In this document: positions 1 through 64,000 of the stretch, piece by piece
Position numbering within the stretch: position 1 is the first letter of the stretch
Layout: each line of letters begins with the position of its first letter
DNA from: Octopus vulgaris
Taxonomy: Eukaryota
NCBI GenBank assembly: GCA_951406725.2
Contig: OX597815.1
Coordinates: 121,768,001-121,832,000 of the forward strand
DNA: 64,000 nucleotides
Direction of reading: 5' to 3'
Notes under the pieces: model-generated
Told to the model about the DNA's origin: nothing
Databases searched by the model: none
Seen by the model: the letters and a program-made list of their open reading frames with translations, nothing else
Made by a program: the position numbers and the translations under genes

Positions 1-487
1 CTAATAATGATAAAAAAAACTTTTAAAAACTGTATATTTATCATTGACAAAACAGCCTTCGTGAGATACAGCAAAAGCTTTATCATTCATAATCCTCACA
101 ATATATGGTGGGTCAGATGGCAGTCAGTGATTGTAGGTTTCTCATAAGCATAAATATAGAGATAGTTGGAAGATCATAACTATGACAGGGAATGAGCAAG
201 AGATAAATAGAATTTGCTTTGCAGTAAAACATGCATATTAAGTTTGTATTTGAAAGATGATAGCTTGAGTCAAAACTGTACAACTTGGATGTTGGAGAAT
301 TAAAAAGAAGATATTTTTGGAAGATAATCAAAGAATGAAATTCTTTTTTTTTCAAATCTTTTCTGGCATCTTGGACAAGCATCTTTTACCAGTCTCAGGT
401 CAACCAATGCTCAAAGACTTATACATTATCACCTCTTTGCTTTTCATATCAGAAAGTGATATGATTTTAGTAGAAGGAACCGTATGG

Positions 488-690
488 AATCTTGTTGTGT
501 ATGTGTGTGCATCTTTATGTTTGTCCCCACCACCACCACTGCTCGACAGCTGGTGCTGGTTTATTTAAAATAGACCAATAGAATAAGAACTAGATGGGAA
601 AAAGTGAAAAAAATATTGGGGTCAATTTGTTCAGCTAAACCTTTCAAGGCAGTGCCCCACCATGACCACTGTCCAGTAACTGAAACATTA
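488..690 (+). mobile_element. 3' half of OR-type SINE
   Basis: agaccaatagaataag...ggggtcaatttgttc...catgaccactgtccagtaactgaaaca. Confidence 0.7.
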
Positions 691-1082
691 TTCATTATTG
701 CTTTGTTTCTGTTTTGTCTACAACTAAACTGAGATACAAAGGTTATTGGTAGTTTGTGTATGGCTATTTGAGTGAAAGATAACTAAGATGGGTCTCTTTT
801 CCTTATGACAGAGATAGTTGTTTGTCAATTGTTAGATGCTTTACTTCTTTCATTCATTTTATAACCATTTTTCCATATTGTATGTGTTGAATGGGGGAGT
901 TATTTGAGATTATGATTTTTATGACCAGATGCTCTTCTTGTCTCCAACCTTTACTTGTTTCTCCAAGAAAGGAAATGTTTGCTTTTATTGCAGGGCTCCT
1001 CTAAAGAGTAGAATGACCAGTCATAATATCAACATCAACATGCTCACTCATTCACTTGTGTATACATACACAGATACATATA

Positions 1083-1290
1083 TCATCATCATCATCATCA
1101 TCATTTAACATCTGTTTTTCTATGTTGGCATGGATGGCTCAAAGGGAGTTAGCAAGCCAGAGAACTGCACCAAGTTCCAATGTCTGCTTTGGCATGATTT
1201 CTCCAACTGGAAGCCCTTCTTAACTCCAACTACTTTACAGAGTTTACTGGGTTCCTTTTTTATATGGCACTGGCACTAGTGAGCTCACCT
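1083..1290 (-). mobile_element. RTE 3'-end-related short element with (CAT)n tail
   Basis: Reverse complement of RTE end (14910-15065). Similar pieces at about 19945-20205, 23790-23975, 59190-59360 (-) and 52090-52270 (+). Confidence 0.7.
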
Positions 1291-2774
1291 AGTAACAACC
1301 CCTTGACTGAAGTGTAGTATTGAGAGAGGTGGCTTTATGTTAGGTGATGAAAGGCTTATGTATGACAGAGGGACAGAAACAGATGTCTACACACACACAC
1401 ATGATTCCTGTTGTTGTGTTGCCAAATCCCCACATAAGGTATCAGTTGGCCTAGGACTATAACAGAAGACACTTAAATGACTTTATATTCTAGTCTCTCT
1501 TCATGATTCTACATATATTGCTGCGTCGTATAGTTTCCTTCTCTTACATTGAGTAACTACTATAATGAAAAGGTTTACGTGGTATTATGCATTAGAATCA
1601 AGCTGCAAATTTGCATAACAGGGGGAATTGATAAATGTTGATGTCAGCTTCAGGTACATGAGCAGCATTAATGAAACAACTCCAACTCAACTGGGTAATT
1701 GATTTAGTTCACTGGGAATTTATTGCTGTTTAATGGATATCGGAATAACTGGAAGAGATCCGTGTGATCTTTTTTTTTTTTTCAATTGAGTTGATGTAGA
1801 TTAATACTTTGGAAGGCAAATGTGGGCAAGAGGGGTTCTGAAGAAGAAAGATTAAATAATCAAATAATGAGCTTAGTACAGAATATCAGAAGTTATATGC
1901 AATGGATTTGAAGATAGATCTGGAGCATTAAATAGATTTAGGTGACATTAAGGAAGAGCGAAAGACATTGTGTCAAAGAGGTAAAGAATGAATACAACTT
2001 ATTGGACCAACGTTTGAAAAGTGTTGGTGAGTGGGGTTTGACTATCAAGTGGGTAACATTTTTCTTAAGTTTACAATATATATGTGTTTAGAAAGATATG
2101 TAATATTTTGAAAGGAGTTAGAAATTGAGGAAAAAGTAATTTTCATCCTAAAAAAAAATAACCAAGCGCTTATGAAGCATACTCTGCTACATGAAAAATG
2201 TGGAATGTCTTTATGAAACTTAGTTAAAATATATCTAACCTAGCATTTGTATGTTGTTTTGATTGTGTACTGTTACTATTGAGAAGGATTGCAATATTGT
2301 GGATTTCTTTCCCAAATTTTCATAGTATGAAATTCTTGAGCTCCCACTTTAGGAAAGTCATGTGGATGTTGAAGCTGCTTGTCAAAGTCTGATATGAAAA
2401 GCAAAGAGGTGATAATGTATAAGTCTTTGAGCATTTATTTCATGAAATTGACAGTAAATTGAATATACATTTATTATAGATCTGCATGTGGTTAATGTTA
2501 CTCTATTTTAAAGATTTATATGCAAACACAACCATTTTAGGATTTGCATGTAAACAAATATTTTCTAACCACTATAGATTTCTAAACCTTATACATGTAT
2601 TTTTTACAACATGTAAAACAAGACACAAATCATGAGTTTATCCTTCTCTGTGAAAAAGAGTTTTTCTACACCTCTTGTATCTCACTCATAGAAAAGTGAA
2701 ATATCTGCTTGTGTAACCTATTTCTCCACACTTATCAAAGCTGTTATGAAACTTAAATTTGTTTTTAATTGCAG

Positions 2775-2917
2775 TATCTGCCAAATTAGAGACCAAATTT
2801 GTTGAAGATGCGGTTCATCAGTTGTTGAAAGCAAGATGTGTTTTGAAGTGTTCTTATGTCTATGCATACTATTTGGATGGCCCAGGCTACAAAAAAATAG
2901 TGTTTGAATGTATGCAG
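2775..2917 (+). CDS. ANKIB1: ANKIB1-like RBR E3 ligase, internal exon (Ariadne domain); upstream exons lie outside the window
   Basis: ttgcag acceptor and CAG|gtatat donor. SAKLETKFVEDAVHQLLKARCVLKCSYVYAYYLDGPGYKKIVFECMQ resembles the ANKIB1 Ariadne region (FIEDAVHVLLKTRRILKCSY, as recalled). Confidence 0.92.
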
Positions 2918-2920
2918 GTA

Positions 2921-2966
2921 TATTATCATCATTGTTATTATTATTATTATTATTATTATCATTATA
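2921..2966. repeat. (ATT)n microsatellite in short ANKIB1 intron
   Basis: Seen directly; source of the poly-I, poly-Y and poly-L ORF segments. Confidence 0.92.
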
Positions 2967-3056
2967 TATTTTTTATCATTCTCCTTTGCATCATGTCAAG
3001 ATTTATTCACAATTTACTTATTTTATTGTCTGCGTTATTTTGTTTTCTTATTTCAG

Positions 3057-3269
3057 ACAGAGTTGGAAGAATGTACTGAAATTTTATCTCAGATAGTAAA
3101 CCGTCTTTATCTGCGGACTCCACGTAGAAGAATAATTGAACAAGCTCATATAGTTCAGCGTAAGAGACATGAATTTATTGCTGCAATTGTGAAAGGTTTG
3201 GTACCTCCTGAAACCCCACCAGCCATGCGAAAACGCAAAAGAAAAAAATATAGTATAGATCTGGAAGAT
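3057..3269 (+). CDS. ANKIB1: ANKIB1-like exon (end of Ariadne domain, basic NLS-like stretch)
   Basis: tttcag acceptor, GAT|gtaagt donor, 213 nt, phase 0-0. TELEECTEILSQIVNRLYLRTPRRRIIEQAHIVQRKRHEF...RKRKRKK; YLRTPR is characteristic of ANKIB1. Confidence 0.93.
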
Positions 3270-3433
3270 GTAAGTGTACATGTTTTTTACATTGTGAAAT
3301 ATTACCAACTTCATTATGTCATTGATCTACTGTATGCTTTTTCACATATGTTCCAAAATGAAATTCATAACCATCCAAAAATGTTTGCAAAATTATGCAA
3401 AATTTCAAAAACAAAATTTTATGCTTTCATTTA

Positions 3434-4335
3434 TGAGGTGGTATCAAAAAGTTCTCAGACTAGTTCTGTAGCGTGCCAACAGATGACAGCACATGGTTAT
3501 GTGCACAGTGAGAGCTAGCAATGACCTTCATGAAGCAGTGTGCTGAGTGACATTGCTGTGTTTACTTCACAAGTTGTGAAATTTGTGGTTTTGTGATCAT
3601 ATGTATGCTGTAGTCTGTAATTTTGTCATGGATAGAAAGTTGGAACAAAGAGCGAATGTAAAATTTTGCATTAAACCTGGGAAGTCTGCTACAGAGTCAT
3701 TGAGAATTCTTCGGCAAGCTTATAACGATGAGGCAATGGGTTGTATACAATGTATTGATTGTCATGGGTGCACCAAAAGTGGAAGAACAGCTCTGGAAGA
3801 TGATGAGTGATCTGAAAGACTTGTCACCCCCACCCAGAAATGTGGAGAAAATTCATCAGCTTTTGTATGAGGATCATCAGAGGACAATCAATGCTGTTTT
3901 GAAGCATTTGAGGGAAGACATTTGACAACAGTGACCAAATCCGTGGAGCACAAAGAATTAAGAGTTTTCATGATGACAATGCACCCTATCACTGAGCTTT
4001 CCTCGTTTCTGAATTCCTCACCAAAAACAACATGGTATTGCTTCTGCACCCACCCTATTCACCAGATTTAACTCCTATGGACTGCCATATCTTCCCTAAG
4101 ATGGGAATGCAGCTCAAAGGTTACCGTTGTTGAGATCCAGGGCGAATTGCAGAAGGTCCTCAACTCACAGAAAATTACTTCCAGGCTGGATTTGAAAAGT
4201 AGCAGGAACACTGGGACCAGTGTATTGTTGTGCAAGGTGACTATTTTGAAGGAGATGATGTTAAAACTTATATAAATAATTTTTTTTGTTTTTTTTTTAA
4301 CGTAACTATTCTGGGAACCATTTGATACCACATCA
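3434..4335 (+). mobile_element. Internally deleted mariner transposon in ANKIB1 intron
   Basis: About 32 bp imperfect TIRs (tgaggtggtatcaaaaagttctcagactagtt vs reverse complement tgatgtggtatcaaatggttcccagaatagtt) and TA flanks. Transposase relics EQRANVKFCIKPGKSATE, DNAP and HPPYSPDL, with stops and frameshifts. Confidence 0.9.
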
Positions 4336-4455
4336 TATCTGCAGTTCATAAGTTTAATGAATTTAAATTAAACCGAAGAAATTATTCAGCTCACTTTTTT
4401 TTTTCTTTTAAATTTTACAGTTGAATAACTGTTCTAAATTTCTATTTCTTTCCAG

Positions 4456-4627
4456 GAAGAGCTACGTAAAGCTATCTTGGCATCTATTCAAGAAGTTGAT
4501 CCTGCCAATCCTTGGATAAAAGATGCTTCAGGTCGACACACCAATGTCATGGCTGTTCTGGACTGGCCAGATTCAGACAGTGACAGTTCAGAAGCTGATA
4601 CAACTGGAACTTCACTGAAATCTATTG
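4456..4627 (+). CDS. ANKIB1: ANKIB1-like exon, completes first UIM (DLED-EELRKAILASIQE)
   Basis: ttccag acceptor, G|gtattt donor, phase 0-1. Open frame EELRKAILASIQEVDPANPWIKDASGRHTNVMAVLDWPDSDSDSSEADTTGTSLKSI. Confidence 0.85.
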
Positions 4628-5238
4628 GTATTTAAATATTCACTAATTTACCATTATCCCACTTACATGTCTATTGGGTTATTAGAATCCATGTAGCCGT
4701 AAGGTTAACTCTTTTTACAATATTTTTGCTTTTATATCATATATTGTTTCTTTCATTTGCTTTAGGGGAATTGCTTGCTTCCAATTATATATCTCATTGC
4801 TTTTGCTGTAACCTTTCTCTTCCTTATCTTTTATTTTGCTAATAAACGACTGCATTTCACTACAGTTGCATTTTCTCTATACTATATTATTATTCTTATC
4901 CTAGAATTCTTTAGCAATATTAATTTACTAAAATATCAGTTCTATGAAAAAAAATTGCACACCTTTTAAAACCAATGTACCTCTTAGATATTTGTTAAAC
5001 AGAAAAATATATTAAATATATATATATCTTACATTGTTGTTCCTAACCTGGTTCATTCTAGTTAACTCTTCTTCAAATTAGATTTCTATTTCTTCTTCGT
5101 GTTTCCTTTCTTCTCCATTGATCTATCCATTTATGTCATCTGTTGCCGTGATTCTCACAACTTTGCTATATTCAGTTTTGGTCCTTTGCATTTGAACATT
5201 ATAATAGCTAAGTTATCAGTTAGGGTTGTGTTTTTTAG

Positions 5239-5364
5239 GGAAATGTTCCCGTTCTGGCTGCAATCGTCTTCAGGCTTTGAATCCTCGGACTGGAATCTTA
5301 CATGATCACTGCAGTCTTCATTGCTTGCATTTGGATCACCAGAAGAATAATAGCAAGCAACAAG
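5239..5364 (+). CDS. ANKIB1: ANKIB1-like candidate symmetric exon encoding a Cys4 zinc-finger-like motif
   Basis: ttttttag acceptor, AAG|gttgga donor, 126 nt, phase 1-1. GKCSRSGCNRLQALNPRTGILHDHCSLHCLHLDHQKNNSKQQ. Confidence 0.72.
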
Positions 5365-7597
5365 GTTGGATGATGATTTTTACACAGAATAGATAATAAT
5401 TCTGATCTTCTCGTTCCGTCTTCTGAAAGTACTTTCACATTTATGGATTCTGATACATTCTACAACTCAGGCAGAAATTCCAAATTTCAATTTGTTATGT
5501 ATAAAAATTTAGCAACATTTCATCTTATCTGTAGAATTTATTTTTAAAGATTAAAATGTATTAAAAAAATTAGATTGAAACCATACAATGTATTCTTCTA
5601 CTATTTAATTAAATTCTCCTATAATAATTAATTTATGGTTTATAATTTCTGAAATTATTCCACATAGTTTATTGTTGTAGCCATAATTTTAATCCTGCAA
5701 TATTCCCAGTTATTTTACTGTTCAGTAGTATTGAGCTTGTCACATCTGCTAAGTTTGATGTTGCATAAAATCAGATTCAATTACAATATAGATGAAATGA
5801 ATATAACATGGTTTCTCTCAGACAGATGAAGAACTCAGGCACATTTAATTTGTGTTGACATCTTTTGTATCTGAATTGAGAAATGATATTTCCTTGAATA
5901 TTTATATATGATTAATATTATTTATTAATAAGTTTATAAAAGTGCATTTATTTCTGTTGGATCCCAAAGTATAAACATTAAACCAAAATATTCTTAATAA
6001 TTGTGAAGGTGTAATATAATATTATAAAAGGAAGTTATTTATTAATCACTTCAGATATTATGTACAATATAATGTACTACAAGGGGTAGTTCAAAAAATA
6101 CCAGTTAAGCCTTGCTAGATTGGAACTATGATATACTTTATATATTAGTCACAGGCTGTGTTTACAGAAAGTCTTATTATATTTCTATCACTCTTGTCAT
6201 ATACAGACAAGTTGGAAGATATTACTTACTTTTAGTTTACTTAGTAATATATTTTGTAATTTACTTTCTGAATTTTGAGCTATGGCAGAGAAAGAACATG
6301 GTAATTTAATAATCTAGTTTTGGACACTTGAGGAGATATTCAGTTATTGCTTGCATGTGTTTGTTGATACAACCTTGCCAGTTTTATTTTGAAAAAAATC
6401 AAAACAAAATGTCTTGTCAAAATACAAACATTCTTACAGAAATCTCATTTCATGTTTCACTGTCTCCAAGGACTTTGGTTCTACATCACTAACATCAAGC
6501 TATATTTTTCTTATAATTTATCACCTTTCTGGCTAATATACTAAAATGTGTTTCCTCTGTGATTATTAAATTACTTTTTAACGGTTTCTAGAGTATGCCT
6601 CATATGTAAATTCACAGTTTTCTGAAAGTCTTTGTAAAGTTACTTTGTTTAAAAAAAGAACAAAAAACTAAAGAAAAGTCTATGGTCTCTTTTCACAAGA
6701 CTTTTACAGAATGTATCCCAATATTTTCTCAACTTTTATCTCAATATTTCCTTCACTTTAAAGTGTCTTATTTACTTGTTGTTTCATGGAGGATCTATTT
6801 AAAGTTCATTTCTAGTTCTGAATTTTTGAAATAGCATATAGTTTATTTTGGGAGTTCTGATTCTCATTGCTTGTTTTGTGCACATTGATCACACCAACTG
6901 CACAACATTGAGTTCTAGCTTGGTCCTTTACTGCATACCCAAGAAAGAAATTTTAACTGTGTTGTTCATGTTTGACAGCCAATAGAAAGCCCTTGAAGAA
7001 GATACATGCTGCAACTTATTGTAATTATTGAGAAAAAAATTAATTATTACTAAAATAACTGCTGTAAAAAAAAATATTTGCCAGTCTCCAATGAAGTTTT
7101 CTGAGCTATTTAAAGAATGGAACAAATTCTATGGTGACTAAGAAAAAAAGGCATGCAGAAAATAGTTTTATGGAAATTAAATATAGGAATTGATACTCTA
7201 AAGTAGCTTTGATTTGCAAAAAATAATGAAGAAATATTTTACAGTTCTAAATAGAGACGAAAATAAAAGATGGTGAAAATAAGAAACATTTCATCAGTTG
7301 TACTGATAAAAGAAACAAGTTGCTTTTGTAATTCAAAGAAAATGCAAATAATTTTAACACAAATATTCTAAATAACTTTACTGTAATTTTATTTTACCAT
7401 ATTCCAAAATAATAGCATTTATGTTCAAGTTATATCAATGAAATTGTTTTGAATGATGCAATGGATTGAAGTAATATTTAATGAAAAGAGAGAATAAATA
7501 TTAATTAAAAAAAAACTAAAGAAATAAAAGCAGGCTTTCAATATTGACAGTGAATTTCCAAGTTAATTAACAGATGTTTAACAATTTTCTGTTGTAG

Positions 7598-7718
7598 ATG
7601 GCTTACCTGAAGTGTTCCTTGATGAACAGATGGAACTGTTAAGAGCACTAGAAATGTCCAGATTGCAGTACATGAGAGAAACTGGACTTCTCAACATTCC
7701 ACAAGCAAATTCTGAAAT
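7598..7718 (+). CDS. ANKIB1: ANKIB1-like exon with second UIM (DEQMELLRALEMSRLQ)
   Basis: ttgtag acceptor, phase 1-2, weak gtatac donor whose phase matches the next exon. DGLPEVFLDEQMELLRALEMSRLQYMRETGLLNIPQANSE. Confidence 0.8.
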
Positions 7719-8403
7719 GTATACTTTTTTCTTTGTTACTTAATATTAAAGAAAAAATAATAATTTCGTAATATTTATCCTTTGCTATCTGTAATCCATT
7801 TCTTTAATAAACATCCAATTGTCCTCTCAACTGAATAATCTACTAGTTAGAATTCTTAGTGGTTGTGTACCAGTAGTATAGATGGAAGCAGGATAGTCTG
7901 TCCCAGGCAAGATTTTTGGATCTGCTGTATAAGCCTGTAAAGTATTATATTTTTTGTTGGGACTCAACACACAAGGGCTCTCCTGGCAGTACACAAGCTA
8001 TGCCACTGCTGTGTATTCTACAAACACATCTTTAACATAATTCTCTAACAGAATTGGTATGACATAAGTGTAACACAACTGGCCCTTAAAATTACAGATT
8101 ACAGCCTAACTGATGGGCTACTATACAGCGTCTATCTACCCAAAATCTATTCATGAAGCTTGGGTAGAGCCAAAGCTATAGTAAATGTTCTTCTCCCATA
8201 TGTTACACAGTGGTACTGAACCCAGGACCACACAGTTGTGAAGCAAATTTCTTAACTAACCTATTAACCAAAATTCATATCACTCATTGTGGACAGTTAA
8301 CTACCTAAAGTGATGTTGAATAATTCAGTACATCTAATGATGATCAGGAATGGTCATTTGATAAACATAATGTAAATATTGACCTGTGTAATGTAAATAT
8401 TAA

Positions 8404-8641
8404 CCCTTTAGCATTTAAACTAGCCGATGATGATGATGATGATGATATCCAGCCCAAATATTCTACCTGTTTTATGTTCAAACTGGCCAGATCAGGTCTT
8501 TCTCGCTTACCCTACAATATCACTTTTAAAATAAACAGTCGCTTCATCAAAATCTCAAAGCTACAAGATAATGCCTTATTAATTCAGAATATGTGAATAA
8601 ATAAGTATTACACTTAACATATTTATCTGAATGCTAAAGGG
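8404..8641. mobile_element. piggyBac-type MITE, family 1
   Basis: TTAA flanks, TIRs ccctttagcatt / aatgctaaaggg. Confidence 0.85.
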
Positions 8642-8836
8642 TTAAGCATTTTTTTATAATCGCTAAAAGTAATGTTAATTCTTGAATTTAAAAAAATAGT
8701 AATTCTATTAACAACCCATTAAACAACATTGCTATATTAAATATTTAAATGACTGAGATAGTTCTGTGGCACTGGAAATTAAATTATTTTAAATAATTCC
8801 AAGTAACTTGATTTCAGTTTTATTGTAATTTTCTAG

Positions 8837-9015
8837 TGATATCAACTCCTTAGATGCCCAAGATAATGGTTTCTCCACTGCTGCTCCTAATCCAGGCTTG
8901 AATGAATCTCATGATACCAATATGTCAGAACCATTAACTACTAATCAAACTGACCAAAATTCTTCAAATGAATTCAGCCACCAACTTCAGACCATGTTGT
9001 CCAATATTTTAAATG
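8837..9015 (+). CDS. ANKIB1: ANKIB1-like exon (low-complexity tail)
   Basis: ttctag acceptor, G|gtaatt donor, phase 2-1. Same frame as ORF 8898..9095. Confidence 0.78.
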
Positions 9016-9352
9016 GTAATTTTTTTTTGTTTTTAAATTTTTGCCATCTGATAAATAATTCTTTCAATTTAATAACTAATTTAGTTGAATTGTAGATCTT
9101 AGTTGAAAGACTCGACAATTTATTACAGAGAAAATCCCCATGAATTTCCCTCTTTTCATGATATCATTTAACCTAATGAGTAAATTAATGTGCTAAAGAA
9201 AACACCATTGACAACAAGATTCTGAAATACCTCAAAGGAACATAAAAATGCCCTTTGCTTTTAGAATTATTTTATGCTATAAGGATGTTTATTTTTTACC
9301 ATAAAAAATATTATTGTTTAAAAGTTTAAGAAATCATCATCATCTTCTTCAG

Positions 9353-10760
9353 CAATGAGCTAGCAAAATCACTAGAACATAGCACAAAATGCTTGGTAAT
9401 ATTTTGCTCCAGCTCTATAAGTTCTGAAATCAAATCTTACCAAAGATGATTTTGTCTTTCAACCTCTCAGGGTCAGAAAACTATAGTACTAGTCAAGTAC
9501 TGTGGTTAATGCTATGAGCTAGAATCCTCCCACTAAAACTGCTAGTCTTATATCAAAATTTGTAACCATTGTTATTATTAAGGCACCAAGCCAGCAGAAT
9601 CAATAACTCATCAGGCAAAATGCTTAATAGCATTTCTTTTGACTCTTTACATTCTGAGTTCAAATACCCCTAAGGACATCTTTGCCTTCAATCATTTCAA
9701 GATCAATAAAATAAAGTACCAATCAAGTACTGTTATCAAGTTGTTTCTGCCCCTAAAAATTACTGGCCTTGTATATGAATTAGAAAGTACTATTATTATT
9801 ACTGAGGGGAAGGAATTAGTCAATACCCCTGACTCCAGCAGTTGACTGGAGGAATGAAAGGTAAATTTGACCTCAGCAGGATTTGAACCCCAAATGTAAA
9901 GAGCCAGAAGAAATTCTGCAAAGGAGCATCAGAAAAAAGTGCCTTATGGTATTTGCCTCAGTTCTTTACATTCTAGGTCAAAATCATATGTAAGTCAACT
10001 TTTCCCTTCAGCCTTCCAGGGTCAAATAAAAGAAAATACTAGTCAAGCACTGGGGGTCAATGGTATCAACACCTTCCCACAAAATTGCTGTCCTTGTGCC
10101 AAATCTGTAGCTGCCTGTTGGCAAATTTTTAGGAAAGGTGGTGAGCTGGCAGAATCAGCATGCCAGACAAAATGCTTAATGGCATTTCCTCCAAATCTTC
10201 AGTTTAAGATCAAATTCTGCTGAAGTTGACTGCCTTTCATCCTTTTAGGGCCGATAAAATAAGTAGCAGTTAAACACTGGGGTTGATGTAATCTACTTAA
10301 AACTCCCCCCAAAATTGCTGGCCTTGAGCCTAACCTTAGAACCGTTCTTATAGTGGTGTTGGTGAGCTGACAGAATTGTAGCATGCCAGGCAGAATTTCT
10401 TCCGATTCTTTACATTCTGAATTCAGATTCTGCCGAGGTCACCTTTGCCTTTCATTCTTTTGATTTTGATGTAATAAGTACCAACTGAATACTGGGGGTC
10501 AATGTAATCAACTAGATCCCCTTCCCCAAAATTTCAGACCTTGTGCCTTTAGTAGAAAGGATTAAGGTGGCAAGCAGGAAGAATTGTTAGCACATCAGAC
10601 AAAGCACTTAGTGGCATTTCTTTTGACTCTTTATGTTCTGAGTTCAAATCCTGCTGAAATTAACTTAACCTTTCATGTTTTTGAGGTCAATGTAACTGAC
10701 TATCCCACTCCACCCCACAATTGCTGGCCTTGTGCTAAAATTAGAATCATTATTATTTTG
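9353..10760 (+). repeat. Head-to-tail array of about 6 tRNA-derived, ATT-tailed SINEs plus one inverted partial copy (about 9805-9925)
   Basis: Recurring unit ggtgagctggcagaat...aaaatgcttagtggcatttc...gagttcaaat (B-box-like)...gcctttcatcc...aagtaccag...ggggtcaatgtaatc...ggccttgtgcc...attatt. Confidence 0.88.
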
Positions 10761-11516
10761 CTATTATTTCTCAGAAAGCTCTTTTCTATAATGTAGCCCT
10801 GAGTCTGCAGACCTATGAATAGTTACATTTCAACCTCAAGCATCTCATCTTTTCTCATACAGTCTATTTTGAAGTACGTTATCTAATAGGGTGTGATTTG
10901 AAGGCAATATAGCTGTTATTTCTGGTGAGTCAAATGACCATGCAATGGAGCTCATTGACTTCATTCAATTTTCTCAAGTAAAACATAATTTGAAATGTCA
11001 GATTTTAACCTGTGAAAAGTCAGTCTATTAGGACTCTCAAATGGGACTACTACATTTAAGTATCTCACCTTATGTAACCTTTAGACATAGCCATTATGAG
11101 ATAGCATTTTAAAGAATCCTAGGAAAGGTTTAAATTTATTGACCTGATCAATCAACTCATCAAAGTTTTTGAAATTTTCAATGTGCATTTCTATTATATA
11201 AATAAAAAAAAACACAAGTACTCTTTCTTCTTTCAAAATTCAGACCATTGCCACTTAACAGTTAATTCTAGAAAGAGACCTCTTATTTAATTACTCTATG
11301 CTAATTCTTCAGCTTTCCTGATCTTAAGGAATATATCTATGTATAATCAATGATTTGGCTGATACTATACAATACACATGCAAATAATAGGTCGCACTGT
11401 AAATCTGAGCAGTTATATTTCTGTGCTAGTGTAGGAAAACAAAAGTTATTAAAATAGAGAAACTAAATTAAATTCAGCTTGTATTGCTCATGGGAATTTC
11501 TGTCTTATTCTTTCAG

Positions 11517-12424
11517 AAGCTGTAGAACAAATGCAGTCTAATTCCTCTGATGTGTGGGTTAAAAGAGATTTGTCCAAAACAGAAAATGTGGATCCTGCAA
11601 CACCAGTAAAAAGTCCTAGCAGCAATGAGAACATCCTTTCAAGATCCTGTAATTCCAAAATGTCATTACAATCCGAAATTGCAACTGAAGAACTCGAGCA
11701 ACTCGGAGCTTATGCAGGAGCCCAAACAAAACCACTACCCGTATCACCCCCCTCCACTAACTCTTGTTTTGGTATTATAAAGGATTTATCAGTAACAAAT
11801 ATCCTTGCTACAGATGAGGATAAGACCAATAGCTTTTTGAATAAAGACTTCAGTTTTGGCATTAAAAAAAATGAAATTAGCACCCAATTTCAAGATGCTT
11901 CAATCTCTCAGAGTCGTTCAAAATCTTTTGACAGTTCAACCGAGTTAAATCAGTCATTAGATATTTCAGCTAATAACTGTTTAAAAAAAGTTGAAATGAC
12001 TGCTGACTGTAGTGATGGAGAGAATGAGAAGCCTACAGGTAAATCAAACTTTGTTGAGAAAGCCCAGAATACAGTAAAACATTTCGACACAGATTGTGTG
12101 TCTTTGTTAGAAATATCACAAAATTTATTACACATGACTGAATCATTATTCGAAAATAGTGAACAAGATATTGCAGTTGATTCATCCACGGAAGGTCCTA
12201 ATGAAACCAACACATTAAAATCACCAGAAGCAAGTACCAGAGACTTAACTGTTAATGATCTAAACACAGTGAGGAATGGTAATGAAGATCAGGTGGAAGA
12301 AGGTTATGGTAACCAATGCACTGCTTCCTGTGATCCAGCAGTGAGCCAAGAGGTAACTACAAGACCAAATAACACTACCAAAGACTACAATGAGGAAAGC
12401 AATGGCCAATATTTTTCTGTTTAA
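11517..12424 (+). CDS. ANKIB1: ANKIB1-like terminal coding exon (about 300 aa acidic S/T/N-rich, probably disordered tail)
   Basis: tttcag acceptor in phase 1 joins the longest ORF in the window (11531..12424), ending GQYFSV-stop. Confidence 0.85.
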
Positions 12425-12786
12425 TGTATTTCTTTGAGAGGAAAAAAGAACAAAAAACATGCCTAGCATTGAAATTGGTGAATGGGTTCTATAGAGTATG
12501 GAAATTTAGAATGTAATGCTTTTGAAAATAATATTGCATGTGGCCTGCATTTCTTTATTTTGAAAAATGGTTTTTAATGGTTGTAGAAGGCATTCATGTC
12601 GGTAAACTTAAAAACATTTACCTCAATTGTGATTTTTGTATTGTTGATATATCAAAACTTGTTGTGTACAAACAAACCCTATATATATGTTTCAAATTTG
12701 ATGAGAATCTAGACTGCAATATACCACCTATTTTGATACCAGCCTCTGTTTCTATGGTCATTCATATTTTTGCATTTTGGTGAAGA

Positions 12787-12792
12787 AATAAA
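12787..12792 (+). terminator. Candidate polyadenylation signal of the ANKIB1-like gene
   Basis: AATAAA about 360 nt after the stop, followed by T-rich sequence. Confidence 0.45.
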
Positions 12793-13879
12793 ACTATCTC
12801 TCATTATTGCCAAGTTTTTTTCCCCAAACCCAAGTCACTCATTTTCTCTGTTTACTCATAAGTAAATACTCTTAACTTGGTTTTCTGTTGATCTGTTATT
12901 TCATCTTCTACTAATGCCAAAAGGTGATCAATTGACAATCTAATATCAGCATCATCATTATTCATAAACTGCAAGAGATTTACTCCCTTGGTATGGAGTA
13001 TTCTGTCTTTATATCTTTATAAACTAGTACATTTCTTGATTCAGTAGAATATCTTTCTCAAACACATCTTGTTCTCCTCCTTTATGTCATCCATGTAATG
13101 CTATAAAATCTGAATTTAAGCACCAGTTCATAAAAGGGAAACATACTACATTATTACACTGAAGCTGTGTGGAATAGATAACCATCGAGATAAGCAGGAA
13201 GAAGGAATTATTGTTGAGAGAGTCAATGAGACTTCAAATATTTGCAGATAGCAAGAAGAATAAAGATAGTTTTCACTGAAGGATGAAGTAAATGTTGTGT
13301 TATTAGAAATGGGATATATGTTACAGAACCAGAAATTTGAGTTTTATTAATGGTAATTGACTAAATATCAGAAAAGAAGTGAAAGACATTACAAGACACA
13401 AGTTGATTATTTGGAGATTGAAAAAAATGACATTATCACAGATCAAAGAGAATATTAGATCCAAGGTTTTATGTTTAGAATATAGGGAAGTTTAGCTAGA
13501 AAAATTACATCCTTCTGTAAAAGTTTTTTTTTTTTAATTGGTTTGATCTAGAAGTAGTAGTGCCCATAGTTTGTGCAGGCTACCCCAGACCAATGAGATC
13601 AATAATGTTAATACTACTATTACATAGCTGACAGCTGCAGAAAATACATGAGCAGAGGTGGAAATTCCAAAGTCAACAGTCTAGATGGAAAGGACTCAAT
13701 ATAGGGGTTAGTCAGACCCAGAAAACAATGTGATGAGAGCAAGTGAATTGGGAATGGAGGCAGCATGAGATCAGCCAATTCTTGGGGAGTAAAAGGCATC
13801 GTAAGAACAGGTAAGAAAGCAGAGTGAAGAGACTATACATGTATAGGACAGAAGCTAGAGTATGCCAATCAGGTAGAAA

Positions 13880-15065
13880 CTCCATAAGATGTACTCAGTG
13901 TAAGCTATGGCACATAAGAGGTGCAGTAATATCAAAGGAAGGCTAACTGGAAAGATAATTTTTGTGTGTGGCAAATGCTCATGGGTAATAAACACTGAAA
14001 ATATGCAGAAACAGTTTCTGTCACATGCCAGGGAAAAAAACTAAAGTAGTTGATAGCTTCCATTACCTAGGTGACCAAATCAGGGTGGATGCTCTGAGAG
14101 TGTAGCTACTAAAATAAGAATAGCCTGGGCAAAGTTCAGAGAGCTCTTACCTCTGCTGGTGACAAAAGGCCTCTCACTCAGAGTAAAAGGTAGACTGTAT
14201 AATGCATGTGTACAAACAGCCATGCTACATGGCAGTGAAACATGGGCTGTGACTGCTGAGGACATGTGTAAGCTCACAAGGAATGAAGCCAGTATGCTAC
14301 GATGGATGTGTAATGTCAGTGTGCATACTCGACAGATTGTTAGTACCTTGAGAGGAAAGTTGGACTTAAGAAGCATCAGATGTGGTGTGCAAGAGAGAAG
14401 AATGCGCTGGTATGGTCATGTGGCGAGAATGGATGAGGACAGCTGTGTAAAAAAGTGTCACACCCCAGTAATAGAGGGAACCTGTGGAAGAGGTAGACCC
14501 AAGAAGACCTGAGATGAGGTGGTGAAGCACAACCATCAAATGTTGGGCCTCACAGAGGCGATGACAAGTGACCGAGACTTTCGGAGATATGCTGTACTTG
14601 AGAAGACCCGGTAAGCCATAACCCGGTGCAGCATAACCGGTCTATTTAAGAGTACCCTTCAATCATTGGGCAATAAACTGCGCTTGCAAAGACCTGTTGA
14701 GTCAAGTGAAGTTATTGTCGTAGCCGATGCCAGTACCGCCTGATTGGCAGCTGTGCTAGTGGCACATAAAAAGCACCATTTGAGCACGGTCATTGCTTGT
14801 GCCGCCTGACTGGCTCTCATGCCAGTGACATGTAAAAAGCACCATTGAAGTGTGGTTGATGCCAGTACCACCTGACCGGCCCTCATGCTGGTGGCACATA
14901 AAAAGCACCCACTACGCTCTTGGAGTGGTTGGCGTTAGGAAGGGCATCCAGCTGTAGAAACTTTGCCAGATCAGATTGGAACCTGGTGCATTGTTCTGGT
15001 TTGCCAGCCTTCAGTCAAACTGTCCAACCCATGCCAGCATGGAAAGTGGACGTTAAATGATGATG
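13880..15065 (+). mobile_element. 5'-truncated RTE-clade LINE (ORF2 C-terminus plus 3' UTR)
   Basis: FHYLG, KGRLYNACVQTAMLHGSETW, RMRWYGHVARM and GRGRPKKT motifs, followed by a UTR ending ccatgccagcatggaaagtggacgttaaatgatgatg. Confidence 0.9.
14715..14910 (+). repeat. Three imperfect tandem units (about 60-70 bp) in RTE 3' UTR
   Basis: Repeated gatgccagtaccgcctgac...gtggcacataaaaagcacc. Confidence 0.75.
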
Positions 15066-16784
15066 TGATTCAAGTTGTGTATATTTGTCACAGCAATACT
15101 CTTTGTGTGTGTCACATGAGCTTTGTAGAGGGCAGTAGGAGACGAAGTATTTCTGGTCTGAAAGGGGACTAAAATTATGTTGAAGATGTGTGCTATTTGG
15201 GAAAGATCGTTAATGAGCATAAGAATTAGCATTTGCAGCAACCATGAGGGTTCTCACTGCATGTTATTCATGTTGAAGCGGAGATGGACTACAATGTTTT
15301 GAAAAATGTGTAGGAATTATTTTTGCTGTTAAATGTGACAAAGATTGGTATCAAGGCTACGTGTGGATGAAGCTTGAGTGCAGAAGTTTAAGGGAGGAGG
15401 AAGAGCATGAGAGACAAAACTGAACCTTGGAGCACACCATTTGTAACAGTGGATTACAAAAAGATTCTTAAACTTACAATAAGCTGCGATCTGACAGGAA
15501 GCAAACAATTCTAGAGATGAATGGATTTTATAGACTAGTCACAGGTCAGACATATAGCTGAATGTGTTACTGAGGCAACAACTATTTCCAACAAATTTCC
15601 CAAATGGAGGTGGGAGTACTACTTAATAATAAAGAAAAAAAGTTCACCAGTAGATCTGATATTATGAAAGTATATAGTGGAGGTCATTAAAAAAAGAAAC
15701 ATGTTTCAAGATTTTGGAGAGGGGTAGAGTTAATGGCTAACTCCCCCAACTTTGCGATGTTGGAAATGAGTGCAATATGTTGATAATTGGGTGGGTCAAA
15801 AGGATTAGTTTTCATGAGAATGGATCAAAATTATAGGATATTTCCAATGATCAGTACATCACTGTAGAGAGAGATATTGGTTTTTGAGATATTGAGGATA
15901 GGGGCATTGATTGGCTGCTTTAGGTTTATGTGCAGTAGGTTCTGAAGGGTCAGATGAAGTATATATACTGACAGGGGTAGTTAGCTTAGAACTGAAAGAA
16001 TGCCAATCACTGAGATATCTTTTAGTACCATAGGACCCAAGAGATGTTACCTAAAATGTGGATGAGTAGGGAATAGTCAAGATAAGGCAGGAGTCCTGCA
16101 AATTCAACAGTTGCAGAGAAAGTGATAGTTTGAGAAAAGATAGGTTTGAAGGTGAGATCAAGCGTGTTTGAAGCATTTGTGAGCCAGTCAAAGATTATAA
16201 GTAGGGGACAAAATGCACAAAATACATTAATGTAGAGAGTTGAAGATTGTGAAAGAATCAGAATGAGATGAATATGTGAAAGCCAATAAACATCTTATCA
16301 CCAGAGTTTACATTCATGAAAGATTTTTATCAGTGTATTACTCAATGTAGGTCAACAGCTTATCACTTTTTGGAAGCCAGACTGATCAAAAAAGATGGAA
16401 AGAGAGGAAAATCTGTTATGAAAGATAAAAAGTTAGTTTTGCTAATAAGAGAAAAACAAATAAAAAAAATTAAAAATTTCACTCTAGTTTTCTAATTAAT
16501 AAAAAGGTTGGAATTTCTATCATCAATGTCGATATTAAAACTAGAAAATTAAAGATGATTTCTGATTCATTACCTTTTTCTTTTAATGTATTTCTCTCAT
16601 TTTGACCAATTTTGACTGTCACATTCTTAAAATATTTCAGTAATCATTTCTTCCTTTTTCAATCTGTCAGTTATCAATCTAACAAGATAATGTTCTGTGG
16701 TTTAGTGTATCCATCAACAGATGACTACTACTACTATGGACAAATACAAAGAGAAAATGCCAAAATACAGTTTGAATATTCAAG

Positions 16785-17410
16785 CATGGCCACATGATTA
16801 AGAAGCTTGTTTGGCAACCATGTGATGTCTTGGGCAAATGTCTTCTACCTTAGCCTGGAGCCTATGAATGCTTTGTTTGTGAAAGTCCATTATAAATGCG
16901 TGTGTGTGCATGTGTGCGCATGAGTATTTGTGTTGTTTTTGCTTGTCACCACTTGACAACCAGTATTGGTTTGTTTACATCTCAATAATTCAGCAGTTCA
17001 ACAGTAAAAAAAATTCAAACGAGTAAGCATTAGACCTGAAAGGAAGAAAAACAGAAGAAAAAAAAAAGGGAAGTACCATAGGCACAGGTGTGGCCATGTG
17101 GTAAGGAGCTTCCTTTCTGGCTAACCAAAGCATTGTGAGTGGATTTGGGAGACAGAAACTGAAAGAAGTCCATCCTATATGTGTGCAACATCATCATTGT
17201 TTAACATCTGCCTTCCATATCATCACTTAACATCTGTTGTCCATGCTGGCATGGATTGTTGACAACTAATGTTGGTTTGTTTATGTCTCCATAACTTAAT
17301 GGTTCAACAAAAGAGACCAGCAGAAAAAGGTAAAAGGTACTGGTGTCAATTTATTTAACAAAAGCCCTTCATGGTGGTTCCACAGTCCAAATACTGAAAC
17401 AAGTAAAAGA
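16785..17410 (+). mobile_element. Cluster of decayed, interrupted copies of the same OR-type SINE
   Basis: Partial matches to 17459-17835 with an RTE-tail fragment inserted near 17190-17255. Confidence 0.65.
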
Positions 17411-17458
17411 TATATGAACATCTAACTTAATTCTATAGAAAGGTTGTATTAATTTAAG

Positions 17459-17835
17459 GCATAGGAGTGGCTGTGTGGTAAGTAGTTTGCTTACAAACCA
17501 CAGGGTTCCAGGTTCAGTCCCACTGCGTGGCACCTTGGGCAAGTGTCTTCTACTATAGCCTCGGGCTGACCAAAGCCTTGAGTGGATTTGGTAGACAGAA
17601 ACTGAAAGAAGCCCATCGTGTGTATATATATATATATGTATGTGTGTGTGTTGTCCCCCTAACATCACTTGACAACTAATGGTGGTGTGTTTACGTCCCC
17701 GTAACTTAGAGGTTCGGCAAAAGAGACCAATAGAATAAATATTAGGCTTACAAAGAATAAGTCCTGGGGTCGATTTGCTCGACTAAAGGCAGTGCTCCAG
17801 CATGGTCACAGTCAAATGACTGAAACAAGTGAAAG
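17459..17835 (+). mobile_element. Full-length tRNA-derived SINE with CORE-like segment and internal (TA/TG)n (octopus OR-type, inferred)
   Basis: A-box-like tggctgtgtggt, B-box-like ggttcagtcc, caccttgggcaagtgtctt, central microsatellite, 3' end cagcatggtcacagtcaaatgactgaaacaagt. Confidence 0.88.
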
Positions 17836-18194
17836 ATTTTTAAGAACTGCAGTTGTGTTTGGTATATCTAAGATTTACTTCCATTAGCGATTATACTTTT
17901 TATACTGAATCCATACCTTTACTTTATTCTTTAATCTGTAAATTAAGCTTTACTTGATCTGAAAATTATTCAACCTCAACAATTTCCTGCTATTTCAGGT
18001 ATACATTTTAAAACTACTTCAACATATTTCTTAGGTAACCAACAAATTAAGTAATTGCATATAGTGTGTTACCTAAAAGCTTTTACTGGACCTCAATTTG
18101 TCTATAATAAAGGGAGGAATGCTGTAAAAAGGTATTGAGTGTACATTAAAAAAAAAAAAAACTAATATTTAATTTTAACTAGTCTTTCATCATA

Positions 18195-18516
18195 CATGTT
18201 TTCCGTCATTGGGCTGTGGCCATGCTGGGCCATCACTTTGAAAGACTTTAGTCAAACATATCAATCCTAGAACTTATTCTATCAGTCCCTTTTATTGAAT
18301 TGCTAAGTTACAGGGATGTAAACAAACTAATATTGGTTGTCAAACAGAGGGTAGAGAGAAAAACACACGCACAAGATGGACTTCCAGTTTCCATCAATCA
18401 AATTCACTCACAAGGTATTGGTTCACTTAGGGCCGCCCAAGATGTCATGAACTGGGCCTGAACCTAAAACCACATGGTTGCAAAGCAAGCCCCTTAACCA
18501 CAGTCATGCCTGCACC
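18195..18516 (-). mobile_element. OR-type SINE
   Basis: Reverse complement match to 17459-17835. Confidence 0.75.
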
Positions 18517-18563
18517 TAAAATAATTTTAACCATTAATAATTCTTCCAACCTAATTTTAATAG

Positions 18564-19895
18564 TATTGGGTTATCCTATAAATAATGCATTTTTTTTATA
18601 CTTTTATTTTTCAAAATTAAGATAAAGTTCTTTAATCTAAAATATAATCTCCATTTTCTACAATGCTTTTCCATCTATCTGGTAGATTTGCAAGGCCCCT
18701 TTTTCAAAATTCACTTGTCTGTGATGAAAAATACTCCACCAGTACTGTTCTGACCTTGTCTACAGAATTTATATTTTATCTGTCCAAATGATTCTGAAGA
18801 CTACAGAATAAATGATAATCAGATTGGGCAATATCCAGCGAATATGGTGGGCGAGGTATCATTTCCCATTCAAACTGCTCCAGCCTTTGGAATGTCATCC
18901 TCACTGTATGTGACTGAACATTGCCTTTCATCCTTTCAGGGTCATTAAATTAAGTACCAATTGCGAACTGGAGTCAATCTAATCGACTGCCCTCCTCCCC
19001 AAAACTTTCAGGCTTTGTGCCTAGAGTAGAAAAGATTATCCTGATGGAAGAACACCTTTTGTCTTTAAACCAAAGATGGTCATTTTTTTCTCGCACTGAC
19101 TTAAGCTGCTCACAGTAGATCTTTGTTATCATTTCGTTAAAAAAGTTCAAAGTGCACTAAACCTTTCATAACCCGCCAAACAGATAACACCTTACGTGGG
19201 TGAAGACCTTCTTTAGCCTGGGGTGCTAGTGTTTCTCCTTTCCCTAACCAATGTCTTCGATGCTTGACATTTTTATAGAGAACCCATTTCTTGTCACCAG
19301 TCACTATTCAGTCTAAAAAAGGTTCATTCGTGAGACATTGCTAAGAAGAGCACACATTCACTGTGTGTGATTAGACTTGGAAAGTTTGTAAGGAACCCAT
19401 TGACCCAATTTGCTGACTTTTCCAATGGCACACAGGTGTCGATGAATAGTTGAATGACTAAATCCAAGCTTCTCTGCTAGATTCTCAACAGTTATGATGG
19501 GATTTTGTTCCAAAGTTTTCAGGACGTCCTCATTGAGCTCTACAGATCTAGGACAAGGCTTGTCTTCAAGGCTGTAATTTCCGGCTTGGAATTTCTGGAA
19601 CCATCGTTGATACTGGCTTACACTTATTGCTCAATCCCCATATACTGCATTAATATTCCTCACACTTTCCATTGCATAGTTGCCTTTATTGAACTCAAAG
19701 CAAAATATGCACCTTTGTCACTTCCATTATAGCTTTGAGAAAATAACTGCAACTCTTCAAAACTTCCACTAAGAATAAGGTAAAATTATTACCTGTTTTT
19801 AAAGAAAGTTGATGCAGGTAGTTTATCCCATCCCCCTCCAACTCCCAGTTCATGTAATTGAAAAAAAAACACCTTATTTATGGGATGACCCAATA
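18564..19895 (-). mobile_element. Near full-length degenerate mariner (coordinates include TA flanks) with nested SINE
   Basis: TIRs tattgggttatcctataaataa / ttatttatgggatgacccaata. Minus-strand relics WVPYKL, IVTGDKKW, HQDN and PPYSLDIAQSDYHLF. Confidence 0.85.
18923..19037 (+). mobile_element. 5'-truncated ATT-tailed SINE inserted in the mariner
   Basis: gcctttcatcctttcagggtc...ctttgtgcctagagtagaaaagatt matches the arrays at 9.3-10.8 kb and 30.6-31.8 kb; att occurs on both sides. Confidence 0.8.
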
Positions 19896-20800
19896 ATTAG
19901 TTAACTTAATAATTAGCCTAACATGTTAAATCCTCTCACAATATGATCATCATCATGAATTAACATCCGTTTTTCCATACTGGCATGGGTTAGACAGTTT
20001 GACAGGAGCTGGAAAGCCAGAGGGCTGCATCAGGCTCAAGTCATCTGTTTTTGTATGGTTTCTATGGCTGGATGCCCTTCTTAACACCAACTACTTTACA
20101 GAATGTACTGGGTGCTTTGTATGTGGTGCTGTAGTATGTGATACCAGCACAAGTGCTTTTAATGTGGCACCAGCATGGATGCTTTTTCCATGGTGCCAGC
20201 ACAGAGTTTAGAAAATATTATTAAACAATATGTTAGTAAATCAATAATTATCTCACCAAATCTTTATCCATTTCAATAAATCTTCCTCATAACTTGAAGC
20301 CTTGCGTGAAATCTAAACCCTTATAATCTTCTCCACACGCCTAGTTCTAAATACCCACATGAAAGTGGTGTAGCTTTTTGACCACACAGCAATGATGATT
20401 TCACATCTAGGAATAGACTAAGTCCTACACATCAAAATTGATTCAATTGTGAAAGGAAACCTTAACACTGATGTATGACTGACAAGTCTTCTTATACTGC
20501 AGGAAAAGCAAGTACCTTAAAATGAAACAGAGGCAGAGACAGGTTTTGTAGTGCATGGAACAGAAAGAGCATACAGTTACACACTCCCCACCACACACAA
20601 GCTAAAATCAAAACATTGAAAGAGTAGATCAAATATGCTGTATTGTAAATATGACAAATCCAAGACAGACACAATTTTGAAACAATGATGGCTCAATATC
20701 CATTCTTTCTGAAATTACAAAATGGCACACAAAGACAGTTTAAAGAAAAACAAAACAAAATTATATTAAAGATAAAAATCGTTTATGTAAACATTTTGTT

Positions 20801-20806
20801 TTTATT
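20801..20806 (-). terminator. Candidate polyadenylation signal of MLCK (about 1.6 kb 3' UTR)
   Basis: AATAAA on the - strand, followed downstream by a TG/T-rich tract (plus strand aaagaaaaacaaaacaaaa). Confidence 0.45.
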
Positions 20807-22382
20807 TAGTGCTATAAAACCACATAATTTAGTTAAAGACAGGAAGAACTTAGAAGCGTAGCTCAGATAATTAGTATCCCATTGTTTCAGTTTGTAAACA
20901 GAATAAAATTAATTTAAAAAGGAACCCAACACATACTTCCAATATAAATTGACTTCTTGATCATGGAATTGGTAGCAAGAATATTATTAATCAATTAATG
21001 GGAAATTTGTTTGATTTTGTTAATATTGAATTTATGTGTGTGTATATCTTAAACTTTTTATTATTTTAACTTAAAACCTAAGATCTAATTAAACACTTAG
21101 GGTAATTAGCAAAAGAGAAATATCAGCAGCACACATTAACCGAAAGAAGATTTGAATTTTACTGCAATCTTTTTGAAATAATCTATATTCTTATACTTGT
21201 TTCAGTCATTCGATTGTGGCCATGCTGGGGCATGGACACTTAACTTACATATATGTTCATCTGGTCGAAAATTAAGTTAAAAGTAAAAGTTTGTATCTTT
21301 GGAAGTATTTTATAGGTTCCCATTTCTTATAAGTTATGTACAATGCTGTAAATAAACATATCAACTCAGTATAATATATAAAAAATAAGAACAAAATCTC
21401 TAATACAGTAATTAAACAAATATAGCAATTAGAGAAATTAACATTTATAATAAATTATTTCTAATCTCAAAGTTACAAAATTCTCTTGCTTTAAAAATGT
21501 GTTAAAACTATAAAAAAAAATTTAATTTTTTTTTTTCCAATTTTTAAAAAATTTTTAATTTCAATGATCATTTTTCCTCCCTCCTTGTTCTGAGTGAGAA
21601 TTAGTATAGCAATTGATAATGCCATAGATATAAATTAGATGAAATAAAATAAGCTGTTCAATAACTGAACAAAATTTGTAATCACACTGATAACAGTAGC
21701 CAATGTGCTAAATACAATAGTGACCCCCTAACTTTACATGTCACATAAACAAAACTGTTTGCTAAAGAAACTTTGTTAATTTCTGCCTGAAGTTTTATTT
21801 ATTTTGTTAAAGGAGGGAGGTATAGAGGAGAAAAAAGTAGAAATATAAAAAATTTTTTGCATATCACAGATCAACTGCTTATTGGTTTTTCTTTTTCTTT
21901 TCTGAATGAAGCCATTGTAGGGTATGAAAATAGGACCCTGTGGAAGTTTTAACATCTAACTTATTCCAGATAGTATTATATTGTTCTTTGCCAAATCCAA
22001 AGTAAAAAAAACAAAAAAACTAGACTAGTGTATCTTGTACATCAGTGCAATGCTTATAAAACTCTCTCATCCCTTTTTACCTCAAAAGAACTATTTAATA
22101 TACAAGACATACAGATCTCTTCTTTCTCTCAACAGCTTATTTCATACACTGTCGGCAGCAGACTCGGCTCTGATCTTTTCAATTTCTTGTATCACCTTAG
22201 AGAAGGAAGAAGGATTTTCAACATTAGTTTTTGCATGAAAAAAGGTTTTTGATGGATTTGATAATTTAGATGAAGAATGAAGTAGATATGAACTGTCTGA
22301 ATAATTAATTCAGCAAGACAAAAATCACTGGATGGTGAACAGCCTAAGTGTTTTGGCATTAAAAACTGGACTGGTAAACTGC

Positions 22383-22544
22383 TTAAGGTTTTGGTGGCTT
22401 TGAATTCCTAAAAAATGTCCTTCTTTCATTCGAGACTGAATATTGGGTAGGCAGAGAAAATGAAGCGGGTTCTGATGTGGATGAAGCTCTTTCAGAAAAC
22501 CTGCCTGTTATGTGATTCAGAGCACGAATAGCAGTGCCATTTTT
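22383..22544 (-). CDS. MYLK: MLCK terminal exon, second half of calmodulin-binding helix and short tail
   Basis: Long pyrimidine tract plus ctttag acceptor, phase 0. KNGTAIRALNHITGRF...SKPPKP-stop completes ARRKWQ-KNGTAIRAL (smooth-muscle MLCK ARRKWQKTGHAVRAIGRL). Confidence 0.85.
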   Translation of the reverse strand, partial: KNGTAIRALNHITGRFSERASSTSEPASFSLPTQYSVSNERRTFFRNSKPPKP

Positions 22545-25500
22545 CTAAAGCAAAAAGAAAACAAAAAAACATCATGCAACACTCAACTCAAAATTAAATA
22601 AAACAAAGTAAAGAAAGACAAAACGAAAAATAAAATAAAGAAAAAACTGCACAAATATTTTTAGTGTTCAAAAATACAACAAACAACAAAGTGGATTATT
22701 ATTGTTATTATTATTAATAGTGCTGAATATCTTAACAACAACAATTACATAATTCATAATGTATATTCAATAACAGACTCCAATGAAGCTACTAAAACAT
22801 CTTGAAAGATGATAGACAATCAAAAAAATAATCTTTTATATGACAATAAATTATTAGACTTGGTCTTTATCTTTGGAGACAAAACATTTTATTTAAGATT
22901 TACATTGAGATTATGTTTAAATCTGTTTGACGTCCAATCATCATCAGATGTATTGTTTCCTGGACACACTTTTATACTTTTACTTGTTTCAGTTATTGTA
23001 CTGTGGCCATGCTGGGACATCACCTTACAGGGAAGGGTTTAGAGCTAATCAAATCAATTCAACTACTTTTTTTTTAAAGTTTGCTACTTATTTTATCAGT
23101 CTCTTTTTTGTTAAAATACTAAGTTACAAGGATGTATACAGACCAACACTAGTCATATAGCAGTAACACATACACACACACAAAATATTAAACTTGAATT
23201 AAGAACCCTTATTTCTAAGCTAGGGATAGTAACAGTTTTATCCTCTAGCCCACTGACAAATGTATAATATATGTTACACTTTAGCATATTTATATTTCAG
23301 TAAGAACACTAATATTAAGCTTATCTTAGTAGTGGGTTATCAGTGAGCCTTGGATATTTCCAAAGTTCTTACGATGGCTCTTTATTAAATATGGAAGTTT
23401 CATTCTATAGCAAGATATGATTTCCTTTCTCACATCAGAAAAGTACAATTTCTATGTTTACCTTTTCATTTTTACCTTATAAGATTTTTTTTATAAAATG
23501 CATAGAATATTATCTATACAAGTCTTGTGTTATAACTATTAATTCTGGTTGGAAATTTTCAAAGTGTAGCATAGATGTATATATTTTAAAAAGTAATGCT
23601 TCATCTCTGAAGATGAGGTCAATAATCTGGATAATGATAATCAAATTAGAATGGACTAAGCAGGGCAGGAGCACACACAATGACGGAAAGTGTTGCTGAT
23701 GAGGTCACAGATGAATTAATTACCAATAATTCATCTCAGACATTTTCATATAAAATCCTTTTTTAGTCTTACTTTATATTACCTGTAATCATCATCATTT
23801 AACATCCATTTTCCATACTGGAAGGGCTGGACAATTTTTTCAGAGTCTAATAGGTCCAAAGAATGTAGTATGCTCCAGTGCCTGCTTTGGCATGGCCTCT
23901 ACATCTGGATGCCTTTTCTAATGCCAACCATTTTAGTGTGAACTGGGTACTTTTCTTCCATGCCACCAGCACTAGTGGATGGTAGAGATGAGAGGAAGGA
24001 AATTGGGTGAAGGGCCCAGTTGCACATGTATACACACAGCTCTAGTAGAACTCAGTTTTGTCAAAATGGACAAGTCTCCTTCAGAACTGAACACTGCCAA
24101 TCATCCCAGTTCTTTGTCATCACCCCCATGAGATCATCTATCACCATTTAGTCTCAATTCTACCTGGGTCTTCTTCTGCAAGCTCCATTCACATTAAATG
24201 ATCAGCATGATAATTTTACAGTTCTTTGAAAAGCAGTTCAATATTTAATTTGTCCAATCCATACTGAGTTGTAATGTTTGTCTATTTAAAAGCTGAAATG
24301 GTAAAGAAGTTCAGTCTACAATAAGATACCGGGTTCAATTCCATTGCATGGTATCACAGGTAATCATCATTTTTACCATGACTTCAGGTCAATCCAAGAC
24401 TTTAGAATAAAATTGATAGAGGGGAAACTGTGAAAAGCCTGTCAGATGGATTGTACCTGGAAGTCAAGGATCTATCCTTGTCACACAGTGATACGCTGAT
24501 TCTAATTGAGAATTACATTGAGGGTACATGTGTCTGTGGAATACTCAGCCACTTACAAGCTAATTCAATGAACCAGTAGTTGAGCTGATCAAACAACCAA
24601 ATATTCATTACTGAAATGAACACTAGTTCATTTATTTAATACCGTTAATTCCAAAGCTATGGATATTTAGTTATTTATTTGATAATTATATTAGACAAGT
24701 AGGAAGGAGTAGCACAATTGATACACCCTCTCCTCCCACCCCCGCACAGGCATGAGCAATGTCGGTGAATGTCAAAAATATGAATGAGACAGCCTGATCG
24801 AAATGCTGGCAATAAGTTGTTATAGGTCATGAAAATATGCCTCACAATCATCATAAAATATTCATTTATTAAATTAAGGAGACCTACATATTTTGTGATG
24901 CTAATCGTTAAGAATTATTTTCACAAAATTTGGTTTGTTTTACTTCAAAAGATAAACTTTCAATTTATTTCTAAAACATTAATTTCTAAGAATTATCTAA
25001 AATGTCATCTACTTATTTCATTACTAATTAATAAAACATCTTTCGTAATTGATTTCCCTGTCAGAGAATTACTATTACAACTACGAGAGATTTCATACAC
25101 TCTTTTTCAGCACACTGAGGTACGAGTTCTCTCCCTTGAAAGTACTCGTCGTTAAATCTAAATAGTTTTGGAGGGGATTTTTTTCTATCTTCACGTTGCT
25201 CAACATTTGAATGTAAAACAACAGAACATAGAGCAACAATATGATTAATATTCTCTCTGTCTCTCTCACCCTCCCTCTGTGTGTGTGCGTGTGTAAAAAA
25301 TTCTTTTTTAGAATTGGTCTTTGAAATACATACAAAGCTATCATTAATAGCATGTAAGTATTGGTTTGAAAAACCCTTTTGGATTAAAAAAACCCAGAGT
25401 ATGCATAGGATTCGAACTCACATACCCTGTAGACATGATGGGCGTTCTATCAATAGTACCAGAGCAATACTTTGAAGTTCTCTCAAAAGTTTATAAATTC

Positions 25501-25854
25501 TTATGATGTCAACTATATATATATCCACATATATCCTCACTAATTATACACAGAGAAAGAAACTTATTGAAAATAAAACAAGTTATCTGAGACAATAATC
25601 ATTTAATCTTACACACATTTGTGTGACCACATCCCTATGTTTTCCTGTTGTTCAAGTCTACTCAACTGAACTGAGTATGGGCTGGTTGGTGTTGTGGCCA
25701 TCTCCATCCCACCAGCTGTCACATACTGGATGTTCTGCAGGTCAAAGGGCAAGGGGACTGAGAAGGTGTCTATGCTTATGACTACATAAACACTTAAAAC
25801 ATTAACTGAAAGCATGGTACATGCAATCAAGTCATACTTGTACACAACAGTGTG

Positions 25855-26016
25855 TGTGAAGCAGCTGTATGGTAAGAATTTGCTTCCAAATGGCATGGTT
25901 TCAGATACAGCTCCACTGTGAGGCATTTTGGGAAAGTGTCTTCTATAGCCCTGGGCCAACCAATGCCTTGAGAGTGGATTTAGTAGATGGAAACTGAAAG
26001 AAGTCTGTTGTGTATA

Positions 26017-26050
<34 letters not shown>

Positions 26051-26268
26051 ACTTATGTGTGTTTTTCTGTGTTTATGTTTGTTCTCCCACAACATAGACA
26101 ACTAATGTTGGTTTGTTTACATTTCTGTAACTTAGAAGTTTGGCAAAAGCAACCAATATAATAAGTACCCGGCTTAAAAAAACAAAATATACGGGGGTCA
26201 ATTTTTTCTAAACCCTTCGAGACAGTGCCACAGTATGACCGGCCTAATGACTAAAACAAGTAAAAAAG

Positions 26269-26270
<2 letters not shown>
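25855..26270 (+). mobile_element. OR-type SINE
   Basis: Colinear with 17459-17835, including central (TG)(TA) tract. Confidence 0.8.
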
Positions 26271-26303
<33 letters not shown>

Positions 26304-27917
26304 ATAATTATAAATTTTAATTAAAATTTTATTATTTAAAATTTTACTTATAACTTCCTAAAAAGTTATCATTGGAAGTAAAATATTTTTGTAAAATTAA
26401 AACTATCTCTGCATCTATATTTCAATATTTTGTCTTGATTTTATATGTGAAAACATTGCTGGTTTAACTGTTTCCATAATTAACTGGAAAATTATAAAAA
26501 AAAAAAATCAACTGACTTCTACACCAAAATAAATATCAACGCCACTGAAGTGAAGCAATGTATAAAATGCTTGTTCATTTACATTCAAAATCTAATCTCC
26601 TGAATGTTTGAAGCATAAAAATATTATTTAATCGATTAATGACTAAAATCAGTGTTTCTCAACCATTCATTCCTATCTTACATAGGGGAGGGACTCTCAT
26701 AACTATTCAATATCTAAAAACTCCTCTCATATTTTAATGATTAAACATTATAAGGAAAATTTTAGCAACAAAGTCTTATATGGACCACCAAGAGCTATAT
26801 GGAGCCCAGTTGAAAATATATTTTTCACCAGTTAAAAGTTGATAAACCTTTAATATTCATTTGAAATTGTTGCACTTTTAGTATCAACTTGTAAATACTT
26901 TGTAATTCATATGCATATATACTATGTGAGTGTACATGTGTTTGTGTACATACACACATGCATATAACCAATACACACACACACGTGTGTATATATGTAT
27001 AACCGCACCAAGGGCAAAACAGAGTAAACTCAACTTTTGATAGAAATTACACATACATATGCATGGAGATTATATAGACGGGGGAAGGGGGGGGAAACGT
27101 AGGTATACATAAGCATAACACCAAAGTTATAATACTTAATTTATTAAAATTATTAGCACATTATATTAGTAATATGCTAATAATTTTCGATAATTTCAGT
27201 ATCATTAATCATAATACATTTATCATAACTACAATAAAACTTTTATTGTAACTTAATTTTTTTTTGATAAAAATAAAGGAGTATTGTACACGTTTTCTTT
27301 TTTCATAACTGTATACCTACTTTTGCATCATCCTGTGTGTATATATATATATGTATATATATATATATACACATACACACACACACATACATACAGAGAG
27401 AGTCTGCTGACCTGTCCACAAGGCTGTGATTTTTTTGGGATATGAAACCTTTGGTAACTCTATGACCAGAATTTAACTTTGTGTTTCAATAATTACTGCT
27501 CTATTCTTTAGAGTGTGCCTTTTTTCTGATATATGTTTCATTGACTATGTGTATATCCAGTCATAGAGTGACCAATGGTTTCACATACATAAAGCACTTA
27601 GTTCCATAGAGACAACTCATCAGACCCCAATGGCCATGAGTACACAACCTCTCTTTTCTGTCTCCAGTTTGAAGAGAGGTTATATGCCTGCAGCCATTGG
27701 AGTCTGATGTGCCATTTATAAAGCTTAAGCACTTTATGGATGCAAAACCATTGGTCACTATATGACCGGACATATATTTAACTTCATGTAAATATATTAC
27801 TGCTCTAACTTTTAGAGTGTGCTTCTTTTTCGGATATATGATCCGCTGTGATGCAATACATGGATGCATAGAATCATCTGGCTATCACAAAAAGCATTTG
27901 TAATGGACCCAGCTATT

Positions 27918-28330
27918 ATAGGAGTGGCTGTGTGCTAAGTAGTTTGCTTACCAACCATATGGTTCTGGGTTCAGTCCCACTGCATGGCACCTTGGGCAAG
28001 TGTCTTCTGCTACAGCCTCAGGCCAACCAAAGCATTGTGAATGGATTTGGTAGAAAGAAACTGAAAGAAGCCCATCGTGTATGTATATATATATATAGAT
28101 AGATATAGATATATAGATAGATGGATAGATACATTTGTGTCCGTTTGCCCCCCTCCCATCATCATTTGACAACCAACCGGTGTTGGTGTGTTTACATCCC
28201 TGCAAAAGAGACTGACAGAATAAGTACTAGGCTTGTAAAGAAAAAGTCCTAGGGTCGATTTGTTCAACTAAAGGTGATGCTCCAGCATGGCTGCAGTCAA
28301 ATGACTGAAACAAATAAAGGAATAAAAGAA
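27918..28330 (+). mobile_element. OR-type SINE
   Basis: Close match to 17459-17835. Confidence 0.85.
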
Positions 28331-28458
28331 TAATCCAATATGGAGGAGTATAATGTAGAGTTCTATGCAGCTGATATCCAAGAGACCCACTCAATGAAAT
28401 TATTTCATGAGGAATACATAAAACGTCAGAAACCCGAGAGATGAATGTATTAATTTAA

Positions 28459-28622
28459 TCACTTAATATCCTCAGGATTATGGCCATTTCAGTCTTCATC
28501 GTGTAATCATTTCAGTGTATAATAAAAACTATTTTACATGTTGGCACTAATATGCATGCTATGCATTGTACAATACAGTTGTACATTTATGAAATGGTTG
28601 TAATCCTAAGGATATCAAATGG
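28459..28622. mobile_element. Short TTAA-flanked MITE with about 35 bp TIRs
   Basis: tcacttaatatcctcaggattatggccatttca vs reverse complement ccatttgatatccttaggattacaaccatttca. Confidence 0.65.
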
Positions 28623-28947
28623 TTAAATAAATATATTCAACTATGTCCGGTAAGTTCGGTGTCATCAATTCACTGTTGTTTTTTACCTCCCAATAAAATA
28701 GTTTTTAACTAGTAATGGTGAGATACTATTGATATATTTTCTCGGTAAACTTTCCTCATGGTGAATTGATGGTGGTGAACTCTCCTGCAATGAATTGATA
28801 GTGGTGAATTTATAATCAGATTCACCTCTCACACCTCCTGACTTTTTAAGGTTTAGTCCTTGATAGCATAGTGGTAAGTATCCCTGACTATCATGTAAGA
28901 GGTACAATGGGTATAATTTCCCTTCAAAGGCGGCTCATTATTTGTAG

Positions 28948-29350
28948 GAGTAGGTATGGTTGTGTGATTAAGAAGCTCACTTTGAAACCGCACGGTTTGG
29001 GTCCAGTCCTACTGTGCAGCACCTTGGACAAGTGGCTTCAAATATAACCCCAGGGTGACAAATGTATTGTGAGTGAATTTGGTAGATGGAAACTGTGTGG
29101 AAGCCTGTTGTGTGTGTGTGTGTGTGTATTTATGTGGATGGGTGCACCCTTGTTTGCCCTACATCCACTGCTTGACAACGGATGGTTTGTTTACAACCCC
29201 ATAACTTAGCAGTTTACCAAAGAGACTGAAACAATAAGTTCCAGACTTAATAAAAAAAAATAGGTACTGGGGCTAATTTATTCGACTAACATTCTTCACA
29301 GTAGTGCCCCAGCATGGCCACAGTTCAACGAGTGAAACAAGTAAAAGAAT
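28948..29350 (+). mobile_element. OR-type SINE
   Basis: Colinear with 17459-17835. Confidence 0.8.
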
Positions 29351-29357
29351 ATATAAA

Positions 29358-29410
<53 letters not shown>

Positions 29411-29833
29411 CTACATATGTGTATATAGACACATGTTTAAATACAAGTATAGGTGTATGAAAACAAACACGCTGAAACATATATATCATTACAGTAGCTG
29501 AAGTATTGCAAATAGAAATAAGTATGACTAGAAGACAACTACAACCCAGGAACCCAGCAAGATTAACACCCAACACACACACACTTAAAAATAATAAATA
29601 ATCATCTATTATATCAAAAGAGTCAAGACAACTTACAGACGTTTCGAAACATCAATAATTCTCTCATTTTATAAACTACACAATTTCTACAGTGATTGAT
29701 TAATGATAGAAATTATTTAGCTCCTAACTAAAGAAAAAAAAACTGTCTTTTTCAGTTCAGTTAATTTGATGTAGATGAATATTGATTTGTTACTAAGGCA
29801 AAACACACAAATTAATAGCAAAGGTGGAGGTGC

Positions 29834-29834
<1 letters not shown>

Positions 29835-29887
<53 letters not shown>
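29835..29887. repeat. (TA)n microsatellite
   Basis: Pure TA run. Confidence 0.95.
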
Positions 29888-29889
<2 letters not shown>

Positions 29890-30559
29890 TATAACGTATA
29901 CATATATATATGTATCATATAATGTATACAAGATGGATATCTATTTTCTTAAAAACTTTTTACAAAAATTCCCAGTATAAAATTTCCATCAAAAACTAAT
30001 AATAGAAATATCACAATGAAGAACAATTAGCTTGCTGAATTTTTCTTTTCCTTTTTTTTTCTCTTCTTTGTAATTTTCTGTAAATAATATATTATGTTTG
30101 TATGTGTTTTTTTTCTTTTGACTATATATTTATTTACTACAGTAGACCATGTTAATTAGGAAAACTAGTCACATAGTTAAACAACAACAGCAATATAAAC
30201 AAACAAATCGAACATCATTATACAGTTGCTATATAAATACAATATTGCCTCAATACAAAAAATTCAGCTTCCAAAAGCAGATGAAAATCAAAGTATTACA
30301 GCCATGCGTGATGATCAAAGGTTACAAAGAAAGATTTGAACAACAGTGCAAGGCAAATAGATAAAGCAAACAAAAACAAAACAAAATAAAAATGGATAAT
30401 AAAAAAAATTTCAAATAAATAAGGATAAAATCATGCTAAATGCCAGGAAAAGAAAATATTGTCATTCCAACTTAAAGTAGAGAGACAGGAATAGAATCCT
30501 TTAGTTAAGACATTAAGACCTCGTTTGTGTATAAGGAGGATGCAGAGGAAGTAAAAAAA

Positions 30560-31775
30560 TCCTTTTTATTAAAGGCACAAGGACTGAAATTTCGGGGGTG
30601 GAGGGGGCCACTAGTCAATTACATCGCACCCAGATTTAAGCTGGTACTTATTTTATTGACCTCAAAAGAATAAGTTGACCTCAGTGGAAATACCACTAAG
30701 TATTTTGTCCCGCGTGCTAACAATTCTGCCAGCTTGCCACCAATAATAACAAGGCCTGAAATTTGGTGGGAGTGGGAGGGGGGCAGTCAATTAGATTGAC
30801 CCCAGTACACAAATGGTACTTAATTTATCGACCCCAAAGGAATGAAAGGAAAACTTGACCTTAGTGGAATTTGAACTCAGAATGTAGTGACAGGTTGAAA
30901 TACCTGCGAAGCATTTCATCTAGTGTGATAGCAATTCTGGCAGCTCGCGGCCTTTCTGCCAACAATGATGGTGATTTCAAATTTTGGCACAAGGCCAGCA
31001 ATTAAGTGGAGCGGGAAAGTCAATTGCATCAACCCCAGTATTCAACTGGTACTTATTTTATCAACCTTGAAAGGATGAAAGGCAAAGTTGACTTCAACAG
31101 AATTTGAACAAAATGCCACTAAGCACTTCACCCAGCAGGCTAAGGATTCAGCCCACATGCCACCTTAATAATAACAATCCCTTCTACTAAAAGTACAAGG
31201 CCTGAAAGCTGGTGGGAGGGGGACAGCTGATTACATCGACCCCCAGTGTTCAACTGGGGTACTCATTTTATCAAAACCAAAAGAATGAAAGGAAAAGTCG
31301 ACCTTGACAATTATAATAACAATCCTTTCTGGTGAAGGCACAAGGCCTGAAATTTGTGGGGAGGGGACTAGTCAATGACACTGACCCCAGTGTTTCACTG
31401 GTACTTAATTTACTGACCCCCAAAAGAATGAAAGGTAAAGTCAACCTTGGCAGAATTTGAACTCAGAACACGAAGACAGACAAAATGCCGCTAAGCAATT
31501 TTGCCCACTGAGCTAACGATTCTGACAGCTTGCTACCTTAATAATAATAATAATGATGATGATAATTTCAAATTTTTGCCACAAGGGCAGCTTGGGGGAG
31601 GGGATTAAGTCAATTACATCGACCCCAGTGCATAACTGGTACTTATGTAATTGACCTCAAAAGGATGAAAGGTAAAGGTGACCTCAGTGGAATTTGAACT
31701 CAGGACATAAAGACGGATCAAATATCACTAAGCATTTTGTCCAGCATACTAGCAATTCTGAAAGTTCACCAGCTT
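30560..31775 (-). repeat. Head-to-tail array of about 6 copies of the same SINE family
   Basis: Reverse complement of the same unit, separated by aataataa tails. Confidence 0.88.
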
Positions 31776-32399
31776 AAAAACTGCTTTATTGGGGATAGCA
31801 AGGATTTAGAGATTGGTCCCTGGATGTTAATTATTGTAGAAGATGCCTGTGAGACCCTTGACAATAAGCTATTATCTGCTCTTACAGAATTAACCAGAGC
31901 AAGTGAAATTGAGAGCTCTGAAAAGTGAAATGAAAATGATAAAGAATAAAAAGAAGATATACTGTGTTGGTTTCAGCCAAGTGCAGGGTGGTCATGCAGA
32001 GAGAGAAGGAGACACAAAGCTTGTGATTTAATCCCAATAACTAACTGCTACTTATCTTAGTGATAAATGAAAGATGAAAACAAACTATCAGCAGGATTTA
32101 AATGCAGAAACATGAATGGACAAACCAGATAAAGTATCTAATCTATTTTACAACTCACTACACAAGTCCATTATTCTATTGATGGAAAATGAAATAAAAA
32201 ACAGGCTCAAAATAAATGAATCCTATACAAGGAGGGATATCAAAAGAAAGCTCGACTAAATTGTACTCTCAGTTTATATAATTTTCTACAATTATTCATA
32301 TAAATCAAGTATTGCTTGTATCAGTTCCATGCATATATATATATAATCACCTTGTTTCTTTTTATTCTCAAGTTAGACCAAGTTTATCAATATCATGAT

Positions 32400-32760
32400 C
32401 ATCATTTTAATGCCCATTTTTCCATGCATGCATGGGTCAGACAGAGTTTATTGAAGTAGATTTTCTATAACTAGATGCTTTTCCTGTTGTCAACCTTCAC
32501 TTCTTTCTAAGCAGAATACTGAAAATGAATGATACTGCTTGGATGACAGTGACACTCATTTAAACTACCATGTGATGTCAGGACGGACACACACACTCAG
32601 GATGAGCTTGTTTCAGTTGCCAATCCCCGCAATCCACTCTCAAGGCTTTGGTTGGCCTTGGGCTATAGAATACACCTGCCTAAAGTGCTATGCAGTGTGA
32701 CTGAACTCAAAACCATGTGGCTGGAAAGTCAACTTCTTAACCACACAGCCCTGCCTGCAC
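32400..32760 (-). mobile_element. SINE with OR-type head and RTE-type 3' tail
   Basis: Head matches 17459-17600 in reverse; tail ttttccatgcatgcatgggt...gatgct matches the RTE end. Similar copy at about 48885-49267. Confidence 0.7.
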
Positions 32761-34419
32761 CTTACTCAAATCAAATATCATCAACTTATTCTTTGTAGTT
32801 CATGCGGTAATGGTGGAACCCAATCCTTACAATCAAACCAATGAAAACATAGTTACTAATCGGTTTTCCATATTTACTGACACCATATGTCAGTCACATC
32901 TCTCAACAGAAGTGTCACTGTTTATTAGTGATAGAGTGAATTTGAATTCAGACAACATAAAGTCAGAACACATCACAACATGGCATCCTGGCCAATGTTC
33001 TAACACTTCTGCCCATCCCACACTCTAGATTAATATTTTCTTTTATTAAGCCACTAAAATGATGACAAGCAAAATTGTCCTTAGCAGGATTTGAACAACA
33101 AGTGTAAAGAGTCAAAACAAACACCCCATGGTATTCTGTCCAGAACTCTAACAGATCTATCAAGTCAGCATTAATTGCAACAAATCCAATCATTAATTGC
33201 TGATATTTATTCATCCAATTAGTAATAATGCAACTTGTTCTCATTATATCTTGAGTAGCTTCATAACACGTGCAGATAACTCTTGATCTGCACACTTTAC
33301 AAGTATTTAAACCTGTTTGCGTAATATAGACTATGATCAGTCGGTTAGAAAATTAATGCTAAAAGTAATGAGTAAGAGGAGATATAATTAATGTGTGTGT
33401 AATGATACGTGAAATCCATAGTAAAATAGATATTTATATCACCACACAAAAGAGAAATTGTTTCAAATTGTAGTAGTGAAAGATAGAGGTAACAAAAGGG
33501 ATCTGAAACGTTTACAAGGGAGTAATCATTAGTGTCACTCACAAGTGAATGTGATGTGGTAGGGTAGCATCTACCATGTGTTCATCAGTTGATTTAGGTA
33601 CCCCAAAAGTTGCAAACTGACACAGATACACTGTTGTTGTCTCCCTTACCAACCCAGTAGAACATCCAGGATGTGACAACTGAATGGAGAGAGAGAGATA
33701 TATATATACTGACACTTGGTTGGTATCCATTTCAGCTTAGTGGACTGGAACATGAAATGAAGATCTTCCTCAAAGACCTGATGCACCATCCTGTCCAGGA
33801 GCCAAACCCACAATTTTATGATTATGAACCCAATAATCTAACCATTACAACATAGGCATTCACAGAAAAGTAAATACAATTTACTATATGCAGATCAAAT
33901 TTTTTGAAGCTATGAAAGTCTAGAATGAAGGCAGGAGGAGAATTAAATTACTGAGTACTATTAGAGATGCACTGAGAATGGGTCACATAATCACTAATTG
34001 AGTGAATATCAAGAATTAGTGATTAAACTGGTTGTAATTAATGTGAATAAGTACAACAGATGAGAGTAATCAGAATAAGCTAGAGAATAAGAGACAAGGT
34101 TATATTCATATAACACGTCATCTATGATAGCATTAGCAATAAGTATGAAGAGAAGAATAAAAAAATTAAGGATACTGACAGGGTCAGAACACAATCTTCA
34201 GTTGGTTAAAAAAATATTTTTAACTAGGACTGGTTTAAAAAGAAATATCAGTTTTTCCTTAGTAATTGCTAAACAAAATCCATTCAAACAACATCAAGGG
34301 AAAGGAAAATCTCTTTTGTTGCATATTATTTAGAAAATACAAGTGTGAAAGTATCATGTGATATAGAAAGTTCTGTCTAATTTTCAATCTTTATTTAATA
34401 ACACAAAGATGATATTTAA

Positions 34420-34637
34420 CCCATTAACATTTAAACCAGTCATATTAGGCCCAAATATTTCCCCATTTTTATCTTCAAACTGGCCAGATCTGGCCTCACA
34501 CTTCTACCCTACAATGTCATTCTAAAAATAAACAATTGCAACATTGAAATTTTTATGCTACAAGATAATGCACAATTAATTCCATGACAACATAAATAGC
34601 TAACCATATTTGATAGAGGAATCTAAATGCTAAAGAG
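34420..34637. mobile_element. piggyBac-type MITE, family 1
   Basis: TTAA flanks, internal sequence matches 8404-8641. Confidence 0.8.
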
Positions 34638-34699
34638 TTAAAACAGAAAATTTAATCATTTATATAATTTTGTCATTTTCTGTAACCTATCTCCATTTA

Positions 34700-35700
34700 T
34701 TTGTAAGTTTGCCTGATTTCAAGAAGTTCCTCCAGTTTTTAGTTTAAAAAAACTTTAATTCATTTTCTATGTCTTCCTTCCTGCTGCCCACACTTTTCCT
34801 ACTTTTAAAGTTGAAGTTTGATGGAGCAAAGTCTGGAAAATGTGGAAGGTATAGCAGTTTTACTCATCCAAATGATTCCAGAACATTCTAAGTGACATGT
34901 TGTGTGAGGTCAAGCATTATCTTAATGAACACCCCTGTAATTTATTACAGCAAGACACTTTTTTACTCAAAGAAGTCTTCAAGTGGTGAAGCTGCTGAAA
35001 ATAGATTCCAGATGTGGTCGTTTGATTTTACCTTAAAAACTCATAATTCCTACTATATGCCACCAAACAGAATTTTCCTTGGGTGAACTCCCCACAAATA
35101 GATATGGTACAGGTTTTTGATTTGGCATTAGGCAGTGTCTACGGTGCTTAATATTGTTGTGAAGAATCCATTTCTCATCTCAATGGATGTTAAATGATGA
35201 TCATCATCATGAGTTATGATCCTATTTAAAAATGGTGCTTGCCGGTTATGCATATCGAATGATGGTTCACAGCAGTAAAGTTTTTGCTGATGATTTGCTG
35301 CTGTCAGAGAATACAAAAACCTACTCTTCCACACTTTGAAACTTTCCCTAGTGTCTTCAAATGATTATTGAATGTTCATAATGCTAACAATAAGTTCAAT
35401 GAAAAGTTCTCTTACTATCACAGTGAATGTCACTGCAAATATTGCCTCCAGTATTTTATAATCCAATTTGGAAGGATGGCCTGACCTAGGATTATCAAGC
35501 AAATTGAAATTGCCACATCTGAATTTTTCAATCAACCTTCTGCAAATTCATTCACAGCATCTTGACCATAACATTTTTGGTTGTTTTGCTTGCGTTAGAA
35601 CAATAAAGATTGTAAAACATAATGCAACAAATATGTTCTTTGCATGATTCCTTAATGGATTCATAAAAAACTAATATATGAAAATATTGTTGTTGCTATA
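34700..35700 (-). mobile_element. Highly decayed mariner relic
   Basis: Minus-strand FPDFAPSNF (YSPDLAPSDF-like), DNA-PH-like and FLNRIIT motifs. Boundaries approximate. Confidence 0.6.
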
Positions 35701-35911
35701 TAGTGACTCTTCATGAAAAGCTTATGCATCAGTATTTATGGCTTTTTGGGGAGTGAAAAAAAATAGTTTCAATAGGTTCAAACTCCTAATCAGACAGAAC
35801 TTTCTACACAACCTGATATTACAATAAGGTTTCATGCAAACCATGCAGAAAAAAAAACATTTCAAAATAGCTAATGTTAACAGCAATGAATTTAGACAAG
35901 TTATCTTGCAT

Positions 35912-35950
35912 TTAATAAAAGGAATTGGAAACAATGGCATTCATGACTTT
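35912..35950 (-). CDS. MYLK: Candidate alternative MLCK terminal exon (KVMNAIVSNSFY-stop)
   Basis: Phase-0 AAG acceptor with weak pyrimidine tract. The K-x-x-x-A-I register matches KNGTAI and KTGNAI. Confidence 0.4.
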   Translation of the reverse strand, partial: KVMNAIVSNSFY

Positions 35951-36326
35951 CTTCAGAGTTTTAGGTGATTAATGTAAATGAAAGGTTCTAGATGGGAAAC
36001 TAAAATCAAGCTGAGACATGAGAAGGACCTAGCATTTCACTTATATACCAGTTGTAGTAAAAGCAGTTTAAGGACACCAATGTAAGGACCCTAATGATTT
36101 CTCGTTTCCTAGGGTGATAATAGCTGAGGGTGACAAACTAAGAATCTTAACAAATGGGTAGAGGGAAAAATGAGGAAAACAATTACACAGACACCTGCTT
36201 ATTTATAAAATAAAAAGGAAGCAGAGTTAAAAGTTGGAATTAAATAGCCACCAGAATTTTATAGAAAATGAAGTTGTAGGTAAGAGGTAAAAGCAGTAGT
36301 TTATAGAGAATCCTTGGTTGTAATAC

Positions 36327-36476
36327 CTTCCATGTAACCTGTTCATTGTTGTGTCTATTAACAGATGGTTGTTGGTTGAATTGACGAGGTTTCTGATCTT
36401 GGTGAGTGTGCCCCCCATTCATATAGTTTGTTCTTGAGGGTCTTCCTCCAGCTGATTGGAAAGAAGCAGCTGGTGC
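36327..36476 (-). CDS. MYLK: Candidate alternative MLCK exon inside the calmodulin-helix intron
   Basis: ctataaaag acceptor, AAG|gtatta donor, 150 nt, phase 0-0, non-repetitive sequence. APAASFQSAGGRPSRTNYMNGGHTHQDQKPRQFNQQPSVNRHNNEQVTWK. Confidence 0.5.
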
Positions 36477-38221
36477 CTTTTATAGATGTAGTAGATAAAT
36501 GGAACACAAATATAATTTCTTTTCTTTTTTTTTTTTAATAATGAAATTTTTTCCAATGAAAAGAAAAATATAACTTAACTTGAAAAATCTGAACTGTGAA
36601 AAAAACAAATCTTACCAATATGGTACAATCATTCAACAAATTTTCAGGAATTAATCATTTTGGAAAGGACAATTAGTAAGTAGCAGGTACTTTGGAGGAT
36701 GAGAAGAAATAAATTAAAAATTGAGATTTTTCAAATATTTTGTTTGAAAACAAAAGTGTAAAAAAAAAAAGGTGAATGAAGATGAACTTGAAAATTACAC
36801 AAGGAATAACACTATGCTAACAAATTTCAAAGGTTTGAAATTGTTATTTAAAATCTAATATTTAAAATTTACTTTTGCATTTAGACAGTCAGACATAGAT
36901 ACACAGATAAGATGAATTGGTAGAGTTATTGCAGCATGCACTAAAATGCATTGCTATATATGTTTTGGCTCTCTGCTTTCTTAGTTCAAATTCCACCAAG
37001 GCCAGTTTTGTCTTTTATTCTTTTGATATCAACAAATAATGTACCAGTGGAAGGGAGCATTGGTGCATCCCTCTCTCCAACCAGCAGTCACATCCTGAAT
37101 GTTACACTAGATTAAGGACCAACGGTATTTGTGTTTGCTTGCAACTACATTGGGTGCCTAAAACCATTAGTTGAAGTATGGTACATACCAATACCAAGTT
37201 ACACTAGACTGTGAGAAATGGTTACAAATATACATACAAACATACACACGTCTATATCTACACATGCACACACACACATAGTTGTGTGAGTATGATTTGT
37301 AACTAAAATCCAAACCATCTGCCACTGCCACATCTAATTCCCCCAAGTGCTTCCACAAATGACGCCGTTATTTTGTTTTCAAAAAATAGTTGGCAGGATC
37401 ATGTTGCAGAAGAAGTTATGAAAAATACAAACCTACCAAGCGCAAAGTGTATTCACCTCAAATGCAACTGCATTGGACTGGAGCCAATGATGACACTTTT
37501 TTTGCAATCATCCACTCTGCTAAAATAGTAGCTAAATCTATCAAATTACACCTTACAGTCTCAAGAAACGAAGAACATATTGGACAATGTAGTCAGGCAT
37601 ACACTATGCCTTAGAAAAAGAAATGGATGGTAAATGTTTGAATGTATTTGATCAAGGATTAACTTAGTCAGGGCTGAGTTAGGGTTGTGCAATATTATAA
37701 ACTGAATAGGGCTGAATGAAAAATATGTTCCCAGAACAGCTTGGTCTCATGAAATAAGTATAGTGAGCAAGCCTAGGGTGTACAGAAATATCAATGAACT
37801 CAGGTGATATTCCTCACTGACAGTTATCAACAGAGATTGTCACATCTAATGTTAAAAAGAGCTACAAGTAACATGTTCAAGATGTCACCCAGCCGCCCTT
37901 CAAAAATACAAGGTGGAATGAAACAGCAATTTGAGAAGGTAAAGGACTTGTGGCAAGCCAAAGAGAGCATCAGATTCACCCTGCATAAAAAACAGCAGGA
38001 GATGCACCTCCTATATTTTCCCCTTTAGCTGTAAGAGAGCATGTTGAGATTAACTGGCCATAATGTTATAGTCTTGCAAGGGAGTAACTCACTACTATTA
38101 ATATATTTAACTTTCATTTCTCTTTAGCACTTAATTGAAAATCTGTGGTTAGAATGATACAGATCTGACAAGTATGATATATTGTGGTAAGCTTTTTTTT
38201 ATTGAGAAAATTCTAACTCAC

Positions 38222-38348
38222 CTGCCATTTACGTCTAGCAATGAAGTTCTTTAGTTTGTCCGTACTGAGGCGTTTCATACACTGGTTGTCCACATGATCA
38301 AGAGCTAGCCATTCATGTTGAAGACACATATGAATAGTCATACGGTTT
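38222..38348 (-). CDS. MYLK: MLCK exon, kinase end plus autoinhibitory segment and first half of calmodulin-binding helix
   Basis: tttcag acceptor, CAG|gtgagt donor, 127 nt, phase 2-0. NRMTIHMCLQHEWL...LSTDKLKNFIARRKWQ. Confidence 0.93.
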
Positions 38349-39949
38349 CTGAAAATTTAAATTAAAATATTACAATTTTTTTATTTTTTAGTCTGAGGAA
38401 GTGTGACAGTGCCTATAACCTTTACAGGCTCTCTCAGGTTAGTGAGTTCAATATGGCTGATGTACAGCTTGAACATTATTTCTAGGTAAATCCAATAGAA
38501 AGGATATGGATAAATAAAAAGACATAAGGGAGTACTTTGTATAGAAATTGTTGAGTGATCCACAGTGGATATGATAAACAGAAGGCAAACAGGCATCTGG
38601 TGAAATGGTGTAAAGCACTTCAGAAGAAACACAAAACATAAACTTTAGTAAAAACAGGATAAAAAAAGATAATGATGGAGGAGCAATTACATGAAGTAGT
38701 TATAGAATGTTGTTGAAAAGTTCTTTATCAGTCTGCTGGCTAGCTCTTTTTGGATAGTCTCAGAACTTTATGAATGTAGCAGCAGTGTTGTTATTGGATA
38801 TCTGAGAAATACATTAATAATCAGGGCCAAAATACTTCCTGAGCCTGAAGAAGTTTAGTATATTGGATGCAGTTTCAAATTGTTAAAAAATAATCAGAGA
38901 TTGTGTGGCCTAGCATGTTACCATTTTTGAGGGTTTTAGCCATGTTGTTCATAAGCAAGGAAGGTGGAGTATTTTAAGATTATTTATTTCAGTAAATAGT
39001 ATATGTAACATTTGCGTTTTGGTGTTATTGATAGAGATTAAGTTAAGCTCCCTATTGAAGGATTTTTCGGTGGTGGTCTTTGATAATAAAAATGCACTAG
39101 ATGACACCTGTATGCAGAAAGTTCAGCAGAAGTAATGTGTAGTTAAGAATTAACAAGAGAATGTGTGGGAGATGCACATCTTCCATTAAAAGATGAGTGT
39201 GGAAGACAAGATAGACACCAGCTGATAGAATAATATAGACTAGAGAGAAAGCCATTAATGCATGCTGCAACAAAACAGTCTGATATGAAACATCCCCAAG
39301 CCAAGAGATAGATGGCAGCCACAGATTAACATCTTTGCTAAGAGATTATCATATCAGACACTCGTATAAACACTACTGGTGTTAAAGAGCAACAATAGTT
39401 CTTTCACTGGTGTTCTCAAGGGCAGGGGAGTACTGGAATCATTTACCAACATTCTTTATAGTACTTTGTAGATATTAGATGAAAGAAGGGAAAATAGAAA
39501 TTTTACGATTACAAAGAAAAATTTACCTCAAATATTTCTCAATTTTATAATATGACTCTAGTAGCATATAATATGAAGTGGGAGAATTAAAAGTAGTTTT
39601 TCAAATGAAAATAAAAATTGGATTTACAGTAGTAACTGACTCAATTTTATTGCCCAGTCTAACACCAATGCCTGGTATCTTGGAGGGCTTTAGTAGTGAG
39701 TGAGAGTTCACTGTTACAAGTACTCAGGCCTGGGTCTCCAACTTGAAAACACCTTCTTCACTTACTCCCTCCCACCAAGATTCAAAGGGCCTGTAAAGGA
39801 TCATGGGTACAATTTTCCCTCCTAATTAAAAAAACTGAAAAAATAAAACATGACTGTAATAAACAGACGTTAATTTCAGATTTACTAAAAAGAAATCAAA
39901 TGATAATTATGGGATTGATTTTAATTAAATTCTTGTATTTATCACTTAC

Positions 39950-40102
39950 TCTTTTTTCTTTACTAACAACTTGGAAATAAAATCTTTTGCAGCATCTGAA
40001 ATTTCATCAAAGGTTTCATCATCAAAGTCATAAACTGCTTGTGTGACATTGGATAATGTTTCAACATTTGTTTCTCCAGTGAAAGGAGCCAGTCCAGAAA
40101 TA
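39950..40102 (-). CDS. MYLK: MLCK kinase exon (C-lobe)
   Basis: tttcag acceptor, gtaagt donor, 153 nt. ISGLAPFTGETNVETLSNVTQAVYDFDDETFDEISDAAKDFISKLL. Confidence 0.95.
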
Positions 40103-40204
40103 CTGAAACGATAAAAAAATAAGTTAAACAAAAAACAAAATGATAAATAAACAATGACAAATTGCTGAAAGATAAAGTTATTACTCAGATTTTTAAAACA
40201 AGTT

Positions 40205-40412
40205 TACTTTTATTTATTTCAGTCATTTGACTGAGGCCATGCTGTAGCACCGCCTTTAGTCAAATAAATTGACCCCCCACCCCGGACTTATTCTTTGTAA
40301 GCCTAGTACTTACTCTATTGGTCACTTTTGCCAAACTGCTAAGTTACGGGTACATAAATACACCAGCATTCGTAGTCAAGTGATGGTGGGGAACAGGCAC
40401 AAATATACTAAC

Positions 40413-40463
<51 letters not shown>

Positions 40464-40619
40464 TATACATACGACAGGCTTCTTTCAGTTTCTATTAACC
40501 AAATCCACCCACAAGGCTTTGGTCAGCCTGAGGCTAAAGAAGACACCTGCAGTAGGATTGAATCTGGAACCATGTGGTTGGGAAGCAAGCTTCTTACCAC
40601 ACAGCCACTCCTGCACCTA
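40205..40619 (-). mobile_element. OR-type SINE
   Basis: Reverse complement match; accounts for ORF 40269..40682. Confidence 0.82.
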
Positions 40620-40714
40620 TTGCACAAGATTAAACAAGATTCAAATTATATAGCCAATTTTAATATTTTAATCTTAAAATAATTGGAACCTAAGATATAT
40701 AAATAATCATTCAT

Positions 40715-40920
40715 TCTACTATAGGTGCAAGACCTGAAATTTTGGTGGGGGAGGGCTTGTCAATTACATCAACCTCAATACTCAACTGGTACTTATTTTA
40801 TTGACCCTGAGAGGATGAAAGGCAAAGTCAACCTTGGCAACATTCTAACTCTGAAAGCAAAGCTGGAAGAAATGCCACTAAGCAGTTTGTCTGGTTATGA
40901 TTCAACCAGCTCACCACCTT
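40715..40920 (-). mobile_element. Single copy of the ATT-tailed SINE
   Basis: caagacctgaaatttt...ggtacttattttattgaccc...gaaaggcaaagtcaacc...cagctcaccacct. Confidence 0.8.
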
Positions 40921-41009
40921 AACAACAACAACAACTACTACAATAACAACAACGACTACAAAATTAATAGTCATATGAAATACAAAGAAAGAGAGAGAAA
41001 AAAACTTAC

Positions 41010-41351
41010 AGCACATAGCAGATGACTCCAAGACTCCATAAATCTGTTGCAAAGCTAATCTCATCATAGTTTACAACTTCTGGTGCTATAAAATCAGGTG
41101 TACCAAATAATACTTTGATACTGTCACCAACCTGGAGTTTTCGTGCCAAGCCAAAATCAATTATTTTGATAAAATTGTTGCTTTTAGCAATACACAAGAT
41201 GTTTTCTGGTTTTAAGTCCAAATGTATAATCTGTTTATCATGTAAGTAGCGTACGCCTTCACAGATCTGGTGCACAAAATGTGCACAGTCTTGCTCTGTT
41301 AGAACAAAATCATCATCCACAATACGTTTGAAAAGCTCTCCTCCACAAACA
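41010..41351 (-). CDS. MYLK: MLCK kinase exon (catalytic loop, DFG, activation segment)
   Basis: ttccag acceptor, gtaagt donor, 342 nt. GGELF, HLDLKPENILC, IKIIDFGLARKL, KVLFGTPDFIAPEVVNYD, TDLWSLGVICYVL. Confidence 0.96.
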
Positions 41352-44300
41352 CTGGAACAAAAAGAAAAATGTATATATATATGTAATTAATATTTGTACT
41401 TGAAACAGTGTTAGATTAAAATACTGGTGTATATAATATTTATGTGCAGACAAACATGAAATGGCTGTAACAGTTGTCAGAGAAACATCTTAAAAAAGAT
41501 TTAAGTGTTAAAAGACCAGAGCTCACTCAGAACACCAGTGGATGAATGACACTATGTTAATGCATAAATTACTATGAGAAGTCTCTCTGAGACCAACCAT
41601 TACAGCCAGTGCCATTCCACATTCATATACACATTTTGTACACATTGGTGTACAAAACATATCTTTAAAGAATCTTGCTTCAATCAAAAAAAATATATTT
41701 ATCAATGACATAAAATAGAGTAAAAGAATTAGTTGTCATCTGTCCATCACAGTCACTCCCCTGCACTTTCTTTTTACAATCACAAACTTGCAACCATCAG
41801 CTCCTCCACATCCTGATTCTTCTTATCGCTTCCTTTACTACTCATCTTCACAGGTACATTACTTTGAGTGAACAAGCATATCATAGAGTAGGGAGGAACT
41901 CTGTTAAGCTGTGCATAATGCAAGGCAACCTCACTAGAGCTGGTGCCATAAAATGTACTCAGCATAATCTATAAAATGGCTGACAAGTGAATAGAGACAA
42001 TATAGTGTCGAGTGGAACCTTTAGTGAAGGATATAAGATACCTCCCATTTTTGATAACAACTCTGGTCTATCATAGATTTAAATATGCTAATGTCACAAT
42101 AATATGCACCCAATACACTTATAAAGTAGTTGGTAATTAAAAGGGTAGCCAGGCAAAGAACCAAAGCAAAGCTAAAACATTTAAGTGAGACATGGTCCTC
42201 TAACCCATCTGTGAAGGCAGTAACTTGCACCAAGAACACACACTGTCTAACTCATACAAACATGGAAAGTAGACACAAAATTTTGACGTTAATGACAAGT
42301 TAATAGAGAGGATATTAGATGATATATAGAAAAAATACTGAAGAAGGTTTGCGCTCTCTAGGTGCTCTTGTTTACATTTTATTATTACAAATGTTATCTT
42401 TTACCTAACACAATAATGTTTATTGTACTACTGCAATAATAATAAAGTTTCATTATTTTTCCCATAATTCAAATTAATCAACACAACTATAAAGTGAGAA
42501 ATGGGTTTGAGGTACTGACAGATTGCCATGTGAGATGGGTTTGAGGTAGTGAAGGTGAACTTATTGGACCTAACAGTAGAAGAGAAGTGGAGAAACCTAA
42601 GGAGTTTTTAAGTCGTTAAAAAAAAAAATGAAAGATAACTCCCATCTTTGATAACAGCTCCAGTCTATCATAGATTTAGCATTGAGAGGATCTGCAGAAA
42701 GTTAATGAAACACCTGTCATACACAATTCTTCGGCTGCCATCATTAGTGTTGTATCTCTTTACAAGGAGGTAGACTAAAGCAGAGATAAAGTACTGGAGA
42801 TGAATTATTAATTACAAAACCTCGACCATGAATGACCCTTTGAAGCTACTTACTAACAATAACAAATCAATATGTTCGTTTGTTTTACACCTGATTTTCC
42901 AAGTAAGCATGGGTTTCATGACTACATTATCAAAAATTTCACAAGTGGACTGCCTCCCTGTCACTAATCCTTACCTGTTTCTCAAGTAAAGGATATATAA
43001 TATTCCATGTTTTGAAGGTGCAAAACCAATGGGTGATAGCAACATCACCAGTCATAACTGAGTAATTTTCAGAGAAGGGCAAATGTACACACACACACAT
43101 TAATACGCATGTATGTATAGAATAGGCTTCTTCAGATTTTCACCTACTAAATCCACTCATAAGGCTTTGGTCAGCCTGGAGCTATATAGAACACCCAAGA
43201 TGCAGCATACTGAGATCAAACCTGAAACCACATGAATGGGAAGTGGATGTCTTAAACACAGCCATCCTTGTGTCTAACATATTTTTGATGAAATAAGTGA
43301 TTTCAAGAAATCCATTCTACATTACAAGTTATTATAAACAAACTATTAATGTCTGAGGAAGATAAAATCTAACCAGTTCTTGAAGCAACTAAAAAAGTTA
43401 CAATTTTTTGTTTTGAAACTTTTTAAAGTAGTTACACATAAGAAAATCCTTATAAATGACAATTACTAGAGTTGAAAAAGATTCCAAACATCTTTTCAAT
43501 AAGATTTTTAATGTTTATAAGAATATTGTAGCTTTCTTGGAACATTTGTGAAATATGTAGAAAAATCAGTGTGTTATAGAAGACAATAGAAAAGTAGATA
43601 AAATTATATATTAAAGATATAGAAAAGCTACCATAAAAAGAATTTAATTAGTCCTGATAGTTAAGGTTAAAAATTCTTTTACAAAAATCAAAGAATGAGA
43701 GAGCTATATATATATATAGATTATATGCTCATTATGTTGACATGTCAAATCCAAAAATTTAACATGGTAACAGAATGGAAACTTAAGTTCATCTTTTATT
43801 CTTTAAGGTCTTTGTAAAGACATGTTTAACTCAAAATGCAAGGACTAATTAGAATTTTCTAAGGTAATATTGCATTATTAGTTTATGCAATCAACATTGC
43901 TATTGCCTTTTATAGAACACTGATTTTCAATTTAATATTTATATTACATTCCTGAATTCTGCTAATTTTAATAAACTTTGATAAGGAAAATTCTTTTCAA
44001 TGGTAGTTATTTAAAAATTTACATGGCTTATAAAACAAGCTGTATATTCCACAGAGAGAAACGGGTGATATTGTACCCTTTGAAAATCATAGCAACATCA
44101 TGCTCTAAGAACAGTGTATTGATAAAGCATTTACAAGGAAATTAGTTTTCATGAAATAATAGTCTTGTAGGAAAATACTTAATAGGGTAGGTGAGATCTT
44201 TTAATTAGAAGACGTATTTTCTCAATTCCAATATTAGCATCAGTAAAAGTTATGTAGTTAATTAAAATCTAATTTTTGTACAATATATTCCACATGTGAT

Positions 44301-44555
44301 ATACTACAGAGTTGAAACAATTGGATTTAATGCTGCACATAGAAGAAAATAAAGATGTAATGCACATGAACTTTTTTGTGTGTATGTGTGTGTTTGTGTG
44401 AAAGAAGTAAGCTAAGTAAGAGTCAGTATTTTGTTTAATTTCCTGCTTTTAAAATATTCCTTTCTGGAATACATGGATAGAACCCATTGAAACAGGAATT
44501 GAAACTAGAAAAAGCAAATAGAAAATTTTATTAAATTAGCAAATTAAATTATCAA

Positions 44556-44775
44556 CCCTTTTGTTCCCATATTTCTATTGAAATACACAGCCTTTTTCCA
44601 ATTAATTTGGGAAATAATGAAGTATTTAGTAAAATAACTATCATTAATTAAGTTGATATTAGGAACATAAATTAACGTGAAATGTTGATTGCAAGTTTTA
44701 ATTTAGATAACTTTGAAACAGGAAGTTTGTATCATGGAAGCAAGGGTGGTCTTGGATGGGTTGGTATCAAATAGG
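44556..44775. mobile_element. piggyBac-type MITE, family 2 (opposite orientation)
   Basis: Reverse complement of 50583-50803. Confidence 0.75.
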
Positions 44776-44845
44776 TTAAATAAACCGTAGAACAAGAAAA
44801 ATGATAAACCATAGAACAAGAAAAATAATAAACTCAAATACTTAC

Positions 44846-45046
44846 AATTCAGTGACAATTACAAATCCAGTGGGAGATTCATAAGCATCCCAAAGCCTTA
44901 GGACTTTTGGATGAGTTAAATTTTTCATTATCTCAATCTCATTGCGAAATTCAGCTTTCTTTTTCTCTTTACATTTGATAACTTTTGCAGCCCAAAGCCG
45001 GTTTGATGATTTCTCAATACACTTGTGAACAACTCCAAAACGGCCA
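44846..45046 (-). CDS. MYLK: MLCK kinase exon (Gly loop, catalytic Lys, helix C)
   Basis: AAG acceptor, gtaagt donor, 201 nt. GRFGVVHKCIEK...WAAKVIK...EIEIMKNLTHPKVLRLWDAYE. Confidence 0.93.
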
Positions 45047-46094
45047 CTTAAAGTACAGAATATGAGTATATCAAAGAAGTTAAAATAAATAATTATATAT
45101 TTCAAAAATGTTCATTCATATGGTTTATTAAAAGTTATTTAATTTATAAATACTGGCAAGATCCATGGAAATTTTACATTTTGATATGTTCTTATTTCTG
45201 ATCTAATGAATAAATTTATTAATCTTCAGAATATTGTTTCATTATGTTCAGAGTTTCAATTATGTCAGTGATTTTATTTCATAGTTAAAGCTTTTTAAAC
45301 CATAACACTTAAAACCTTTCTTCATAAAGTTAAAGATCTCCGATTATGTCTTCAATTTCATTTCATAGTTAAGTATAACACTCAAGTACATGTTAAGATA
45401 AAGAGAATTTTATAGAAGATAACATTAAAGTATTCTGGACTCTTGCAACATAAAAGAAATTTGTATCATACTTAGACAAGCCCCATATAAACAGAATTTG
45501 AAGATAAATAAAGTCAGCAATACTGAGTAAGACTTAATACTTAAGCTATCTATAAACTGAAACAAACATTCGAGGATGACTTTCTTTTCTTTTTCTCTTC
45601 CCCCGCAAATCATGTGGAGGCATGGCTGTGGTTAAGAAACTCACTTTGGAACCATGTGGTTTTGAGTTCAGTCCTACTGTGTGGCATTTTGGGTAAGTGT
45701 CTGTCACTATAACCCTGGGCCAACCAATGTCGTGCAAGTGAATTTGGTAGACAAAAATAAATGAGTGCATGTTACTGTCTACTTGCTTTGATTTCACATA
45801 AGTTATAAACAAGTGTCACTTTCATGTAAGTTATGGCCTTCATTTCCAATCTCCCATGAAAACATGTCTGGCCATAAGGTATTTGGAAGCAGGTAAAGAT
45901 TGGCAACAAGAAGGGAATCCAGCTCTAGAAAATCTGCCACAACAAATTCCATTTCATGAAAGTATGGAAAAGTGGACATTAAATGATGATAATGATCAAG
46001 AAAGATTATTTCATAAGAATGTAACAGCTTTATAATTCGTTTTTGCATTTGGTTTGTAAGATTCTTTATATGAGTTCATGTGTTGAAGCATATT

Positions 46095-46247
46095 CTGTTG
46101 TGTCTGGGGAAAGTCATTTTCTTTTTGTGCCTTATAATGTAACACACTCACCGGTAAAATTTCCACTTATTTCTTATTTTTATTTTACCGGTGAGTGAGT
46201 TACATTATAAGGCACAAAAAGAAAATTACTCTCCACAGACACAACAG
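46095..46247. repeat. Long near-perfect inverted repeat (about 66 bp arms, about 21 bp loop)
   Basis: Arm 46095-46160 pairs with 46182-46247; core ttttctttttgtgccttataatgtaacacactcaccggtaaaat has one mismatch. Confidence 0.92.
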
Positions 46248-46483
46248 CTTTATAATTATCAAATCAAAAATGTTTATATGAAACAAATTCTGTCAATAAG
46301 TTTAAGACAGTTCTTCTCAACCAGTCATGAGCAAACTGGCCTGAGGGAATTTCTGAATGGCATGCCTATTGAAAAATTACCTTGAATTTTTTTTAGTAGT
46401 ACAGCTCACCTGATGATGAGCTAGGTCTCATGCAGTCCACTCCTCAATAAAGGAATATTAAAATCAAAAATATTTACACTTAC

Positions 46484-46568
46484 CTACCAACTTCTTCTTT
46501 TAGAATGTAAAAATCTTCGAAATTAGCAGTAGAAATTTGTACATCTAAATGATCAAATATTGATGCAT
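46484..46568 (-). CDS. MYLK: MLCK exon, linker and start of kinase domain
   Basis: gtacag acceptor, AG|gtaagt donor, 85 nt, phase 1-2. DASIFDHLDVQISTANFEDFYILKEEVG joins the next exon to give GSGRFG. Confidence 0.88.
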
Positions 46569-47638
46569 CTGTACAATGGAAAGAAAATTATGATTTTTCT
46601 TTTTTGAAATTTCAACATCATTTTATAAAAAAGTAGGACAGACATCAACAACAGTGAAACAATACACAAACATTTTGACTTAGGTTCAGTCATTATTAGT
46701 TGACATTTTAATTGCTAGCTAAGAAAAAAGTATTTTTTTTTGCAACCATAACATAGTACAAAGTATATTAAAGTCAATATTGTGCCTTACTTTTGTGTTA
46801 GCAGTGCAAGGTTATCATTTTAAGTTTATCTCTACAAATTTTCTACAGAGTTCACATTTTATCATTAATTTTGTATATGATTGTAGGAGGGAAGAAATTT
46901 GTAATATCACTGTCTGAGCTATTTGTAAGGAGTTATAATGAACTAGTAATAAGTGCAATATTAAACAGTGGCCAATTAAAGCAGTCCAAATAAGAAGAGA
47001 ATGAAGTAGGTAAAATAAATGCATGATTTAAATAACAAAATAATATATAACAAATTGTGTAATAACAGCAGCTTGCAGAAAAACATAAACGACATTAAAA
47101 TTGGTGGGTAAAAAATATTTCTACAACATAACATAACAGGGCAAAACACAATGGCATTTCATTACAAAGCAAAAAGCTACTCAGGAAACATAAAACTTGT
47201 TTTCTGGTTAAAATTTATCACACAAGACTAAAAAGCAATGTCTGTGAAGAGTAATTAAGCCAGTAATTTAGGCCTATCAATCAGGAAAAAGAAATAGATA
47301 AATGACACTTGTGACTTTTGTAAATCACTTTTTTCTTTTAAAATACTCCAGTTAAAATATAAAACAAGAATGCATTTTTTTCTTTCATTTTAGAATATTA
47401 TCAAAATTTCTTGTGTTGAATAAAACAGTGAAATTTGAAAAAATGTTTCCTACAGTTTCTCTTTGATAAAGAAAAAAATGAAGATATTATTAAAGCCCAT
47501 CTAAAATTTTGAAGTAAAATAACTGATTTAATTTATTGATACAAGTCTATCAAGTCCACTACTTTCCCTTCATCTTCTCTAGATGTTCTAGCTCAGCTCA
47601 GATGCCATGTTTTCTCTGAGTATTGATTATATGCTTAC

Positions 47639-47782
47639 CTTCAACAACCAATTTAACAATGGCACTGTCATTGCCCAATTTGTTAGTTACAACAACATTA
47701 TAGGATCCTCTATCAGTTGGTAGAGTGTTTTGAATTGTAAATTCACAAAAACCAGGCTTATTTTCTATTATAAGTCGATCAT
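47639..47782 (-). CDS. MYLK: MLCK exon, C-terminal half of Ig domain
   Basis: ttgtag acceptor, G|gtaagc donor, 144 nt. DDRLIIENKPGFCEFTIQNTLPTDRGSYNVVVTNKLGNDSAIVKLVVE. Confidence 0.9.
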
Positions 47783-48884
47783 CTACAATAGAGTATAGAA
47801 TAGAAACATAATATACAATAAAATGGTACAAGTTTACTTTAAAAAGAAATACACTGATCAAATTGAAGATGAACAATGAGTTTTTATATGGTTCAAAAGG
47901 CGAACTACAAATTCGTGGTGGAAGGACTTTACGCAATTTAATGAACTCCAATACATGCTTGGTACTTTATTTATCAATCACAAATAGAAGACAAATTTGG
48001 ATGGATTTGAATTCAGAACAAATTGAAAACTTGAAGACATTCAATAAGTAAATAGTTCTAAAGGCAAAACATACATACATAGACAGATATACACACACAC
48101 ATACACACAGACAGTAAAGCTTAATCAAAACAGTTGACAAGAGAAAGAAAGTAATACTATACACTCAGATATTAAGTTGACAAAAAGATTATCTTTTTTT
48201 GATTAAAAAAAACTATATTAGCAACAAAGACTGACAGGAAACAAACAAGTAAAACTAACAGAATAAACAATTATTTCAATAATACCATCCATTGTTCCAA
48301 GCCCAATACACTCCATACATAACACATTAATATCTAGAGCTACACAAATACTGCGTCAGACAGAAACTATTTTATCCTAAAACATGACATCTCACTAAAA
48401 AATAATACAATAAAACAAGACAGTTAAACAACATAAAACATGACAGTTCAGATGTTTAACATATTCATCCATCTTGCTCATTGATATTGCTTTATACCAT
48501 TATTCACAACAAATATATAAGTAAATAAGAATGCAATACCTCACAAAAGAAGATGAAAACTATTGCTTTTAAAAATAAAAAACAAAACAAATTTCTCAAA
48601 ACAGATGTCAGTCTTAAGTCAGTTTTCATAATATTCAATCAACACTTAAAAAAAAGAAGCTTAGAAAGACAGAAATCATAGATTGTTCTATCATTCTTTT
48701 ATTGGTTTCATTCAGTGGACTGTGGCCATACAGGAGCACAGCTTTCAAGAGTTTTAGTTAGTTCTATTGACCTCAAAAATTTTAATAACCTTAGATTAAA
48801 GAGAAGTAACCAGGATACAAAAAATGCAACAAAATATCTTTTTTTTTCTCTTTACTTATTTAACCATTCCTGTCAGCATTGTTT

Positions 48885-49267
48885 AAAGTCTGTATTTCCA
48901 TGCATGCATGGGTCAGACAGAATTTGTTGAGGCAGATTTCTACAACTGGATGCCCTTCCTTTAGCCAACCCTCATTTGTTTACAGGCAAGATAATATTTC
49001 CCCATGAAAGAGGAAATGAACAACAACACTTGTGTGACAGTGATGCTCATTTAAAACCATCACATGATATCAAGACATGGATATGTACACACACACACAC
49101 ACACATCAAGCTTCTCTCAATTCCCATCTACCAAATCCACTCATAAGGCTTTGGACAACCCGGGGCTAAATAGAAGAAGATACTTGCCCAAGGTGACACA
49201 CAGTTGGACTGAGCCCAATACCACATGATTAGAAAGCAAGCTTCTCAACCACACAGCCACACCTGCA
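48885..49267 (-). mobile_element. SINE with OR-type head and RTE-type 3' tail
   Basis: Colinear with 32400-32760. Confidence 0.72.
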
Positions 49268-50582
49268 TTGTAAATGGACATTTTGTCTACAAAATTTCAC
49301 TGATAAAAATTTAGTCAAACCAAAGCTATAGTTGAAAACAATTGTCCAAGATATCATGTGGTGGGATCGAACCTGAAACTATGTGGTTACAAACTAAGCT
49401 TCTTAACTTATAGGCCACTAATACAAAATCAAAATTTCAAATCATCATCGTCTACTTTCCATGCTGGAAACTACGAGAGACCACAGTCAGAGTCAACATA
49501 TACTCAGGTGTACGGTCATCAAAGACAGATCAGGGGGGATGTTTCAACTTTCTCACATTTCATTTTTGGCTGGTTTTCCTAAAACCAACCACTTTACAAT
49601 ATGTACTGGATATTTTTTTCAAGGCACCAACAATAGAGAGCTGTCTTTTAGTTTAGTTGCGAACATGACAATGTCATACTTTACAATGTATACCGAGTGA
49701 CACCAACATTATAGAGGTAGCCATGTCTTTGATTGACCAAAGAATCCCACTTCTTTGCTTGCTCATTAGTCTCTTTACAGAGTGGGAAAGAACCATGAAT
49801 GATAAAGACATGATAGTAATGAGAGAAAATTTATAAACATTAGCAAAAGGACGCTAAGTTCATAAGTACAGAACTAATTCTACAAGTCAACAAGATATCC
49901 TATATGACCCACTTTGACAATCCTGCAGAACACCATTATCAGACTTTGAGATTTACAGGAATGAGAATACAGCAAACCATTTTTATATGCTAGACTAATA
50001 AATTAATAGAAGTGCTTTTAAGAGGACTAATACCCAGCTAACTTTGCTGTAAAGTAATACTGAATTCTCACAAAGACACTGCCTCAGATTTGAGGAGTAG
50101 GTATAGGCAACTGTATCAGCGTTGGAGCTTGGTATTTATGTTATTAACCCCCAAAGAATGGAAAACAAACTTTACTTTATGAGATTTGAAATCAAAACAT
50201 AAAGCTTAAGATATTTTTGCTTAACAAATTTTTAACCAAATCAACCAACCCACATAATATTTGCAAGAATACTAATAGACTAACAAAGTAGTTATTAAAT
50301 TGACTGAAACAAGCAATAATGCTTAAATGTTCAATTTCAATCACTAATGAATGATTAAAAGATATTTAACTCTTAGTGGAGTAACTTTTATTTTCTCAAA
50401 AACCTAAATTTAGAAAGTACAATAGATTTCATAAACAAATATTAGAATTTTGAATCAATTCATATTTTCCTGATAATTTTAGCATTCATAAACAAGAAAG
50501 TCATGCAAGAAACAAAAGAAAAAGAAAAGCAGCCATCAAAATGTGCTGTTTTTGATACAAAAATAGTGTTCTGATGCATTAA

Positions 50583-50803
50583 ACCTTTTGATACCAATCC
50601 ACCTGAGACTGCCCCCAGGTCTATGATGCAAATTGCTGTTTAAAAGTGATTTAAATTAAAACTGTCCACCAAAATTTCATGTTTATTTAAATTCCAAACA
50701 CCAGATTAATAAAGACAAAGTTATTTTACTAAATTCTTCATTATTTACAAAATTAATTGGAATAAAGGCAGTGTATTTCAGCAAAAATATGGTAACCAAA
50801 GGG
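50583..50803. mobile_element. piggyBac-type MITE, family 2
   Basis: TTAA flanks, TIRs ccttttgatacca / tggtaaccaaaggg. Confidence 0.8.
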
Positions 50804-50929
50804 TTAAATGAATAAAAATAAGGAACATACAAGTATAAATAGATTAAAAACTCAGAAATATACAAAATAAGTTGCACAATAAAGGAAACATTCATATTCT
50901 TCATAAGCTTCATTCATGCAAGTAAAGTC

Positions 50930-51600
50930 ACATCACCATACATGTTGCCTGCTTTGTTTCTGGTTTCAGTATTCACATGCACAACCCTCTCAAAATCTTT
51001 CTCATCCTGTCTCCCCTTCACATGCATATAGGCACTATGAATGAAAACTGCTTGAGTCATTTCAAACCAATATGACAGCCAGTCTCAAAAATGTTCCATG
51101 CTGGTCAACCTCAAGCACTGTGCTAACTTCCCTGGCTTAATTCTCATCAAATATAATAATTTTTATATTGTAACAACACAAATCTACAAAAACATACAAA
51201 TATGTCATTCAACTCTAAAACTTCTCTGACCATGCCAATTGCCCATCAAAAAATTATTTAAATATTTATAAACAACCACCTGCTTTATTATTTTGCATCT
51301 TATTGACAGCTAGTAAAACTTCCACAGCTTGATATCTATTGGAGATCTATTTCCTATGAAACTATCACCTGGGGTTCTTAGTAAATGCAATGTTATTGTC
51401 TTTGACATCAGCAGGAGTTTTGAACATGTCTGACATAAAAACATGCATATTTTTTGTCCATAAGACTAGACATTACTTGTTAGAATGCTGTCACAACAAG
51501 TATCTCCAGATTTCTCTACAAACCTTATTCTACCAACAGCTGTTGACAAAGATTCAAATACAAGACTTAAATATATCATTTTGACCATAGAACCTAATGA
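50930..51600 (+). mobile_element. Decayed LINE reverse transcriptase remnant
   Basis: VFDISRSFEHV near 51398-51430 resembles the RT DISKAFDxV motif. Confidence 0.4.
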
Positions 51601-53283
51601 TAAATAAATTGGGTTCAAAGTTTCCTTTTTAATATCAGTCAGTCAATTAAAACTGAAATTTTGGAAAAGATGTTTTAATTGTCTTTCTAATTTAAAAAAT
51701 CAATTATCCTTGGCAAGAAATATATGTTCTTGGCACATAACATTACATCCAATTGTTGAGATCTCTATTCTAAAATCTAATCAATTGTTTAAATATGTAC
51801 CAAACTATTTATCTGCAGAAAACTACCCCTGTTTTAACAATTTTATCTAATCTCTATTTGCAAGTATAATATAATGTGTGTTGTTGTTTAAGTGAAAAGA
51901 TATTTTTCAGCTCCTCCCTGGTCACTCCCACACTCTCTTCTAAAATGTGAGTAGTAATGAAGCTCCTCCACCAGAAGAAACTTTCCTGCTCCAGCCCTTT
52001 TCTCTCAAACTTCAACCCTTTCTCATTCTTATTCTCCAAGCATAAAGCTGCCCTCCTCCCTACACAGAGGGTTCAGAATCTAGCAAGCTGTATAACAACT
52101 TCAACAATGTTGGTAGCATGAAAAAAGCCTCCAGTACATACTGTAAAGTGGTTGGCACTAGGAAGGGCAATTAACCTTAGAAACCATGCCAAAACACAAT
52201 GCAGTCTTTGGGCGCATTGGAGCCTATCAAACTGTTCAACCCATGGAACATGGATACTAAATGATGACATGGCTTCAATAATTAGGGATATACATAACTT
52301 ACTCACTCATTTAGGCCCTTGGCTCTCCCTGGGACATAGGCCATTGATAATTCCCCTCTCCTCACCTCTTTCTTTCTCCCCAATTGCACCCCAATTCCAT
52401 TTTAATATTCTTCATTTTCTAGGTCATGTCACCAGACATTCTTTGACTTGCCTTGGCTTTTATCTTCATAGGTTCCCCCAGAGGGATTGCCAGATAAAAT
52501 GGTTCTGAAACCTTTTGAGAGTGTGTCCAATCCAGCACCACATTCTTTGCTTGATTACACGAGCACACATTCATTGATGCATTACACTTCAAACTAAAAA
52601 TATGAATTCAATCATCATTGCTTTACTTAAAAGAGCCTTACTCAACTTTAACAACACTTACTCTGCATAAGCTCTGTTATTTTACTTTTTATTTCTATTG
52701 TAGAAAAGGGTTTAGTGAGAATTTCTAATATTACTGCTCAAATGAATACAGGGGAAAAAAATAATTCCCAGTCCACACATTTCCAAAATATTTCTAATAA
52801 CTCATCTGCACCATGAAACCTGGAGTAGATGTGATTAAAACTAATATTGATGTCTCATGTGGGATGAAGATGTGTGATATGTGTTTTCAAATGCAACTGC
52901 TGTAATTTGATATTAAATTGTGGAGCTGATTCATCTAAAGTTTAATTTCACTCCACAACATTACAAGCCCAATGTTGTCAGAAAGTCTTTATATCACTTC
53001 TGTAATGCTGAAACACAACACTTACCATGAGCAAGCTGGCCATAAAAGACTCGTTGAAAATGTGATTGTTTTGCATCCAAGTCACAACTATGCCAGTAAA
53101 GTTGGCATCTCATTAGTAATGCCTGCATACCACTGATTGACATGGGGCTACTGTAGCAGACATTTGCCCAAGATGCTGCATAGTGAGATTGAATATGAAA
53201 CCATTTAGTTGCTAACAGAACTTCTTAACTAGTTATACCAGTGTGTAAAGATCATTATTCAGAATCTCTAAAACAAGGGATAA

Positions 53284-53493
53284 CCCATTAGTAGTCAGTT
53301 TACTCTGTCAAATGTGATGCTTATTTATTTACATTGTTTTGAAGTAATGATAATTAATCTCATAGCTTCAAGATTTTGATGATGTGATTGTTTAAGTTTT
53401 AGAATGACATTGTAAGATAAGTGTGAGAGACTGGATCTGGCTGGTTTCAACACAAAACAAGTAGAATATTTGGCCAGTTTAAATACTAAAGAG
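53284..53493. mobile_element. piggyBac-type MITE, family 1 (opposite orientation)
   Basis: Reverse complement of 8404-8641 internal sequence; ends gagttaa. Confidence 0.72.
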
Positions 53494-53572
53494 TTAAGCT
53501 ACATTTCATCAAGTGTTACATAAATATCACAGAAGCAATGCAACACCAAGACAGTCTCATGCAATAAATTAC

Positions 53573-53722
53573 CTGCTTCAACTTCTTTCCGTCCTCGGTA
53601 CCATTTCACCTTCTCTCCTGTGTGCTTTACACTAAACATAGCAGCTTCACCACTTTTCACTGACAGTTCACTCGGGAGCAGTTCAAGTATTTGAGGAGAA
53701 TCATGGCTTTTAGTATGACCTT
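53573..53722 (-). CDS. MYLK: MLCK exon, N-terminal half of next Ig domain
   Basis: ttacag acceptor, G|gtaatt donor, 150 nt, phase 1-1. PQILELLPSELSVKSGEAAMFSVKHTGEKVKWYRG. Confidence 0.85.
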
Positions 53723-55708
53723 CTGTAAGTATAACAAATATTATAGATAGGGACATGCTTCAATATTAGATATATTTACAATAACACAAACCTGCAGAAT
53801 AATATCAACATCCATCTCTTGAATAAAATTAAAAATTCCTTAAAATAAAAAGCATCATTGATAATTTTATATTTAATTCTACTAAATGTGTCAAATTTCA
53901 CTGTATCAATAGAAAAAAATATTAAACTTATACTATATTTAAATATGTTAATATGTTAGAACTATCTTCCCATTGCCATTATGAGTGAAAAGTATTTCAC
54001 AATAGTCAAATTTGTGCCACTCTGAAAAAAAAAAATTAATCATTACATGTTAGAAGTATAATATGAGCATGTAGGTGTTTTACAAGGAAGGAGACCAACT
54101 AAAACATAGCTAAAGTATTTGTAATCTGTACAAAGTGTCAAGATGAATGGCTTCGAAGCAGATAAGTTTGCACTATAAATTTACAATATTTTAACCTGAA
54201 TGGTATACATCATTGCTATATCATTCTGTAATTTCTCACACACAATATTTGCTGAATGCTTGATGTTATCAATGAGGGATTTTCCAACACCATCTTCCAG
54301 CAAACACAAACATAGAGCCAGATGTTAAGATAATAACAATGGAGTTGATAGACATGCTCTGTCTAAACTGAAGTGAGGGACAATGGACAGTAAACACTAA
54401 CATGTTTACCACGTGTGTGTGTGTGTGTGTGTGCGCGCACACAGACAGACAGAAAGACTTTCTTACAAAAGTAAAAATTAAATTTAGCATCAAATTTACA
54501 AAATTTTTAGCCTGGAATTTGTGGTTTACACCAATTGTGGCATAAACCCCATGTGTAGCAACCTGTAGCTAAACATACCCTACACTGCACTTAAAATCAC
54601 ATCTTTGGTGAACTTTATTCCTATTTAGAGTATCCCTAACTACCAGAAATTGTGAATTTATACATGTATGTTTGTGCACATGTATAAAAGCATGTGCATG
54701 GTGTGTATGTGGGCATGTGCATGTGCACACACACACACATAGTATTTTGGGCAAGTGCATTTTGTTTTAGTTTTTACTGTAACTTATATTTTCAGATATG
54801 CCTATTTTTACTGATTGGCAATGATTAATACCCAGATTTGAAGCTTAGATTCCAGTTATTACTGGACCGAGAACGAGTACGAAGTTTCCATACTGAACCT
54901 GTAAAACCATGAATTTTACAAACTATAGAAATCACACAAACAAGTGTGAGCATCTAGGAAGCTTGACTGGAACCAGCTCTGCAGCTTGCCAATGAAAAGG
55001 AACACCAATTGTAGCTTTAACATAAGAGAGGAAGCGGTTATAAAGAATTGGTATGTTAGTGTCGTTTACCTTTTGCTTCATGACTATTCTCCAATTAGAA
55101 AGTCTCTTAGGATATTAAATTATTGAATACACTACCAGCCACCATTACTTTGAAATTTTTTTGGTTTTTCAATCCCAGAGACTAAAATTTCATCATTTTG
55201 TGTTTTTGAGCTTTTTTCCACCCAGCTCCCCTTTGGATTACTATGTTTGTAGAATATTCCCAGAAACTATGATTTTCTGTCTCATCTTTTTCTCCATGCA
55301 AATTTACTAAAGCAAACTTTAAGATACATTATTCACTTAGTCAATTGTAAATGAAGTATTTACAAGTAGAAAAATATATAAATTTAGACTTAGATTTGTC
55401 GTGAGCACTAGGATGCATGAGGCTGGAGATTAACCTAATTTCCAGGGTTCACTGAGTGACTGAGATTACAACACACCCTACTGAACTGGGAGCTAGTCCA
55501 TTACAGAGTTAACTTCCCAGTTATTGCCAGATCTCATTTACAGATGAATGGACTGGAGCAACAGGAAAAAGTATTTTGATCAAGAACGCAAATTCCTGGC
55601 CTGGGAATTGAAACCATAATCTTACGATCGTGGATTCAACACCCTAACTACTAGACCATGCAAGAATTATTTAGTCCCTAAAACACGTTCATAATATTTT
55701 TCTGCAAA

Positions 55709-55727
55709 TGTGTGTGTGTATGTATGC

Positions 55728-55764
<37 letters not shown>

Positions 55765-55980
55765 CACATACATGCATAAAAACACACACACACACACACA
55801 CATATATGTTGTTCATACACCTGTCTGTCTTGTTTTTCTGTAAATTTCAACTATGTATGTATGTGTGTGTGTATGTGTATATAAACACATGTATGTGTAC
55901 ATGTGTGAGTATATATGTATAAATAAATGCGTGTGTATACGAATATATGTGTGTGTGTATACGTGCAATATATATATATT
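55709..55980. repeat. Degenerate TG/TA/CA microsatellite field
   Basis: Seen directly. Confidence 0.9.
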
Positions 55981-55981
55981 A

Positions 55982-56497
55982 CTATAAGAAAATGGAGAAA
56001 AAATATTGTGAATACTTATTTTGTTTGCATCACAATAAGAACATAGCAAGTAATTAAATACAAATAAAATTTAAATGAACATACATTAACATAAAATAAG
56101 CATAAGAATTGTCTACACATGTTTCAATCTGGACACTATGTAGACAGTGCTTCAGATCCACAGGGTTCTAACCATGTTAAGAGTTTTAGATGTAAAAAAT
56201 AACAACAAAATGACCAGATATTTTCAAGGCAGTCTCGTGCAAAAGTTAATGCTTACATATTTTTCACAGGAATTAAGTTGGTGGTAAAAAAACTGACTAG
56301 ATAAGATGAATGAGGGCCACATATTCATATGTTAAGTATCTGTACATAATGTAAATAGTTTGCTAGAAAAGTAAGAGGGGTGCCAAAGGAGTAATGGGGG
56401 AACTATTAACTAATCAAAACTTTCTAAAAAGCTATTAGGGAGTTGAAAAATAGACAGTTATGTGTTTTGCAGTACATTTTTTCTCCATTTCTTATAG
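55982..56497. mobile_element. TA-flanked non-autonomous TIR element
   Basis: ctataagaaaatggagaaaaaat vs reverse complement ctataagaaatggagaaaaaat. Confidence 0.7.
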
Positions 56498-56615
56498 TAA
56501 AAAATGTATATTAGACTGTTTATCCCTATATATTGAAAGAATTCTCCCAATATATCAGTTGATCTCTGGATTTTATAATCCCTAAGAAGGACACTACATC
56601 CTCAAACTGACTATG

Positions 56616-56665
<50 letters not shown>

Positions 56666-57409
56666 CAGTAAAAATCCATGTAATTTGCACACCTGTATAA
56701 TTTACGCAGGTGATTTCAGGATTAAAATTTTAAAAAGCTTCTACTCATGTAAAATTCGCACCTAAAAGTTTTCAGAATTACTGATACGGCCAGAGGGAAA
56801 AGGTTTCAATTTAGTTGTATTTAGCATAATTTCACTTACGATTAGATTTTATTAAATTTTCATTAAATAAAAGTAATTCATGTTTAACAGTTATCACATT
56901 AAAAGTTAACAAATTACGAAGTGTTTGTGTTGTTTATAATAAACTTTATTTTACTTTTCTTGCCCACAAGAGATTATCTCCGATTTTTAGCATACTGCTG
57001 TATGTCTTCTCAAATCACAGGAAAAGTTGTTAAAGAATTATCAACAAAAACAAAGCTGATAAAGAAGCACAAGTATTGCAAAATTAAGTTTAATTACCAA
57101 TAAACATTAGCATGGATGACACTTTATTCAACCAAGTAAAATATATAAAATATGGCCTGGACCATGATTACCAGCATGAACGTCAGACTTCAAAAAGTAG
57201 TTAACCATTTAAAGGTTTTAGTAAATTTATACCTGTACAAACTTATTCTGACATTAAATGAGTCAACTTCTGGTATGAATGCTTACGTTTTCTATGTCTT
57301 TTTTCAACAAAAAAATTTCTGAAACGATCTACTCATGTAATTTATGCACTCCTAAAGTTTATTTTTATTTTTGTGAGAAAAAATGCATAAATTATATGGG
57401 TTTTTACAG
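56666..57409. mobile_element. Tc1/pogo-type non-autonomous element between microsatellites
   Basis: cagtaaaaatccatgtaattt vs reverse complement ctgtaaaaacccatataattt; subterminal taattt-gcac repeats. Confidence 0.7.
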
Positions 57410-57410
57410 T

Positions 57411-57439
57411 ATGTGTGTGTGTGTGTGTATGTATGTATG

Positions 57440-57512
<73 letters not shown>
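57411..57512. repeat. Compound (TG)(CA)(TA)(GA) microsatellite
   Basis: Seen directly; source of the CVCV/YIYI/ERER ORFs. Confidence 0.95.
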
Positions 57513-57513
<1 letters not shown>

Positions 57514-60400
57514 AGTATCATATTTTCAAGTCTTAATCTTGTTCATGCTGTTAATGAATATGAGAGGAGTATGTTTGAAAAACTTTTTTTTTATTCATTC
57601 ATTTATTTATAAATTTTGTTGTTTTAATATTAGATGATGATGATGAATGCAATGTTATTCAGTCATTAACTGTTTTTGATTGTAATCTGGTAAAAATCTA
57701 TGTAAATCTATGAATTCTTTCTCTTTCTGAATTCCTCTCCAGCCTTAATGTTGAGTCTATTTACATAAAGAAAGTCTGTCAAGTCTGTTTACACAAAGAG
57801 CAGAAGAGTAAGTCAGAACTACTCAATGTTTAATACAATCAATGACAGATATTGAGAGATTCTGAAAGAAGCAAATGACTTTATTGAAAAGCTTCTTCAG
57901 TAAAGTATCATCAAAACTAATGTGGAACAAGAAGCAATGGATACCAACGGTAATAGTATTGAACACTTAAAGACAAAAGTAGTCAAACATTTGAAAGAAA
58001 GAATTGCTTAACTCAATATTGAATTTACAGTAAACATGAGATAAACAAACAAATAAATGACATTATTGTGGGAATACGATTTCTTAAGCAAAGAGAAAAG
58101 AATTATGAAACTTGATGAAAATAATACATTAGTTGATAAATTAAGAAATCTAATTAATCCATTGAGAATCTTGTTCCTATTAGCAGAATGTGAAAAAAAT
58201 ATCAAGATAATGATCATACTAATTATGTTGACATCTTCATAACTAAATCAAGTCAATATGTAATAATAACAGGAAGCTTTCAGCTGAAAATAAAAACATA
58301 AAACTGAACAATTTTAGATACAATATTAATGTACATGAGAGAGAGAGAAAGAGAGAACTACCATCAAATTAATATATTATTAATATCAGGATGAGACAAA
58401 TGTTAGCAGAAGTCAGGAACTTTTAGTAAAGACAGAAAAGAGGCATATGACTCATTGGTAAATTGGTATTATTAAACATTAATTTAAAATAATATGTCAT
58501 TATACACACACATATATATATATATGTATATATACGAGCAAACTTTAGGTTAGTTAAAATGTTCCAAAGGCAAATTCACTTATGGTGTGTGTGTAAACAC
58601 AAAATCATTTCTAATAAATTTATATCTGTTTCTATAAAACAAATTAAAATTAATATTTACTGATGATAGGTACCCAAATTACAAACATTTTTATATCTTC
58701 AATTTAATACTCAACTAAAAATCTGTGACAACGATATTTTATTTTTCTCCAGATCATCACAGATAAAAAAAAAAAAAACTACAGCTGCTCAATAACATTT
58801 ACTTAGAACCTAATAAATGAGCATTTAGGAATTTACAGTTTAGTTCTACCTTTATATTTGTACATGTAAGACTCATGGGTGAGACTTTGGAGTAAACCCA
58901 GTATGCCAGTGTTCATGCTACCTCAGAATGAAGCATATTGGTAAAAATGTCTTTGAAAGTGACAGGTTACATGGTATAATTCCTATCTATATAGTAAAGT
59001 CAGTGTTAACAAAAAAAGAAATAAAAAATATATTTAATAAATAAGACTGAAATAAATATAGCAGTGAAGTAGCACAAGCTGTGATAGAAAACTAGAGAAA
59101 ATTAAGTAAAAATGGTCTGGTATTCTAAGTAATTTCTAAAACACAATATGCATGTGTGTGTGTGTAATCATCACACACACACATATAATCATCATCATTT
59201 AATGTCTGTTTTCCATGCTGGAATGGGTTGACAGTTTGACTGAAAACTGATGAGCTTGGGAGCAGGTTCCAATCTGATTTGGCATAGTTTCTATGGCCTT
59301 CCTAATGCTGACTCAAGAGTGTAGTGGGTGTCTATGACATGCCACTGGCACAGGTGTCAGTTACATGACTGTGATCTCACTTGGCTTCACAGAGATGTGT
59401 GTATGTATGTGTGTGTGTGTGTGTGAGCACGCGCGCGCAATAGATATAGACATGTGTGCGTGTGTGTGTACACACACATACATGCATACATTGAAAGTTA
59501 GTTAAATACTTGAATGTAATGATATTGTGGCTTCAGGACATGGTAGATGTGTGGTTCAATTCATGTAGGATTTATTTTTCATATACATGTATAGTAAGCT
59601 GTTACTCTTAGTTGTTTTTGCATCGGAGCAACTTTATAAAAGTCTATTTTCATATTTCTCAATGCCCTTAAATTATGAGCTAAATGTAAACTTAGAAATA
59701 TAAAATAATATATTTTTCAAGATTTATATTTTGATTAAAGGATATAAAGTTTTCTAATATATATTTCCAATACATGAAACTAATTTCTACTAAAGTACTA
59801 TTTGGTTTACTGTATTAAATTATAAAGATGTACTACCTGCAATTCAATGAGTAGCTTTGAAAAGTAAAGAAGGTAGAACAGCTGTCATTAGTTTTGTGAG
59901 TAAAATCTACATGATTAAAACAACTTCAGTTTTTAAACCAAAATGCAAGCTGATAATATATAAGTTGCAGCCAAAATGTATGTTGAAAATAAAATTAATC
60001 CAGTTCTGGTTATAGTTACATGCTAAAATGAGAATATGCACTTTTTTATTATATTGAAGTTAAAATCAATTTAATTTGGTTAATTTTTATTTCATGATTG
60101 AATTTTCAAAACAAAAATAATTACTGAGTTGTAATTAATTCAAAGGTATTTTAAAATGTTCAACTAGATTATGCATCTAAATTATTTTTCCCTGCTTCAA
60201 TAATAAACATTGTGATTCAAAGAATAAAATAGAAAGAGCATACTTATAACAATGAAAAATGATATAAAAGCATTAGTAAACAAGCAGTTTCCATTAATTA
60301 TTAGTAAAATTAATATAAATAGCTTTATCTAATTTTCTTGAATAAGTTGAATACCACCACCAGAAATAGCACTAGTAGCATATTTCTTGTAACTTCCTAC

Positions 60401-60619
60401 CTTTAATGGTCAATCGGCAAAAGGTATCTGTGTCACCATACGTATTATATGCCTCACATACATATTCACCAGCATCTTCAGGTAGAAACTCTTCTATTAA
60501 GAGTTTATGTATAAAGCTAGTACCATCACTATGGGGATAGCTGATCTGCTTGTAGATCTTTCCATCTGGTACAATTTCTGCATTGTTGTGCACCCAGAAT
60601 ATATCAATGGGGTGTGTAC
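60401..60619 (-). CDS. MYLK: Myosin light chain kinase exon, C-terminal part of an I-set Ig domain
   Basis: cttccag acceptor, G|gtagga donor, 219 nt, phase 1-1. GTHPIDIFWVHNN...LLIEEFLPEDAGEYVCEAYNTYG carries the DxGxYxC motif. Confidence 0.9.
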
Positions 60620-61865
60620 CTGGAAGTAGTATATTGTGGGGTGGATGCAGTTAAGCCTATTTAAATGAACATGTCACCCTGTGTATCAAAATGTCATGAT
60701 TGAAAGAATAGCTTGCATTGTAGAATACAATGTATAAATAACTTTCAACAACTTCTCTGCACTTCACTTTATAAAACTAGACATTTCTAGTTCATCAAAG
60801 AGCTCACAGAGAATGTAAGTTAGTTTATTTTCACAGAAATATTGAGTTTGGGCAATCCTGAATGATATTTGTGAAAGAAATTCAAGAGAGAAAGAAAAAG
60901 AAGTTAAAAGAAACTGATCTGAAGGGATCACAATACCTCAGCAGGTTGATATTTTTCAGTACTGATACCCTTAAACTATGTAAAACCATATTGGATCATG
61001 CCAATCATGAAACCATATCAGATTATAATAATCATGGAAGCAGAAGTAAATATTAACAGTCAATGCATCCTAAACTGTGATGGCATTGCCCAAACATAGC
61101 CAGAGCTTAATAAAATCTACAAAATGAAAGGTCAATAAAAATACATGTCAATGTTATCATTCAAAATAATATGGACATTTCAAATATCGATGCAATTATA
61201 TAAAAATGTGAAATATATAAAAACATTAAAAAAAAAAACAAATAAAAGTAGTAAAATAAAATGCGTTTTAGAAATATGATTTCTAATAATCTCTCTCTGT
61301 TTGGAAATCTGATGCACATGTGGTTATTTTAACAAATGCTATGTATCATCTGGCACCACTCCAGCAAGCAAGAATGCCCCATATGTTTAACAGGTGTTAT
61401 ACTGCAAAATAGCTGTAATTTTATTCAGCAGTAACACCTGACAGAATAGAATTTACTTCAGCTACAAGAGTGGTGTTATACAGATACTATCTATGAAAAG
61501 TCCAACCATGAAATTTAAAATGGAGGAAGGGAAGAAAACTTAAGAAAACCTGATAACTTATAATTTCATCAACAAAATATTTGTATATACTGATTAAGTT
61601 GCTAATAAAAATAACTTGTCAATATGTCCAGTCTATTTTAAAGTGAATTTGTAGAGCTAGCATTATTGACTCACTTGGAAAGTTATTCCAAGCAATGATC
61701 AATTTTATATGAACATGTCTTTTCTTACATATAGCACCAAGGAAAGTTAGATGTCAGGGTAGAACGAATAGCTTTTTTGGTTATTTTTAACCCTTAGTTG
61801 GAAGAAGAAAGTTAGCACCTACAACCTTTCTCTGGTAAATGGTATTAAACCAGGCAAAGGTTTAA

Positions 61866-62083
61866 CCTTTTTAATACCAAGCCACCTTGAGACCAACCCA
61901 GGTTCTAATGATTTAAATTTCCTGTTTTAAAGTGATTTAAATTAAAACCTTCCATCAAAATTTCATGTAAATTTATACTCCAAATGTCAGCTAGATAACA
62001 ACAAAGTTATTTTACAAAATTCTTTACTTTTTGAAATTGAATCAAAAGCAGTGGATTTCAACATAGATATGTTTATAAAGGGG
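61866..62083. mobile_element. piggyBac-type MITE, family 2
   Basis: Colinear with 50583-50803 (ctgttttaaagtgatttaaattaaaac). Confidence 0.78.
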
Positions 62084-63104
62084 TAAGTTAAGCATGCAAG
62101 AACAGAAACAACCTTTCCAACAAATAGACATTTCCATCAAGCATATCTTACAAAGCTTTGGTCAACCCAAAGTTACGTTTGAAGACATGTCTCATATAAA
62201 GGTGCCATGCAGGTATAGTTACATATAATCAACAGCAACTTCAAATTTTCAATGTGGCAATTGTCTTTGGATGGCAAGTGTAGTCAGATTAGTACTAATA
62301 TTCTTGCTCAGATTCAAACTCACACTGATAGAAATCATTTTCTATATTTGAATTATATCTCAGCATCAGCAAACATCGTTCACATAGTTTGATTACTTGA
62401 AATTTGATAAAATACTTTAGTAACAAACCTAGTTTGGTAACTTTCTGGTTTTAAATAATTTCATTTAAATATAATTCATTTCATATTCATTTTACAGATT
62501 TATCAAATAAGCCATCAAATCATTATTAGTGCAATATCCATAAATTTAATTTATTTCTGATTCACTCAATACAATATACACAATAATCCACAAAACTTTT
62601 AAAACTGAAATAGTCATCAAAATAAAGAGACAAGAAGTTTTGGCATGCTTCAAATACTTATTCACTCCAAAGACTTAAAGCAGAATATAAATTATTTCAC
62701 AGAATAACTATAAATGCAAATTTAGAACAAAGGACACATTTTCAGATAATTACTGAAAATGAGATTTCTGATTAATGTATAATAATAGTAAACTAAATGT
62801 TGACTTCAATTATAAAAGAATTTAATCAAGCTTAAAACTTTAGAAAATTTCCTATTTAACCTACTATGATTGATCCTTATGGTAACTAAGCATGAAACAT
62901 TAACTTACAAAGTAGTCACTGTTGATTTGAAGAGAAAGATTACTCTTAAAAATTTCAAATTAATTATAGTTTCACCTACATCGAAAACAGTGGCAAGTTT
63001 GCTTATTGCTAAAATATCAAGTTATATCATAAAAGACAAAGGGGTCTTAGAACTTGGTTTAATTTATTCTCACTAATACTAACATGAATTGTAATTACAC
63101 TCAC

Positions 63105-63144
63105 CAAGGCTTAGAGTAGCATTTGAAATATAGAATTCAGCCAT
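63105..63144 (-). CDS. Candidate alternative first coding exon of MLCK (MAEFYISNATLSL)
   Basis: caaATGG start context, consensus G|gtgagt donor, phase 1 compatible with downstream exons. Confidence 0.35.
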
Positions 63145-63349
63145 TTGGTTAATATGTTGATGGTTTTGTTTTCCTTTTTTATACACAAAATCTAAGACTT
63201 AAGTAACCTGACAATAGCTTATTTTGCCTATAAACAAATGCTGTATATAAACAGAACCAGAATAAATAACAAAATTCATGAGTTCAATATCAACTGAAAA
63301 TAAGAGGATTATATCAAAAGTGGCAAACATTTTTTTTTTTCAATTAACA

Positions 63350-63650
63350 TAGGTGGTACCTTGGGCAAGTATCTTGCACTACTGCCTTGGGCCAATCAAA
63401 GCCTTGTGAGTGGATTTTGTAGACAGAAACTGAAAGAAACCCATCGTGTGTGTGTGTGTGTGTGTGTGTGTATGTATTTGTGTGTGTGCTTATCCCCCCA
63501 CCATTGCTTACAACCGATGTTGGTGTGTTTATATCCCTATAACTTAGCAGTTCGGCAAAAGAGACCGATAGAATAAGTACTAGGCTTACTTCAACTAAAA
63601 ACAGTGCTCCAGCATGGCCCAATCAAATGACTGAAACAAATAAAAGAATA
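63350..63650 (+). mobile_element. 5'-truncated OR-type SINE
   Basis: accttgggcaagt...gaaactgaaagaaaccc...(TG)n...aatgactgaaacaaataaaagaata. Confidence 0.82.
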
Positions 63651-63659
63651 ATAGAGTAT

Positions 63660-64000
63660 AGGTCATTCAAATTGCACATGTTAGCGGAATAACTCAACAG
63701 TCCCCGTCACAGGCAATGCATTTGTGCCACTGTTGAATCTCATGTTCAAAACCTCTTTGAAAAACTCAGGTGAGTACTGTTGTACCCACTTTCACTTTAT
63801 TTTTGTCATCACATCATTGTCACTTAGATCTGTTCTTCAATCGACCAAACAGATGGAAGTTGGAAGGCATCATATCAGAGCTGTAAGGTGAACCTCTGAC
63901 CATCCCAATCTGGCAATTGCCTGATTTGTTGCTAAGGATATGTGGTTGCACATTGTCATGGTGACTGTGGATTATTTTAAGATTCTTCTTTAGCCTTTTC
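63660..64000 (-). mobile_element. 3' part of decayed mariner (runs off window)
   Basis: Minus-strand HDNVQPH and HPYSSDMMPSNFHLFGRLKN. Confidence 0.7.

Follow-up and report, generated by a model that had tools for sequence, protein, structure and literature searches.

Alternative splicing within the calmodulin-binding helix of an octopus myosin light chain kinase

Introduction

Drosophila Stretchin-MLCK, in the work of Kojima et al. from 1996, is said to be one gene that yields several differently regulated isoforms of myosin light chain kinase (MLCK), one of which is reportedly independent of calmodulin (CaM) through splicing of its regulatory domain. In the a and b variants of the pump PMCA, the tail is replaced. 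Splice site C of PMCA lies in the CaM-binding domain, where it alters autoinhibition and the kinetics of activation by CaM (available parts of PMC12693652 and PMC8428515). DRP-1beta, a splice form of DAPK2, is a CaM-regulated kinase whose CaM control is lost by splicing (available part of PMC3050894), and in mouse mylk1, intron 27 separates exons of the CaM-binding domain and contains the telokin promoter (available part of PMC10533999). Here we describe an MLCK gene of Octopus vulgaris in a 64,000-nt window (the whole stretch of DNA that was analysed). Alternative splicing inside the CaM-binding helix of this kinase is real, but takes a form unlike that proposed in the initial annotation of the locus.

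Results

The gene encodes a Ser/Thr kinase domain of the MLCK branch (Pfam Pkinase match); its product is 100% identical to models named MLCK, and the best PDB match for model P0138 is MYLK4 (E 8.6e-91). N-terminal I-set domains of the kind found in smooth-muscle-type MLCK were matched by Pfam at 60375-60650 and 47601-47966. In the directly spliced form, the kinase domain is followed by a basic amphipathic 1-14 CaM helix (Trp1, Ile8, Ile14, charge +5), whose two halves lie on separate exons. The following features were delimited from the sequence, from protein models and from X1 and X2, two presumed RNA runs that contain spliced joints.

38222..38348, minus strand: constitutive exon encoding the end of the kinase domain, the autoinhibitory segment and RRKWQ (first Trp anchor), with a phase-0 donor; X1 and X2 both splice it to the exon at 39950
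22545..38221, minus strand: phase-0 intron of 15,677 nt within the CaM-binding helix; inclusion of the cassette divides it into 1,745 nt, the cassette and 13,782 nt
36327..36476, minus strand: 150-nt in-frame cassette exon of 50 aa, ending Trp-Lys; in 11/21 models, with a joint in X1 and a predicted CaM complex
36327..36338, minus strand: 12 nt encoding VTWK, kept by the long donor (after 36327) and skipped by the short one (after 36339), use of which yields the 138-nt form found in P0122 and P0008 (2/21 models)
22383..22544, minus strand: last-exon coding sequence used with the proximal acceptor, running through KNGTAIRALNHI, which brings the second half of the CaM helix and its Ile14, to the stop; ends 17/21 models (direct and cassette forms)
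22142..22195, minus strand: region that starts at the distal acceptor, which lies 349 nt inside the last exon, and encodes a 17-aa acidic tail, VIQEIEKIRAESAADSV, that lacks the second anchor; 4/21 models, with all three species labels

The coordinates given in the initial annotation were all correct, and the phase-0 donor that it placed at the exon end is present (CAG/GT after 38222), as is a TAG acceptor before 22544. No gap between the mapped MLCK exons of the window is longer than this intron of 15,677 nt, as had been claimed. It was likewise borne out that no candidate continuation is more family-like than KNGTAIRAL at 22544, which scores 24.1 bits where the runner-up scores 9.6. The tail that follows the proximal acceptor is 53 aa long, and no telokin-like Ig domain was found in it after the CaM helix. 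An octopus paralog on C7 has an intron at the identical position; since a mouse Mylk intron also falls between the exons of this domain, the position of the intron is old and known.

Among the 21 Octopus protein models that reach the junction, which are labelled with three Octopus species and, as automatic gene models, may depend on one another or on this window, 11 contain the 150-nt cassette and two its 138-nt version, four are spliced directly, and four use the distal acceptor. The 38222-22544 junction is thus not the only one in use, and the general notion of a splice-based switch in the CaM helix stands: models under three species labels give four outcomes, and one library shows a cassette junction where the other has no coverage. 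The contig from X1 joins 38221 to 36475 (CT..AC on the plus strand), confirming the 150-nt frame-preserving exon that had been listed as an option; its bin depths of 45.6 and 6.0 fit the long donor (45.5 and 6.0 expected) rather than the short one (1.9 expected). In X2, the constitutive joint is present, the cassette bin has a depth of 0, and the contig stops exactly at 38222. The cassette junction therefore occurs in one of the two presumed RNA runs, where absence from contigs is weak evidence and organism codes differ. In the separate stretches of the intron that were mapped, reads of X1 and X2 showed none of the direct, 138-nt or distal junctions, and run X18 had no coverage over the cassette. 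A search for additional C-terminal variants from other cephalopods returned only the same eight proteins.

The cassette peptide is polar (7 large hydrophobic residues in 50), and its Trp-Lys end restores a Trp anchor in exact register with KNGTAIRAL, 50 residues from the autoinhibitory segment. Two splice sites had been overlooked: the short donor at 36339, which deletes four residues including this replacement Trp, and the distal acceptor at 22195. As a result, a 1-14 CaM helix is re-formed in the 150-nt form and missing from the 138-nt and distal forms, while the segment up to RRKW, and RRKW itself, is retained in all four. Models from O. vulgaris and O. bimaculoides agree at 50/50 residues of the cassette and at 1038/1081 of the remainder of the protein, an identity no higher than the protein average (p 0.08-0.22), with 50/50 also reached in 5 of 22 windows. 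An origin of the cassette as an exonised repeat was set aside, as a search that skips common words returned the self match and, outside the cassette, two 33-nt matches only. The distal tail weakly resembles the C-terminal end of P0012 (19/1000 shuffles); a VTW resemblance of the cassette to the P0012 tail was reached by 367/2000 shuffles and was discarded.

CaM is predicted to bind the rebuilt site of the 150-nt form. A model of CaM in complex with residues 1012-1050 of P0004 scored 0.63, compared with 0.06 for the best of three controls, on a measure whose mark is reached by 51/78 solved and 2/108 mismatched pairs; the partner is a peptide, a class outside the tested range of the tool, and the score may reflect likeness to solved CaM-MLCK peptide complexes. 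Agreement of contacts between runs was at least 87%, with a partner pLDDT of at least 60, and in the model Trp1029 contacts CaM residue 125 and Ile1042 contacts CaM residue 52. Because 14 of the 22 interface residues come from the ordinary second half, the model may pass without the new Trp.

The intron contains 10 TGCATG elements in all, two of which lie close together downstream of the cassette.

35833..35847, minus strand: two TGCATG elements, ~480 nt downstream of the cassette; 2 in a 300-nt bin against 0.2 expected, in a screen of many bins and motifs

TGCATG is an RBFOX-type motif, and the pair is at most a hint; the splicing-motif scan gave nothing firm. A nested plus-strand gene was also considered, but a simple exon scan and Pfam searches of intronic ORFs returned nothing above E 0.05.

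Discussion

This MLCK is alternatively spliced in its CaM-binding helix, and on balance we favour the view that the choice of form sets how Ca2+/CaM switches the kinase on. Direct splicing joins the autoinhibitory segment to a canonical helix, with Trp at 1 and Ile at 14. Inclusion of the 150-nt exon inserts 50 polar residues and re-forms a complete 1-14 site 50 residues downstream, with a charge of +3 rather than +5; CaM bound at the relocated site would exert little pull on the autoinhibitory segment, with weaker activation or a raised Ca2+ threshold as the outcome. The 138-nt form, which lacks the Trp, and the distal form, which lacks the second anchor, would have an incomplete site and remain largely autoinhibited. 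The insert thus likely lets tissues alter the calcium switching of the kinase, where both the effect on activity and the control by tissue are inferred. A bolder version is tentative: an octopod exon that relays the anchor, splitting the helix and rebuilding the CaM site 50 residues off, with a 12-nt donor switch that drops the Trp, could provide a normal kinase, an uncoupled CaM-tethering kinase and two CaM-deaf ones, chosen in a near all-or-none manner between tissues. In chicken MLCK, changes to the CaM-recognition stretch alter CaM recognition and not autoinhibition (available part of PMC2116294).

It is unlikely that the splicing is real but barely affects CaM control, with the insert looping out or acting as a linker for docking or phosphorylation, and with its in-register Trp arising by coincidence. 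TGG occupies positions -6 to -4 at only 13 of the 915 GT sites of the intron and at 3 of its 50 AG/GT sites, such that the chance of a Trp at the donor is 1.4-6%; the latter fraction leaves some room for coincidence. A neutral insert would also suit the distribution of the cassette, which was matched in Octopus only (3 of 9 candidates, with no relative outside the genus among the nine, a weak indication), the 5/5 other cephalopod-like sequences being directly spliced, and would suit its presence in the commonest model, which may be a working kinase. However, the insert sits between both anchors, and a Pro now falls at position 4 after the first Trp, which rules out a canonical first site; the second donor takes out exactly the four residues that bear the replacement Trp.

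Slightly less probable again is that the broken helix weakens autoinhibition, making the cassette and distal isoforms Ca2+-independent and constitutively active, much as one Drosophila MLCK gene reportedly yields differently regulated isoforms. In favour of this idea, myosin light chain is still a substrate of DRP-1beta after splicing has removed the CaM domain of that kinase (available part of PMC3050894). The segment through RRKW is nonetheless retained in all four octopus forms. Chicken MLCK mutations that cause constitutive activity fall in that upstream segment (available part of PMC2116294), whose octopus counterpart we place by a putative alignment.

Under the initial annotation, the second half of the helix would be exchanged by way of alternative last exons (KVMNAIV, TFIASK); these occur in 0/21 models, and no such joint is among those listed for X1 or X2. 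The swapped part is the first half, through an internal cassette with a new first anchor, together with a distal acceptor, and not the second half.

35912..35950, minus strand: candidate KVMNAIVSNSFY-stop (KVMNAIV); unsupported
33884..33919, minus strand: candidate TFIASKNLICI-stop; rejected

KVMNAIVSNSFY does occur in the sequence, in a single-copy region; it resembles KATNAMVAL of the paralog and, after Trp-Gln, would put Met, Ile and Tyr at 5, 8 and 14. Its likeness to the family profile is borderline: over 8 residues it is the second-best match in the intron, equalled in only 3/150 simulated introns, but over 12 residues 50/150 do as well. Its AAG acceptor is weak, though the real acceptor of the cassette is also AAG. 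X1 covers the region with an unspliced contig only, X2 leaves it essentially uncovered with nothing past 35948, and the bin depths leave no space for an additional contig, making a rare alternative last exon here very improbable. TFIASKNLICI-stop, which ranks 438 of 499 open candidates and lies in an unspliced contig in X1, was dropped; two changes give Lys to Gly in both other-organism runs, X18 and X20.

Returning to splicing as a setting of Ca2+/CaM control, octopus MLCK isoforms are already present in automatic annotations, and our literature search, which took in few of the subscription journals, found no published description of what they mean. They offer a concrete handle on how octopus muscles and other tissues could differ in calcium response using one myosin kinase gene, and a natural experiment on whether CaM must bind beside the autoinhibitory segment to release CaM-regulated kinases.

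The locus shares with Drosophila Stretchin-MLCK the production of several isoforms from one MLCK gene, which here would probably differ in regulation, but retains the autoinhibitory segment and first Trp in all forms. DRP-1beta, a kinase of the same branch, loses its CaM control through splicing; there, in the accessible text, the entire extra-catalytic part is replaced and no helix insertion is involved. With PMCA site C it has in common an alternative splice site inside the CaM-binding domain, here in a kinase rather than a pump; a cassette restoring the first anchor in register is not described in the accessible parts of PMC12693652 and PMC8428515. Finally, vertebrate MYLK and the octopus gene both have an intron between CaM-domain exons and an RRKWQ/K-x-G-x-A-I-R helix; whereas the vertebrate intron, as far as the available source describes it, houses the promoter of a separate protein, the octopus intron holds an in-frame cassette with two donors.

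Results

The Ig-containing MLCK gene occupies the minus strand, where ten exons were mapped between 60632 and 22386, and its kinase exon matches models labelled Octopus vulgaris at 100% identity. The exon ending in RRKWQ closes with a phase-0 donor after 38222 and the family-like continuation begins at 22544, leaving an intron of 15,677 nt within the calmodulin (CaM)-binding helix.

38222..38348, minus: exon ending in RRKWQ
22545..38221, minus: intron
36327..36476, minus: in-frame cassette, 150 nt (50 aa); a short donor after 36339 gives a 138-nt form
35912..35950, minus: KVMNAIV candidate (KVM)
33884..33919, minus: TFIASK candidate (TFI)
22544, minus: proximal acceptor (direct form)
22195, minus: distal acceptor (distal form, acidic tail)

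The candidate coordinates in the initial annotation were all correct when re-checked in the sequence. Candidate exons require outside evidence, since 816 AG sites lie in the intron and a simple acceptor filter retains 25 of them.

The split itself is already known and the intron position is old. In a paralogue on contig C7, RRKWQ is again followed by a phase-0 donor, and KATNAMVAL, 2.2 kb further on, is a likely continuation. Among 40 non-cephalopod homologues with the motif, 31 keep to the family pattern beyond this point and nine depart exactly here, a split that variable or mis-called models at an exon boundary would be expected to produce. Mouse mylk1 intron 27 lies between CaM-binding-domain exons and contains the telokin promoter (PMC10533999). 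The C7 kinase (near 54.54-54.57 Mb; 62% identity on the test exon) is MLCK-like, with a short tail resembling those of arthropod homologues such as P0030; a further MLCK/DAPK-branch kinase lies ~400 kb from the present gene, near 122.21 Mb on C2 (55% identity on that exon).

Five Octopus clusters list 23 sequences, and the 21 that extend to the junction, automatic models that may not be independent of one another, use the 150-nt exon (11), the 138-nt form (two), direct splicing (four) or the distal acceptor (four). The 138-nt donor lies 12 nt upstream of that of the 150-nt exon, and the distal acceptor yields VIQEIEKIRAESAADSV. Two species labels are represented among models of the 138-nt form, and all three among those of the 150-nt, direct and distal forms. 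Among the homologue candidates compared, the cassette was detected in Octopus only; all five other cephalopod-like sequences splice directly, one with a tail that weakly resembles the distal-acceptor peptide (19/1000 shuffles, best of three frames). Models from Mytilus, Haliotis and Patella (P0018, P0020, P0023) also lose the second half-helix straight after RRKWQ; the cause would be mistaken annotation or a splice switch more widespread among molluscs.

Reads were mapped over 33300-40300 from two presumed RNA runs (X1, X2) and two other-organism runs (X18, X20), four of 24 listed. An X1 contig links 38221 to 36475 with CT..AC ends, and three contigs alone (constitutive, intron, cassette) reproduce the bin depths (37.08 expected, 37.1 observed). 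The X1 cassette extends to the long donor, its depth of 6.0 matching the 6.0 expected there vs 1.9 for the short donor. In X2 the constitutive joint is present, the cassette bin has zero depth, and the contig stops at the last exon base; the run's extra depth would fit junctions running outside the mapped interval. X1 thus looks cassette-only and X2 cassette-free, in runs whose organism codes differ and contigs that omit rare forms. High-copy interspersed intronic repeats (34467-34550, ~36810-37280, 40207-40300) pile up depth in all four runs.

In P0004, a 150-nt-form model, the cassette terminates in VTWK, followed by KNGTAIRALNHI. Trp1029 occupies the place that the RRKWQ Trp holds in the direct form, and positions 8 and 14 are Ile; site charge falls from +5 to +3, and the first Trp now precedes a polar, Pro-containing stretch. 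The anchor place holds Glu in the 138-nt form, and in the distal form position 8 is Glu and position 14 Ser. TGG at the anchor place is present at 13/915 intronic GT sites and 3/50 AG|GT sites. In a comparison of O. vulgaris with O. bimaculoides models the cassette is identical (50/50; rest of the protein 1038/1081), so that by residue identity it is conserved as much as the protein, not above it (p 0.08-0.22); such identity would be unlikely for neutral DNA (p ~0.003), provided that the 4.6% of X18 represents intron divergence. A model of P0004 1012-1050 with CaM (identical to the genome's own over 129/129 compared residues) scored 0.63, against 0.06 for the best of three controls. Its interface spans 1025-1046; Trp1029 contacts the C-lobe and Ile1042 the N-lobe. 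The pair is textbook-like, and its score may reflect likeness to solved complexes.

At 22142-22385 (minus), the direct form's 3' UTR holds a frame-shifted stretch weakly like the longer in-frame tail of homologue P0012, which weakly suggests that the octopus tail was shortened, its former C-terminal end now being reachable through the distal acceptor only. The proximal acceptor is preceded, 34 nt upstream, by a TGCATG element (22573-22578, minus) that could bias the use of the proximal versus the distal acceptor. An E3 ligase gene of RBR/Ariadne-like type (3' exons at 2750-12424, plus; weak Pfam Ariadne match, E 0.07), which we take to be ANKIB1-like, converges on the MLCK 3' end. An ORF fragment (14075-14512, plus) resembles the terminal part of a reverse transcriptase from an RTE-type LINE, and mariner-like fragments lie near 3580-3810 and 19358-19630.

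Discussion

In chicken non-muscle MLCK, CaM recognition and autoinhibition reside in adjacent, coupled stretches, and changes to the recognition stretch leave autoinhibition unlifted (PMC2116294). Coupling this behaviour with retention of the upstream, autoinhibitory-side stretch in all octopus forms, we infer, with somewhat better than even confidence, a scheme wherein the direct form would be the canonical CaM-regulated kinase, the 150-nt form would bind CaM at a displaced site loosely coupled to autoinhibition, and the 138-nt and distal forms would be without a complete CaM site. It is unlikely, instead, that splicing has little effect on CaM control. Constitutive activity of the cassette and distal forms is slightly less probable still, given the retained upstream stretch and the chicken enzyme's behaviour.

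The alternative last exons proposed initially fared poorly. A profile built from 22 homologous continuations and scored against 150 null introns ranked 22544 first, as the initial annotation had held. KVM, which would match the 1-5-8-14 pattern, ranked second over eight residues (3/150 null introns equal) but fourth over 12 (50/150), is absent from all 21 models, and is covered by a single unspliced contig in X1 and by no X2 contig beyond 35948; it is unsupported and very improbable as a genuine last exon. TFI was rejected (rank 438/499; 0/21 models; one unspliced X1 contig; Lys to Gly in both X18 and X20).

In the literature searched, we found no precedent for a cassette supplying the first anchor anew, in register, combined with a donor that removes it. 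Splicing across a CaM domain is itself known: Drosophila MLCK is reportedly spliced in or over this domain, and so are PMCA (site C) and DRP-1beta, as in octopus MLCK.
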